A DNA stretch of 64,000 nucleotides, taken from assembly GCA_951406725.2 (NCBI GenBank), contig OX597814.1:68262001-68326000 (forward strand), written 5' to 3'. The position numbers and the translations under genes are program-made. A model generated the notes under the pieces. The model saw only the letters and a list, made by a program, of their open reading frames with translations. It made no database searches and was not told the DNA's origin. Positions 1 through 64,000 of this stretch are shown piece after piece. Position 1 is the stretch's first letter. Every line of letters begins with the position of its first letter. The stretch is from Octopus vulgaris. Lineage: Eukaryota.

Positions 1-532
1 GCCTTTGCAGTTGGCAAAACTGACCTATGTCTGCTGTTTGGACGCTTATTATGGTGTTCTCCGACATAGAACTGAAAAATCAGGTTTCCAGTAGTGACAT
101 GCTTCAGATTTTATGAATAGAACAGCTGTCTTTTGCCTTCTACAGTTTCTAACATAGTTCGTTATTTAGATTGGGAGTATTAAATGATGGATGTAGTTTG
201 CTGCTATTTAGTTTTATTCAAAATGCCTTAAAGCTACTCATGGATATAAGAATTACACGAAAAAGAATTTTTGTTTCACTCGCTTCGATTGAGATCGATA
301 TGTGCATCATGTGTATAATCATAAATGTGTTTGATTTTTTAAAAACATTGATTCGAAATAGGTGGTTACTATATCTACTGACAGTAGGGGTCTCATTTTC
401 TACTTCCATTTGTTTCATCATTCTGCTTTAAAAACTACACAGAATAGCTTCCATGAAACGCTACTAGGGAATTTATAAGATGCATAGGGATTTTGCTTTC
501 TTAAAGGAGATTATGCCTTCGTATCCATTTCA

Positions 533-555
533 GTAGTAGTAGTAGTAGTAGTAGC

Positions 556-590
<35 letters not shown>

Positions 591-620
591 CAGCAGCAGC
601 AGCAGAAGCAGCTGCTACTA
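533..620. repeat. (AGT)n/(AGC)n microsatellite
   Basis: Direct reading. Confidence 0.95.
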
Positions 621-2194
621 CGGTGCTTTTCAATAATCTACTTGTGTCACATTTGTTTCCCTTAAAACTTTGCATAGATTTTTCTGTTTGATTACACCGT
701 GTAACGCGATTTTTATCCTTGGATAGCAACTGTTATTTCCCATCTGCTTACCTCTAGAAAGCATGAAAAAGGGTTAATATTTCCTTTAAACTTTGCTTTT
801 GTTACATTTATTCAAGCTCTAAAATATCCCTCTCAAAACATGGCTACACTGCTCTCCCACTATTCCAGCTCGTGATCAGAGATGCACATATTGTCAGCCA
901 CTAACTGGGGACATGCTCATCTGGTTAAGGTCAATCAACTGACAAGCAAATCTATAGTACTGAGTAGAATATTTACTATAACGATATCTCTGCTTTAGCA
1001 TCTCAGCGTTGAATATGTCTGAAATGTAATAAAATATAGGCAAGTTTCAAAACACTGATGTCCAGGTCACAAAAGCAAAGTTTTCATTTCCTTTGAAATG
1101 GGAAACAAATAGGAAATAACACTTACTGGCAGAAGACAAAAAAATATTAAAGTTTATTACAAAGTGTTATTACATATAGTATAATGATAACTTCTATACA
1201 CTGCAATATATCGGCTACGTGCTTTTGCTATGTGTGGGGAGATTAATTCGATTGAAAACAGATCAAATAGGATACAAAATATCATTTTTTATTCTCATTT
1301 GGACTTCGTTTATTTAAATCTTGACGCTCGGTCAGAAGCGCGTGATTAACGGTTTCATTAGATCACACATTTGATGGTGAAATGATATCAAGGAAGGTGT
1401 AATGAAGCAATGACTGGCCGATTATTTTTCAAACTTAGTTCGGGAAAATAGTTGAGACCACAAGAGGCAGTGACAGTCCAATGTCCACTTCCTAGTTTAT
1501 TGATGCTTCTGAGCCAGTGTGATCATATTATTGATGCTTCTGAGCCATTGTGATACATCGTGATTATTGCAATTTTGTTGCATTATTCGTGATTGCTCTT
1601 CATGTTATATAATGCAATTTCTACATGTTACATGATGTAATTGAAAGTACAATTAATTATGTTATAATAAATATTTTTAGGATATTTCACGTAAAAAATT
1701 TTTGTATATAAAAACTAAAGTCAGCTTATGATCAGCATACCGAATGTGATAGAAAAACACAAAAATTGGGAGTAAAATATAACTTTCATTAAAATCTGTT
1801 ACCTAGTGCAACAGATCACTACAAGCCCAGATCTTCAAACATGCTCCTCAAACAAATAATCAGCTTATAGAATTTACTACTTTTGTGTGCTTTATCTATG
1901 AATTACATCTTACATCTATGAGTGTTGATATTGATACGACTCTTATACACCACCCACTGAAAGCATTTATTATGCGATTCAAAACAATTTAGTGCGTTTC
2001 GTAGTTTATTAATTACAAAACATTGATAAAACATGTAAGAACATGCATTAGTATCTTATAGGTTACCAAAGAAAAGAAATGTAATGAGGTTTAATGAAGG
2101 CGTCTTGTACTGCATATTAATACTAATAGCATCATATGTTAAAGAAGATGTTTTGATGTACACAATTACAAAATAAAAATTTAACTATACATAC

Positions 2195-2438
2195 ATGGAA
2201 TAATACATAGTGTTCTTTCTCAAAATGTCCAAAGGTACCGACATGTTGATACCCATGAAAAACTGAGTTCAAAAGGTCAGTCACAAATGTGGCCACCATA
2301 CAACAAAAGAATATTTGCCAGGACAGAGATTTCGTCCAAAATGAAGAAACTTCTTCCATTGAGAAAAGAAGGCCTCCAATTGGCGCTCCAAATGCTGAAG
2401 CAATACCAGCAGCAGCTCCAGCAGAAATGAAATTTCGT
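2195..2438 (-). CDS. Exon of a CLC-family chloride channel/H+-Cl- antiporter (ClC-6/7-like)
   Basis: Minus strand ttttcAG|A CGA AAT... translates RNFISAGAAAGIASAFGAPIGGLLFSMEEVSSFW...YVLFH|GTATGT. It contains the CLC GxAAG..AF.APIGG.LF..EE signature. 244 nt with canonical AG/GT. Confidence 0.93.
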
Positions 2439-3148
2439 CTGAAAATAAAATAGATATAGGCATAAAAATGTATAGATTTAATAAATTATTAAATATTTAT
2501 ATATTCTAGATTGAGACAAATCTGACCGATAACAAGAAATAAAACAAATAGATGAAAACTTTTTACGAAAGGCAAATCTTTTAAGTTATCGAAGTAATAT
2601 CATACGAAAATCTTTTGGATCACTTTACTGCATGAGTAACAAATGCAAAATCATATTTCATGTGTAATTAATAAATGCTATAAACATATTTCCCTGAAAA
2701 TAATAAACATATTGTCGCAAAATTTATAATTTATACTTTTAGAATTTAGATTAGAAATTTCAAAACTAATGAGCTAAATATATTTTCAGTAGCGTGAGCA
2801 TGGGAAAATATCTTAGAAACTGAAACTCAGACTCTATTGAAAATTACAAAGAGAACCTGGAATGTGAAATTCGACAGTAATTCGATTAAATTTTCACTTA
2901 TTTATACTAAATATCGTTTCAAGATGCAGTATTTTTATTTTATTTTTGCTTCGATCGCGTTCTCTGGATATAGAAATTTTTTCTGATTGCATTAATCTCT
3001 ATTAATATATTTTAGATCTATCGATTTGGAATCTGAAACTGTTGAATATGTTTAAAAGATATTTTGTAGCGATATTTGTTTCCCACGAATTTAGAATCTC
3101 TGAATGAAAGCGCTGAATATATTGTAATATTAGACTTGGAAGTAAAAC

Positions 3149-3388
3149 TGAATAAAACTAAAAAGGCAAATAAGCACATGTCTCTTGAAAGTTTTTTCAT
3201 GGATACTGATAACTTAACACAAAAAAGTGATGTAAATATATAGGAATGTATGAAACATGATTATATATCTATATAATCATGTTTCATACATTCCTATATA
3301 TTTACATCACTTTTTTGTGTTAAGTTATCAGTATCCATGAAAAAACTTTCAAGAGACATGTGCTTATTTGCCTTTTTAGTTTTATTCA
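3149..3388. repeat. Perfect palindrome, 119-bp arms, 2-nt spacer
   Basis: 3149-3267 is the exact reverse complement of 3270-3388. Confidence 0.95.
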
Positions 3389-4699
3389 AAACGTCAACTA
3401 ATACATTTTATATTTGATGGATCTAGAGGCAATGGCAGTTACCATTTAATACGGGAAAGACAGCGGCATGGGTGGAATTCTGGATGGGAAAATATTCTGT
3501 GAAGGAAACACTGGGTGTAATGATCAGTGCGAGGCCTATGGGTGAGGATGAACACAACAAGTAATGAAGCGGCTTTTCTTTTAAAGCGATCAGGATACTT
3601 GAGTGTACAGCAGCAGAGGCACCGTCCCATACAAAAATATACTGAGTGTCCCTATACACGTACCATGCATATACATATAGTACATGAACCAAATTAACCA
3701 TAGTTAAATAATGGGTGACATACCATAAAAAATGCATTAAACAGAATACTACACATACCACACTTAACCAAATAATTGTCCTTACAATATATTTCAAGAA
3801 CACCAGAGTGAAAAACTTACGCATCAACATGAAACCAAAGCCGAAGCCAGAGAAGTGCTTCGCACAAACAAAATAGTATACAAATTTAAATGAAGACATC
3901 AAAGTCGTGGATATCATAAGACAAACAATTTGATAGTCGTTTTATGTATTTCCATCAAGACATGGCAACATGTTATAAACATAAAAAAAATATTAGCATA
4001 ACTTTAGTTGAAAGCACACATAAAATAGAAGGGGTCATAGCTATAGAAGACATACTCATATTGAATTACGAAGCAGAAATGGTTAAACAGATACGACATA
4101 CGTAAAATTAATAATAAAAGTCAAGAGGAAGTTGTTACTGCTTTTACATTATTCCCAAGGTCCTTCGACAACTACGACAAAGGCTAAATAACAATGCTAC
4201 AAATATTATCATTTTACTTGAATGATAATGCTGAGAAACTTTTGAGATGTTGAGGGACTTAGGAAAGCTAATATTTCAAACTTAGTATAATGGAATAACT
4301 AGGAAGTGAGAAAATGCTTAAACAAAAAAATATTAAACTCGAACATTCGTGTTATTATGTAAAATGTTCAAGGAAATGATGTTCTTATATTTAGAGTGCG
4401 ACGAGTATTTGAGGATACTTGATTATCAGTATATTACTTTCTTCAAACTAATTAACGGAGTTTTATTTATTCCGAATCCACCATAAAAGGCTGACACAAG
4501 AAATGAAAAGACATACAATCATTGATATATTATGTGCGAAACACGGCTATTTAAAAATTGCTTACTTTCTAAATATTACAAGTTTGGGTGGAAATAGAAG
4601 CCACTGACAGGAATGTTTCAACTGTATCAAAGGAAAAGAAAACATTCTAAATATCCGGACACTATAGAGACACCACAATTCATCTAACGACTTTAAAGC

Positions 4700-5490
4700 A
4701 TTATCGATGATACTGAAATATCAATGAGGGCCATCACCGAAGAACTTTAGATATGGGAGTGCTCTACATGAATTGCAGCGCATGAGGACATATTACTGAG
4801 AAGAAGCCAATTTTGTCTGCAAAGACACGCGAAAACTGTTTGATCTGTGCGAAGGTTAAAATCGTCACGTACATTACATGTTTTGATTCTTATCTGATCA
4901 GACAATCTTCAACCAAGACTAAATGTCTAACAGGAGCGATACCTGATAGTTAAGTGCAGGTCATTCCGATGTCCCCATAGTAATGCCACTAAGTTTCCAG
5001 CAACTGTGATGATTTTAGGAGAGGTGAGTAACGCAGCTCGTTTCATGTCATCTCACATCTTTCCAAAGGGTACTTGAATATATTTTGCATACGCTGATGT
5101 GCTGGAGACAGTTGTTAAGCTTTGCATGGATGATGTAGGCATTAGAAGGCTACAAGTATTTCGACAAAACCCACCACCATCTAAAGAATTTCACATATTA
5201 CAATGTGTAATACCAAATTTGTGACCTCCAAACTAGCTAAATATATTTCCCATTGACTACTACATTTGGAGCGTTGATGAAAAGGAGACTAATCGATATT
5301 TTCACAATACCGTAGCTTCACCGAATGCTGCCATTTTCCAGGTGATGTCCGAAACTGAAGGCGGATTCTTAGAGCAATCGAGAGCATGCACACAAATGTT
5401 TATTAAAAAAATATTTGGGTCATAGTAAATTAGAGCTGTTCAATTTTATTACCAAGTATGTCCTCAAATACCTCCCGCCCTTATATACAA
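4700..5490 (+). mobile_element. Degenerate IS630-Tc1-mariner (DD37D/maT-like) transposase remnant
   Basis: Broken frames resembling SD..F.QD, DVPIV..TKFPATVMILG, LETVVK..MDDV and (W)PPN....PLDYYIWSV.EKETN; many stops and frameshifts. Confidence 0.6.
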
Positions 5491-5514
5491 ATATATATTT
5501 GTATATCATATGCA

Positions 5515-5517
<3 letters not shown>

Positions 5518-5565
<48 letters not shown>

Positions 5566-5570
5566 CATAT

Positions 5571-5625
<55 letters not shown>

Positions 5626-5703
5626 TACATACATACATACATACATACATACATACATACATACATACATACATACATACATACATACATACATACATAC
5701 ATA
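5518..5703. repeat. Compound (TA)n(CA)n(CATA)n microsatellite
   Basis: Direct reading; source of several spurious ORFs. Confidence 0.95.
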
Positions 5704-8575
5704 CTCCTTCTTGAGGAAAATCTAGAGTGAAGAGAAGGAATTTAACCAAGATGCTTTGTGGCTGGAAGAAATCCGAAAAAGTTATTGCTCCTGCGTTACA
5801 TCAAAGACACAACATTGATGGTGAAACTCTTGCAACTGTGATACAGAAACTCCAGGTTGGAAAAAAATCTTGGAAGAGACCAGATTGTTGAATATTGGTA
5901 CAAGACGCTAACATTCTACCGACTATATCTTATTAATCTGTACCGGCAAGCTTTCATTGCGAACAGTAAGTATACCACGCTGGTTTTTTCTCCGATAGAG
6001 ACAAAATTGATCCCCAAATGCAGAACCACCCACATGGCAAAAAAGAAACTACAAGCCAGAACTTAATGTATAAAATATATATAGCATGTTTAAACTTCTT
6101 CCTCCAGGACCATTGTGAAACAAATAACTTTATAACGGCAGAACAAGCAGCTGGGAAGAAGGAAGTCTGGGGATGTCCCGACCAATTGTTACTCAACAAA
6201 ACTGTGATGTCTGAGGTGCGCGAGCATAGGACGTACTTAGTGTCAATGTGGTTAGATTACAAGAAAGCCTTTGACTCTGTTTGCCACTCATGGATGCTAA
6301 AAGCCCTTCAACTTGCAAAAGTTCCAGTGAGAATTGTCAAAGCCATCTTGAAATTAAACACAAAGAGTGACTGTATTATCACCGATAGAATACAATATCG
6401 TAAAGGCATATACCAAGGAGACAGCCTCTCTGTGATGTTGTTTATAATTTCTGTAAACTCCTTGTCATTCATGTTAAAGAAGCCTTAAGGAAACAGATAT
6501 TCGCTGCTTCTTTGAGGATGATTTTGCAAAGAATATGCATGAGATGAAAAAGAGCCTTGATCTAGTTACAACATTCTCAAAGTATACAAGGCTGGAGTTT
6601 GGTCAGGATAAATGTTGTTATATGGTTGTGAAAAGGGGGAAAACTATAAATCAGACTAGTAACATCTCCATTAGTGATTTGACTATTTCCCTTGTATCTG
6701 ACGAGGAATGTTTAAGGTACCTAAGGGTAAATGAAAATATATCTTACAATGGCAACGGTAACAAAACACGTGTCACAAGCGAATAAAGAAAATTAGGACC
6801 TCAGAACTATCTGCATTCATTACAACAGTGGCCCACAATATGTTCAATATGTTTGCAGTGCCAGTACTTATGCCAATATTTGGGCTGCTTGATTGGACGC
6901 TTGATGAGATCCGAGTCATTGATGTGAAAACCCGAAAGATACTAACAAGCTCGCATAATTCCCACATAAACAGTGACGTAGACTGCCTCTACCTAAAATG
7001 TAAACAAGGTGGCAGAGGCTTATCATCGATCCAAAATACTTTTAAATGTCTTATCATATCCCTTCTGCAACATCTTTTAACCACCAAGTCTCGAAATCCA
7101 TCCCTTGACCAAGTTAGCATACATGAGGTTGATAACATTATAAGACTTGTAAGGCAGCTCCTTGAGCAACACTCTTTGTCTGATAAACAAATCGCACGAC
7201 TCTACCGCAACATATCATCAGATGAAAGGATGAATCTATATGAGCAGAAGATTATGCCTCCGTGATGATAGTAACATCGATCTTCAAAGCAGTTTATCAT
7301 GGACCAATAGCCGGATTACTACCTCCCCCTTTGAAGGGTATGCGTTTGCAATCGTAGAACAGCAAATATCAACCAAGTACTTGATGCACAAAAAGGATAG
7401 AGGTGCAGGATAAGCCGTAAAATGTGACAACTGATGCAGACTTTGTGGAGTTCACACCGAAGATATCACCCACATCATAAGCAGTTGTCCGAAAATGTCA
7501 TCACGGTATCATCTACCGATGAGAACTGACGTTGTAGATAGGACACTCTATAATAAAATCCGTCGGAAGGAAAATATGGAGGACAAAGAAATAAAAGCTC
7601 ACAATATGGTAGAAGTCATAGCCACTCATAATAAAAAGGAATACTGATGGAATGTGCCAGTGAAGACATCATTATAATGTAAGTACAAGAGACCTGATAA
7701 AATGATCTGGGATAAAGAAGAGAAACTGTGCACAGTTGTGGAAATTAGCTGCCCAGTGGATGTTAACATAAAGCCGAAGATCAGTGAAAAACACAACACC
7801 TAGGCAGAACTCTTGAGAAATCTGCAGTTACTCTATCCAGGGGCCCTGGGATAAGTAACACACTGCCTAAATACCAGTCTTGAAAAATTAGGCTTCTCAA
7901 AATCAGAAAGGAGAAAGGTAATTTGAAGGCTACAGATCCAATCCATCATTGGAACTGTAAAGATCTATAAAACTTTCCAGAAGTTTATCATTTAAAGGTA
8001 TATGAGCATGTTTTGATATGTAACCATATGCATGAGAATACATACATAAAACATACAAATCTGCACATACATACATAGGCACAGGAGTGGCTGTGTGGTA
8101 AGTAGCTTGCTTACTAACCACATGGTTCTGGGTTCAGTCGCACTGCGTGGCACCTTGGGCAAGTCTCTTCTACTATAACCTTGGGCCGACCAAAGCTTTG
8201 TGAGTGGATTTGATAGACAGAAACTGAAAGAAGTCCGTCGTATATACATGTGTGTGTGTGCTTTTGTCCCCCACTATCGCTTGACAACCAATGTTGACGT
8301 GTTTATGCCCCCGTAACTTAGTGGCTCGGCAAAAAATAGTGATAGAATAAGTACTAAGTTTACAAAGAATAAGTCCTGGGGTCGATTTGTTTGACTAAAG
8401 GTGGTGCTCCAGCATGGCCGCAATAAAATGACTAAAACAAATAAAAGAATAAAAGAATACAAACAAAAATAGTTTGTTGTTGATGCTGAAATTCCAATGA
8501 AGGAACCTTGGATCTAGGTTAGAAACCGGTTCTTTCTCTATTGGCAAGACATTTTGAAATAAACTGAATAATGAC
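5704..8575 (+). mobile_element. 5'-truncated R4/Dong-like non-LTR retrotransposon (RT + CCHC + RLE), pseudogenised; 3' UTR split by a SINE
   Basis: WLDYKKAFDSVCHSW, GIYQGDSLS, GGRGL, CRLC...HIISSCPKM, RPD...CTVVEISCP; flanked on both sides by (CATA)n. Confidence 0.88.
8077..8459 (+). mobile_element. tRNA-derived SINE family A (octopus OR-like)
   Basis: Head GTGGCTGTGTGGTAAG...GGTTCAGTC (A/B-box-like), central CCTTGGGCAAG, internal (TG)n and an AAAAGAAT tail; many homologs in the window. Confidence 0.85.
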
Positions 8576-8684
8576 ATACAGACACACATACATACATACA
8601 TACATACATACATACATACATACATACATACATACATACATACATACATACATACATACATACATACATACGTACATACATACT

Positions 8685-10148
8685 CAAAGGATATAAAATT
8701 AAAGTGTGGTCGGAATAAATGTTATATGGTTGGAAAAAGAGGAAAATCTCTAAACCAGACTAGTGACATCTCCATAAATTACTTGACTGTTTCCCTTGTG
8801 TCAGATTAAGAATGTTACAGGTATATAAGGGTGGATGAAGACATATCTTACAATGGTACCGGTAACAAACACGTGTCATTAAAGAATATTACAACCAAAT
8901 AAAAAAAATTAGGACTGCAGAACTCTCTGCATTCATTAAAATAGTGACCCACAATATTGTTACAGTACCAGTACTCATACCAATATTTGGGCTGTTTGAT
9001 TGGATGCTTGATGAGATCCGAGCCATTGATGTGGAAACCCGGAAAATACTAACAAGCACACATACTTTTCACATAAACAGTTACGCAGACCGCTTCTACC
9101 TAAAACGAAAATAAGGCGACAGAGGCTTAAATTTAATCAATAATGTCTTTGAACGTCTTATCATATACATTCGACAACATCTTTCAATCATCAAGTGTCG
9201 AAGTATAACCCTTGACCAAGTTTGCGTACATGAGGTTGGTAACATCATAAGACTTGGAAGGCAGGTCCTTGAGCAGCATTTCTTGTCTGTTAACCTTAAA
9301 TACCACAGAAGTCGCATGACTATCGCAACGATGATGAAAGGATGAATGTATATGAGCAGAAGACCATGCATGGATATGTTAGTATAAAGCTCAGAGACGA
9401 TAGTAACATTGAGCAACAAAGCAGTCAAACATGGATCAACAACCGGTGTATTACCACCCACTTTGAAGGATACGCTTTTGCAATCCAGAAACAGTAAATA
9501 TTGACCAAATAACAGTTGCACAAAAGGGATAGAGATGCAGGAAAAGCCGTAAAATGTGACAACTGATGCAGACTTTGTGGAGTTAACACCGAAGTTATCG
9601 CCCACATCATAAGCAGTTGTCCAAAAATGTCATCACGTTATTATCTACGGATGAGACATGATGTTGTAGCTAGGACACCGTATAACGAGATCCGGCGAAA
9701 GGATAACCCCGAGGATAAAGATATGAGAACCACAGCATAGTGGAAACCATAGGCCTGATATATTGATTTGGGATAGAGAAAAATTTTGTACTGTTGTGGA
9801 CGTTAACGTAAAGCTGAAGACCAGTGAAAAAGAGAATAGCTACACTGAACTATTGAGAAATCTGCAATTAATTTATCCAGATTGCAAGTTCAGGTTTATA
9901 CCTGTAATTATTGGGGCACTGAGATAAATAACATACTGCCTAAATTGCAATCTTGAGAAATTAATCTTCCCAAGACAAGAAAGGAGAAAGCTGATTCGAA
10001 GACGACAAATCTAAACCATCAATGGAACTGCAACAGTCTGTAGAACTTTCCAGAAGTTTATCATATAAGTATATGTCAGCATGCCTAAATATGCAAGTAT
10101 ATGCATGACAAGACATACTTAAAGCATACAAATCTGCACGTATACACA
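8685..10148 (+). mobile_element. Second truncated R4/Dong-like LINE copy
   Basis: Collinear homology to about 6650-8070 (TCTGCATTCATTA, CRLCGVNTE..HIISSCPKMSS); starts and ends in (CATA)n. Confidence 0.85.
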
Positions 10149-10685
10149 CGAGGGGTGTATGAAAAGTTTTAAGCCTAACATAGAAATGGGGCTTCTAGGT
10201 AGCTGAAACGATTTTTTCTGGTAAGTACAGTCTTTTCGGAGTATTCTTACACATTTTCATGATTCTGATATTTAATTTTTTTTTGTTACAGATTTTTGAA
10301 TAAACAAGTGTCGAGGTTACAAGGAAAATGGAGAAAACTAAGTATTGTGCTGGCATAAAGTACCTTCATTTGAAAGGCATGACTCCATCAGAAATCCATG
10401 AAGATATGGTGAGAACCTTAACTGACAATGTCCCTTCATATGCAACAGTCAAACGCTGGGTAAATGAATTCCAGCGTGGCAGGGAGAGTGTGGAAGATGA
10501 TCCCAGACCAGGGAGGAAGTTTATTGGAGTGTCAAAGAAAAGAGTTCCTCTACGCCGGGTTAATGGTGCTTTAGCACCGCTGGAGCACCTCAGCCATCGA
10601 GGGGGACAATGTTGAAAAATAAATCATTAGAAATTTTGAAATATGTTTTATTTTTTGAGGCTCAAGACTTTTCATACACCCCTCG
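10149..10685 (+). mobile_element. Internally deleted mariner (MITE-like) retaining the transposase N-terminal HTH (10328 to about 10512)
   Basis: TIRs CGAGGGGTGTATGAAAAGT / ACTTTTCATACACCCCTCG, right TA flank; IKYLHLKG...PSYATVKRW..EF.RGRESVEDDPRPGR. Confidence 0.9.
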
Positions 10686-10799
10686 TACATACATACATAC
10701 ATACATAAATACATACATACATACATACATACATACATACATACATACATACATACATACATACATACATACATACATACATACATACATACATACGTA

Positions 10800-11192
10800 C
10801 AATCTCTTTGAAAATCAAAGTCAAAGATGGTAACTATGGACAACTGCTTCGAAACCTCCAGCTTCTATATCCGGATTATAAATTTACATTTACATCAATA
10901 ATAACAGGAGCACTTGGTTTTGTAAGTGAACGGCTAACTGTCAGAAAAAGAGATCAACTTGCTGGCTCTCACATTACAATCTGTAAGCGGAACAGTAAAA
11001 TTGTTAGAAACGAGCTCTTTCTTCAGAGGAAGAATTTAAATGATTTGATACAGAACATACATACATACATACATACATACATACAAAAATACCGTTATTG
11101 ATGTTGAAATTCCAATGAAGGAGCTTTGGATCTAGGTTAGAAGCGGCTAATTCTCTATTGGCAAGAAATCTTGAAATAAAATTTTATAAGGA
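10800..11192 (+). mobile_element. 3' fragment of an R4-like LINE plus 3' UTR
   Basis: Near-identical to 13072-13346 apart from a short internal deletion; followed by the same 3' UTR motif as 8472-8575. Confidence 0.85.
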
Positions 11193-11204
11193 CATACATA
11201 TATA

Positions 11205-11239
<35 letters not shown>

Positions 11240-11280
11240 TCATACATACACACATACACACATACATGCATACATATATG

Positions 11281-12110
11281 GGATAAAGTGTTGTGAGTCT
11301 AAATGTGATTCTATGATATGGAAAACCTGTACCCTCCTCTGAAAACCTAAAAATGAATGGTTTGACTGTAGTCTGCTGACAATTATAGTTATCTCGGACA
11401 GGATGAGAATGTCAGAACCATAAATGAGAAGAGGAATAGAATTGAGTACCTCGAGAGAGTAAAGAGAACATGGTCATCAAATCTTTCAGCTTACAACAAG
11501 CACACTACCCACAATACCTATGCAGTGCCAGTTCTCACGACTACATTTGACCTTTTGAATTGGTCACTACAAGAACTAAATGTGACAGATGTTCGAACTC
11601 GCAAGCCGCTCACTGTTACAGGAAACTTCAACATCAATGGAGACAGGCTATACTTTCCATGCAAGGAAGGTGACCGTAGTCTCAGATCTGTACTGATGTC
11701 ATATAAAGCACAGATATTGTTGTGTGAGACTACAAAGTAAAGACATCTGTTGTGGAAATCAGCTGTCCTCTGGACACGAATATGGTTAGAAAAATGCAAG
11801 AGAAAGAGGGCATCTATGGACCATTGATAAGAAGTTTGCAAATCCATCCAGTACTCAAGATATACTTCCAGCTTCATATCTATTATTATTGAAGCACCAG
11901 AATAGATACCAACCCGTCTGAAGCAGAGTATGGCTGAACTTGCAATCTTGGGTAGAGAATGTAAATCCTTAATTCATAAGGTACAAATGATCACGATATC
12001 TGGTACTATAAAAATTTGCAAGACCTTCTTAAGCTATAAAGAATGACGGTTAAATTATGATACTTTAAGTCGGTAGCCGGTCAAAATATTGTCTCTTACA
12101 AGACAATATC
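11281..12110 (+). mobile_element. Degenerate, internally deleted R4-like LINE
   Basis: SAYNK..THNTYAVPVL, then directly VVEISCP...ISGTIKICKTFL. Confidence 0.75.
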
Positions 12111-12117
12111 TCATAAT

Positions 12118-13346
12118 GAATTTTCAGTACCAGTGTCGATTCCAACACTTGGGATACTTGACTGGTCTTTATAAGAAATCCACTCCATAAACATTAAAAC
12201 CTGCAAGATTATGACATCAACTGGAAATCTCCACAAAAATAGTGATATCAACAGGCTCCGCCTATGAAGAGATGAAGGAAGTAGGGGGTTGAGATCAGTG
12301 CAGAAAGCCTTGAATGTCGCATAGTCTATCTCAGACAGCACTTGCTAAACAACAGCAGCAAAATTGGATACATTAACTAGGAGCTGAACAGTGAAAAAAA
12401 CAATATCCAATGTGTTCTAAGTGAGCTCTGAAGCAGGTACTTTCTTCCTGATGACTTCTTATACAACTTCAAATCAACCGAATAGCATATCTCAAACAAG
12501 ACCTGGAAGTGTAATTCCCAGCACATCAAATAGGACTATGCATGATTGTTTCTCATAGACTTAAAGAAGCTAGTAACGTTGAACGTTGACATGAAGCGAA
12601 GCCTCTCTTGGACTTGTAATCCCTACATCACATCACACTTTGAAGGCTATGCATTTGTAATCCAAGAACAGGAGATTGCTACTAAATACCTAATCAACAA
12701 AAGAGACAGTGAAGCCCTTGAAGTTCCAAGATGCAACCATAAATGTTAATTATATCATATTTCCGTGAACGACATCACATATGCGATTAGCAGCCGCCCA
12801 AAAATGTCAAGGTACTACCTCTCTATGCGACATGACGTTGTTGCTAAAACAATATGCAATACCATTCAGAAAAAAAATTGTCATGAAATATATAGAGAGA
12901 ATCCCCCTGCTATTGAATGCATACATAAATACCAGCACAAGGAATACTGGTAGAACTTTCCAATCAAAACACCCGTCAGGGGCAAACGTAACAGGCCGGT
13001 TATTATTGTTTGGGACAGATAAGAGAAAGTGTGTACCGTCATAGAGGTCAGCTGTCCTGCTGATGTGAACAACTCTTTGAAAATCAAAGTCAAAGAAGGT
13101 AACTATGGAAAACTGCTTCGAAACCTCCAGCTTCTAAATCCGGATTATAAATTTACATTTACATCTATAATAACAGGAGCACTTGGTTTTGTAAGTAAAC
13201 GGTTAACTGTCAGTCTAGATATGCTTGGATTTTCAGAAAAAGAAATCAACTTCCTGGCTCTCACATTACAATCTGTAAGCGGAACAGTAAAATTGTTAGA
13301 AACGAGCTCTTTCTTCAGAGGAAGAATTTAAATGATTTAATACAGA
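12118..13346 (+). mobile_element. Truncated R4-like LINE ending in (CATA)n
   Basis: HFEGYAFVIQEQEIATKYL, MRHDVVAK, CTVIEVSCPADVN; (CATA)n tail 13347-13529. Confidence 0.85.
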
Positions 13347-13417
13347 ACATACATACATACATACATACATACATACATACATACATACATACATACATAC
13401 ATACATACATACACACA

Positions 13418-13451
<34 letters not shown>

Positions 13452-13559
13452 CATACATACATACATACGTACATACGTACATACATACATACATACATAC
13501 ATACATACATACATACATACATACATACACTGGATTATTGCCCGGAAAAGTCTAATATT

Positions 13560-14929
13560 CTTATAATCCAAGTTGCTAATAGGTGAAAACATATTTCGGC
13601 AGAACAATTGTTTACTATAAGAAATGTATAGCTCGACATTGGTATAAAAAGCTATGAGATAAACTTTATATCTTTTATATCGTTTACAAAAGCTGTAAAA
13701 TTAGATCTTACAGCTGTGTTGGCCATGTCGATAATTATGTCTCATTTTACCAATATTAGCCCTTTATGGTTGGTCAATATATAGATATAAATGAGACATT
13801 AACAAAAATATCACAAGGCCTCTTCGGAGATTATGTAATATAACTCAGTCTACATATATACCCACATGGGTGTGGGTGCGTACCCACAATACAACATATA
13901 TATATGCATATGAGTGCATATGCTCATATTCCTATACATATAAAAATATACATTTACATAATGATATAAATAAATAATATAAATTAGTAAACATATATAT
14001 GTGTTCCACACTCAATGTCTCAGTTTTTCGAATTAATATTGTGATAATAAACATACACAAATTAATACCTAGATGCAAATATACATAGTCAATAGTACAT
14101 TATATTACTTCATAAAAGTTTCTAAAGTGTCATTAAAGTTAGTATCATTATCGTTGTCAATACCATTAATGTTATCATTGTTATCATTCATAATATTATT
14201 AATAACTCTTACATTATGATCCAGAGCGGAATATATGTATATCCGTGTTCCAGTTAATAATTTTCCTTATGGCATAAATACACTATTGGATTTGAATTTA
14301 AAATTATCATTATCTTCCTCACGGTTGGTCAATTGAGAATCGCCCGACCTCCACCACACCGTACAAGCAAAACATACACATCCACATCTAACCCTAAACC
14401 CATACATCCACACAGAGACTCACACACACATGTACACACACATGAATACAACCCGACACATCTCTACAATAAATTGGAGAGTGCATGTCTGTCATCGTAT
14501 GGCTTATAGACATATCAGTACAGGCAGCAGTGTCTAACACTAACACACACACTCGCACGCACATCCGCATATACGCATAAATATTATTACACTTTCCTAT
14601 ACTGTGTCAGGGAACTTTCGCACACACACATATATATATATATTTAAATATATATCTGCGCACTCATACGTACAAATAAAACCCATATTTGTATCTACCC
14701 ATGAATGAATATTCGCATATACATATATACACATCCACCCACGATCATACCTGTATGTACAAAAACATATATACTTACACATACACATTTTCACACACCT
14801 ACAGAGGTTACTATTAATTTAGAATAAGTTTATTAATTATAAGTTAAATTAATTATAGATTAGTAAGTGCCAAATAAACAAAAATAAATAATTAAATAAA
14901 TAAATATGAATATATATATACATACACAA

Positions 14930-14987
<58 letters not shown>

Positions 14988-17370
14988 CCATGTATAGATA
15001 AATAGATAAATAAATGGAATACAAATCAAGGAGGGCATAAACATAAACCTATTATAGTAAGTATAAGTGGATACGCCGGGATGCACCCACATGCACATAC
15101 ATGTGCGTGCACGCCCTCGCACAACCCCCAATAGACCAACCATAAAAAAAGAGAATCCCACATTATATGTTTATCGAGATAAACAACTTATAGTAATTAT
15201 AGACTCTTACATATTACATATTGGTATAGTAAAAACTCAAACTAGTGCCCTAAGATATGATGCACCTATACATCTTACACCTATATCATGCATATATCAG
15301 AATAACTATATATTTTTGTATATTTTTTTCAGTCGGGACAGAAACAATTAATGTAGAACACATACATGGAGACACAAAAGTTATAAATTATAAATTGTAA
15401 GGACCAATAGTACAGTCCTATATAGATGAATGCTAAAAGGTTACTGGTAGAATAATTAGATGTTATTTAAATCTAGAGAAAGTGTACGCCAATTTGTGAA
15501 GACAACAAAAATTTCGCTCATTAATGCTGTTAATAATGGGTTGGCCGGCTTTGATGATGAAGAAAATTTCATTGATACATAAAGAGCATTTTTTATTTCT
15601 ACTATTGTATACAGGTGCAGATGTTAGTATTTCCCAATCTAATTTAAAATCTATGTTCTTACTCTTGAGTTCCCAGATATACGTACTTAGCCCCGTAGAG
15701 TTCATCCTATTTTTATTTTTAAAAGTATATCTATGATAGTTTAGCCGTTGTTTTATACTATTTTTAGTCGCACCAATGTACACCCTGCTATTATATTGTG
15801 TATTTACAGTGCATTGGTAAACCACCTCTCTTCTCAGACATTTATTACCAAATACACATTGATTCTTGCTTCTGCAATTGCAGCCATTAACAGATTGAGC
15901 AGATTTAACCCTGGCAGAAATCTCCGTAGCCCTATTTCTGTTGATATTATTGGACTTATTTTCACTACTACCCATGTTTATCTTTCTATCATTATAGAGG
16001 CAATCCAATTTCTTGTTGTTGAAGGAGGAGATGATGGTGGCTATATTATTCGTGATACTATATCCTATTCTAATAGTTCTATTGTTAATTATTTGGCTAA
16101 ATTTATTCTTACCCTTAGTAAATAGTCTATATATTACTTTATGTATAGTTCTGACTATATCGGTTTTAATCTGCATTGCATATGGTATTATTAGCCATAG
16201 AGTATCGTCGTCACTATGTGGATTACTCCTCAAGTTGTTATTCTTGGGAAAAACTCTATTATTCTTCCAACCCATATGCTTTCTACCCTTAGTATTGTCA
16301 ATATAATGCCTAGAATTCCCCTTTAGATTGGTTTTATTAGTGACTTTATTGTTATTCTTATTCCTATTATTATTATTGTTTAGATGAACTTCATTATTAC
16401 CATAAATATTATCAATGTTGTGATTGAGTATTATCTGGTAATTGATATTTGATTTAGATGTATTTCTCCATTTTCTAATCTTGTATATATATATATATAT
16501 ATATTAAATTAGGTCAGGGCATATCTGAGCGTTCTAGTAGGCTTGGTCTCTGTGTTAAAGAAGATTAAATAGAATTACTATTAAACTAAATTACATCGAT
16601 AGAGTTTTACCTTATATATTCTAAGATATCCATAAGGCGGGTGTATTTTTAAGTTGAATTTTAGGTTATACGGAAGTTGCCATACCTGTATGCGTTCCTA
16701 TGATTTATAAGAAAAAAAGGAAGATATTTTAAGCTAGTGATAATAACGATATCTAGCTGAAAGTTAAGCCAGGTAATATCGTGACGTATATATCTATCAT
16801 TCAGCATCTCCCACTTGTGTATCGGATAGAATATAACCTATACATGTATGAAAAATGCATAAAGATTTTCCCATGCAATTGTAAACATCTCAAGGCCTGT
16901 TCTAGTCTGTTGTTAGGCAATTGGTTGCTTCGATGTAAAAATCTGGTACATGTCTTTAATACATAAATCACATCTCTTTCCCTCTGTTCTATAAGCTACA
17001 ACCTTGCTTGTAGAAAGACCCTGAATGAATGTGCGCAGTAGATTATGCTGGGTTGCATACGGAACTGCACATACTCTGTGCAGCACAAGAATATGTCGGT
17101 CATTTTAACCAACTAATTATGCTGTATGACTAATTGTAAAATTAAAATTGAAGATGTATTAGTTTCTGTATTCTTTGTAATTCCTTGAAATTTATACTCC
17201 AGATACTAATCATAATTCAGCGAAGCGAACCCCGGAATTACCCATCATAAGAATTACAGTGGGATTGCTCATACTAAGCGATCATTGATGTTTATTACTA
17301 CTTAATGTGGTTAACCGAAACCTAGAATATACCTGAGAGCTATTACGGTATCTGCCTAGATAACCTTATC
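13560..17370 (-). mobile_element. Degenerate Hydra-like PLE; GIY-YIG ORF 15463-16275 open, RT decayed, long 3' UTR with a hammerhead-like motif
   Basis: CNCx5Cx5C linker, VVYQC...YIG, CSLC..E, CLH. RT-like remnants at 16500-17370. Boundaries approximate. Confidence 0.8.
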
Positions 17371-17382
17371 CCCATATACTCA

Positions 17383-17451
<69 letters not shown>

Positions 17452-17580
17452 AAAAGCAATTTAGATTCAAGTCAATTCTAATGAATTTACTTGAATGCGG
17501 TACTTAACTTAGATGCACCAGAAAACTATATGGTGTTAACCATACAGTAATGTGGGGTGATTATAAACGAGAAAGAAGCA

Positions 17581-19108
17581 ACAAGAATGGATAAGTTTTT
17601 AGTAAAATTGTTTCATACAAACACAGGCTTTATTAAAAGTTGCAAATATTGCAGCAGATAAAAGTGTCCCGTACTCATCAGCTAAAACACATATGAGTTC
17701 TCCAGACATCTTAGTGGGTGAGGCTACACTCATGAAGTATTGGAGATAATTTCATTAAAAGCAGATTTAGGTTGTAAACAGACTTCCGAAGTTCTTTAAT
17801 GATGATGCACAGTCTTATCACAGGTTTTTAAAAAAAGCTTATTAGCTTCACAGAGAAGGTGAATTAATCCGTAGTGTAGATGTAAAATTCCAGAGATATG
17901 AGGAGGAATTTCATACTCACAGACGATGAATTTATCCATGGTTAATCCACAATGAGGTGGGTATAATTTCATGCTATATGATAAGGTATTTGTCACATTA
18001 CTGTTCTCTTCACAAGACTGCTATGTTATGACTTCTAAAGGCTGAAGGAATTTTTGTGGAGCAAAGTAAAGAAAAGAAAGGAAAGAGAAGAAAAGAGACA
18101 AGGAAAAGGAAAAAAAGAAAAAGAAAAAAGAAAAAGGAAAAGAAAAAAGAAAAAAGGGGAGAAGAAAAGAAAAAAGAAAAAGAAAAAATAGAAAAAAAGA
18201 AAAAGAAAAAAAAGGGGAAGAAGGGAGAAAAAAAAACGCCCACATAGAGTATACTGTGACAACTGAGAGGGAAAGGGGCCGCAGGTGACGCCTGGCTGGC
18301 TTCGAATTTGCAGGAATCTAAGAACTATAAGGAGAATATTATTTTTGACCAGTAAACAGCTATTTATTGCTAACCTGACCTAGCTGAAAGCAGATATGAG
18401 AATCTAAAGAGATAACAAGGTCAGGGATAGAGGGGTCAAAGGCTATCATCAAAAGGAAATACATTAAGAGAAAAAAATAAGTGCAATCCTAACAAGAGGT
18501 CATTTAAATTTATTTATTTATTTATTATTTACTGTTACTGTCTTAAATTGTTGCCGTTACTATCTATACATTGACAGACTACAGGTCAATACTTAGAAGT
18601 TAGTTTACAAGGTGTGAGGGAATTGCCTATTTATATTGAAATTTCTCATACTACTTTCAAAGGAGTAGCATTACTTATTTAATTTTGTAATAGAATTATG
18701 AAGCCTTAGTAACTTATTTTATTAAAGTTGTGTTACCTAAATTAGATTACATTAAAAATTAAAAATTAAAAATTAAATTTAAAATTAAATAAATAAAACT
18801 TCATTCAAGCAACGTACAAGTACTATTTGTTTTCTTTTGCTCAAAATCAGGTGCAGTTATAAAGAAAAAGATAACTGTAGTGTGAGAGCTCGCAGTTATC
18901 TACTTAAAAAATTAAAGTTATGCTATACTAGTAAAAAACAAGTTATATCTATCTATCTATCTATCTTGTTACGATTATTCTATACGGTTATTCATTTAAA
19001 ATATTTTAGAGTCTTCAATTTTGCGTGGACACAAAATTGACCTAATTCAATATGGTTATTTAACAAACCCCTATTTTTTCTATGCTTTAGAATTTCAAAC
19101 GTCTCCAT
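17581..19108 (-). repeat. Inverted copy (pseudo-LTR) of the 3' end of the adjacent PLE
   Basis: Reverse complement of 21006-22484 with few substitutions and indels; unpaired sequence continues about 135 bp further left to (TA)n. Confidence 0.95.
17595..17688 (-). ncRNA. Hammerhead ribozyme motif of the Hydra-like PLE
   Basis: GTTTTAG-CTGATGA-GTACGGGACAC...GTGTTTGTAT-GAAA-CAATTT-TA-CTAAAAAC. Confidence 0.7.
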
Positions 19109-22100
19109 CATATCTAGAGAAGAAATCAATATTGTGCTACTAGCTAGAAAAACATTTATAGAATTTGAAGATAAGTTATGGACTAGAGCAGATACACCTA
19201 ATTGTTTTGACATACCCATGGGTTCCAGTGACTCGGCTGAGGTGACTAACCTAGTAGGCGCGTATCTATTAAAATGCATAAGTAAGGACATCCCTGAACT
19301 ACAAGGTGGTTTATATAGGGATGATGCTCTGTTTGTTATCCCTAGTAATAATAAATCTAGTATAGAAAGGATTAGAAAGAAAATTAATAAGTTCTTTAAG
19401 GATTTCAACCTCAGCATAACGTATGAACCTGGCACTAAAATAGTTAACTTCATAGATATTACGTTAGACCTTAACTCCAAGCTGCATTACCCATTTAGAA
19501 AAGAAGGCGAAATCACGAGATACGTAAATAAATTATCCAATCATCCCCCAAATATAATTGAATCTTTAGTCAGAAATATTTCATTAAGAATTTCAAAATT
19601 ATCATCCAATAAGGATATATTTAACTCCCATTCTGAGCATTATAATGCGGCGTTATCTAAGGCAGGATACAACCAAAAGATTACATTTATTGATAAGGAG
19701 AACTTACATATTCCTAATAAAGAAGTTATTAGTAATCACGTAAGCAGCAATATAGACCAGGCCCGAAATAGAAGTAGAAGTAGATTCACGGTAACCGCAA
19801 ATCTAGCGTAAAAGCCCAATAATACAAATAGAAGCATAGACCAAAGCATAGGTAACTCGGATAAAATCAAATTAGATAAATCAAAGATGCATACAAATAA
19901 TGGTAATAAATACAATGACTCTGGTGAGAAGATTAGTAATAATTCAACGAACCCTGATTCTAATTCAAGGAAATTTAATAAGAAAGATATAATATGGCTG
20001 AATATTCCTTTCAACTGTGCGATTAAATCGGATATACAGAGCAAATTCAAAGTAATTCTAGAAAGAAATTTCCCAATCTCTCATAGATATCATAGAATTA
20101 TTTCTAAAAAAACAGTTAGGATTTCTTATTCAACCCTCCCAAATATGTCCACTTTAATAGCTAAGATTAATAATAACAACATTAAGCTAGCCAGGAAAGA
20201 TAAAAATAAAAATAATAATACCAACATGAATACCAATAACAATTATAATAATACTACCAACAATAAACGCAACAATAGTAACTATCAAAACATGGGTAGA
20301 ATCAGTAACCACAGAATGACTAATAATAATATTAATAGTAATAGGAGTAATAATAATATTGATATTAATAGAAGTAATAATGTTAATAATAGAAGTAAGG
20401 CTAATAGAGAAAATACAGAGAGTGAAAATATCAGTGATATCTATAACAACAATATACATTCAGATAAAAATACTAGCAATAATAGTAACAATACCAATAA
20501 TGTAAATAATCATGGTAGGACTTTAGACCTAAAGGATGGAGCAGAAGGATCAATAAATAATAACAATGCTTTAGATAACAGCACCAACTATAAAAATAAT
20601 AATAATAATAAAGATAATTATACTCATGATAATCAAAATAACAGGAACATAAGACATCTATCCATAAATAATCCAACATCTGAAGTTGTTCCTCCTGCGT
20701 GTAAGTGTAGAATTAAGTCAAAATGCCCGGCACCTGGTCTATGCGGGGTAAATAACGTAATCTATAAATGTACCATATCTACTGAGAATAACAAATTTTT
20801 TTACATTGGTTGTACGATAAATTTTAGAGATAGAGTTAGAAACCACGTCTCATCTTTTAAATTACGTCATAAAGCTGGTACCACCACGCTTTCAAATAAG
20901 ATCTGGGAACTCAAAAATAATAATAGGAATTATAACCTTAAGTGGGAAATAGTTAGAAGAGCAATGCCGTATAAAAATAACAGGGTAGGTTGCCAACTCT
21001 GCTCCATGGAGACGTTTGAAATTCTAAAGCATAGAAAAAATAGGGGTTTGTTAAATAACCATATTGAATTAGGTCAAGTTTGTGTCCACGCAAAATTGAA
21101 GACTCTAAAATATTTTAAATGAATAACCGTATAGAATAATCGTAACAAGATAGATAGATAGATAGATATAACTTGTTTTTTACTAGTATAGCATAACTTT
21201 AATTTTTTAAGTAGATAACTGCGAGCTCTCACACTACAGTTATCTTTTTCTTTATAACTGCACCTGATTTTGAGCAAAAGAAAACAAATAGTACTTGTAC
21301 GTTGCTTGAATGAAGTTTTATTTATTTAATTTTAAATTTAATTTTTAATTTTTAATTTTTAATGTAATCTAATTTAGGTAACACAACTTTAATAAAATAA
21401 GTTACTAAGGCTTCATAATTCTATTACAAAATTAAATAAGTAATGCTACTCCCTTGAAAGTAGTATGAGAAATTTCAATATAAATAGGCAATTCCCTCAC
21501 ACCTTGTAAACTAACTTCTAAGTATTGACCTGTAGTCTGTCAATGTATAGATAGTAACGGCAACAATTTAAGACAGTAACAGTAATAAATAAATAAATAA
21601 ATAAATTTAAATGACCTCTTGTTAGGATTGCACTTATTTTTTTCTCTTAATGTATTTCCTTTTGATGATAGCCTTTGACCCCTCTATCCCTGACCTTGTT
21701 ATCTCTTTAGATTCTCATATCTGCTTTCAGCTACGTCAGGTTGGCAATAAATAGCTGTTTACTGGTCAAAAATAATATTCTCCTTATAGTTCTTAGATTC
21801 TTGCAAATTCGAAGCCAGCCAGGCGTCACCTGTGACCCCTTTCCCTCTCAGTTGTCACAGTATACGCTATGTGGGCGTTTCTTCTTTTCTCCCTTCTTCC
21901 CCTTTTTTCTTTTTTTCTTTTTCTTTTTTCTCTTCTTCTCCCCTTTTTTCTTTTTTCTTTTGCTTTTTCTTTTTTCTTTTTCTTTTTTTCCTTTTCCTTG
22001 TCTCTTTTCTTCTCTTTCCTTTCTTTTCTTTTCTTTGCTCCACAAAAATTCCTTCAGCCTTTAGAAATCATAACATAGCAGTCTTGTGAAGAGAACAGTA

Positions 22101-22481
22101 ATGTGACAAATACCTTATCATATAGCATGAAATTATACCCACCTCATTGTGGATTAACCATGGATAAATTCATCGTCTGTGAGTATGAAATTCCTCCTCA
22201 TATCTCTGGAATTTTACATCTACACTACGGATTAATTCACCTTCTCTGTGAAGCTAATAAGCTTTTTTAAAAACCTGTGATAAGACTGTGCATCATCATT
22301 AAAGAACTTCGGAAGTCTGTTTACAACCTAAATCTGCTTTTAATGAAATTATCTCCAATACTTCATGAGTGTAGCCTCACCCACTAAGATGTTTGGAGAA
22401 CTCATATCTGCTGCAATATTTGCAACTTTTAATAAAGCCTGTCTTTGTATGAAACAATTGTACTGAAAACTAATCCATTCT

Positions 22482-22484
<3 letters not shown>
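19109..22484 (+). mobile_element. 5'-truncated Hydra-like PLE: RT-linker-GIY-YIG ORF 19134-21122 with one in-frame TAA (19809-19811)
   Basis: FDIPMGSSDSAEV, GGLYRDD, SNHPP, CKCx5Cx5C, VIYKC..FYIG, CQLC..E, CVH. ORFs 19134 and 19887 share a frame. Ends at (TA)n. Confidence 0.93.
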
Positions 22485-22524
<40 letters not shown>

Positions 22525-22526
<2 letters not shown>

Positions 22527-24014
22527 ATTCGCCTTCAAGTAACACGGACAACGACCCGACTAAGGATAGCCCCCATCAACACAACACTAGCGCAGATAGA
22601 ATACGTTATGTGGCAGCAGAGACAGAAATAAGTGCCAATTTTCTAATAGGTGTAAAACAGAAAATGTAGTATACCAATGCGACGTACTTGCACATAACCA
22701 TACGAAATCGTATGTAGGCGCCACAAAAAACTAATAATACTGAGATACAACTCACACCAATCTAGCTTTAGAAATAGAAATAAAGCAAACTCTACAAGGC
22801 TTAGTAGCTACATCTGGTGCATTAAAGGATAAAAAAATTAATTATAGTTTAAAATAGAGCATCCTAGCAACCACCTCTTCTTATAACACTACTAATAGGC
22901 GGTGCGATTTCTGTAAAAACAGAGCGCCTGAAAATATTAATGGTTAAACCGCATTTACTGAATAAAAGACATGAAAATAATTTTTTTGTCTGCATATAGG
23001 CCAATTTGTCTTCTCTAAGTTTCGCTAAACCCGCTCTATCCTGTACATATCACTATTGTAGCCTCACCTCTGCTAGTAGATTTACTCATCAGCGCATTAC
23101 CTCCTCTTAACCACTTACACCAGCACAAACTTACATTATATGTAAATTCCTAACACGTATTCTACGTTACCCTACTCCAAACCCATATAAACAAATAATT
23201 ACATACCTACTCTACATTCTACGCCAGCCTATGTATGCATATAATTCTTTTTAACCGAGAATCATCTAAGATACTTACAAGCAAACTTTCCCTTCCCACC
23301 CTCTTTTTCTATATGCATCCTTCATAACTAAATCATATTACGACAATGAGTCTCTCTACACGCTAGATCGGACTCAGGCTTGTTCCATATTTTACACTAA
23401 TATATGGCTTCCTGTAATATTTCAATAGACACCTAGGTCATTATTATAGCACCGGTTTTCCCTAATTAGAGTTAGCTCCTTTACATTGCACCGCCGGTGA
23501 ACCCTCAGAAATCACATGCACGTGTTGCATGCCACTGAATAAACATGAGAACACAGTTCCAACTAACTTATATTCTTCATCCACCTCTTAACGGACTTAA
23601 CGAAATGTGAACCCCAATATAATGTAAGACACTCGAATCTCTGATCTCTTTTCCGATGTAACCATTGATCTTTCACTCTTCTTCTCTCTACCTCTGACTT
23701 CTTCGTTCTGACGATGTCTACCTTTGGCAGCGAGACAAAAATATAATATATATTTTCTTCACCATGGTAAATAGAAACGATCGTAAACAACTTCACTCTC
23801 ACTCTTACCTTTATTTACTAATTAAATAATGGCTTCTGTTTGTTGTTTGTCCTCCATTTTCTTCTTGCCTATATAAATTGAACTACAGTTATCCGCTAAA
23901 TTACCTGCTGCCGTATACCTTTTGCCGAGGAACATACCTACTGAGGTAATTACCAGAAGTGCCTTCGGATATATCTATCAATTAGGGGTTTTAAACACCG
24001 CTAACTTATACCTG

Positions 24015-24017
<3 letters not shown>
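22525..24017 (+). mobile_element. Decayed Hydra-like PLE 3' end (GIY-YIG remnant about 22600-23030 plus 3' UTR)
   Basis: Broken frames: CKTENVVYQC, YVGATK, STRLSSYIW, RCDFC, LLNKRHE..FCLH. Confidence 0.7.
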
Positions 24018-24077
<60 letters not shown>

Positions 24078-24321
24078 GTATGCTTTCTTTCAAGGAATCT
24101 AATGCTCTTAGCTTAGTTTTTCCTCGGGGCTTGCCAGATTGGAGCAATCTCAAGAATAACCAGCCGAAATTGCGAGGATTATCTGGTTATTGACTGAAGA
24201 TAGAAAACTTCGAATGACCCGTCCTTGTTTTCTTTGTATCGTCTATCTGGATGTTTTGTTGTCCCTTTTTATATGACCTAGTTGTCCGGATGTTTTGCGT
24301 TCTTGTCCTATTTTGTATTAT

Positions 24322-24367
<46 letters not shown>

Positions 24368-24485
24368 TTCAAACTATATATCAACTATACATGAACTATA
24401 TATCAACTATACATGAACTCTAAGATGTCTGACTCCGTTGTGTATTATAAATGAATTTCTTGTGTTTGACGGCATGAGCTGTCTT

Positions 24486-24556
24486 TTTTTATATATAACT
24501 TTTTTTGATAAGGTTCATTTCAGGAACTGAAACATGTTATAATGTATATATAAAAA
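24486..24556 (+). ncRNA. Type I hammerhead-like motif (U3-A8 core) in the pseudo-LTR; identical copy at 29193-29263
   Basis: TTGATAA-GGTTC/GAACT-GAAA-CATG-TT; palindromic ACATGT stem III; distal stem I TTTTTATATATA/TATATATAAAAA. Confidence 0.6.
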
Positions 24557-24670
24557 TTAAAAATTGTATAATACAGCAGCATTTTCGAACTTCATTTTTT
24601 ACAAATATATACCTACTCGTATACGAGCTAATCCTATTATAAATATCATATCACGTACGAGCTCCCGAAA

Positions 24671-26071
24671 ATGCCTGCTAAAAAAGACACCAACGACATC
24701 TCCTCAATAAATGAAGAGATACTCAAAGAATTGAAAAGCATAAATTCAAACCTAACAGCAGTGTTAAACAAACTCAACTTAACACCTCGACCTTCTACAC
24801 AAACTAACGAGGAAACCGAATCGAATAAAACACCCTCCGAAATATTCGAGAAAGTTGAAAATCTATGCGATACAATGACGACATTCTTCACAAACTTTAC
24901 GAAACAAGAGCAACAAAAAGAAGGAACACATGAGACGAACCGAGCAACTTCAACATTACAAATAAAGAACCAAGTCCTCCCCCAATGGAGAACACTACAG
25001 CGAAACAGAAAATTTGCTTTTTGGAAAATGATACAAAATCAGAATAAAGCAGAGATTTACCAAAAATGGCTAGACTCAACACCCCTAGTCATACCCCGTA
25101 AATTACAAATCAAGCCCATCTCGGAAGAACCAGAAGAACAAAGAAAACATAGAGAAAAAATGTCATTAGAAAAAATGAAGATGGAAATAGAACTACTTAA
25201 GCTGAGAGCTAAAACGAATGAAGAAAAAGTAAAAACCATAGACGAGGAAATCAACGAAGAAGTCATCAAACTAATAGACGACATCAATACTGAAACATTA
25301 CCAGCACTATGGAATGAAGAATGTGAAAAAGAGGAACTTAAGTCCCTCCAACGATGGGAAAAGAGCGCCATCTGGTTTCTAGATTATGAAACCAACTTCA
25401 AAAATGAACACATATCCAACAACCCCTTCATAAAATTAAGCAAATCAAAACCAAATACCAACAGAACGGAACAACCACCAAGAAATCCTACCACACTCTA
25501 CACCAGAAAAGTACACCTAAAACACACCCCACACTACCTACACCAACCCCAAAACACCTACAGAGGCCCACCACACCAGTTCGAAAATAGACATACCAAC
25601 AGAGCAGAACAACCACCAAGAAATACAAACACACTCTACACCAGAAAAATGCATTTAAAACGCACCCCACACTACCTACACCAACCCCAAAACACTTATA
25701 GGGTCCCACCACACCATTCCACGAACCTAAGAGCCACAACATACAATACTATAAAATACAACCCACATAACCAAACCAAAACGCTACTACCAAACATCCA
25801 CCCCAGGAACCAACCATACAACCATAACAAACAACAAGTGCACTACGGAGGAAACAACTACCAACACAATATACCTGAGGAACTAAGACGGAACACTAGG
25901 TTCAACAACAGACTCCAGAACAGAGCACCACAAACTCACTCTGACAATTATAACAACATGAGACAGATAAATAATAGCTTTGAACATAACTACACCAACC
26001 ATTTTTTAGACCTTACACACAGGAACAGGGACACACGATGGCAAAGGACAAACAAAAGAAACCTCAGGTAA
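24671..26071 (+). CDS. PLE ORF1: coiled-coil N-terminal domain, 46-aa tandem duplication, N/H/Q/P-rich tail
   Basis: 466-aa open frame inside the pseudo-LTRs; E/K-rich heptad segment; TNRxEQPPRN...HQPQNTYR repeated with a 138-bp period. Confidence 0.8.
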   Translation: MPAKKDTNDISSINEEILKELKSINSNLTAVLNKLNLTPRPSTQTNEETESNKTPSEIFEKVENLCDTMTTFFTNFTKQEQQKEGTHETNRATSTLQIKNQVLPQWRTLQRNRKFAFWKMIQNQNKAEIYQKWLDSTPLVIPRKLQIKPISEEPEEQRKHREKMSLEKMKMEIELLKLRAKTNEEKVKTIDEEINEEVIKLIDDINTETLPALWNEECEKEELKSLQRWEKSAIWFLDYETNFKNEHISNNPFIKLSKSKPNTNRTEQPPRNPTTLYTRKVHLKHTPHYLHQPQNTYRGPPHQFENRHTNRAEQPPRNTNTLYTRKMHLKRTPHYLHQPQNTYRVPPHHSTNLRATTYNTIKYNPHNQTKTLLPNIHPRNQPYNHNKQQVHYGGNNYQHNIPEELRRNTRFNNRLQNRAPQTHSDNYNNMRQINNSFEHNYTNHFLDLTHRNRDTRWQRTNKRNLR

Positions 26072-28331
26072 TTAAGATAATCAATCTCTCAAACAAAGAA
26101 CTTACACCTAACGAAATAAGCATACTCTCCAAAGGACTTAAATTTACACCCACCCCACAACGTTCTAATTACTATGAAATGAAAGATGATATTTCGGAAT
26201 TTTGCAGAAAACTAAGACTCACCGAGGCATTTCAAGACAAACAAATAGAGGAGGACTCAATAGCTAGAAACAAGAGCAATTACACCCCCACCAAGGGTAA
26301 GAATAAAGCCTTAGACCGCTATTGTGACTACATAACTAATTTCCCGTTTCAATTCATCAAGAAACAAAAACACAGCCCTAACTTCAACAAAAGAGAATGG
26401 AACGACCCCATCAAACTAAGAGAAGACAAAGCAATAACAATTAAGGAGGCAGATAAGGGCAACGCGATAGTAATAATGAATACAAACGATTATAAAAATT
26501 TAGTGCTATCCCTATTAAGAGATGAAACGTATTATGAAAGGGCCCAACAGTATAACCAGCAAAAAATAATGCATAACCTTAGGACATTAATCAACACATA
26601 CCAAGAAGGACTCACGAACAAGGAGTATGAATACATCACTAACTTCAAATGCAAATCGAGTTTGTTCTATGGTATCCCTAAGGTACACAAAAGCCAAACA
26701 TTAGAGAAACGTGCAAAACATCCACCGACACACTCATCAAAATCCCTTCACCAAATGATCTTAAACTAAGACCGATAATAGCAGGGCCAGTATGTGAAAC
26801 TCACCGCCTCAGCAATTTCTTAGACACACTTCTTAAACCTTTCCTAAAACGCATCAAAAGCTACGTAAGAGACGATATAGATATGCTCAACCACCTCCCT
26901 AAAACAGTCAATGAGAAAACCCTTCTAGTATCATTCGACGTAGTTAATCTTTATTCTAACATCCCTCACAACCTAGGAATAGAAGTGATCACCTTCTGGC
27001 TGAATAACTACCCCTTTGAACTCCCAACTCGCATAAACAAAGACCTTATAATAGAAGGACTTAGATTCATTTTAGAGAACAATTATTTTATTTTTGACAA
27101 TGATTTCTACAGGCAAAGATCGGGAACAGCGATGGGCACGCGTACTGCACCATCTTTTGCCAACCTAGTGATGGGATACCTCGAGAAAATACTATACCGG
27201 ATGACACTCGAGAAATATGGAAACACCTTCGCCACCTATATCCATAACAACTGGAAAAAATACCTCGATGACTGTTTCATCATCTGGGACAAAGGTATAG
27301 AGAAACTCGAGGAATTTAAAATACTATTAAATGGAATAAATGACAATATACAATTCACGATGGACCACAACGAAAAAGAATTACCATTTTTAGACATCCT
27401 CATTAAGAAAACCGGCAACAAAATAGAGACAGATATCTACTATAAACCAACAGACTCTAAACAGTACCTACCCTTTGATTCATGCCACCCACGACACACT
27501 AGAATGAATGTCCCTTTTTGTTTAGCTAGAAGGATTTGCACCATAATATCAGACACAAACACCCGACACACACGTCTCCAGGAACTTAGAACCACACTCA
27601 CAAATAGAAACTATCCACAGCCCCTAATAGACAGTGCAATCCAACGGGTACTTAAATTAAGTATAGAAGACCTGAGACAAACAAAACCAAAAAAGAAAGA
27701 ACAATTAAAGACCCTTCCCTACATCTCTACACATAACCCACTCAACAATGAGGCCTTCAACACCATACTACAAAGCACAGCCCTACTAAAGGGAGACCCA
27801 AAGATGAACCGGATCCTCGAAACACACACCATCATTAAAAGTAAACGGCAACCAAAATCCTTGAAAAGGATTTTAACCCAAGCTACACTGCACTCAACAT
27901 CAACCACAAAACCAGCAGTTAGAAAATGTGGAAGGCCAACTGCGGAATCTGTCATCTTCGAAGAAGGATCAGAATTTATACTGGAACAAGGCCACCAGTT
28001 CACCATTAGAGCAAACTTCACCTGCGCATCAGAAAACTTAATTTACGTCATAACATGCGCAGGCTGCAATAGGCAGTATATAGGCCATACAAAAAATAGC
28101 TTACGTAACAGGATGGCGGTGCATAAATCACAAATTAGAAACCCTGATTACCGCAAAATACCGGTCAGCGGACACATAGATAGATGTGCTGGAAATGTAA
28201 ATCCGAAATTTACAACTAACCCGCTCTATAAATTCAGTGACAACGCAACCTTCACACAACGCCAAAATAAAGAACTATATTTCATAAAAAAATTTAGACC
28301 AAGTTTAAACACCCTGGGCCAAGAATACTAA
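26038..28331 (+). pseudogene. PLE RT + GIY-YIG ORF2, frameshifted near 26700 and by compensating indels near 27937-27960
   Basis: NLS...LSKGLKFTP, ADKGN, FYGIPKVHK / LRPIIAG, SFDVVNLYSNIP, GTAMG, YLDD, LIYVITC..C..QYIG. Confidence 0.92.
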
Positions 28332-28496
28332 AACAAAAGATAAGTCCTCCGAAAAGGAGAAGCAAAATTCCACCACGGCCGCTACTTTAAACAGACACTC
28401 GCTCTGACGGAAATATGCCTTAGTAAAAAAGGAAAAAAATTCTTTCGTGCAAATCTGACCCTGATACATACGATACAGCTAAGGGTCAGACCCGAT

Positions 28497-28871
28497 TCTG
28501 ATTGGTCAACAAGTTGATGACGTCTAGCTCTGCTAGAATGGACAGGATACAAACAGGGGACAGTCATTAGTCAGAATATTGATGACGTCCTTTTCTGCTT
28601 GACTAGTCACCTAACAAGTACAGACAGGGGGCAGATCTAATGTAGCTATAAGTCGTGATTGGGCAGAATCTGGATGACGTCCCGTTCTGCTTGACTAACG
28701 AAGCGACTGGTCAAAACAGGAAACAAACAAGAGGCAGTTATAATGCAGCGATTGGTCAAAATAATGATGACGTCCCGTTCTGCTTGACTAAAGCCACCTA
28801 ACGAAACGATTGGTCAAAACGTTGATGACGTCACGCTACGCTGGATTGACCACCTAACAGGCATTATAAAA
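28497..28871 (+). promoter_or_regulatory. Five ATTGG(CCAAT)/TGACGTC(CRE) modules followed by TATAAAA in the PLE 3' UTR
   Basis: ATTGG at 28501, 28658, 28751, 28809 (ATTAG at 28566), each 17 nt before TGACGTC; TATAAAA at 28865-28871. Confidence 0.65.
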
Positions 28872-29307
28872 CCGAGCACTTCACAAAACCCACTAGAACC
28901 ACCCAGCGAACATCCACCATGGGTCATCACAATTGCTTAAGGTAAAAATGAATTCCTCGCTCTTTCGGAAACATCAATCTTCTGTATTGACCGCTTTCCA
29001 CCACTTTGATCTGTTTTTGTATTGAATACGTATCGCCACCGTGGGCCACTGCATCGAACACTTTGAACATATACTTCAAACTATATATCAACTATACATG
29101 AACTATATATCAACTATACATGAACTCTAAGATGTCTGACTCCGTTGTGTATTATACATGAATTTCTTGTGTTTGACGGCATGAGCTGTCTTTTTTTATA
29201 TATAACTTTTTTTGATAAGGTTCATTTCAGGAACTGAAACATGTTATAATGTATATATAAAAATTAAAAATTGTATAATACAGCAGCATTTTCGAACTTC
29301 ATTTTTT

Positions 29308-29348
<41 letters not shown>

Positions 29349-29400
29349 CATACATATATATATATATATACATACATATATATATATATATACACACATT

Positions 29401-29445
<45 letters not shown>

Positions 29446-29457
29446 ATATATATATAC

Positions 29458-29512
<55 letters not shown>

Positions 29513-29582
29513 AATATATACATATACATATATATATATGTATATATACACACACACACACATATATATGTGTGTGTGTGTG

Positions 29583-29883
29583 TGTGGCTGTGTGGTAAGT
29601 AGCTTGCTTACCAACCACAAGGTTCCGGGTTCAGTCCCACTGTCTAGCACCTTGCGCAAGTGACTTCTACTATAGCCTCGAGTCGACCAAGCCTTGTGAG
29701 TGGATTTGGTAGACGGAAACTGAAAGAAGCCCATTGTATATATGTATATGTATGTCCGTATATATTTGTGTGTCTGTTCTCTTTTTGCCGAATCGCTTGG
29801 TTACGGGGATGTAAATACACCAGCATCGGTTGTCAATCGGTTGGGGGGACAAACACAGACACACACACACACACACACACACA

Positions 29884-29923
<40 letters not shown>

Positions 29924-29944
29924 ATGTATATATATGTATGTATG

Positions 29945-29995
<51 letters not shown>

Positions 29996-30140
29996 CTCAA
30001 TTCCGCGCAGTTTCAATCTACCAAATCCATTCAGAAGGCATTGGTTAGACCCCAGGGCTAATGTAGAAGCCATTTTCCCAAGTTGCTACATTTCAAACCA
30101 CGTAATTACAAAGTGGTTTCTTAAACACATAGCCGTGCAT
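29583..30140. mobile_element. Two SINE-A pieces joined in opposite orientation (+ 29583 to about 29770; - about 29775-30140)
   Basis: Head and core on the + strand, then reverse-complement body and head. Confidence 0.75.
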
Positions 30141-31212
30141 CCGCTTATATCTGTATTATCTCGCGTTTATTTATGGTTTCCACACATTATATAACTATGT
30201 CTCTGTCACCGATAAAGTATGGTGGTATGCAAGCGCATTTATTTCAAATACAGTTAAGAAAACCTTTCCGGATATACTTAGTGTTCCAGTTTTTCGAGTA
30301 GCAAATATATTATTAGTCAACGTGAACTCAAAATTATATAGTTTAGATGGAACCAATGGTGTTTGATAAATAACGAACAAAGCTGTTAATCATACCTTAC
30401 AACATTAATTTTAACGGAATATATACAACCATAGCACTTTTCGTTTTCATGATTTGATCAAGGTGAAAAATGTTTTTCAATCCTCAAATAAATACATAAA
30501 TTATTATACTACTTTAATTGGTTTACACTTATAGAAGGTATCATGCCGTCATTCAATAAGGAAACCTCGAGAATAGCAAAAAATGTTGATAATGTTGGTA
30601 AAGAAACCTTATTTTGCTTTTATAACCCACTCCGCTGTTTATACTAAAAACTGAAAACTACAATTTGATATATTTCACCTAAATGTAATAACATTTCGAA
30701 TCAGTAGAAATACATAAATACTGAAGTTAACATCTTTATTCCAATCAATTCAGTTCATATGCGGCCCTCAGACGGCCTGGGGTGTAATATAAAATTGAAG
30801 CAACTAAAATTTATTCAAACTTGATAGGGCTAAAATATAATAACGATTATTTGTGAGCGTCAGCTAACTTTCAAGACCATGGTATTATTGTCGATAAAAA
30901 CTTAAAATGTACAAGTAGTTTCCTAAGAAAAGCTTTCTATGATATTTAGAAAATTCCAGGAGTGCAATATAGTATAAGTATATAATGTGATACTCTGCAA
31001 ATAATACGTATTACCTCAATATATAAAATGAATTTATATGTTGTGATCTCCTGCCAAATTCAATCAATTCTAGAAACACCAGGCTCCCTTAATTTTAGTA
31101 AAATTGTTTTTCCTATTTTTGATATGTTGGCTTACTACCAACATATATTGCATATATTCTCATGTATATACATATTAAATCATAGGCGACCAGGGGATAT
31201 TGCAGTGCTCCC

Positions 31213-31301
<89 letters not shown>

Positions 31302-31429
31302 GCCAAACGCACACGTACAAAGTATATAAAAGGTATGCGATTTCTACCTTCGATAAAATACAACGCTATATTGAAACTGTCCTTTTAGATTCACACTTTG
31401 CACATGGCCATTTACATACATACATACAC

Positions 31430-31462
<33 letters not shown>

Positions 31463-31510
31463 CATACATATATATGTATATATACATAAATGTGGATATA
31501 TACATACATG

Positions 31511-31557
<47 letters not shown>

Positions 31558-31584
31558 ATATACATATATACACATACATACATA

Positions 31585-31790
31585 CGAAGGAATGCTGAAA
31601 AGTTCCTGGCTTTGGGTAAAAGAAAATACAGGAGGATCAGTTAATTATGATTTTATTCAACATATTCCCTGCTCAGATTCATATACTTATTGCAGCGGTC
31701 CTTCAGCTTTTTTCAGATTTGTAAAAGAACTCGGAAATTTGGGCCTCCAGTCAGGCCTTTGGCGATGCCCTTAATGTCAGGAACTACTCA
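31585..31790. mobile_element. Mariner terminal fragment
   Basis: TA|CGAAGGAATGCTGAAAAGT, similar to the TIR of 10149-10685, again at a (CATA)n tract. Confidence 0.5.
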
Positions 31791-31836
31791 GCCACTCCTG
31801 GCATATATGCATGTATGTGTGTGTGTGTGTGTGTGC

Positions 31837-31867
<31 letters not shown>

Positions 31868-31870
<3 letters not shown>

Positions 31871-31965
31871 CTCTTTTACTTGTTTCAGTCATTTGACTGT
31901 GGCTATACTGGAGCACCGCCTTTAGTCGAGCAAATCGACCCCAAGACTTATTCTTTGTAAGCCTT
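31868..31965 (-). mobile_element. SINE-A 3' fragment
   Basis: Matches the SINE-A tail. Confidence 0.8.
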
Positions 31966-32570
31966 TGAAAACCGTCGAAGGGTGGTTGTGAAGATCTTTT
32001 CATTTCCCAGTTGCCCCTGGATGCCATTAAAAAAATCGATAAACCGACCCCTTATGTTTCAGGTAACAAAAGTCTTTAATACAAGGGACGTAACTCACTT
32101 AATCCAGCTGTTTAATCAAAAGATATTAATCTAAAGATATTAAACCATAGCAAGGGAAACAACTCTTTAAAACTCTGCATTTCCCTCCCTTTGTTATGTA
32201 TCACACCTCAATACTATACCGGACCAATTTATCCAATTTAGGACCGGAACTGTCCGGGATTTCTGGGTTTTCCAGTTTCCCAGAGAATTTCTAAACGTTT
32301 GCTTAAAATCTCTATAACTATAAATGGCAAAATATCTGTTTTTTGATTGGACGGAGATAATTTTACACATGACAGTTGGATGCGCGTACGTATTTGTAGA
32401 CAGTCTGTATGACTCTGCGCATTTTTGTGTTTTGCGATGATGCGTTATCATGTGTTTTGGTTTTCAAACGTGCAAGCTTTTTTGATTTGAGAAATGCAGG
32501 GAATAATTAACGAGTTAGACCAAGTGAATGACAAGAGAGAGGGATTTTCATGAAAGACTAAATATGCTTG

Positions 32571-32610
32571 ACTAGTACTAGACCCGAAAACGTCGGGTCA
32601 TAGTGCTAGT
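32571..32610 (+). mobile_element. Helitron-like 3' terminus
   Basis: GACCCGA/TCGGGTC hairpin followed by CTAG-T; 5' end not identified. Confidence 0.45.
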
Positions 32611-32673
<63 letters not shown>

Positions 32674-32692
32674 TGTATGTATACATTATATA

Positions 32693-32737
<45 letters not shown>

Positions 32738-33203
32738 ATAGAAATGGTAAGACAACAAAAGAATAAAAGAGACCTCGATATTATGTAAATAGAGGAATTT
32801 ATCTGTAAATATATGTGGCATTTATTCGGTAGCTATGATAAAACTCCGAGTTTCGGATGTCGGGGCGGAAACCCACGCCGCCATCTCTTCAGTTACCCGG
32901 CCATCGAAAAATGCTATGAAAATGACCGTTAAACAGAGGGAAATTACTGTGTGATTGACCGTTATTAAGACAAGAGAGCTTTTAGAATGACCAGTAAGTG
33001 ACGAGAGAGAGTAAAGGTAAGGGAGTAAAAATGTTCATAGTATTCGCGTAAGTTCGCATGTCCATACCTACACATGTGCGCCAACACACCCACGCACATG
33101 CGCCTATTAGTATATACTCATCCACCCTCACTTGAAACACACATGCTCACCCACACTTTCGCCAAATATATATGTATATATACCCGCATACAAGTTTACA
33201 CAC

Positions 33204-34709
33204 ACGCTGGAAAAAGCAAAAGTTAACCAGGAAAAGTCGGTCGGCTTGCAACTCGGCAACTGGAGGGGCAAGTCGATGAATTCGAACAGCGTCGTAGGAC
33301 GCTGGAAGGAGGGCCCTATTAAGTTGCTAGGAATCTGGGTTGGCCCAGATCTCCAGATTGAAAAGAACTGGGCTGAGGTCTCGAGCAGAGTGGCCAGCAT
33401 AGTCAGGACCTGGTCTTGGCGGTGGCTATCCTTGAAAGGGAGGGAGGAGGTGGCCAATGTGTTTATCGCATCGGCCATCATATCGTGTTCCGTCTTTCCG
33501 TCGTGCCTTGCCCAGATTCGTGGTTAAACAGGTTGGAGAGGCAGAAATTTCGCATTTTATGGAAGAACTCCGCTCCACTTGTAAGACATTCTATCTGCTG
33601 TCAAAAACCGTTAAAGGGTGGGTTAGGGATGTCTTGGCTATTTATGCGCAAGCATGCGCTGAGATTGAGGCATCTCTGGCTCTACCTGGATGGTGAACGA
33701 GTGTGGTCTCTGTTTACTAGACGGATGTTTCCCAGTTTTACTAGTTTTGGCGGTAGAGAAGACTGATTTCGCCGAAGATCGAAGTTGAGTAACTGGTATA
33801 CGGAGTGCCGCAAGGCACTTCTCAATTTCCGCAGCTCGGGCAATGCCAGCGGTTTCGGTACCAGCGCAGCTTTTTATAGTAGGTTGGTTGAAGCTGGAAA
33901 TGACGATGCCCTGGGAAGGACCTTGGGCCTCGATGATAATCGAAGAACATTCGGGCCGAAGACACTAGATAATTTCCAAAAGTCTTTGGCCTGGCAGTAT
34001 TACCGAGAAGCCCTACCCGTTCGGGATAAACTCACGTGACACGGCCACCCCGGGCCGACGACATGTCCAAGATGCGGGCGGAGTGTGGAAACCGTCCTGC
34101 ATGCTATTGTGCAGTGTCCGGGTATTTCACAAGTCTGGGTTTATGCAGAACACCTGTTGCCAGATGGGAGAAGAGTACAGCTATCGGCTGAGTCAATTTT
34201 AAAAATTAACCCACCGGATTTCCTGAAGGAATGAAGTAATTGTTTTCTCGTGGTAGTAGCAATTGCGAGAGAGGTGATATGGAAGTCGAGAATGAAAGGT
34301 ATCGTGACAAACACCGGCGTCTCTGGCCTCGCCCTCATGAAAATGTTCACTTTTTATTTGAAAAGGAAGGTGGGGCTGGAAAGGAGGTGCTTGTCAGAGA
34401 GTGAGTTTAAAAAACAATGGACGCGTGTAGCACGCATGTTGGGAGTGAAAGGTCCTGCGTGATCATGCTAGTGTGACTAACAGTAGGTCGGTGTTAAAGA
34501 CAGGGTTCGCGGGGTCGGAGCATACCTGTTTCGAACACCTCATCTTGTAAATTATTGTTTGTAATTTACTGTTTGTAATTTATTGAATTGTTACTCATTC
34601 GATTTCATTATACTCGTAAAATTTTATTATATCATCCGTTTGTATGTGACCCCGGTCATGTTGTGTTGTTCCCTATATGATGGCTCTTTATGGGTAATAA
34701 GACGAAAAA
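33204..34709 (+). mobile_element. 5'-truncated L1/Tx1 ORF2 3' part (late RT plus zinc finger), pseudogene
   Basis: KVNQEKS, IKLLGIW, LSLKGR, GGLG, CPRC...ETVLHAIVQC; T-rich 3' UTR ending in a small hairpin and AATAA. Confidence 0.85.
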
Positions 34710-35437
34710 CAGATCCCAAAGTCTAACCAGTTCGTGCGAGTTCTTGGTATTTTTTGTCTGTTGAATTGGTTTTGTGAAATTTTAATTGTTGTGTGCTGCT
34801 TTGCAGTTGTTCGTGCTTTCTCTCATTGAGAGTTGGCAATGGCTAACAAAAGAAATTTGTTTTACTCAGACCTTGGCGGGTCTGAGTTGTCAACATCTGA
34901 GGATGAACTATTAAGGGTTATTGATGATATGGGCGAGGAATTGGAAGGAAGAAAGAGGGCGTTCGCGGACGTCGCCCGAGAATCGGATGACAATGTTGAA
35001 ATATAATTGCACAAATTCAAGAAATTATTAAGTCGGGACGGTTACAATGCGCAAGTAACCCCACCCAGCATGAAACAACAAAAATAATACAAACAAGAAC
35101 GGTGATGTACAAGACCTACTCGGTTAAGAAAGATAAAATTGACCACATGGCAACAGAGCAAATAGAGAAAGTGCTGAGGCCAGTCTGGCAAGAAATAACA
35201 TACCTTGGCAGAGGGGCTAAATTTGGAGAAGTCGAAATCAGATATAAAAACGAAAATACGGCGAAAAACTATGCGGCAACCCCTCTAAGGAATGAAGAGC
35301 TAGTACTTCTACCCGCGTAAATGGGACAGAGAGCGTCTCGGGTAATTGTAGAAGGAATTCAACAGGAGATAGATGTGGCCGGGATAGCGGCGGTTGTCTT
35401 GGTTGAAACCGATGACAAAATAGCGGGGCAGGTTCGT
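34710..35437 (+). mobile_element. 5' UTR and ORF1 start of an L1/Tx1-like element, directly downstream of the preceding element
   Basis: KTYS...ITYLGRGAKFG.V.I.Y...A..PL....LLPA.MG resembles the ORF1s at 37055 and 54788. Confidence 0.65.
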
Positions 35438-35482
<45 letters not shown>

Positions 35483-36373
35483 TCACACGCGCACACACTC
35501 CTGTGCGCGCGGACTGATATCGTATGAATTTGTATTAACTTTTTTTATTCTTTTACAGGTTGCAGTGTGAGTGGTTCTACCAAGTATTAGTAAATAGCTG
35601 TGTTATATTAGCAATTTAACAAGCAGAAAACCGGTAATATGCAAGATACTATTCGTTTTTCTACACCTGAAGGTGACTTTGCCCAAGGTACAGCTAATTT
35701 TTTGTAGTATTGTCTTGGTATTAGAAACCACGTACAACGGTGTACATTGATTTAGGCATATATGCATATACAAAGAAATAATTGGATGGAAGCTTATATT
35801 TGCAGTTTCTGAATCTCTTTGTGTGCCGATAGGTTTGTAAAAAAGCTTTATTCAATTTCCACTGTTTAAAAAATCGTTTTTCATCCTGAATATTTAACCA
35901 CGTAGAACAATCTCATTGTATCATAAATACGCACATGTATTGAAGAAGAAATAAACGCATTGCTTTTGAATAGATGTATTATATCGCACTGTTGGAAAAA
36001 TATATTCCTAATGACAATGTGTGTTCAAAAGAATATTAATATCAACAACTCTCTCACTGTCATTTACTCTCTACATGCACATACATATACTTATATATGT
36101 ACATACATGTACATGTATACTAATATATATATAGATATACGGATACATACAGCATCCCATCAATCAGAAGTGAAAAATAAATTATTACATATATCCACAT
36201 TCTCTTTATGCTACGATATCAGTGTGGCCTTTCTTGACGGACAGTTTCGCGGCTTATTGACCGCGTCTCCAAGAAGATCTGTCCGAATTGCTACCGCAAT
36301 CAATAACATAGATCAGCTACTGCGTAATACAGTCATGATCTCATAATTTAGGCCACCATTGTAAACATATATT

Positions 36374-36420
<47 letters not shown>

Positions 36421-38552
36421 TTGACTGCGGCCATGCTGGAGCACCGCCTTTGGGCGAACAAATCGACAAAAGAGACCGATAGAATAAGTGCTAGGCTTCC
36501 AAAGAGTAAGTCCTAGATGACACTTGCCCAAAGTGCTACGCAGTGAGACTGAACCTGAATCCATGTAGTTGGTAAGCAAGCAACTTACCAACGCTTGGCA
36601 TGCGTTGCTCAGTGTTTACTTTGCACTGCTAGGAGTCACGTCGCTGTACACCAACGTCGTGAATTGTTGAACAAGTTTAGCACAACTACCAGGCAAGACA
36701 TTTGTTATTTTGGTATTCAGTGGGGGCTTGTTGCTCGTGTTTATATATTTTTGTCGAACAATAAATCTCCACTGAGTTCCACACATTTATCTGCCTGTAG
36801 TTGGGTTTAAAGTCTCAGGGCCGAGAAGTATGTTTGGGGGGGCGTATCCCTCCGCCTATAATTGTGCTTATTTTTTACTATTTTTGTGTGACTGTTTTGT
36901 GTCCTTACCAAGAGGATTACCGAGTTGGCCGTGAGTACCAGGACAGCCAGAATAATTTGCTGTGTTTTGGAACTGCTTCTTGTCTTCATCCTTCCTTCCT
37001 ACATTTTTTTTTAACTCTGTGAAATTTTGTTTTTGTGAACGTTTTCCCCCCAAAATGGCAAAAAAGACAAACAACACTACGTTGGAGTGGGAGATTGTCC
37101 CACCCAAACAGTGGATGAAAGACTTTGAAGAGAGGACGGTGGTACTCTAAGTCGCTCAACACCATCGCCCTCTTTCAAAGGACTCAAATTGAAAAAGAGT
37201 TGCCAGAGTATTTGCCAACTATTAAATTCATCTCCAGGTGGTTGCTATTTGACACCCCTGAGGAAGCTCGAAAATTTGCAAGCCAGCCCTTAGAGGGCAA
37301 AGAGATTTTTTTTCTTCCCACGTATGGTGGGAAGAAGTTGACAAGAGCTTGGGTCTTTGGGTGCCACCCGTGATAGAAACCGAGTGGGTAGAGGACACTA
37401 TCCGCCGGGGGCTGGGTGGCAGCGGATCCAAGCTGGTTAATGTTAAAATTTTGCCGGCAACTGATTGGGTTGGGTCAAAAGCTGTTTTGACCCTGTGGAC
37501 CCAATCAGCAAAGAATTTGGTTTTTCCAGAATTCTTTTGAAAATGGTCAGTTGCAGGTACCCGGTGATCCTTGAGGGACGCCCCCACCAAGTGTCACCTG
37601 TACCTGGAACCTGGCCACATCAAAAAGAACTGTTCCCAAGACCAGAGTATGGTCCTAGAATAGTTGGTTGTGGAAGAGCCGCCGCTCCTCCTCCGGAGGG
37701 AGAGATGGAGATAGTCGAGGAGGTAGAGACCTCCCCGGAAAAAAGGGGAAAAGGAAGAAGGTGGGCAACAATGATTGCTCACCGAAGGACCCTAAAGCTG
37801 CGGGAGGGAAGGGTGATCCTCCAGTTAAAGCGAAGGAACCACCCACTCCCGTATCAAAGAGAAAAAAAAAGAAAATGAATAGGACAGTGTCGGCGGATTG
37901 CAGTACACTGCCTGCATGTCCCGAAACCTCGTCGGTGGGAATTGTGCCACCGACGGATGAAACAGTGACCCCTTCCAGTGTAATAAATTAGGAATTTGTT
38001 ATCTCTTTTCTTAAGGGAGGGGCTGTAGAGAACTTTGAGAGGAATTTTGAAGGTCGGGAATAGGCGGTCCTAACCTGCATTGATAACTTGGATTGGCCAC
38101 TGCTGGTGGATGCGGAGGTCATAGAGGAAAATTATTTCCATAGGGTGATGGATTCCTTTACTAAGGAAGAATATAATTATCACTTTTGGGACCCAGGCTT
38201 GCAACTTCAGGATTGCCTGAAGGGGAGGCAGAGTAAGAGGTCTTAGCGCCTCGATTAGAACTTGAAGATTGGTAAGAGGCTTAGCGCCTAAAGTTGAATA
38301 TTTTCTGAACTTTTTTGATTGATAAGAGGCTCAACGACTCAATTTGTAATCATTGTAAGAGGTTAAACACCTCATTTGTGTTTTTTTTAAAGAACAATGT
38401 TATCGGGAAGTAATAATCGGCGGGCGTTGGCTGCTTCCCCGACCGACCATCTCTTTTTCATTCCATCATCATCAAGCTTCATCTGTATTATGCCCTTATG
38501 GCAAATGTAATGAAATAAAGCAAGCTACCAAGCACACAGCCATTCCTGCGCC
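36421..38552 (-). mobile_element. Deleted SINE-A split by an ORF1-only element
   Basis: Body at 36421-36590; head resumes at 38518-38552. Confidence 0.8.
36591..38517 (+). mobile_element. ORF1-only (HAL1-like) L1/Tx1 non-autonomous retroelement
   Basis: Frameshifted ORF1 MAKK...LEWEIVPPKQW...YPVILEGRP..CHLYLEPGHIKKNC; no APE or RT; TSD 36574-36590 / 38518-38534 (13/17). Confidence 0.8.
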
Positions 38553-38569
38553 AAATATATATGTATGTG

Positions 38570-38627
<58 letters not shown>

Positions 38628-39102
38628 GCGATGAACGGCAATGGGAAACTCAGAGTAACAGGTTTTGTTGAATTTTCTGCTGCTTTAAAGTATATATATA
38701 TATATATATATAAATGTCAACCAAGTGTGGCGTCCTATACGGGACTGGCTAACGACACACAGTCTGTCTCCGAGTAGTATTTGCGAGTGGGGTGAGTTTT
38801 CACCAGTAGCTGGTGATTAACAGAGAATACTCAGAATACACTGAATTCATGGAACCTGAATGCCAATGCATTGCATCCATGTGACCTTTATTTGAACACT
38901 TTCAATTCCTGGAATGTGAATTCAAATATACTGAATTAAGGGGACTTGAATTCAAATTCTCTAAATTTTGTGGGAATGTTAATTCAAATGTGTGGGGAAA
39001 ATAAGGTGTTTAAAGATGTTCCAGTTTTTTCTGTGTCGCTCAAACTAGGTTTTGAGCAAATCTGCAACTTGGTTTTTTGAATTTTCAATCTGTAACATCA
39101 AG

Positions 39103-39480
39103 TTACTCTTTACTTGTGTCAGTTATTTAACTGTGGCCATGCTGGAGCACCGCCTTTATTCGAGCAACTCGACCTCAGAACTTATTCTTTGTAAGTCTAG
39201 TACTTATTCTATCGGTCTCTTTTGCCGAACCGCTAAGTTACGGAAACGTAAACACATCAGCATCGGATGTCAAGCGATGTTGGGGGAACAAACACGGACA
39301 CACAAACATATACATATATACATATATACAACGGACTTCTTTCAATTCCCGTCTACCAAATCCACTCACAAGGCTTTGGTCGGCCAGAGGCTATAGTAGA
39401 CACCTACCCAAGGTGACACGCAGTGGGACTGAACCCGGAACCATGTGGTTGGTAAGCAAGCTACTTACCACACAGCCACT
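39103..39480 (-). mobile_element. SINE-A
   Basis: Near full-length reverse-complement copy. Confidence 0.88.
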
Positions 39481-39613
39481 TTCAGTTTTTTCTCTTGTTT
39501 TGATTCAATAAATAAATAAATACAGATATGCCATATAAATAGGTTAATGTTGAATACCTGACGCCTCTCAATAAGTAAAATATAAAAGGTAACATATAAA
39601 AGGTATTATGGAG

Positions 39614-39798
39614 TTGGCGGCGAGCTGGCAGAAACGTTAGCACGCCGGGCGAAATGCTTAGCGGTATTTCGTCTGCGTTACGTTGAGTTCAAATTCCGCC
39701 GAGGTCGATTTTGCCTTTCATCCTTTCGGGGTCGATAAATTAAGTACCAGTTACGCACTGGGGTCGATGTAATAGACTTAATACCTATGTCTGTCCTT
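39614..39798 (+). mobile_element. tRNA-derived SINE family B (OK-like); further copies at about 55325-55525 (-) and 57490-57683 (+)
   Basis: GGCGGCGAGCTGGCAGAAACGTTAGCA...GTTCAAATTCC...CCTTTCATCCTTTCGGGGTCGATAAA. Confidence 0.8.
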
Positions 39799-40027
39799 AA
39801 CAGTGGAACAGATGTAAACACAAATACATATATTGATGACACATAGCGTATTATATATATACTACACTACGCGTGACTTCTTTTGTCACCTGGAAAATCT
39901 GAGTTTCCCAGCAACAGAGTTTTGTTTCATGGGTATTTTTTCTTTTCCAGCTTATTTCGCATGCTTTCAACAAATGCGATATCGAAATCACGCGTAAATG
40001 GCTCTTTTCCCCGGAAAAAGAAAGATC

Positions 40028-40132
40028 TGGCTGCTATTTCTTGAAAACCCTGCTACCACGTAAACGGTATTTCACATCTTTTATTGCAAATAGCTGTTAC
40101 GTGGTAGCAGGGTGTGCTAGAAATAACAGCCA
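40028..40132. repeat. ~105-bp imperfect hairpin (MITE-like)
   Basis: TGGCTGCTATTTC..ACCCTGCTACCACGTAA / TTACGTGGTAGCAGGGT..GAAATAACAGCCA. Confidence 0.75.
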
Positions 40133-40638
40133 AATAATTGAGCTGAGATACGTTGAATGCACTTGAAAAAGTTTTTGTAATGGTATTCTCTTGGGGCGAA
40201 CTTTCGCTTTAACTCTCAGAACTATCACTTTGTCTATCAGAACTGTCATCCGGATCAGCTGGTTTTGTTTGTTAATTGCCGGGAAAATTTTTTATTTATA
40301 TACTTTTGTTTTAAAGTGAAAGAGAGGTGAAAATGAAAGATGCATGAACTTGTATATGAAATGGACGTGTGTGTGCATGTGTGTGTGTGAGAGAGTGCCA
40401 CTTACACATGCATGAGAACACACATATTCATTCACTCACGTTCTCTCTCTCTCTCTTTCACACACACACACATACACACAAAGGCACACGTACATACAAA
40501 AAAGATGTATGTATGTATATATGACAACTCACCCCTTCACTCACTCTCTCTTTTTCTCTCTCTCTTTCTCCCTCTTTCTCTTCCTCTTTCTGTCTTCCTC
40601 TCTCTCTCTCTCTTCCTCTTTCTCACTTCCTCATTCAT

Positions 40639-40669
<31 letters not shown>

Positions 40670-41299
40670 TTCACACAGACATGTCTATTTCATATATACG
40701 TACATATATCTTTCAATTTAAAACAAAAGTTATACGATAAAAGTTGTTTATGGAAATTATCGACTTGAAAATAATTTTAAAAAACATAAAAATATAGTCT
40801 GTTTAAAGAGCTAAAATATAAATACTTACTGTACAAAATATAAATACTTACTGTACAAACAAGTTACATTTCTGAAAATACATTCAGTTTAAAATATTTG
40901 TAAACGATTAAAATATTTTGTTAAAAAGTCGAGGTTTTTTTTCTTAGAGAACGTGAAGACTGTGTGTGTATATGTCACAGATAGCAGATGTGTGTTTGTG
41001 TTGATTATTAGTTTTATGATTAATTTTATTGATTATTAATTTTATGTCTGTTCTTAAAATAAGTCTCATAGTTCGCAATTCAACGTTTAAACTGTGTTTC
41101 GATTGAACCTATATAATGGTGTTCTTTTCCCTTCAAATTCAACCATGCACCTATATACTAGATTATTTTTTTACAGTTATTATTAAGTTTACAACTTCCT
41201 TAATCATACAATCACAATTTTATTTACATCACTATTTCTATAACTCTTACGTTTACAATTTCTATTATTTTAATTTTTATTATTCATACTACTTAGGTT

Positions 41300-42885
41300 A
41301 GAAAAGGAGTCAATATGGGTTGTTTCCTTCCTATTATTAGAAAATACATTAACATCCTTATTACTTAAATTTTGATTGTTATAAAAAACTATCTAATCTT
41401 TTATTTTTTATTGAGAATATAATTCTAAAAAGGTTCTTCTATAAGCAATAACTAACCGTTATATTTTTGAATTCATTATTTCGTTATACTTATTATCTTT
41501 ATTCAAATGTTTATGAATTAATCCATAAAAGGATTTTATAATGTTGCTTTTGATTTGATTTGCAAAGGGGATAATTAACCACAAAGCATTGGTTTTATTT
41601 AGACAACTATAATCTATATTAGATTTATCAGAATTTAAGCAAGTAGCATATCGTTTTTATTTCTATTTATATATTTACGATTATAGATATTATCATACAT
41701 GTTATTAATCTAGTTAATTTCCGTTTTACTAGATTTTTACTTACGTATTTATTATCAATATATTTAGTATTAGGTTCTGTAAGATTGTAATCAAATTTAG
41801 TATTTATTTTTACAGTCTTATGATTATTATTCATATTTTCTTAGTGGAGGCGCAATGGCCCAGTGGTTAGGGCAGCGAACTCGCGGTCATAGGATCGCGG
41901 TTTCGATTCCCAGACCGGGCGTTGTGGGTGTTTATTGAGCGAAAACACCTAAAAGCTCCACGAGGCTCCGGCAGGGGATGGTGGTGATCCCTGCTGTACT
42001 CTTTCACCACAACTTACTCTTTATCCTGTTTCTGTTGTACCTGTATTTCAAGGAGCCGGCCTTGTCACTCTCTGTGTTACGCTGAATATCCCCGAGAACT
42101 ACGTTAAGGGTGCAGTGCTCAGCCACTTACACGTTAATTCCACGAGCAGGCTGTTCCGTTGATTCGGATCAGCCGGAACCCTCATCGTCGTAACCGACGG
42201 AGTGCTTCCATCCATTCGTATTTTTAAAATTTTGATTATTATAGGGTTTATATAATCATTTTCTATTTTCGTATCCATATTATCATTGTTTATCTTATTA
42301 TCATCTGTAGTTTCGGCCAATTCCTCATACATTATATTAGGTTTACTATTTATTTTATCCTCTCCATTGGGTTCATAATATTTTATATTATGCTTATATC
42401 CTGCTTTTTCAAGTACTTTATTATAGTAATTAGCATTTTTATAGATCCCTTCATTATACGAAAGGTAAGTGAGTCTCTTTTCTATACTTTTAATTAATGT
42501 GTTTGTTATTGATTTTGCATGATTACCTAGTTTATTAATATATCTTAAATTCATATTGGACTTATGATACAGCTAATATCTACCAGCTGCAAGATTAAAG
42601 TTAACATCTAAAAAATCGACCAAGTTATTTTCTTATTCAATAGAAATTGATAAACCACAATTTTTAAAGAATTTATAAAAAATTTTCTTATATAGCTGCA
42701 ATTAGAAACAGCGCATCATTCCTATATAATCCGCCCGTAATTTCAGGGAAGTCATTATTTAAGTTATATAGAATGTATATACCTACTGGATCCGTTACTT
42801 GAGTGGAATCAGCATATTCCATAGTTATCTCAAAGGAATTATAGGAATCTTTTCTAACCCAATATTTATTATGAAACTTAATCAC
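41300..42885 (-). mobile_element. Decayed Hydra-like PLE RT fragment interrupted by a SINE
   Basis: GGLYRNDALF, RYINKLGNH...IEKRL, WLIIPFANQIKS; homologous to the 19134 ORF. Confidence 0.78.
41844..42214 (+). mobile_element. tRNA-derived SINE family C
   Basis: TGGCCCAGTGGTTAG (A box)...GTTTCGATTCCC (B box); CCAT-type tail. Confidence 0.85.
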
Positions 42886-43253
42886 TGAATTCAGGTTTCA
42901 TGAATTCAGTGTTATCTGAGTATTCAGATTCCCGTTCAAGGAATTCATTGCAAAAATGCTTCCCTTGTCATCTCAGGAGAAACACAAATCAAAGATTAAG
43001 TTAGTATCATTAAAACTCCGGTTTAAATACTGATCACTGGGTGCAATGTTAATTAATAAATTAATTTATATCCATTAAATCTCTCCAGTTTCTTAATAAT
43101 GATATTTGACATTTCAATAGTATATTTATTGAAGAAATATCTCTTCAAAATATATTTAACCAGTGTAACTGGGATAAGACTATCCCTATAAGAGGTTTAA
43201 ATATCTTCATAGTAACTAATATATATACATATATATGTACGTACACATGCGCA

Positions 43254-43313
<60 letters not shown>

Positions 43314-43755
43314 TATATATGTGTATACTGTATATTTACATATACGCAAACACACACACATCTATATATATGTATATTCATTGATGGTCTGTCCTTTCCG
43401 AAAATAGTCAATAAACACAATGTCTCTTGCTTCTCAAAAGACTGAGGCCATTACCTTCCCTGCACATTAAAAAAGATTGGCCGTCGTTGGGGGTAGATAA
43501 GGGGACAGGTTTCCATTGCATTAGTAGTCTCTGTGTCTATGGCTCAAAATGATGGAAACCCAAACCCATCCTGGGTGAGGAAACGTTGAAGGAAACTATC
43601 TGTATCTACCTCAAGCAATGTCAGATTTTCGTGTGATGTATTTTTGATCAGGTTCTTCATACGAGGTCTTTCATGCATATATATAGATATAGATATAGAT
43701 AGATAGATATATAGATAGATACATACATACATACATACATACATACATACATACA

Positions 43756-43786
<31 letters not shown>

Positions 43787-43796
43787 GTATGTATAT

Positions 43797-44187
43797 GCGC
43801 AGGAGTGGCTGTGTGGTAAGTAGCTTGTTTACTAACCACATGGTTCCGGATTCAGTCTCACTGCGTCGCACCTTGGGCAAGTGTCTTCTACTATAGCCTC
43901 GGGCCGACCAAAGCTTGTGTGTGTGGATATGGTAGACGGAAACTGAAAGAAGCCCGTCGTATATATGTATGTATATATATGTATGTGTATGTGTGTGTGT
44001 TTGCGTGTCTGTGTTTGTCCCTCTAGCATTGCTTGACAACCGGTTCGGCAAAAGAGACCGATAGAATAAGTACTGGGCTTATAAAGAATAAGTCCCGGGG
44101 TCGAGTTGCTCGATTAAAGGCGGGGCTCCAGCATGGCCGCAGTCAAATGACTGAAACAAGTAAAAGAGTAAAAAGAGAGTAAAGAGA
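43797..44187 (+). mobile_element. SINE-A
   Basis: Near full-length copy with an AAAAGAGT tail. Confidence 0.88.
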
Positions 44188-44270
44188 TATGTTCGCTTTA
44201 CGTGGATGTATAAAATGATAACTATATTCTGATTGCCTGGTTTATATGCTTATACGCATGTAATTTTGCA

Positions 44271-44317
<47 letters not shown>

Positions 44318-44567
44318 GTATGAATATATATATATTGAATCTTGTATCGTGAATTTTTGATATGTTAGTAGACATTATTATAGTATGTAAGATCTATTGA
44401 AGATTATTGTTAATACAATAATATTGTTGCTACTGATAAGCATAGAAGTGTATATATGTTCTAATGTATTTATATATGTATATGACGTATGGTATATCCA
44501 CTGTAATATATTGTTTGTGTTTATTAATGTATTTTACGCATGAGAATAGTATATACGCTTTGCTTAC

Positions 44568-44619
<52 letters not shown>

Positions 44620-45055
44620 ATATGTATATTTGGATATTTGTTTAATTTTTTTATATATTAAGTAATACGTGTATCTTGTTTAGTATATTAATATTGTTAT
44701 TAATATTTTTTAAAAGTTAATTATAAACTCTGACCACGCCTATGGTTTTTTTAAATATATAAGTATTATATCTTTTAAATGCCTACAACATTAGTATGTT
44801 GACATCTATAGGCAATGAAAATTAGATTTACTTTTCACCATAGGCTGAAACAACTGTAAGAAGTAATTTTTAGGATTTCATTAATTTATACTATGACTTT
44901 TAAAATCTGTATTTGTATTATTATCTTATCTATTGATTTATATATTTTTTCATGCTTTTGATGTTCTCATTTGTAAAATGAATAAATAATCCAACATTAT
45001 AATATATGTAAGTTAATGAACAAACCAAATTTGTTTCTCCATTTTCTTATTTGTA

Positions 45056-45132
<77 letters not shown>

Positions 45133-45414
45133 ATTATTTATTTATTTATTCCTCCTATTTTGCATATGTGTATTGCAGGGTTATGTCGTATATGGAGCCC
45201 CACTTGTAGAAAATGGAAATAAACAGTCTCTGACTGCTATTTCTAATTCTTTCGGTATGCGGCAAAGCAACCTGTTGCCAGCCCTTCTACTTATATACTA
45301 TATATACTGAACTCCACAGAAGTTCCCACCGCTAAAGGTCATATTTACATACCGAAATCTACCGGTAAATAATTGTTGGTTCTCTGAAAAACCATCGAAA
45401 AAATTATTTACCCA

Positions 45415-45473
<59 letters not shown>

Positions 45474-45868
45474 AATGTACTGCTCCGTGATATAAAATTC
45501 AACAAAAAATGTACTCCATCTGGTGAGAGATGAATATTATTTATTAAAAGGTTACAATACTTGTATAAAAGCGGCATTGAGAACTCAAACATATGCTTCG
45601 GGCGTAAACCACGTATTATAACATTCAATTTCTTTAGTTCATTATTATATGTGGTTTGCGCCTGAAGAATATGTTTGAGTTCTTAGCATATGAAACTATT
45701 AGTAGTGCTTTAATATATGTCTTGTGACCTTTAAATAATATATATATATATATACACGAATATGTATGCATGCATGTATGTATGGAGAAACATGCAAAGA
45801 TGCACACATACACACACGTGCACATACACATAATAACGAGGAATACAACAAAATGTGGTAAGCCTTAC

Positions 45869-45961
45869 CTGTCTTGAGAATTTCGAAGCCTTTGGAAAAT
45901 AGCCAAATTTACATTGAGCTTTTCGAATCGCACCTGACCGAGGCAAGCACCAATGAGTGCA
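45869..45961 (-). CDS. Upstream exon of the same CLC gene
   Basis: tctttcAG|T GCA CTC...GAC AG|GTAAGG gives ALIGACLGQVRFEKLNVNLAIFQRLRNSQDR (93 nt). Its phase-2 end (AG) plus the first A of the 2438 exon gives AGA, restoring the CLC RN..DRRNFISAG motif. Confidence 0.9.
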
Positions 45962-46065
45962 CTGAAAGACAAAAAACGGTTTATATAAGGAAAAGTCTTA
46001 CACTTCTCTTGGTTTTCAATATCCATTAGCGTACATTTAATTGTCATCATTATGCTTCGAATGGT

Positions 46066-46108
<43 letters not shown>

Positions 46109-46431
46109 TATATGTAATAAATAATATCAGGGTAATAAAAATTTTAGAAAGTTTTACTACCAGTGGCCTAGCGTACAAAACATTAGTCAATATACCATAT
46201 ATTATTCATATAAAATACAGTGTACTTTAAAACACATTAAGAGGCTTCCATCATAGGAATCCATTACGCTAGAAAGAACAGTTACTGCTTGTACATTTAT
46301 ATTTTTTTCAAATCCACTGAACAGTTAAAGTCCAAACCACTAATTAGGGATAAATAAGTTACATGCTGGATTGACCTCGTTGCTTGCATATTTACATATA
46401 TTTACATTGCTTGTATATGTAATCTAAGGCG

Positions 46432-46509
46432 TCCCCGTTGATGAAGACTTAGCCATGGTAAACAATAATTTTTATTTACTAAAATAAGTCAGAAACCATG
46501 GTCCGGGAA
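46432..46509 (+). ncRNA. Hammerhead-like motif
   Basis: TCCCCG-TTGATGA-aGACTTA...TAAGTCa-GAAA-CCATGG-TC-CGGGAA. Confidence 0.65.
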
Positions 46510-46607
46510 TTAGATGGTAAATGTTTTTTATTTTTCATTCCCTTCATTGTTCTTTCTAGCGTAATGGATTCCTATGATGGAAGCCTCTTAATGTGTTTTA
46601 GTATACA

Positions 46608-46665
<58 letters not shown>

Positions 46666-46844
46666 GTATATTTGGATATTTGTTTATTGTTTTTTTTTAT
46701 ATATTAAGTAATACGTGTATCATGTTTAGTATATTAATATTATCATTAATATTTTTTAAAGCTAATTATAACCTCTGACGAGGCCTATAGTTATTTTTAA
46801 ATATATATTATATTTTTTTAAATGCCTACAATATGTATACAGAC

Positions 46845-46940
<96 letters not shown>

Positions 46941-47679
46941 ATTGGTGTGTGTGTGCGTGCGTGTGCTTACGTGTGTGTGTTACGCGTGTATGTGAAACGC
47001 ATGCAATTATAACGGATAAAATATATCCATTGTCAATACTAAGATTATATTTGAAAAACAAAATATCGGATCATAGTTAACAGAAAGAATTATCATTTGT
47101 ACAAGATAGAATATCTCTTCCATTCTGTATATATAGCAGCGAATAAAGCGTAAGATTTGAGATACTTGTGACTTTGTGCACTTTGAGTTCAAATCCCCCT
47201 AGATACAACTTAAACATTCATACTTTCTAGGGGTTCAATAAAATAAAATACCAGCCCATTTTAGTTGACTGGCGTAATTGTTACAGTGCTGGATTAGAGG
47301 TTTCGCGTTATTTCTTCGAATTCATTTTCTTCTAAGATCTTAGTCTATAGATTTAAGCCATCGAAAATCATTTCCTCTCTTCGTCCTGTTATGGAAGCTC
47401 GCTGAAGTGAAAAGGTCATCACAAGCGGACAAGAATCCACCACTGAGGATCAGCACAAATAACTCAAAACCATACAGTCTGGTGATCCCATCGCTAGAAG
47501 ATCGTAGGGGCTTGCTCCTCTGCTTGCGATATATATCGGGTGCAGATTGCATCGAATAACCAGCAGGAGGGAGCGTCATTCTGGAGCTAAAATAGTAGTA
47601 ACACTGCTATGGAATAACCATGTTGAAGTGGCGATAAGCATTGCATCTCAGCATAGTTACTGATTTCAACTAACACGCT

Positions 47680-47953
47680 AACACGTGACCGACCAGGCTA
47701 TCAGATATTGCTACACATCGCTGGTCACAATGCGCTTCGCATTGTTTTAGCCATCAAGTGACGCCACCCTGCTGGCTATGCGAAGCAGGCCAACAGAAGA
47801 GAGAGTAACAGAAAGTTGTGGATCGCCACCACCCCCTGCTGGGGCCTCGTGGAGCTTTGGCTGTTTTCAATAAACACTCACAACGCCCGGTCTGGGAATC
47901 GAAACCGCGATCTTACGTCCGTGAGTCCGCTGCCCTAACCACTGGGCCTCCAC
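47680..47953 (-). mobile_element. SINE-C variant with a different 3' tail
   Basis: Head matches about 41855-41990; tail unrelated to 42020-42214. Confidence 0.75.
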
Positions 47954-48574
47954 GCAATTTTTCCCTTCTCTCTCTAATTTTCTGCTTTTTTTTATTTCTC
48001 ATTCTTCTTTTCCCCTTTTGCTTCTCCCCACCACTACTTGTGATTTTTTCCTTTTCCTTCTTTTGCCTGTTACAATTAAGTTGTATATGCATACATCAGG
48101 AGGTTTTGCGCGCATGCGTGTGTGTGCATGCGTACATATATATGCATTTATATATATGCTTTGCCTATATAGGTCTCTATATTATGTAGCCATGTACCTA
48201 CGTCTGTATTTTTAGTGTATATACGTATATTATAGATTGTTTGGTATGTGAATGTTTTGCTAAATGTATATGCATTTTAGCGTGATCAATTTTTAAAGGG
48301 ATATATCTTTTAATTTATTAATTTATTACTGTTTTTACAACTAATTATTTACCCTGGGTATTCGGGCCTTTTTCTTTCTTCATAAGCCATTTTTGATTTA
48401 TAGTTTTCTTCGATTTTTATAATATGATTTTAAACTGCAATTTGCTATTTCATGCAACCGGTTATTGAAAAGATCGTTAGTTGAAAAGACCAATGAAACA
48501 AAGCCATTTTCAAACGTATATCTACCAAAATAATTGTATTTCTGCATATAACTTTATCTTGCTCCATTCTAAAC

Positions 48575-48620
48575 AAAACTGTCCGACGAACGGGAACGTG
48601 AAACTCTGAGTAACAGTTTT
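48575..48620 (+). ncRNA. Minimal type I hammerhead motif
   Basis: AAAACTGT-CCGACGA-ACG GGAA CGT-GAAA-CTCTGAG-TA-ACAGTTTT; perfect 8-bp stem I. Confidence 0.75.
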
Positions 48621-48646
48621 TGTGATAGTTTTGCTGCTTTTTAATG

Positions 48647-48687
<41 letters not shown>

Positions 48688-48691
<4 letters not shown>

Positions 48692-49078
48692 CATACTTTA
48701 CTTTTCAGTCCAATGTGTAATTTAAGCGTATACTTATTTTTTTAAAGCTGCTTAATACCGCCAAGTTACGGGGACGTAAATACACACATACATACTTTAC
48801 TTTTCAGTCCAATGTGTAATTTAAGCGTATACTTATTTTTTTAAAGCTGCTTAATACCGCCAAGTTACGGGGACGTAAATACACCAACACCGGTTGTCAA
48901 GCGTTGGACAAACTCAAAGATACACGAGTTTCTTTCAGTTCCGATAACCAAATTCACTTACAATGCTTTGGTCGACCCGTCGCTATAGTAGAAGACAACT
49001 TCCCAAATGTGCCACGCAGTGAGACTGAAGCAAGAACCATATGGTTGGGAAGCAAGCTTCCCCCACAGTCACAACTGC
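48688..49078 (-). mobile_element. Degenerate SINE-A with an overlapping ~98-bp tandem duplication (48688-48785 / 48788-48884)
   Basis: Direct reading. Confidence 0.7.
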
Positions 49079-49314
49079 GCATTATTATCTAATCGGACAG
49101 GGAATTGTAGCTTTATGACCTGTTCACTCTAGCGAGCTTCCAGCAGTAGTTCGCTCCGGCCCGCGATGTACTGAAAATAAATGACAACTAGTCACTGATC
49201 TTGCAACAAGCAAATTAGCTAATAACGACATTTCTGTAAGAGATGAAAGCAGTAACTATACTAACAAATAATGTTTATCGCCTCTTCAACATGGTTGTTC
49301 TGTAGAAACCGACG

Positions 49315-50841
49315 TTACTCAAGGCCTCGATGTCAACAAGGGTCACGGCTCTGACGGCATGCACCCACAGGTTATCAAAGCTTCGGTCATCTGCGAACCT
49401 TTAACACTTCTATTCAATATGTCATTGACGACGGGTGTTATACCTTCGAACTGGAGAACAGCGATAATCTGCCCGATTTTCAAGAAAGGGAGCCGCGAAG
49501 ACCCGCTTAACTACCGACCGGTTTCCCTTACTTCAATAATCAGCAAGATGTTCGAAACCATCCTTAAGAAAATATGTTGCTCCACCTCCAAAACACAGCC
49601 TCTATCTCTGATTCCCAACACGGCTTCGTGCCGAAGAATTCATGCTTGACCAACTTACTGGTAATGGAAGAATTGGTGACGCGTATCCCGGATGATGGTG
49701 ATGCTGTTGACATCGTTTTATTGGACTTTGCCAAAGCTTTTAACTCGGTTAACCACCGCCTATTACTTGTCAAACTTCAAGCATATAGTTTCCATCCGGA
49801 TATTGTACAATAGGTTGGTGCCTTCCTCTCAGATCGCTCCTTTCAAGTCCAAGTTAATGGTTCGCTGTCCGACGTCTCCAGTGCGAGCAGTGGCGGGCCT
49901 CAAGGTTCAGTGCTTGGGCCCTTATTGTTTTTAGTCTTCATAAATGACTTTCCCGACGAACTCACGCAACACACCCTTCTATTTGCCGATGATGTCAAAC
50001 TGGTCACTCCTCGCGGTGATATAGATGATCTTCGTCGATGCCTCCACCAAGTTTGGAGATGGTCTAACGAATGGGACCTGTGTCTGAAGGTGTCAAAGTG
50101 CTGTCACCTGCCTGTTGGCTCCTCTCCTGCAACTCAACTTGATTTCGAGCCGGGTCGTCTGTTGCTGGAGAGGACCGACCAGGTAAAGAACCTGGGTATT
50201 TTGGTGGATTCTTCCTTTTCGCCTTCGGCCCAGTGCGTCCATGCTGCCAACAAAACACGCGGAGTTCTGTTTTTGATTCGACGGTCATTCTGAATGTCAC
50301 GCTGGTGAGACCCATATTGGAGTACGGGATTCAAGCCTCTTCTCCTTATCTCCTCAAAGACATACATCATCTCGAAAGAGTCCAGAAGCTGGCTACCCGC
50401 ATGGTTCTTGGTCTCAAGCATTTGTCTTATGAAGAAAGGCTGAAGACGCTCGACCTTTATTCTCTAGAAAAACGACGACGCTGTGGTGATTTCATTCTCG
50501 CTCACAACATCATAAGCGGAAAGTGTAACCTCTCGAAAGAGCTGTTCTTCACTCCTGCTCCAGAGCGTCGGCTGCGAGGTCACTCCGAAAAGCTCTATCT
50601 GCGACGATTTCATCCCAATCGAAGGAGAGGGGCTTTCTCCGTCCGGGTTGCGGATCTGTGGAATAAGCTGCCGGACGAGATAGTGAAGATGCCGACGACC
50701 GCTCGGTTCAAAGTCTCTCTTGACCAGAAATGGCCTGAACTCTTTGCATGAACACGCTCCCTGTACATAACTCCATGTCCCCCTACATGGCCTTGCTTTT
50801 TGCTCCTTGAGCCCCAAAATTAACTTAACTTAACTTAACTT
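49315..50841 (+). mobile_element. 5'-truncated CR1-clade LINE (RT pseudogene) with a (TAACT)n tail
   Basis: WRTAIICPIFKKG..NYRPVSLTS, QHGF..SCLTNLL, DFAKAF, QGSVLGP, FADD, VRPILEY, WNKLP. Confidence 0.92.
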
Positions 50842-50993
50842 ACTACCATTTTAACACCAGGAGGTCGTCTCATCCAACTGGTTATTCGATATAATCTGCA
50901 CCCGATGTATATTGCAAACAAGGGAACGAACCCCTACAATCTTCCAGCGATGGAACCATTTTGAAGTTGCGATAAACATTACTTCTCAGTATA

Positions 50994-52268
50994 CGAGGGA
51001 CGTTCAATAAGTAATGCCCCTGACCCACTTGCAGTTGTTTGCATGTGCAATCATTTATATCTCTATAGAGAAAGTGACAAATTACAGCTCTGAACTAATT
51101 GTGGTTTCTGATTTACAGGTGTTTGAACTGAGTCAAGTGTGAAATGGAGCCTGTTGAGTGTCGAGCAGTGATCCGGTTTTTGTATTTGAAAGGACGCACA
51201 CCACGGGGGACTTTTGCTGAAATGAAAGTAACTTATGGTGATGATGCCCCATCATATGACCTTGTAAAACGCTGGGATCGTGAATTCAAACATGGTCGGA
51301 ACTCTGTGGAAACAGCTCCCAGATCTGGTCGCCCCCTTCTGCCATTGATGAGGCATCTGTCCGTCAAGTTGAGGCTGCCATTTTGGAAGATCGACGCATA
51401 ATTATTCGCCAAATAGCCCATGAGGTCAAGATTAGTACCGGGTCTGTGGAAACTATCATTCATGACCATTTGCATATGCAAAAGGTGTCTGCCAGATGGA
51501 TTCCCAGGTTGCTCACGCCTTTCCAGAAGCAACAACGCATCGAGTGCTCGAGGATGAATTTGGAGATGTGCCAAGAAGATGAGTCAAAATTTTTCAAAAG
51601 ACTGATTACACAGGATGAAACCTGGGTCCATCACGATGATCCAGAGACCAAAGCCCAGTCAATGCAGTGGAAGCACCATGACTCACCCCCTCCAAAGAAG
51701 GCAAGGGTGCAGCCCTCCGCTGGCAAGGTCATGCTCACAGTCTTCTGGGACCAGGACGGAGTAGTGATGATAGATTTCCTGGCAAAGGGTACCACAATTA
51801 CAGGAGCCTATTATGCTTCACTTTTGAGGAAATTAAGAGAAGTTATCAAAATCAAGAGGCGGGGCAAGATCAGCAAAGACATCCTCCTCCTGCAGGACAA
51901 CGCTCCGGTCCACAACTCGCTTGTCGCCATATCAGAAGCACAGGCGTATGGCTATGAACTCCTCCCCCATCCCCCCTATTTTCCTGACCTTGCACCCTCT
52001 GATTTTTACCTCTTCCCAGCCATGAAGTTGTTTTTGAAAGGAAAGCGTTTCCCAGATGATGCAGCCTTGATTTCTGAAGTCACGTTGAGGTTGGAGGACC
52101 AAGCTGAGTTCTTCTACAAAAACGGTCTCCAGAGCTGCATCAAACGATGATAGAAATGCGTAACTCTGGGTGGTTCCTATGTAGAAAAAGACTAATAACT
52201 GTGCCAAGTTTCGTTGCTCTACTGCTATAGGAAGTGGGTCAGGGGCATTACTTATTGAACGCCCCTCG
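50994..52268 (+). mobile_element. Full-length mariner (DD34D), 37-bp TIRs, TA TSD; transposase 51144 to about 52197 with one frameshift and late stops
   Basis: TIRs match with 1 mismatch; WIPRLL, QDETW, QDNAP, HPPYFPDLAPSDFYLF. Confidence 0.95.
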
Positions 52269-52802
52269 TAATTACTGATTTCATCTCCTATAGAGAATTT
52301 CTAACAAGTAAATTTGCTGATTCCAAGGTCAGTGACTGGTTTGTCACTTCTTTTCTATATATTGCGAGCTAGAGCGAACTACTGCTATGCTCGAGGATGA
52401 GCACAAATAATTCGAAACTGTACGGTCCGGTGGTCCAGGTTACTTCAGTGCATTCAGTTACAACTGGCCCTGTCCAACCTATTGTTACTACATGCGTTGT
52501 TATTATCAATATTATCATTACCATTACAATTACTATCATCATGATTGTTATTACTGCGATCATCACCATCACCACCGTTGCTGTTGTCATTCTTACTATC
52601 ATTTCTACCTATATTGTCCTCCACGTTAGTTTTAACATTAGCATTAATGTTTACTTCATTTCCATTGTTTCCTATGCCTTTATTACTAGTATTTCTCATA
52701 CCAACTCGACCTCCGTGCACACCATGTTTACAATCACCCTTCCCACTGTTGGCTCTGGTCCACTCGCTATCACAGTTACTATTTATATAGTATACTTTCT
52801 TT

Positions 52803-53023
52803 TATCTTTTACTTGTTTCAGTCATTTGACTGCGGCCATGCTGGAGCACCGCCTTTAATCGAGCAACTCGACCCCGGGACTTATTCTTTTGTAAGCCCAG
52901 TACTTATTCTATCGGTCTCTTTTACCGAACCGCTAAGTAAAGGGGTCATAAACACACCAGCATCGGTTGTCAAGCAATGCTAGGGGGACAAACACAGACA
53001 CACAAACACACATACATACATCT

Positions 53024-53063
<40 letters not shown>

Positions 53064-55285
53064 GACGGGCTTCTTTCAGTTTTCGTCTACCAAATCCACT
53101 CACAAGGCTTTGGTCGGCCCGAGGCTATAGTAGAAGACACTTGCCCAAGATGCGACGCAGTGGGACTGAACCCGGAACCATGTGGTTGGTAAACAAGCTA
53201 CTTTATTTCATAAATTTGTCATATAGACAGTACAAAGAGCTTTGCGGGCTGGACAAATACATTAATGAATGAAAATGAAATATAATGAATAAATGAGAGA
53301 CGAAATCCGCCGATTGGATTTTTCTCGAAAATATATTTTCTTTTTTTTTTTAAATCAATATGAGGTTTCGAATCTCTTGCAAGGGGGAGGCACTAAAACC
53401 TCTTACTGAACATGTTTTCTTTTTTTTTTCTTAAAGCACAAAATTGAGGTTATAAACCACTACAAAATAATCCAATAAGATGAGGTTTCAAACCCTGTAG
53501 CGAGGGTCTTTCACCTCGTACTCTTCGATATATCCATCGATATATTCATCATTATCTTCAATGCCGCTTGAGTTCCTGTATCCCGCCATTTCCCATGCCT
53601 CACTCATGTAGGACATGTAAGTCGTGTAAGGGCCACCCGGCCATATGCGACACTCCTCCCCAAATCCTGTAAGCCTTTCCCACAAGGAAAACCTTATGAC
53701 CTCCACAGCTATCTGCGGAGGCCATTCGGGATCCTGTGTGAAGGGCATATCTACTGTTTCTTTATGTTCTTCTACTATTTTTCCCACCTCCCCGCCCTTA
53801 TAGAAAAAGATAATTGATCATCTTTAAGGGTCGGGGTGGTTTCTTCCACCGTGGGTGGCACAACTTCGGGACATGCAGTCGGCACATCATCTCCCCGCTG
53901 AGATGACCCGTTCTTCTTCCTTCTTTTTTTTCTTTTCTTCCTGGTTTCAGGAGAGTGGAGCTCTTCCGCTTTGTCCGGAGACTCTACCCCGCCTTCCGAA
54001 GCCTTAGGTTCCTTCGGCGGGCAACTATTGTTGCCCGCCTTCTTCCTTTTTAATCCTTTTTGAGTTGAGGAGGCTGAAGACTTCTCGACCACATCCACCT
54101 CTCCCTTTGACCGGGTAGGGGAGGTGGCATATAGTGACTGTTCCAGGACCTTACCAACGTCCTGTGGGCAGTTCCTTTTAATGTGGCCTGGCTGCAGGCA
54201 CGAGTGACACTTTGGGGGATGTCCTTCAAGTATCACCGGATACCTGCAGCCAGCCATTTTCAAGAAATCTGGAAAAAAACAGATCTGTTGCGGCCGATGG
54301 GGTCCACAGGGTCAAAATCGCTTTTGACCCTTCCCAATCGACCGCCGGAAATACTCTTACATTTAAGAGCCTAGGCTCGCCATCTCCCAGTCCCCGTCGG
54401 ATGGTATCTTCAATCCAATCTGCTTCGGTGCCCGGGGGGAGCCCACAAATCCAGGCTCGTATTAATTTTCTTCCACAATATGACGGGAGAAACAGGATTT
54501 CCTTGCCTTCTAAAGGCTGACTCGCAAACTGGCGAGCCTTTTCCCCGTTGTCAAACAGCAACCATACGGTTGCATGTTTGACACCACGGGATATATATTT
54601 TACAGAGGACAAATGTTCTGTAAGTTCATTTTTATGACTTGTTTTGGAAAGACGGTGATGGAATTAAGAACTTTAGAATACGTTCTAAGTACCATCGTCT
54701 TCTCCTCCATATCTGTTAACCATTGCTTAGGCGGGTTAATTTCCCACTCTAAGACAGAGTTTTTCTTTTTAAGTTCCTTCTCTGCCATGTCAAAAAACAG
54801 TTCAAAAGTAGTTCAAAAGACAGTCTGCCAAAAAATTAAACCGAATAAAGATAAAACAAAATAAAGGGTACGGGAGGAAACTGCAATTAAAGTAATGAAA
54901 AGAACTAACCAAAATTTAGAAAGAAAGAAATAATAGAAGGGAAAAGTAAAAGAAAAATCTCACAAATAGCACAGACAGGGAATCCTTTGTATAATACTCC
55001 AAGGTAATCCAAGGTAATCCAAATGGCTTATTCTTATTTTTCTGGCGAGATACGCCCACTAGAATTCACAAGAAGAATTTTCAAAAAATTCTCAATTCAC
55101 CGTTACGGTGATGAGAACCCAGTATTTTGCTCGTTATAGCGAGCCATAATTGACAATTTTTCTTTTTGTTCTTTTTTTCTGTTCGCGAAGCCGAAACTCA
55201 CATCTGCTCACTGTAGCAGTCCAGACCAACTAGTGTTGCATTCTGGGTAAACAAGCTACTTACTACACAGCCATTCCTGCGTCTA
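52803..55285 (-). mobile_element. SINE-A split by an ORF1-only element
   Basis: Body at 52803-53203; head resumes at 55246-55285. Confidence 0.88.
53204..55245 (-). mobile_element. ORF1-only (HAL1-like) L1/Tx1 non-autonomous retroelement
   Basis: Frameshifted ORF1 54788 to about 53488 with CHSCLQPGHIKRNC zinc knuckle; no ORF2; perfect 16-bp TSD GGTAAACAAGCTACTT (53188-53203 / 55246-55261). Confidence 0.88.
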
Positions 55286-57120
55286 TACTGTATATATTTA
55301 TATGTATGCATATATATTGATTTTTAATTTTGGCACAAGGCCGACATTTTCGGGGGCGGAGTATGTCGATTACCTTGACCTCAGTGTTCAACTGGTATCT
55401 ATGTTACCGATTCTGAAGTGGATGAAAAGCAAAATTGACTCTGGTGGTACTTAAAGTCAGAGTATAAAGACAGACAAAATACCGCTTAGCATTTTGTCCT
55501 GTGAGCTAACGATTCTGTCAGCTCCCTCTCTGCTCATTTCTGGGTAACACTGGCCACCCTGTTTGTCAAGTTGGGAAGTCGGGACCAACACAAAATTTCA
55601 ACGTCAACGAAGATGATGGTGATGATGATGAGGCAATGTTCCTGAAGTAAGAGGACCTGTACCTTGGACCAATTAAGGCATTCCCTATCCAGGGACAAAT
55701 GCTGTCTGGAATTGTTCTTGGACGGTTTATACGGTCACATCTACTCCTACGATTCGATTATATTTTCATCCACTTTTCAACAAATTCAATTGATGACACT
55801 ACCTCTCTTTTCATAGCCATCTTCCACGTCAAATATGAAAGGCTCAACGAATGATTGACTACAGACGAAAGTGTGTGTCCATCATCCACCATACAGCTTT
55901 TTTTATTGTCTGCGCGCATCTCGGACAGACCCGTCTCAAACCATTTTAATGCCTAGAGATTTTATCTCAAACCGATAGTGACCCTCTACAGCACTAGGGT
56001 CTACTGGAAGGCGTTCACTGTAGTCCCGGTTCAGGAAGACCTTCGAATCACTAGGGCGTTCATTTCCATTAACGTCCAGGATTTCCTTATGAGAGTCGAT
56101 TCTCTGTCACTCGAATAAGTGTACATATTGCTAATATGCATCATTCCCCGAGCCCATTGCCCGACTGGTAGAGAGCGATGCTTGCCTCGTGATAACCCTA
56201 ACCGTAATCAAAACATAGACATTAGCTATCCAATTTTGGTCGACCCAGGATTACAGATCTCTCAAGGAGATGAGCTACAGGAAAACGTGCCTTGCGAACG
56301 GCCATCACACATGCACACTGTATAGCAATCTCTGTAGATGAAACCTGAGCGCGTATCCACGCACCAGTAGCCTCAGTATACTCATCCGACTTGCAGTATG
56401 CAGAGGATGCTAGTAACAGAGGGACTGCATGACGAGTGGAATATGTCCTTTACATGAGAAACCAAAATGCAGACGTTCTAATCTGATCAAATGGAACTGA
56501 AACAAAACACAATGGTCATTGCTGCTTACGTTGGACCTTCCATTTCTATTTAAGGCGAACGTCAGAAAACCACTCCATCAAAAATAAATGCGTGCGCATT
56601 GTTGCTATTGTTAAAAGTGGTACTAGTAGTGTTGAAGGGAATGATGTCTGTTGTTTTTCACATTGATATTTTTCGTTGTTGTTGTCATCGTTCACGAAGT
56701 TCATTTTGTTGTTGTTGTCGCCTGCTTGGTTTGTGTGATATAACATCAACGCCACTAGATTTAAACTTGTTAATGCACTATGGTTGAAATTCTCTCTCTT
56801 TCTATCTTCTTCTGCTATTACATCAGCACTTTTCTCTTCTTTCTCTCTCAGTCATTATTGTGTTTGTCTTGACTATTATTATTGAAAGACATACATCATC
56901 TTGAAATTTTCCAAAAGCAAATATTACATCGACAACTCCCTGAGTTGAGAAATCATATAAAAAAAACAACAAAAAACCCCAAAAAGAACCAGCAACATTT
57001 AGCAGGTTCCTTCATTCATTCTATTGCACAAAGAACAAATACAAATACAATCCCAATCGATCTTTTTTCCTCACTAACTTCTGTAGTGCTGAAGTAAAAT
57101 GTGATTTCTTTGATGACGGA

Positions 57121-57185
<65 letters not shown>

Positions 57186-57194
57186 TAATATTCA

Positions 57195-57492
57195 AAACAA
57201 AGAGCGTGATTCGATTGTAATAGATATTTTATTGGTTGAACGATATTTCAACGTAAGTCTGTCTTTGTCAAGTTCAAAATAAGAAGTGATAAACATTTAA
57301 AATTATAGAAATTTAAATGTAAAGTATGAAAGAGAGCAACAAGAGTCCACACGTTGATGGAATGACATCATTAGAATTTAAGTTTCAATTTTATAACAGG
57401 CGAAAAGAAAAAAACAGAAAAAAGACAGAACAAAAGAAGAAAGAAAAAGAGAAAAAGAAGAATATTTACTCAAGCAGTTTTGTATAAATTTG
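57195..57492 (-). repeat. Inverted copy of the 3' UTR of the downstream PLE, abutting (AAT)n
   Basis: Reverse complement similar to 58860-59130 and parts of 62680-63050. Confidence 0.8.
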
Positions 57493-57850
57493 GCCGAATT
57501 GTTAGCATCCTGAATGAAATGCTTAGCAGCATTTCGTACATCTTTATGTTCTGAGTTCAAATTCTGCCGAGGTTGACGTTGCCTTCCAGGGTCAATAAAA
57601 TAAGTACCAGTTGAGCAGTGTGATTGATGTCATTGACTTAGGCTCCTCCTATGAAATTGCTGGTCTTATGCCAAAATTTGAAATCATTATTACCGTAAAA
57701 ATTGTTGTTTAGCCCCAGGCCAGTCCCTGACCCAGTAGACCTATGTTGATCAAAGATATTCTAGCTATAGCTTTGTATATATGTAGGATAACATCATGAA
57801 ATGTGTTTGATGTTTAAGACAGAGGGATAAGAACAATGAGAGAGAAAGAG

Positions 57851-57902
<52 letters not shown>

Positions 57903-58518
57903 GTGTTTGGTTAATACTTCTGGCATGGTGACGACTTCCTAGAGGCCTGCTGTTGTTGCAAAACTTTAGTGTGAGCAACATTGAAGAAAGGCTAAACCAA
58001 AGCGAAAAGTGAAAGAAAACTCATTATCTGAGAATAATTACAGGATCTTCAAATGTCAAGTAGCCACACACACACACACACATACACACACACACCGTTG
58101 CTGTTGTCATTCGTACACATACACAATTTACCCAAGCTAACACAATCTTGCAACCATCACCGCCACCACCAACACTGATAATGCTGCTGCTGTAACAGAT
58201 ATCGCCATACAACACCGCTACCTCCGTCTAATCAAACTCCATGCAACCTCCCTCACTGTTGTTACAGACACCACCACCACCAATCAACCACCACCATCAC
58301 CACCACTAACAACAACAACAATTGGGATTTCGGATCTAACCGAATAATATGATGTGGATGATCGGAACGGCGGTAGAGATAAGTGTGGGCTTGCAAAATA
58401 ATTCAGTCATTATTCTGCCTCCAGAAAACTTAACTTTTGTGTCCAAAAATTCAACGATAGTTTTTGAAAAACTAGACGTAAATTCTATGTTGGACTTAAA
58501 GCCGTAGTTTTTGGCATA

Positions 58519-61500
58519 GATTTATACAGAAGGTGGGATATGTAGCGCTTTCTGGTGTACGTGGCAGAATGCACGAAACACAACTTCATCTATGTTGGTT
58601 ATACAACAGGACGATGAAACAAAAGGTTTAATAGCCACAGATTCGACGTCAGGCACAATAACAGTAGTTCGACAGAACTTGCCGAACATTTCATTTCAAA
58701 CGGCTGCAGTTTTGAAAAAGACTTAAAAGGGCATATTCTCAAAAGATATTCTGAGTCTACTTCATTTTCACTTCTCAGAATGCACAAGGAGAAATATGTT
58801 TGCGAGTTATTAACATCACGCCCTAGAGGAATGAATAAAATAACAGGAGAATATCATCAAATTTATACAAAACTGTTTGATTAAATATTCTTTTTCTTTC
58901 CTCTTTTTTTCTGTCTTTTTCTTTTCGTCTGTTATAAAATTGAAACTTAAAACTATTGATGTCATTCCATCAATGTGTGGACGCTGGTTGCTCTCGTTCA
59001 TAATTTTACATTTGAATTTCCATAATTTAAAATTTTTATCACTTCTTATTTTGAAGTCGACAAAGACAAACTTACTGTTGAAATATCGTTCAACCAATAA
59101 AATATCTATTTCAATCGAATCGCGCTCTTCGTCTTGACTGTTTACCTTTGTGAAGAGTTACGTCAATCCTTTTTAAAATATCAAAATCAAGTAGATTAAG
59201 ATGTTTGTTTTTATGGTACACAGAATAAGAATTGGATCATATATATGAAATTCTGGAAGTTACCAAAGCAGCCGGGTGTCTAAGGAAAATCGTAATGTAA
59301 ATTATAGCTTTTGCATTTTATTCCTTCTCACAGTTGGATTGTCAGCCCTGCTAGTTTCGCTAGACCCCAGCGTTGAACCTAATCCTGGGCCAATGGATTC
59401 TGTACCATTCAAATATGAATCAGAAATTGAGAAATCGACATTTCTATCAGTGAAAAAAACTTAATTGTTCTCGTGCTAAATCAAGAGCCATTTATCATTT
59501 CTAGAAACATGGAAGCAAGAAAAAGTTATACCGGACGGTCTTACATCAAATATACCACTATGTGCATCAAAGCCTGACGATTCATTGCTTCAAAAGTTTA
59601 AATTAATTGGTGAGAACAATTCATTTTACATGACGGAAGCTATTATTGAACACTATCGTTCTAAATTAATATTGCTTGGTGCAGACATTAAGGAGATTTC
59701 GAATGTCCTTGAAAAGTTTGAACTTTTCGAACCTGAAGACAAAAAAAAAGCTGATTTCCCATTCCCCTAAGCCACTGGTCAAGGGAACATTTTGGTTGAG
59801 AAAGTTTGCTTTGAAATATGAGGAGAACTCGTTTTTACTTTCGGGACAAATGTTATGTGATAAACTTATTGACGCCGGGTTGAAAATCATAGCGGAATCC
59901 AGAAATTCCAATACAACCAACCACTTTTTCACACATGGAATTTCTAACAGACAATCCTACCACACACTGTTCATTCACCACACCAGGAACAATCATTTTG
60001 CTTTGCCAAGCAATTTTTTCGGAGATGCTTATATTTATGACAGTTTGAAATTACCAGTTTCGCAGGAACTAATAGCACAAATAACAACGTATTCACCACA
60101 AACAAACATTATTGCTACAATTCAACAAGTTCATATAATTAATCCCCGAGTTGGCGCATATGATTGTGGCCTTTTTGCCCTGGTGTATGCATTTGAATTT
60201 GTCATTGGAAACGCTCCAGAGAAGTTTTTATTTGATCAGTCAAAAATGCGAGCACATTTAAGATTTTGCCTCGAAAACAATAAATTTGTTCCTTTTCTGA
60301 AAGTAAAGGTTTTTCAAATGCCTACAAAAACCACAGAAGTCACTCACTTTCCATCACCCACCCAGGAATGGATTACCCCTAGAAAGACGACTAAAATTTA
60401 TAACTTCTCACATGAACATTCAGAACAAATATTATACCCAATGTTTTAAGTGAAGATTTCGAGCAAAGCCCAAAAAGGTGTCAGGAATCTAATGACTGAA
60501 AACCATTTGCTCGAGAGAAAACATCACACTAGAGAAGTCGGTCATAAATTTATCTAAACTAAAACTTTCGCCCGACGATGTCTCAGTCCTGGAGCTTGGA
60601 CTGAGTTTCTGCCCAAGCCCTAAGAATTTCGACAAGAATAAACTAGCCCAAGGGCTATCACTTTTTTTTTGAAAAATTGTTAATGAGGAGTCAAAAAACC
60701 AATGCTTACTGAAAATATACATGATGATGATCGAATCTGGCATAATCAGATTGAAAAGAACCCCAATGGCTATCCAGATAAAGTTCGGGATGGACGTTCA
60801 CAAGCCCTACTGGAATTTCTTGAATCTTGTCAGGCAAGCATTAAATAGCCTTAAAACAAGTGGAAAGAAGTTCTGGAAGAACCTTACAAATTCCCAACGT
60901 TATGCATTCCGACGATTCTATTGTTATCAAAATGGCAGGTAAAGGAGGCGCTATCGTAATTATGGACAAAAGTGAGTATATTTCATCTTGTGAAGAAGCT
61001 TTATATGACAAAACTTCATATAAAGAATTACCTGTCGCTTCAAACCCCAAATACAAAGGGGAAAGTGACAAAATAATTCTGCAAATGGAGGAAAACAATA
61101 TCATTAATAAGGCCGAATCCAGGATTTTACGGTCAGAAAGAAGAACACCTCTATTTTATGTACTCCCTAAAATACACAAAAAGTTCGAAAGATTTCTTCC
61201 AATGCGCTCAATTTGCAGCGGATATGAATGTTGCACGGCCAAAGTTTCGGAATGGCTGGATGGCTTTATATTCCCCGTCGCAAAAAGATCAAGTTCCTAT
61301 ATTCCGAATACTTTAGATTTTGTGTTTAAAATCAACAGCTGTTTTAAGCACCGAGGCCGTGTCGTGAACTGTTTCTTTGGTAACCATGGATGTTTCTTCC
61401 TTATATCCCAATATTTACCACAATGAAAGGGTAGAAACATGCATGGATGCCTTCGAAAAGCGGTCAAACAAAAGTGTTCCATCAAATTTCTCTGTAGATT

Positions 61501-63098
61501 ATTGAGAGTTGTGTTAGAAAGTAACACAATGAAGTTGAGACAAAGATTTTACCACCAGATGAAGGGTTGCTCCATGGGTACCCCCATAGCAGTTACTTTC
61601 ACTAATGTCTGGGAAGGATTACAGGATAGTTTAATAGACTTCTTTCATTTCTCTAAGTCCAACATAAAATTTACGTCTACTTTTTCAAAAACTAGCGTTG
61701 AAGTTTTAGACACAAAAGTTGTTTTCTGGAGGCAGAATAATGATAGAGTTATTTTTCAAGCCCTCACTTATCTCCACCGCCGTTCCGATCATTTACATCG
61801 TATTACTCGGTCAAATCCGAAATCCCTATTTTTGAGGATAAAACGGATTTGTAGTGACATAGGAGATTACTAGAAATATGCAAATGCACTTGTACATCAT
61901 TATGTCAAACGCGGTTACGGTGAATCACGATTAAAGGAAATAGCAAATGAAATAGCTAAGATTAGTAAAGATAGTCAAACCTTCACGCATAATTTTAGTA
62001 AACACAATACAATAGATGATATAATTCCTTTAGTGATTAACTGGCACCTAAATTTCGCTGGCATTTCAAAAGTGTTGCATGCAATTTACCAGTATGTGGC
62101 GAAAAAATATGCTCGTTTCAAAAAGATATTTCCTCAGCCGCCTATTGTAGTCTTTAGACGGAATAAGAATATAAGAGAATTATTGATCTCTATTTCTGAC
62201 TCCAAGAAAAGGAATATTGGAGTATCTGCACGATGTACCATGAAAAACAGCTGCAAGGGAGGTAAGCCCTCTTCATTGTGCAACCACATTTGTCAAGTGT
62301 ATTCCATCAGGAATCATAACAGAAATGTTGTGATTTATACAGTAGGTGGGACATGTGGAGATTCCCATTTGGTGTACGCGGTTGAGTGCACGAAACACAA
62401 CTCGATTTATGTTAGTTGTACAACAGAACAATCAAACAAAAGATTTAATGGGCATAGATTCGACTTCAGACAATAACATCAGTTCGACAGAGCTTGCTGA
62501 AAATTTCGTTTCAAACGGCTGCAATTTTGAAAAAGACTTAAAAGTGCATATTCTCAGAAAATTTTCTGAATCTGCTTCACTTTCACTTCTCAGAATGCAT
62601 GAGGAGAAATATGTTTGTGGGTTATTAACATCACGCCCTGGAGAAATTAATAAAAGAAAGAATATCCTCAAATATATACAAAACTGTTTGATTAAATATT
62701 CTTCATTTTCTCTATTTTCTTTCCTCCTTTTCTGTCTTTTTCTGTCTTTTTTTTTCTTTATTCTCTTTTCACCTGTTTAAAGACTGATGATGTCATTCCA
62801 TCAGTATGGCGGATACATACTTCACCTCCATCATCATTCATAATCTCACCATTGTGTCCTGCCCCAGTTACATCTTGATTGGGCTGGAGTGTCTCTTGTT
62901 TATTTTCTTGTGAAAGGGACGCGTTCTAATGGTCAGGTAGTTAGTCTGGAATTTTGAATTTTTATTTTGAACTTGAAAAAGACAGACTTACTGTTGAAAT
63001 ATCGTTCAACCAATGGAATATATCTATTACAATCGAATCGCGCTCTTCATCTTGACTGTTTACCTTTGTGAAGAGTTACGCCAATCCTTTTTAAAATA
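58519..63098 (+). mobile_element. Degenerate PLE with direct pseudo-LTRs (58519-59180 / 62332-63098) encoding 2A-like motif, Ulp1-like protease, RT and GIY-YIG
   Basis: VEPNPGP; FL..W....IPDGL; H..YDS..DCG; VINLS...LELGLSFCP; FYVLPKIHK; GCSMG (catalytic DD segment deleted); LVYAVEC..H..IYV; ends at (AAT)n. Confidence 0.85.
59830..60300 (+). pseudogene. Ulp1/C48-like cysteine protease domain within the PLE ORF
   Basis: IHHTRNNHF...YIYDSL...GAYDCGLFALVYA...FDQSKMRAHL..CLE...PF; His-Asp-Cys order of clan CE proteases. Confidence 0.75.
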
Positions 63099-63271
63099 AT
63101 AATGATAATAATAATAATAATAATAATTCCCTTTTCTGCTTTATTGTATACCGCGTATATTTTTACCTTTTTATCATTTTATTATATGTAAACTCCCACA
63201 CTTTATTGTATTGTCCCTTTGTATTGTCCCTTCCTCCATCCTTCGTCCTGGTGGCAAATATAAGAGATCGT

Positions 63272-63462
<191 letters not shown>

Positions 63463-63464
63463 TT

Positions 63465-63840
63465 TTCAGTAGTTTTATTTTTATAGCGTGCTTTCACTTC
63501 ACTACCGAGCGCATGTGTGATTTGTTGTGATGCTCTGATGGTTATTGTATGGAAAGTGTTCTGCGTAGGATGTGTGCAGTGCCTAGTAGTGCAATTTTCT
63601 GTATGTTATATGTGTTTGTAAGTCCTGGTGTTTTTGTTATGTATTTGTCTGAATATTTTTTTATCATGCCTAATGCACCTACTATGATAGGAATTGTTTC
63701 TGTTTTTAGATTCCACATTCTGGTTACCTCTATTTCCAGGTCTTTGATTTTGAAAGTTTCTCCATTTCTTTTAGAGATACGTTGTCATCTGCCCCGGTAT
63801 TGATACATCAATTAGAAAGCATTTTTTTCCTTCATGATCT
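63465..63840 (-). mobile_element. 3' end of a Dong/R4-like RLE LINE next to (TAA)n/(TGA)n
   Basis: Minus strand FLIDVS.P...IEVTRMWNLKTETIPIIVGALG...IQKIALLGTAHILRRTL. Confidence 0.85.
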
Positions 63841-64000
63841 CCGAGATTTCTACAGATCTGTAGATACAGCACTAAGAACAACTAATAAGTATTAGTGGGC
63901 GATCAGAATAGTATCTAGCCGGACGCAATAATTAGTCTAGAGTGGGGCGCTAATATCTTCACAAACGCACTTTTGCAGTTCAAAGTGTTTGAAAAATATT

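Follow-up and report, generated by a model that had tools for sequence, protein, structure and literature searches.

Two families of ORF1-only, putatively Tx1-related LINEs inserted at a palindrome in the head of an Octopus vulgaris SINE

The two elements and their surroundings

The window analysed here is a stretch of 64,000 nucleotides from the genome of Octopus vulgaris (contig OX597814.1). It contains two elements that bear an ORF1 and no ORF2. The first of them (E1, 1927 bp) lies on the forward strand at 36590/1-38517 and is the more decayed one, the second (E2, 2042 bp) is an ORF1-only element of the non-LTR type on the reverse strand at 53204-55245. Two diverged elements of about 2 kb had been proposed for this region, and both are indeed present at these coordinates, homologous to each other and restricted to ORF1. 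Their ORF1 regions share 69.7% identity over 651 bases in the nucleotide alignment and the 3' ends can also be aligned (a score reached by 0/300 shuffles), but the 5' UTRs show no detectable relation (79/300 shuffles reach the score). Judged from these alignments E1 and E2 are members of two sister families that are about 70% alike in ORF1.

E2 begins with a 5' UTR of 457 bases (54789..55245, reverse strand) that presumably contains an internal promoter; the 5' end of the family may reach a few bases further. ORF1 follows at 53488..54788 (reverse strand) with about 430 codons and three frameshifts, and comprises an RRM-like region, a CCHC knuckle, a low-complexity basic region and an acidic C-terminus. 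Short AGAGG..CCTC hairpin units recur in the 3' UTR (53204..53487, reverse strand, 284 bases), which also has a terminal stem-loop with 4 bp and 5 nt. In E1 the ORF1 remnant (37055..38246, forward strand, 3' end approximate) is interrupted by several stops and frameshifts, and the 3' UTR (38230..38517, forward strand) shows four repeat units of the AGAGG..CCT(C) type, again with a terminal stem-loop. Four or five such hairpin-like units can be counted at 38230-38380 (forward strand) and at 53354-53505 (reverse strand), and several of them in both 3' UTRs have GTAAG before them, an echo of the target motif. Taken individually the 3' hairpins are not significant (z below -2 in one of nine). Read along the element strand, the 3' junction of either element is ...ATGAAATA followed by the AAG of the target, and neither 3' end has a poly(A) tail.

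Several other mobile elements were recognised in the window by eye. Penelope-like reverse transcriptase and GIY-YIG-like reading frames are found at 15463-16503 (-), 19041-21122 (+), 24632-28331 (+) and 60845-62780 (+), and the copy at 24.6-28.3 kb has a long upstream reading frame. Just upstream of the last one a frame of 259 amino acids (59670-60449, +) contains a papain/Ulp1-like DCG motif. A Mariner-like transposase frame of 288 amino acids lies at 51284-52150 (+), and further LINE reverse transcriptase fragments of RTE-like and CR1/L2-like appearance occur at 5970-7265, 11372-11740 and 49272-50751 (+).

ORF1 protein and lack of ORF2

The only Pfam match of E2 ORF1 is zf-CCHC (E 1.5e-4). 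Downstream of the CCHC region of both elements none of the frames tested (11/11) gave a Pfam match, and reverse transcriptase and endonuclease are absent from E1 and E2. Among 1.84 billion proteins searched, nine matched ORF1. Of the best eight of these nine, three are named, all of them uncharacterised Octopus proteins (twice O. sinensis and once O. bimaculoides), and five are unnamed. The best match (P0001) shares 64% identity with the E2 piece and 48% with the ORF1 remnant of E1 over 218 columns. Longer or fused proteins bearing this ORF1 were not found in the protein searches, which counts as weak evidence.

Look-alikes in a protein atlas are CCHC and ZCCHC3-type RNA-binding domains (0.90-0.92). 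The AlphaFold model of ORF1 is poor overall (pLDDT 57.9), with residues from about 21 to 100 reaching 80-94. It has no fold match at E <= 0.001, and the best matches of this low-confidence model, which are RRM folds, stay below the threshold with E 4.9e-3. E2 thus combines an RRM-like region with a CCHC knuckle, and copies of the E1 and E2 families are dispersed and flanked by target duplications; the ORF1 of both elements is a LINE-type ORF1. One or more RRM domains together with a CCHC knuckle are typical of Tx1 and are found in other clades as well. The Tx1 label used here for E1 and E2 is a putative one that is drawn from ORF1 architecture.

HAL1 elements carry an ORF1 derived from the mammalian-type L1 ORF1p and have a poly(A) tail. 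HAL1 proper was considered as the identity of E1 and E2 and was rejected, because their ORF1 has no match to L1 ORF1 in Pfam or among PDB sequences (where nothing meaningful was matched) and because poly(A) is lacking at either 3' end.

The host SINE and the target duplications

A search for SINE heads revealed seven in the 64-kb window, five of them whole and two split by E1 and E2, respectively. By the A box and B box in its head the host repeat is a tRNA-type SINE. Both box patterns match in the copy at 39.4 kb, the B box is missed in the copy at 43.8 kb, and neither ARAGORN nor Rfam called a tRNA. Reportedly, tRNA-derived SINEs named OK, OR1 and OR2 were described from Octopus by Ohshima and Okada in 1994 (cited in PMC4758252); the host SINE resembles them by description only, being likewise abundant, of tRNA type, equipped with A and B boxes and found in Octopus. 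An empty target is preserved at 39450..39470 (reverse strand), where an intact head has the palindrome TGGTAAG-N7-CTTACCA between its A and B boxes. Other empty heads are located near 8096, 29593 and 43814, and the whole head near 49 kb is without the palindrome.

E2 separates the 5' piece of its host head with the A-box region (55246..55283, reverse strand) from the rest of the SINE with B box, body, microsatellite and tail (52793..53203, reverse strand). Around E1 the corresponding parts are found at 38518..38553 and 36418..36589 (both reverse strand), the latter with an internal deletion and an inverted piece at 36463-36514. Since the host SINE is on the reverse strand at both loci, E2 is inserted in sense and E1 in antisense orientation, in agreement with the one sense and one antisense case that had been proposed.

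The target duplication of E2 has 16 bp and its 3' copy (53188..53203, reverse strand) and 5' copy (55246..55261, reverse strand) are identical in 16/16 positions, whereby the last 3-5 bases may be element-derived. For E1 the 5' copy is found at 36574..36589 (forward strand) and a degenerate 3' copy with a 12/16 match at 38518..38533 (forward strand). On the element strand both duplications begin at the AAG of GT^AAG, which agrees with the original prediction. The latter also had both of them ending in TTACC(A), and here the two elements differ: the identical copies of E2 have this ending, but the right copy of E1 ends with ...CAAGC, not with TTACC, so that the end of the duplication is taken there from the SINE consensus. 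Furthermore, the flank upstream of the E2 site reads TAGT^AAG and not, as was stated earlier, TGGT^AAG. With these partial corrections the observation of two SINE-head insertions is real and largely confirmed. In the right copy of E1 (38518-38533) three clustered changes against the SINE consensus convert TTAC to CAAG; a template switch within the quasi-palindrome is a possible source of them.

Further copies in public contigs

Parts of E2 are present in 20 of the 24 public runs that were listed, and there is no RNA data set among the listed runs holding E2. Contigs were aligned to E2 for four of the 24 runs, one per organism label. In all four all 30 bins of E2 are covered by thousands of contigs, most of them below 99% identity, and the E2 family is therefore multicopy. 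Four of 32 listed contig pieces run from ORF1 across its stop into the 3' UTR and differ from E2 at 22-53 letters. As these diverged copies bridge ORF1 stop and 3' UTR, the lack of ORF2 is a trait of the family and not an accident of the E2 copy. Such ORF2-less copies elsewhere, together with the absence of any domain beyond CCHC in the 11 frames, support the non-autonomous ORF1-only structure that was suggested from the window. In the 5' UTR the summed contig depth, which is not to be read as copy number, does not reach that of the 3' half of ORF1, as would fit 5' truncation.

Junctions with the SINE are best represented in one of the runs (X2). Two rows with 24 and 16 contigs (agreement 0.58 and 0.56) lie on the sense SINE flank and the last 8-9 element bases, and these contigs run on into 3' ends of sister families that resemble the end of E1 and start at the same SINE base. 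They indicate many further insertions at this position, though short sister-family ends could be placed only when the flank matched the sense SINE, contigs may repeat a locus, and the rows are part of the best-supported 24 of 1,239 loose-end rows. Among these 24 rows neither an antisense junction nor a non-SINE flank at the element 3' end was found. The antisense class of insertions is represented by one case, E1.

A further row of the same run (five contigs, agreement 0.92) covers the 5' side. It leads from the SINE head to ...GCTTAC, continues with TTCCGG and then enters TTACC and the E2 5' UTR. The simplest reading of this one row suggests that TTACC is included in the family's own 5' end. 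If TTACC is possibly element-derived, the boundary of the duplication on the 5' side is uncertain: the duplication of E2 could then comprise 11 to 16 bases and the copies in the five contigs 13 to 15. Assuming the same 3' nick, each of these lengths would allow the second nick to be the mirror image of the first one, at CTT^AC, with a duplication of 13 bases.

Some other contig ends were followed as well. One contig each in X1 and X2 joins 53201 to 55252 and links the two SINE flanks with unknown letters in between, which may represent a different insertion at this position. The loose ends at 53690 and 53744 belong to an abundant sister family (18-38 contigs per row) whose similarity to E2 is limited to about 55 bases in the C-terminal region of ORF1. 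A branch towards an ORF2 was considered for them and rejected, since the sequence, read by eye, goes on as the C-terminus of a sister ORF1. In metagenome contigs the SINE-element junction motif had no match, and 39 matches of the element 3' end motif were dismissed as chance (0/39 resembled SINE or ORF1 outside the roughly 30 bases at the pattern). The SINE head had no match in prokaryote genomes and viral contigs.

A lead to the autonomous partner class

A 5'-truncated 3' part of an ORF2 with its 3' UTR, which we take to be L1/Tx1-like, is located at 33195..34705 (forward strand). Its zf-RVT match (E 1.9e-4) is below the Pfam cut-off, the reverse transcriptase core is absent, and it is not inserted in a SINE. 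Relatives were not found in searches of protein and PDB sequences. Directly behind it, at 34706..35430 (forward strand), the ORF1 family of E1 and E2 has a third and distant member, of which the 5' part is present (E 6e-9). The ORF2 3' end runs straight into the 5' UTR and ORF1 of this distant relative, and the whole arrangement (33195-35430) looks like a tandem or nested insertion.

Shortly before AATAA the 3' ends of E1, E2 and the ORF2 fragment can each be folded into a stem of 4 bp with a loop of 5 bases, none significant alone, and between E1 and E2 this terminal stem shows one compensatory pair. The likeness of the 3' UTRs to that of the ORF2 fragment is weak (1/300 shuffles for E2, 124/300 for E1). 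For the terminal 18-mers the likeness of the fragment to E1 and E2 is not significant, with 61/300 and 191/300 random segments scoring as well. No autonomous partner was identified, and the fragment gives a hint at the class of the partner only.

Target choice and alternative explanations

The probability of such insertions was estimated in the window with both elements removed, counting an insertion at the GT^AAG of a SINE head on the right strand. A single random insertion falls on such a site with P = 1.0-1.2e-4 and both do so with P = 1.0-1.4e-8; a lenient post-hoc model raises the latter to 5.8e-6. Targeting is favoured because two families only about 70% alike are inserted in opposite orientation at symmetric bases, which chance would produce with a probability between 1e-8 and 6e-6. 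The target preference that had been proposed earlier is thus supported by this estimate and by the additional junction contigs. A three-tier system had been suggested too, and of this a non-autonomous element inserting into a SINE site holds; the tiering was overstated, as the SINE serves as the place of insertion and there is no sign of its mobilisation by the same machinery, and a benefit of the SINE as a safe harbour is conjectural.

We consider it probable (about 0.65) that E1 and E2 represent two non-autonomous ORF1-only families of the L1/Tx1 group, for which a borrowed ORF2p nicks the palindrome of the SINE head on either strand. A transcript starting from the 5' UTR would give rise to ORF1p, which would pack its own RNA, and ORF2p would be borrowed from an autonomous relative. 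The endonuclease would nick 5'-CTT^AC(C/T)A-3', the freed ...CTT-3' end could pair with the A-rich end of the RNA and prime reverse transcription, and a second nick on the other strand, 13-16 bp away, would yield the duplication. As the palindrome carries the site twice, either strand could be nicked first and insertions in both orientations would result. Most of the sites would be provided by the very abundant SINE.

The choice of the SINE head may have other reasons. A relaxed preference for a short motif of 5-6 bases, like that of mammalian L1, would make the head a minority target only. After removal of E1 and E2 from the window, SINE heads contain 8 of 11 TGGTAAG sites, 8 of 19 GGTAAG sites and 10 of 101 GTAAG sites, so two of two insertions in heads would be expected with P = 0.18 under a GGTAAG preference and 0.01 under a GTAAG preference. 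Since the motif is mostly found in SINE heads, a preference for 6 or 7 bases and targeting of the SINE are indistinguishable with two cases, and the E2 site already deviates from TGGT. According to the criterion of Kojima, a target-specific LINE has over 20% of its flanks in one repeat; here, both flanks in the window (2/2) are at the SINE site, and the 40 + 5 junction contigs are counts without a denominator, of which the 40 leave room for a relaxed motif. Against it speak the complete lack of non-SINE 3' flank rows among the best-supported 24 of 1,239 and the fact that both duplications terminate in the palindrome's second arm, and we regard a merely relaxed motif as rather unlikely. The position between A box and B box would also suit an ORF1p that acts, as proposed for TRE5-A, as a tether between the complex and Pol III factors sitting on the SINE head, with the endonuclease nicking the nearest acceptable site, and this would explain why ORF1 was retained. 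The passages of PMC5391098 on TRE5-A describe an ORF1 that binds TBP in vitro and an ORF1-only derivative, TRE5-A.2, but also a window of about 37-50 bp upstream of the gene as the place of insertion. E1 and E2 are inserted within the head, on opposite strands but in one and the same sequence, for which a read-out of the sequence suffices, which makes tethering improbable.

Another possibility is recognition of DNA structure, with the palindrome extruded as hairpin or cruciform and nicked near its base. The SINE head does fold as a DNA hairpin (-10.2 kcal/mol, z -2.0, 9/200 shuffles as good), but a short AT-rich stem with a loop of 5-7 bases forms a weak cruciform, and the cuts fall within the stem, in one and the same sequence that lies 4 bases deep in the arm. 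Structure as the signal is accordingly given little credence. Very improbable, finally, is the absence of any targeting, be it that both insertions are due to chance or that one composite of SINE and element was amplified. Such amplification could have inflated the number of sense-junction contigs, but these are heterogeneous, chance has a P of about 1e-8, and a single event cannot yield both E1 and E2 because they belong to different families and have opposite orientations.

Starting from the preferred reading, in which a borrowed ORF2p nicks the palindrome, a more specific scenario can be put forward as tentative and somewhat doubtful. An ORF1-only LINE radiation in octopuses would target the palindrome of the SINE head through one sequence-specific endonuclease that makes two identical nicks at CTT^AC, one on each strand, giving a 13-bp duplication and free orientation, and the apparent 16 bp would include ACC of the element's 5' end. 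To our knowledge, the cut of the second strand is poorly understood for LINEs of the endonuclease type. If the scenario is true, the SINE head is a natural symmetric substrate for a direct test of second-strand cleavage in target-primed reverse transcription, and a simple one if both nicks are in the same sequence. For the host repeat the consequence should be that insertion between A and B boxes disables the SINE copy.

Comparison with known systems

In O. vulgaris SINEs make up about 11.6% of the DNA, and 80 L1-Tx1 families, 13 of them recently active, are reported in PMC13282606; its main text does not contain the words “target” and “nested”. Neither the E1/E2 family nor a Tx1 element aimed at SINEs or reduced to ORF1 is described in the literature searched, which was mostly open-access and did not extend to Repbase; a prior annotation elsewhere is possible.

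ORF1-only non-autonomous LINEs are known from other clades, namely HAL1 (L1), HeT-A (Jockey) and Ag-Sponge (CR1), and the passages on such elements in PMC5786205 and PMC5753468 contain no Tx1-derived or mollusc case. E1 and E2 share with them the organisation of 5' UTR, ORF1 and 3' UTR, the lack of ORF2 and the multicopy status. In contrast with these elements they have an ORF1 of the RRM and CCHC type instead of the mammalian L1 ORF1, no poly(A) and a fixed target. A relation to Pol III units and an ORF1-only derivative are also seen in Dictyostelium, where TRE5-A.2 is mobilised in trans according to the respective passages of PMC5391098. TRE5-A, however, uses a window upstream of the gene, presumably by protein tethering, whereas E1 and E2 are inside the head at a defined sequence.

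Closest are LINEs of the Tx1 clade that are aimed at transposons. PMC4494074 describes Tx1L in Tx1D of Xenopus, Tx1-Mar and SINEU in Mariner-N4_AMi, and Tx1-9_AMi in Harbinger. As in these cases the octopus elements occupy a fixed site in an abundant repeat; there a non-autonomous passenger uses the same site, and the duplication of SINEU-3 has 16 letters like the 16 bp of E2 (PMC4494074). The octopus system, with its putative clade assignment, differs in that the target is the head of a tRNA-type SINE, the passenger encodes ORF1 and symmetric sites are used in both orientations. By analogy E1 and E2 may thus work like a target-specific passenger of the Tx1 type, distinguished by its ORF1-only form, its SINE-head target and its mirror-image sites, and they would add the SINE head as target and an ORF1-only passenger to the site-specific LINE systems.
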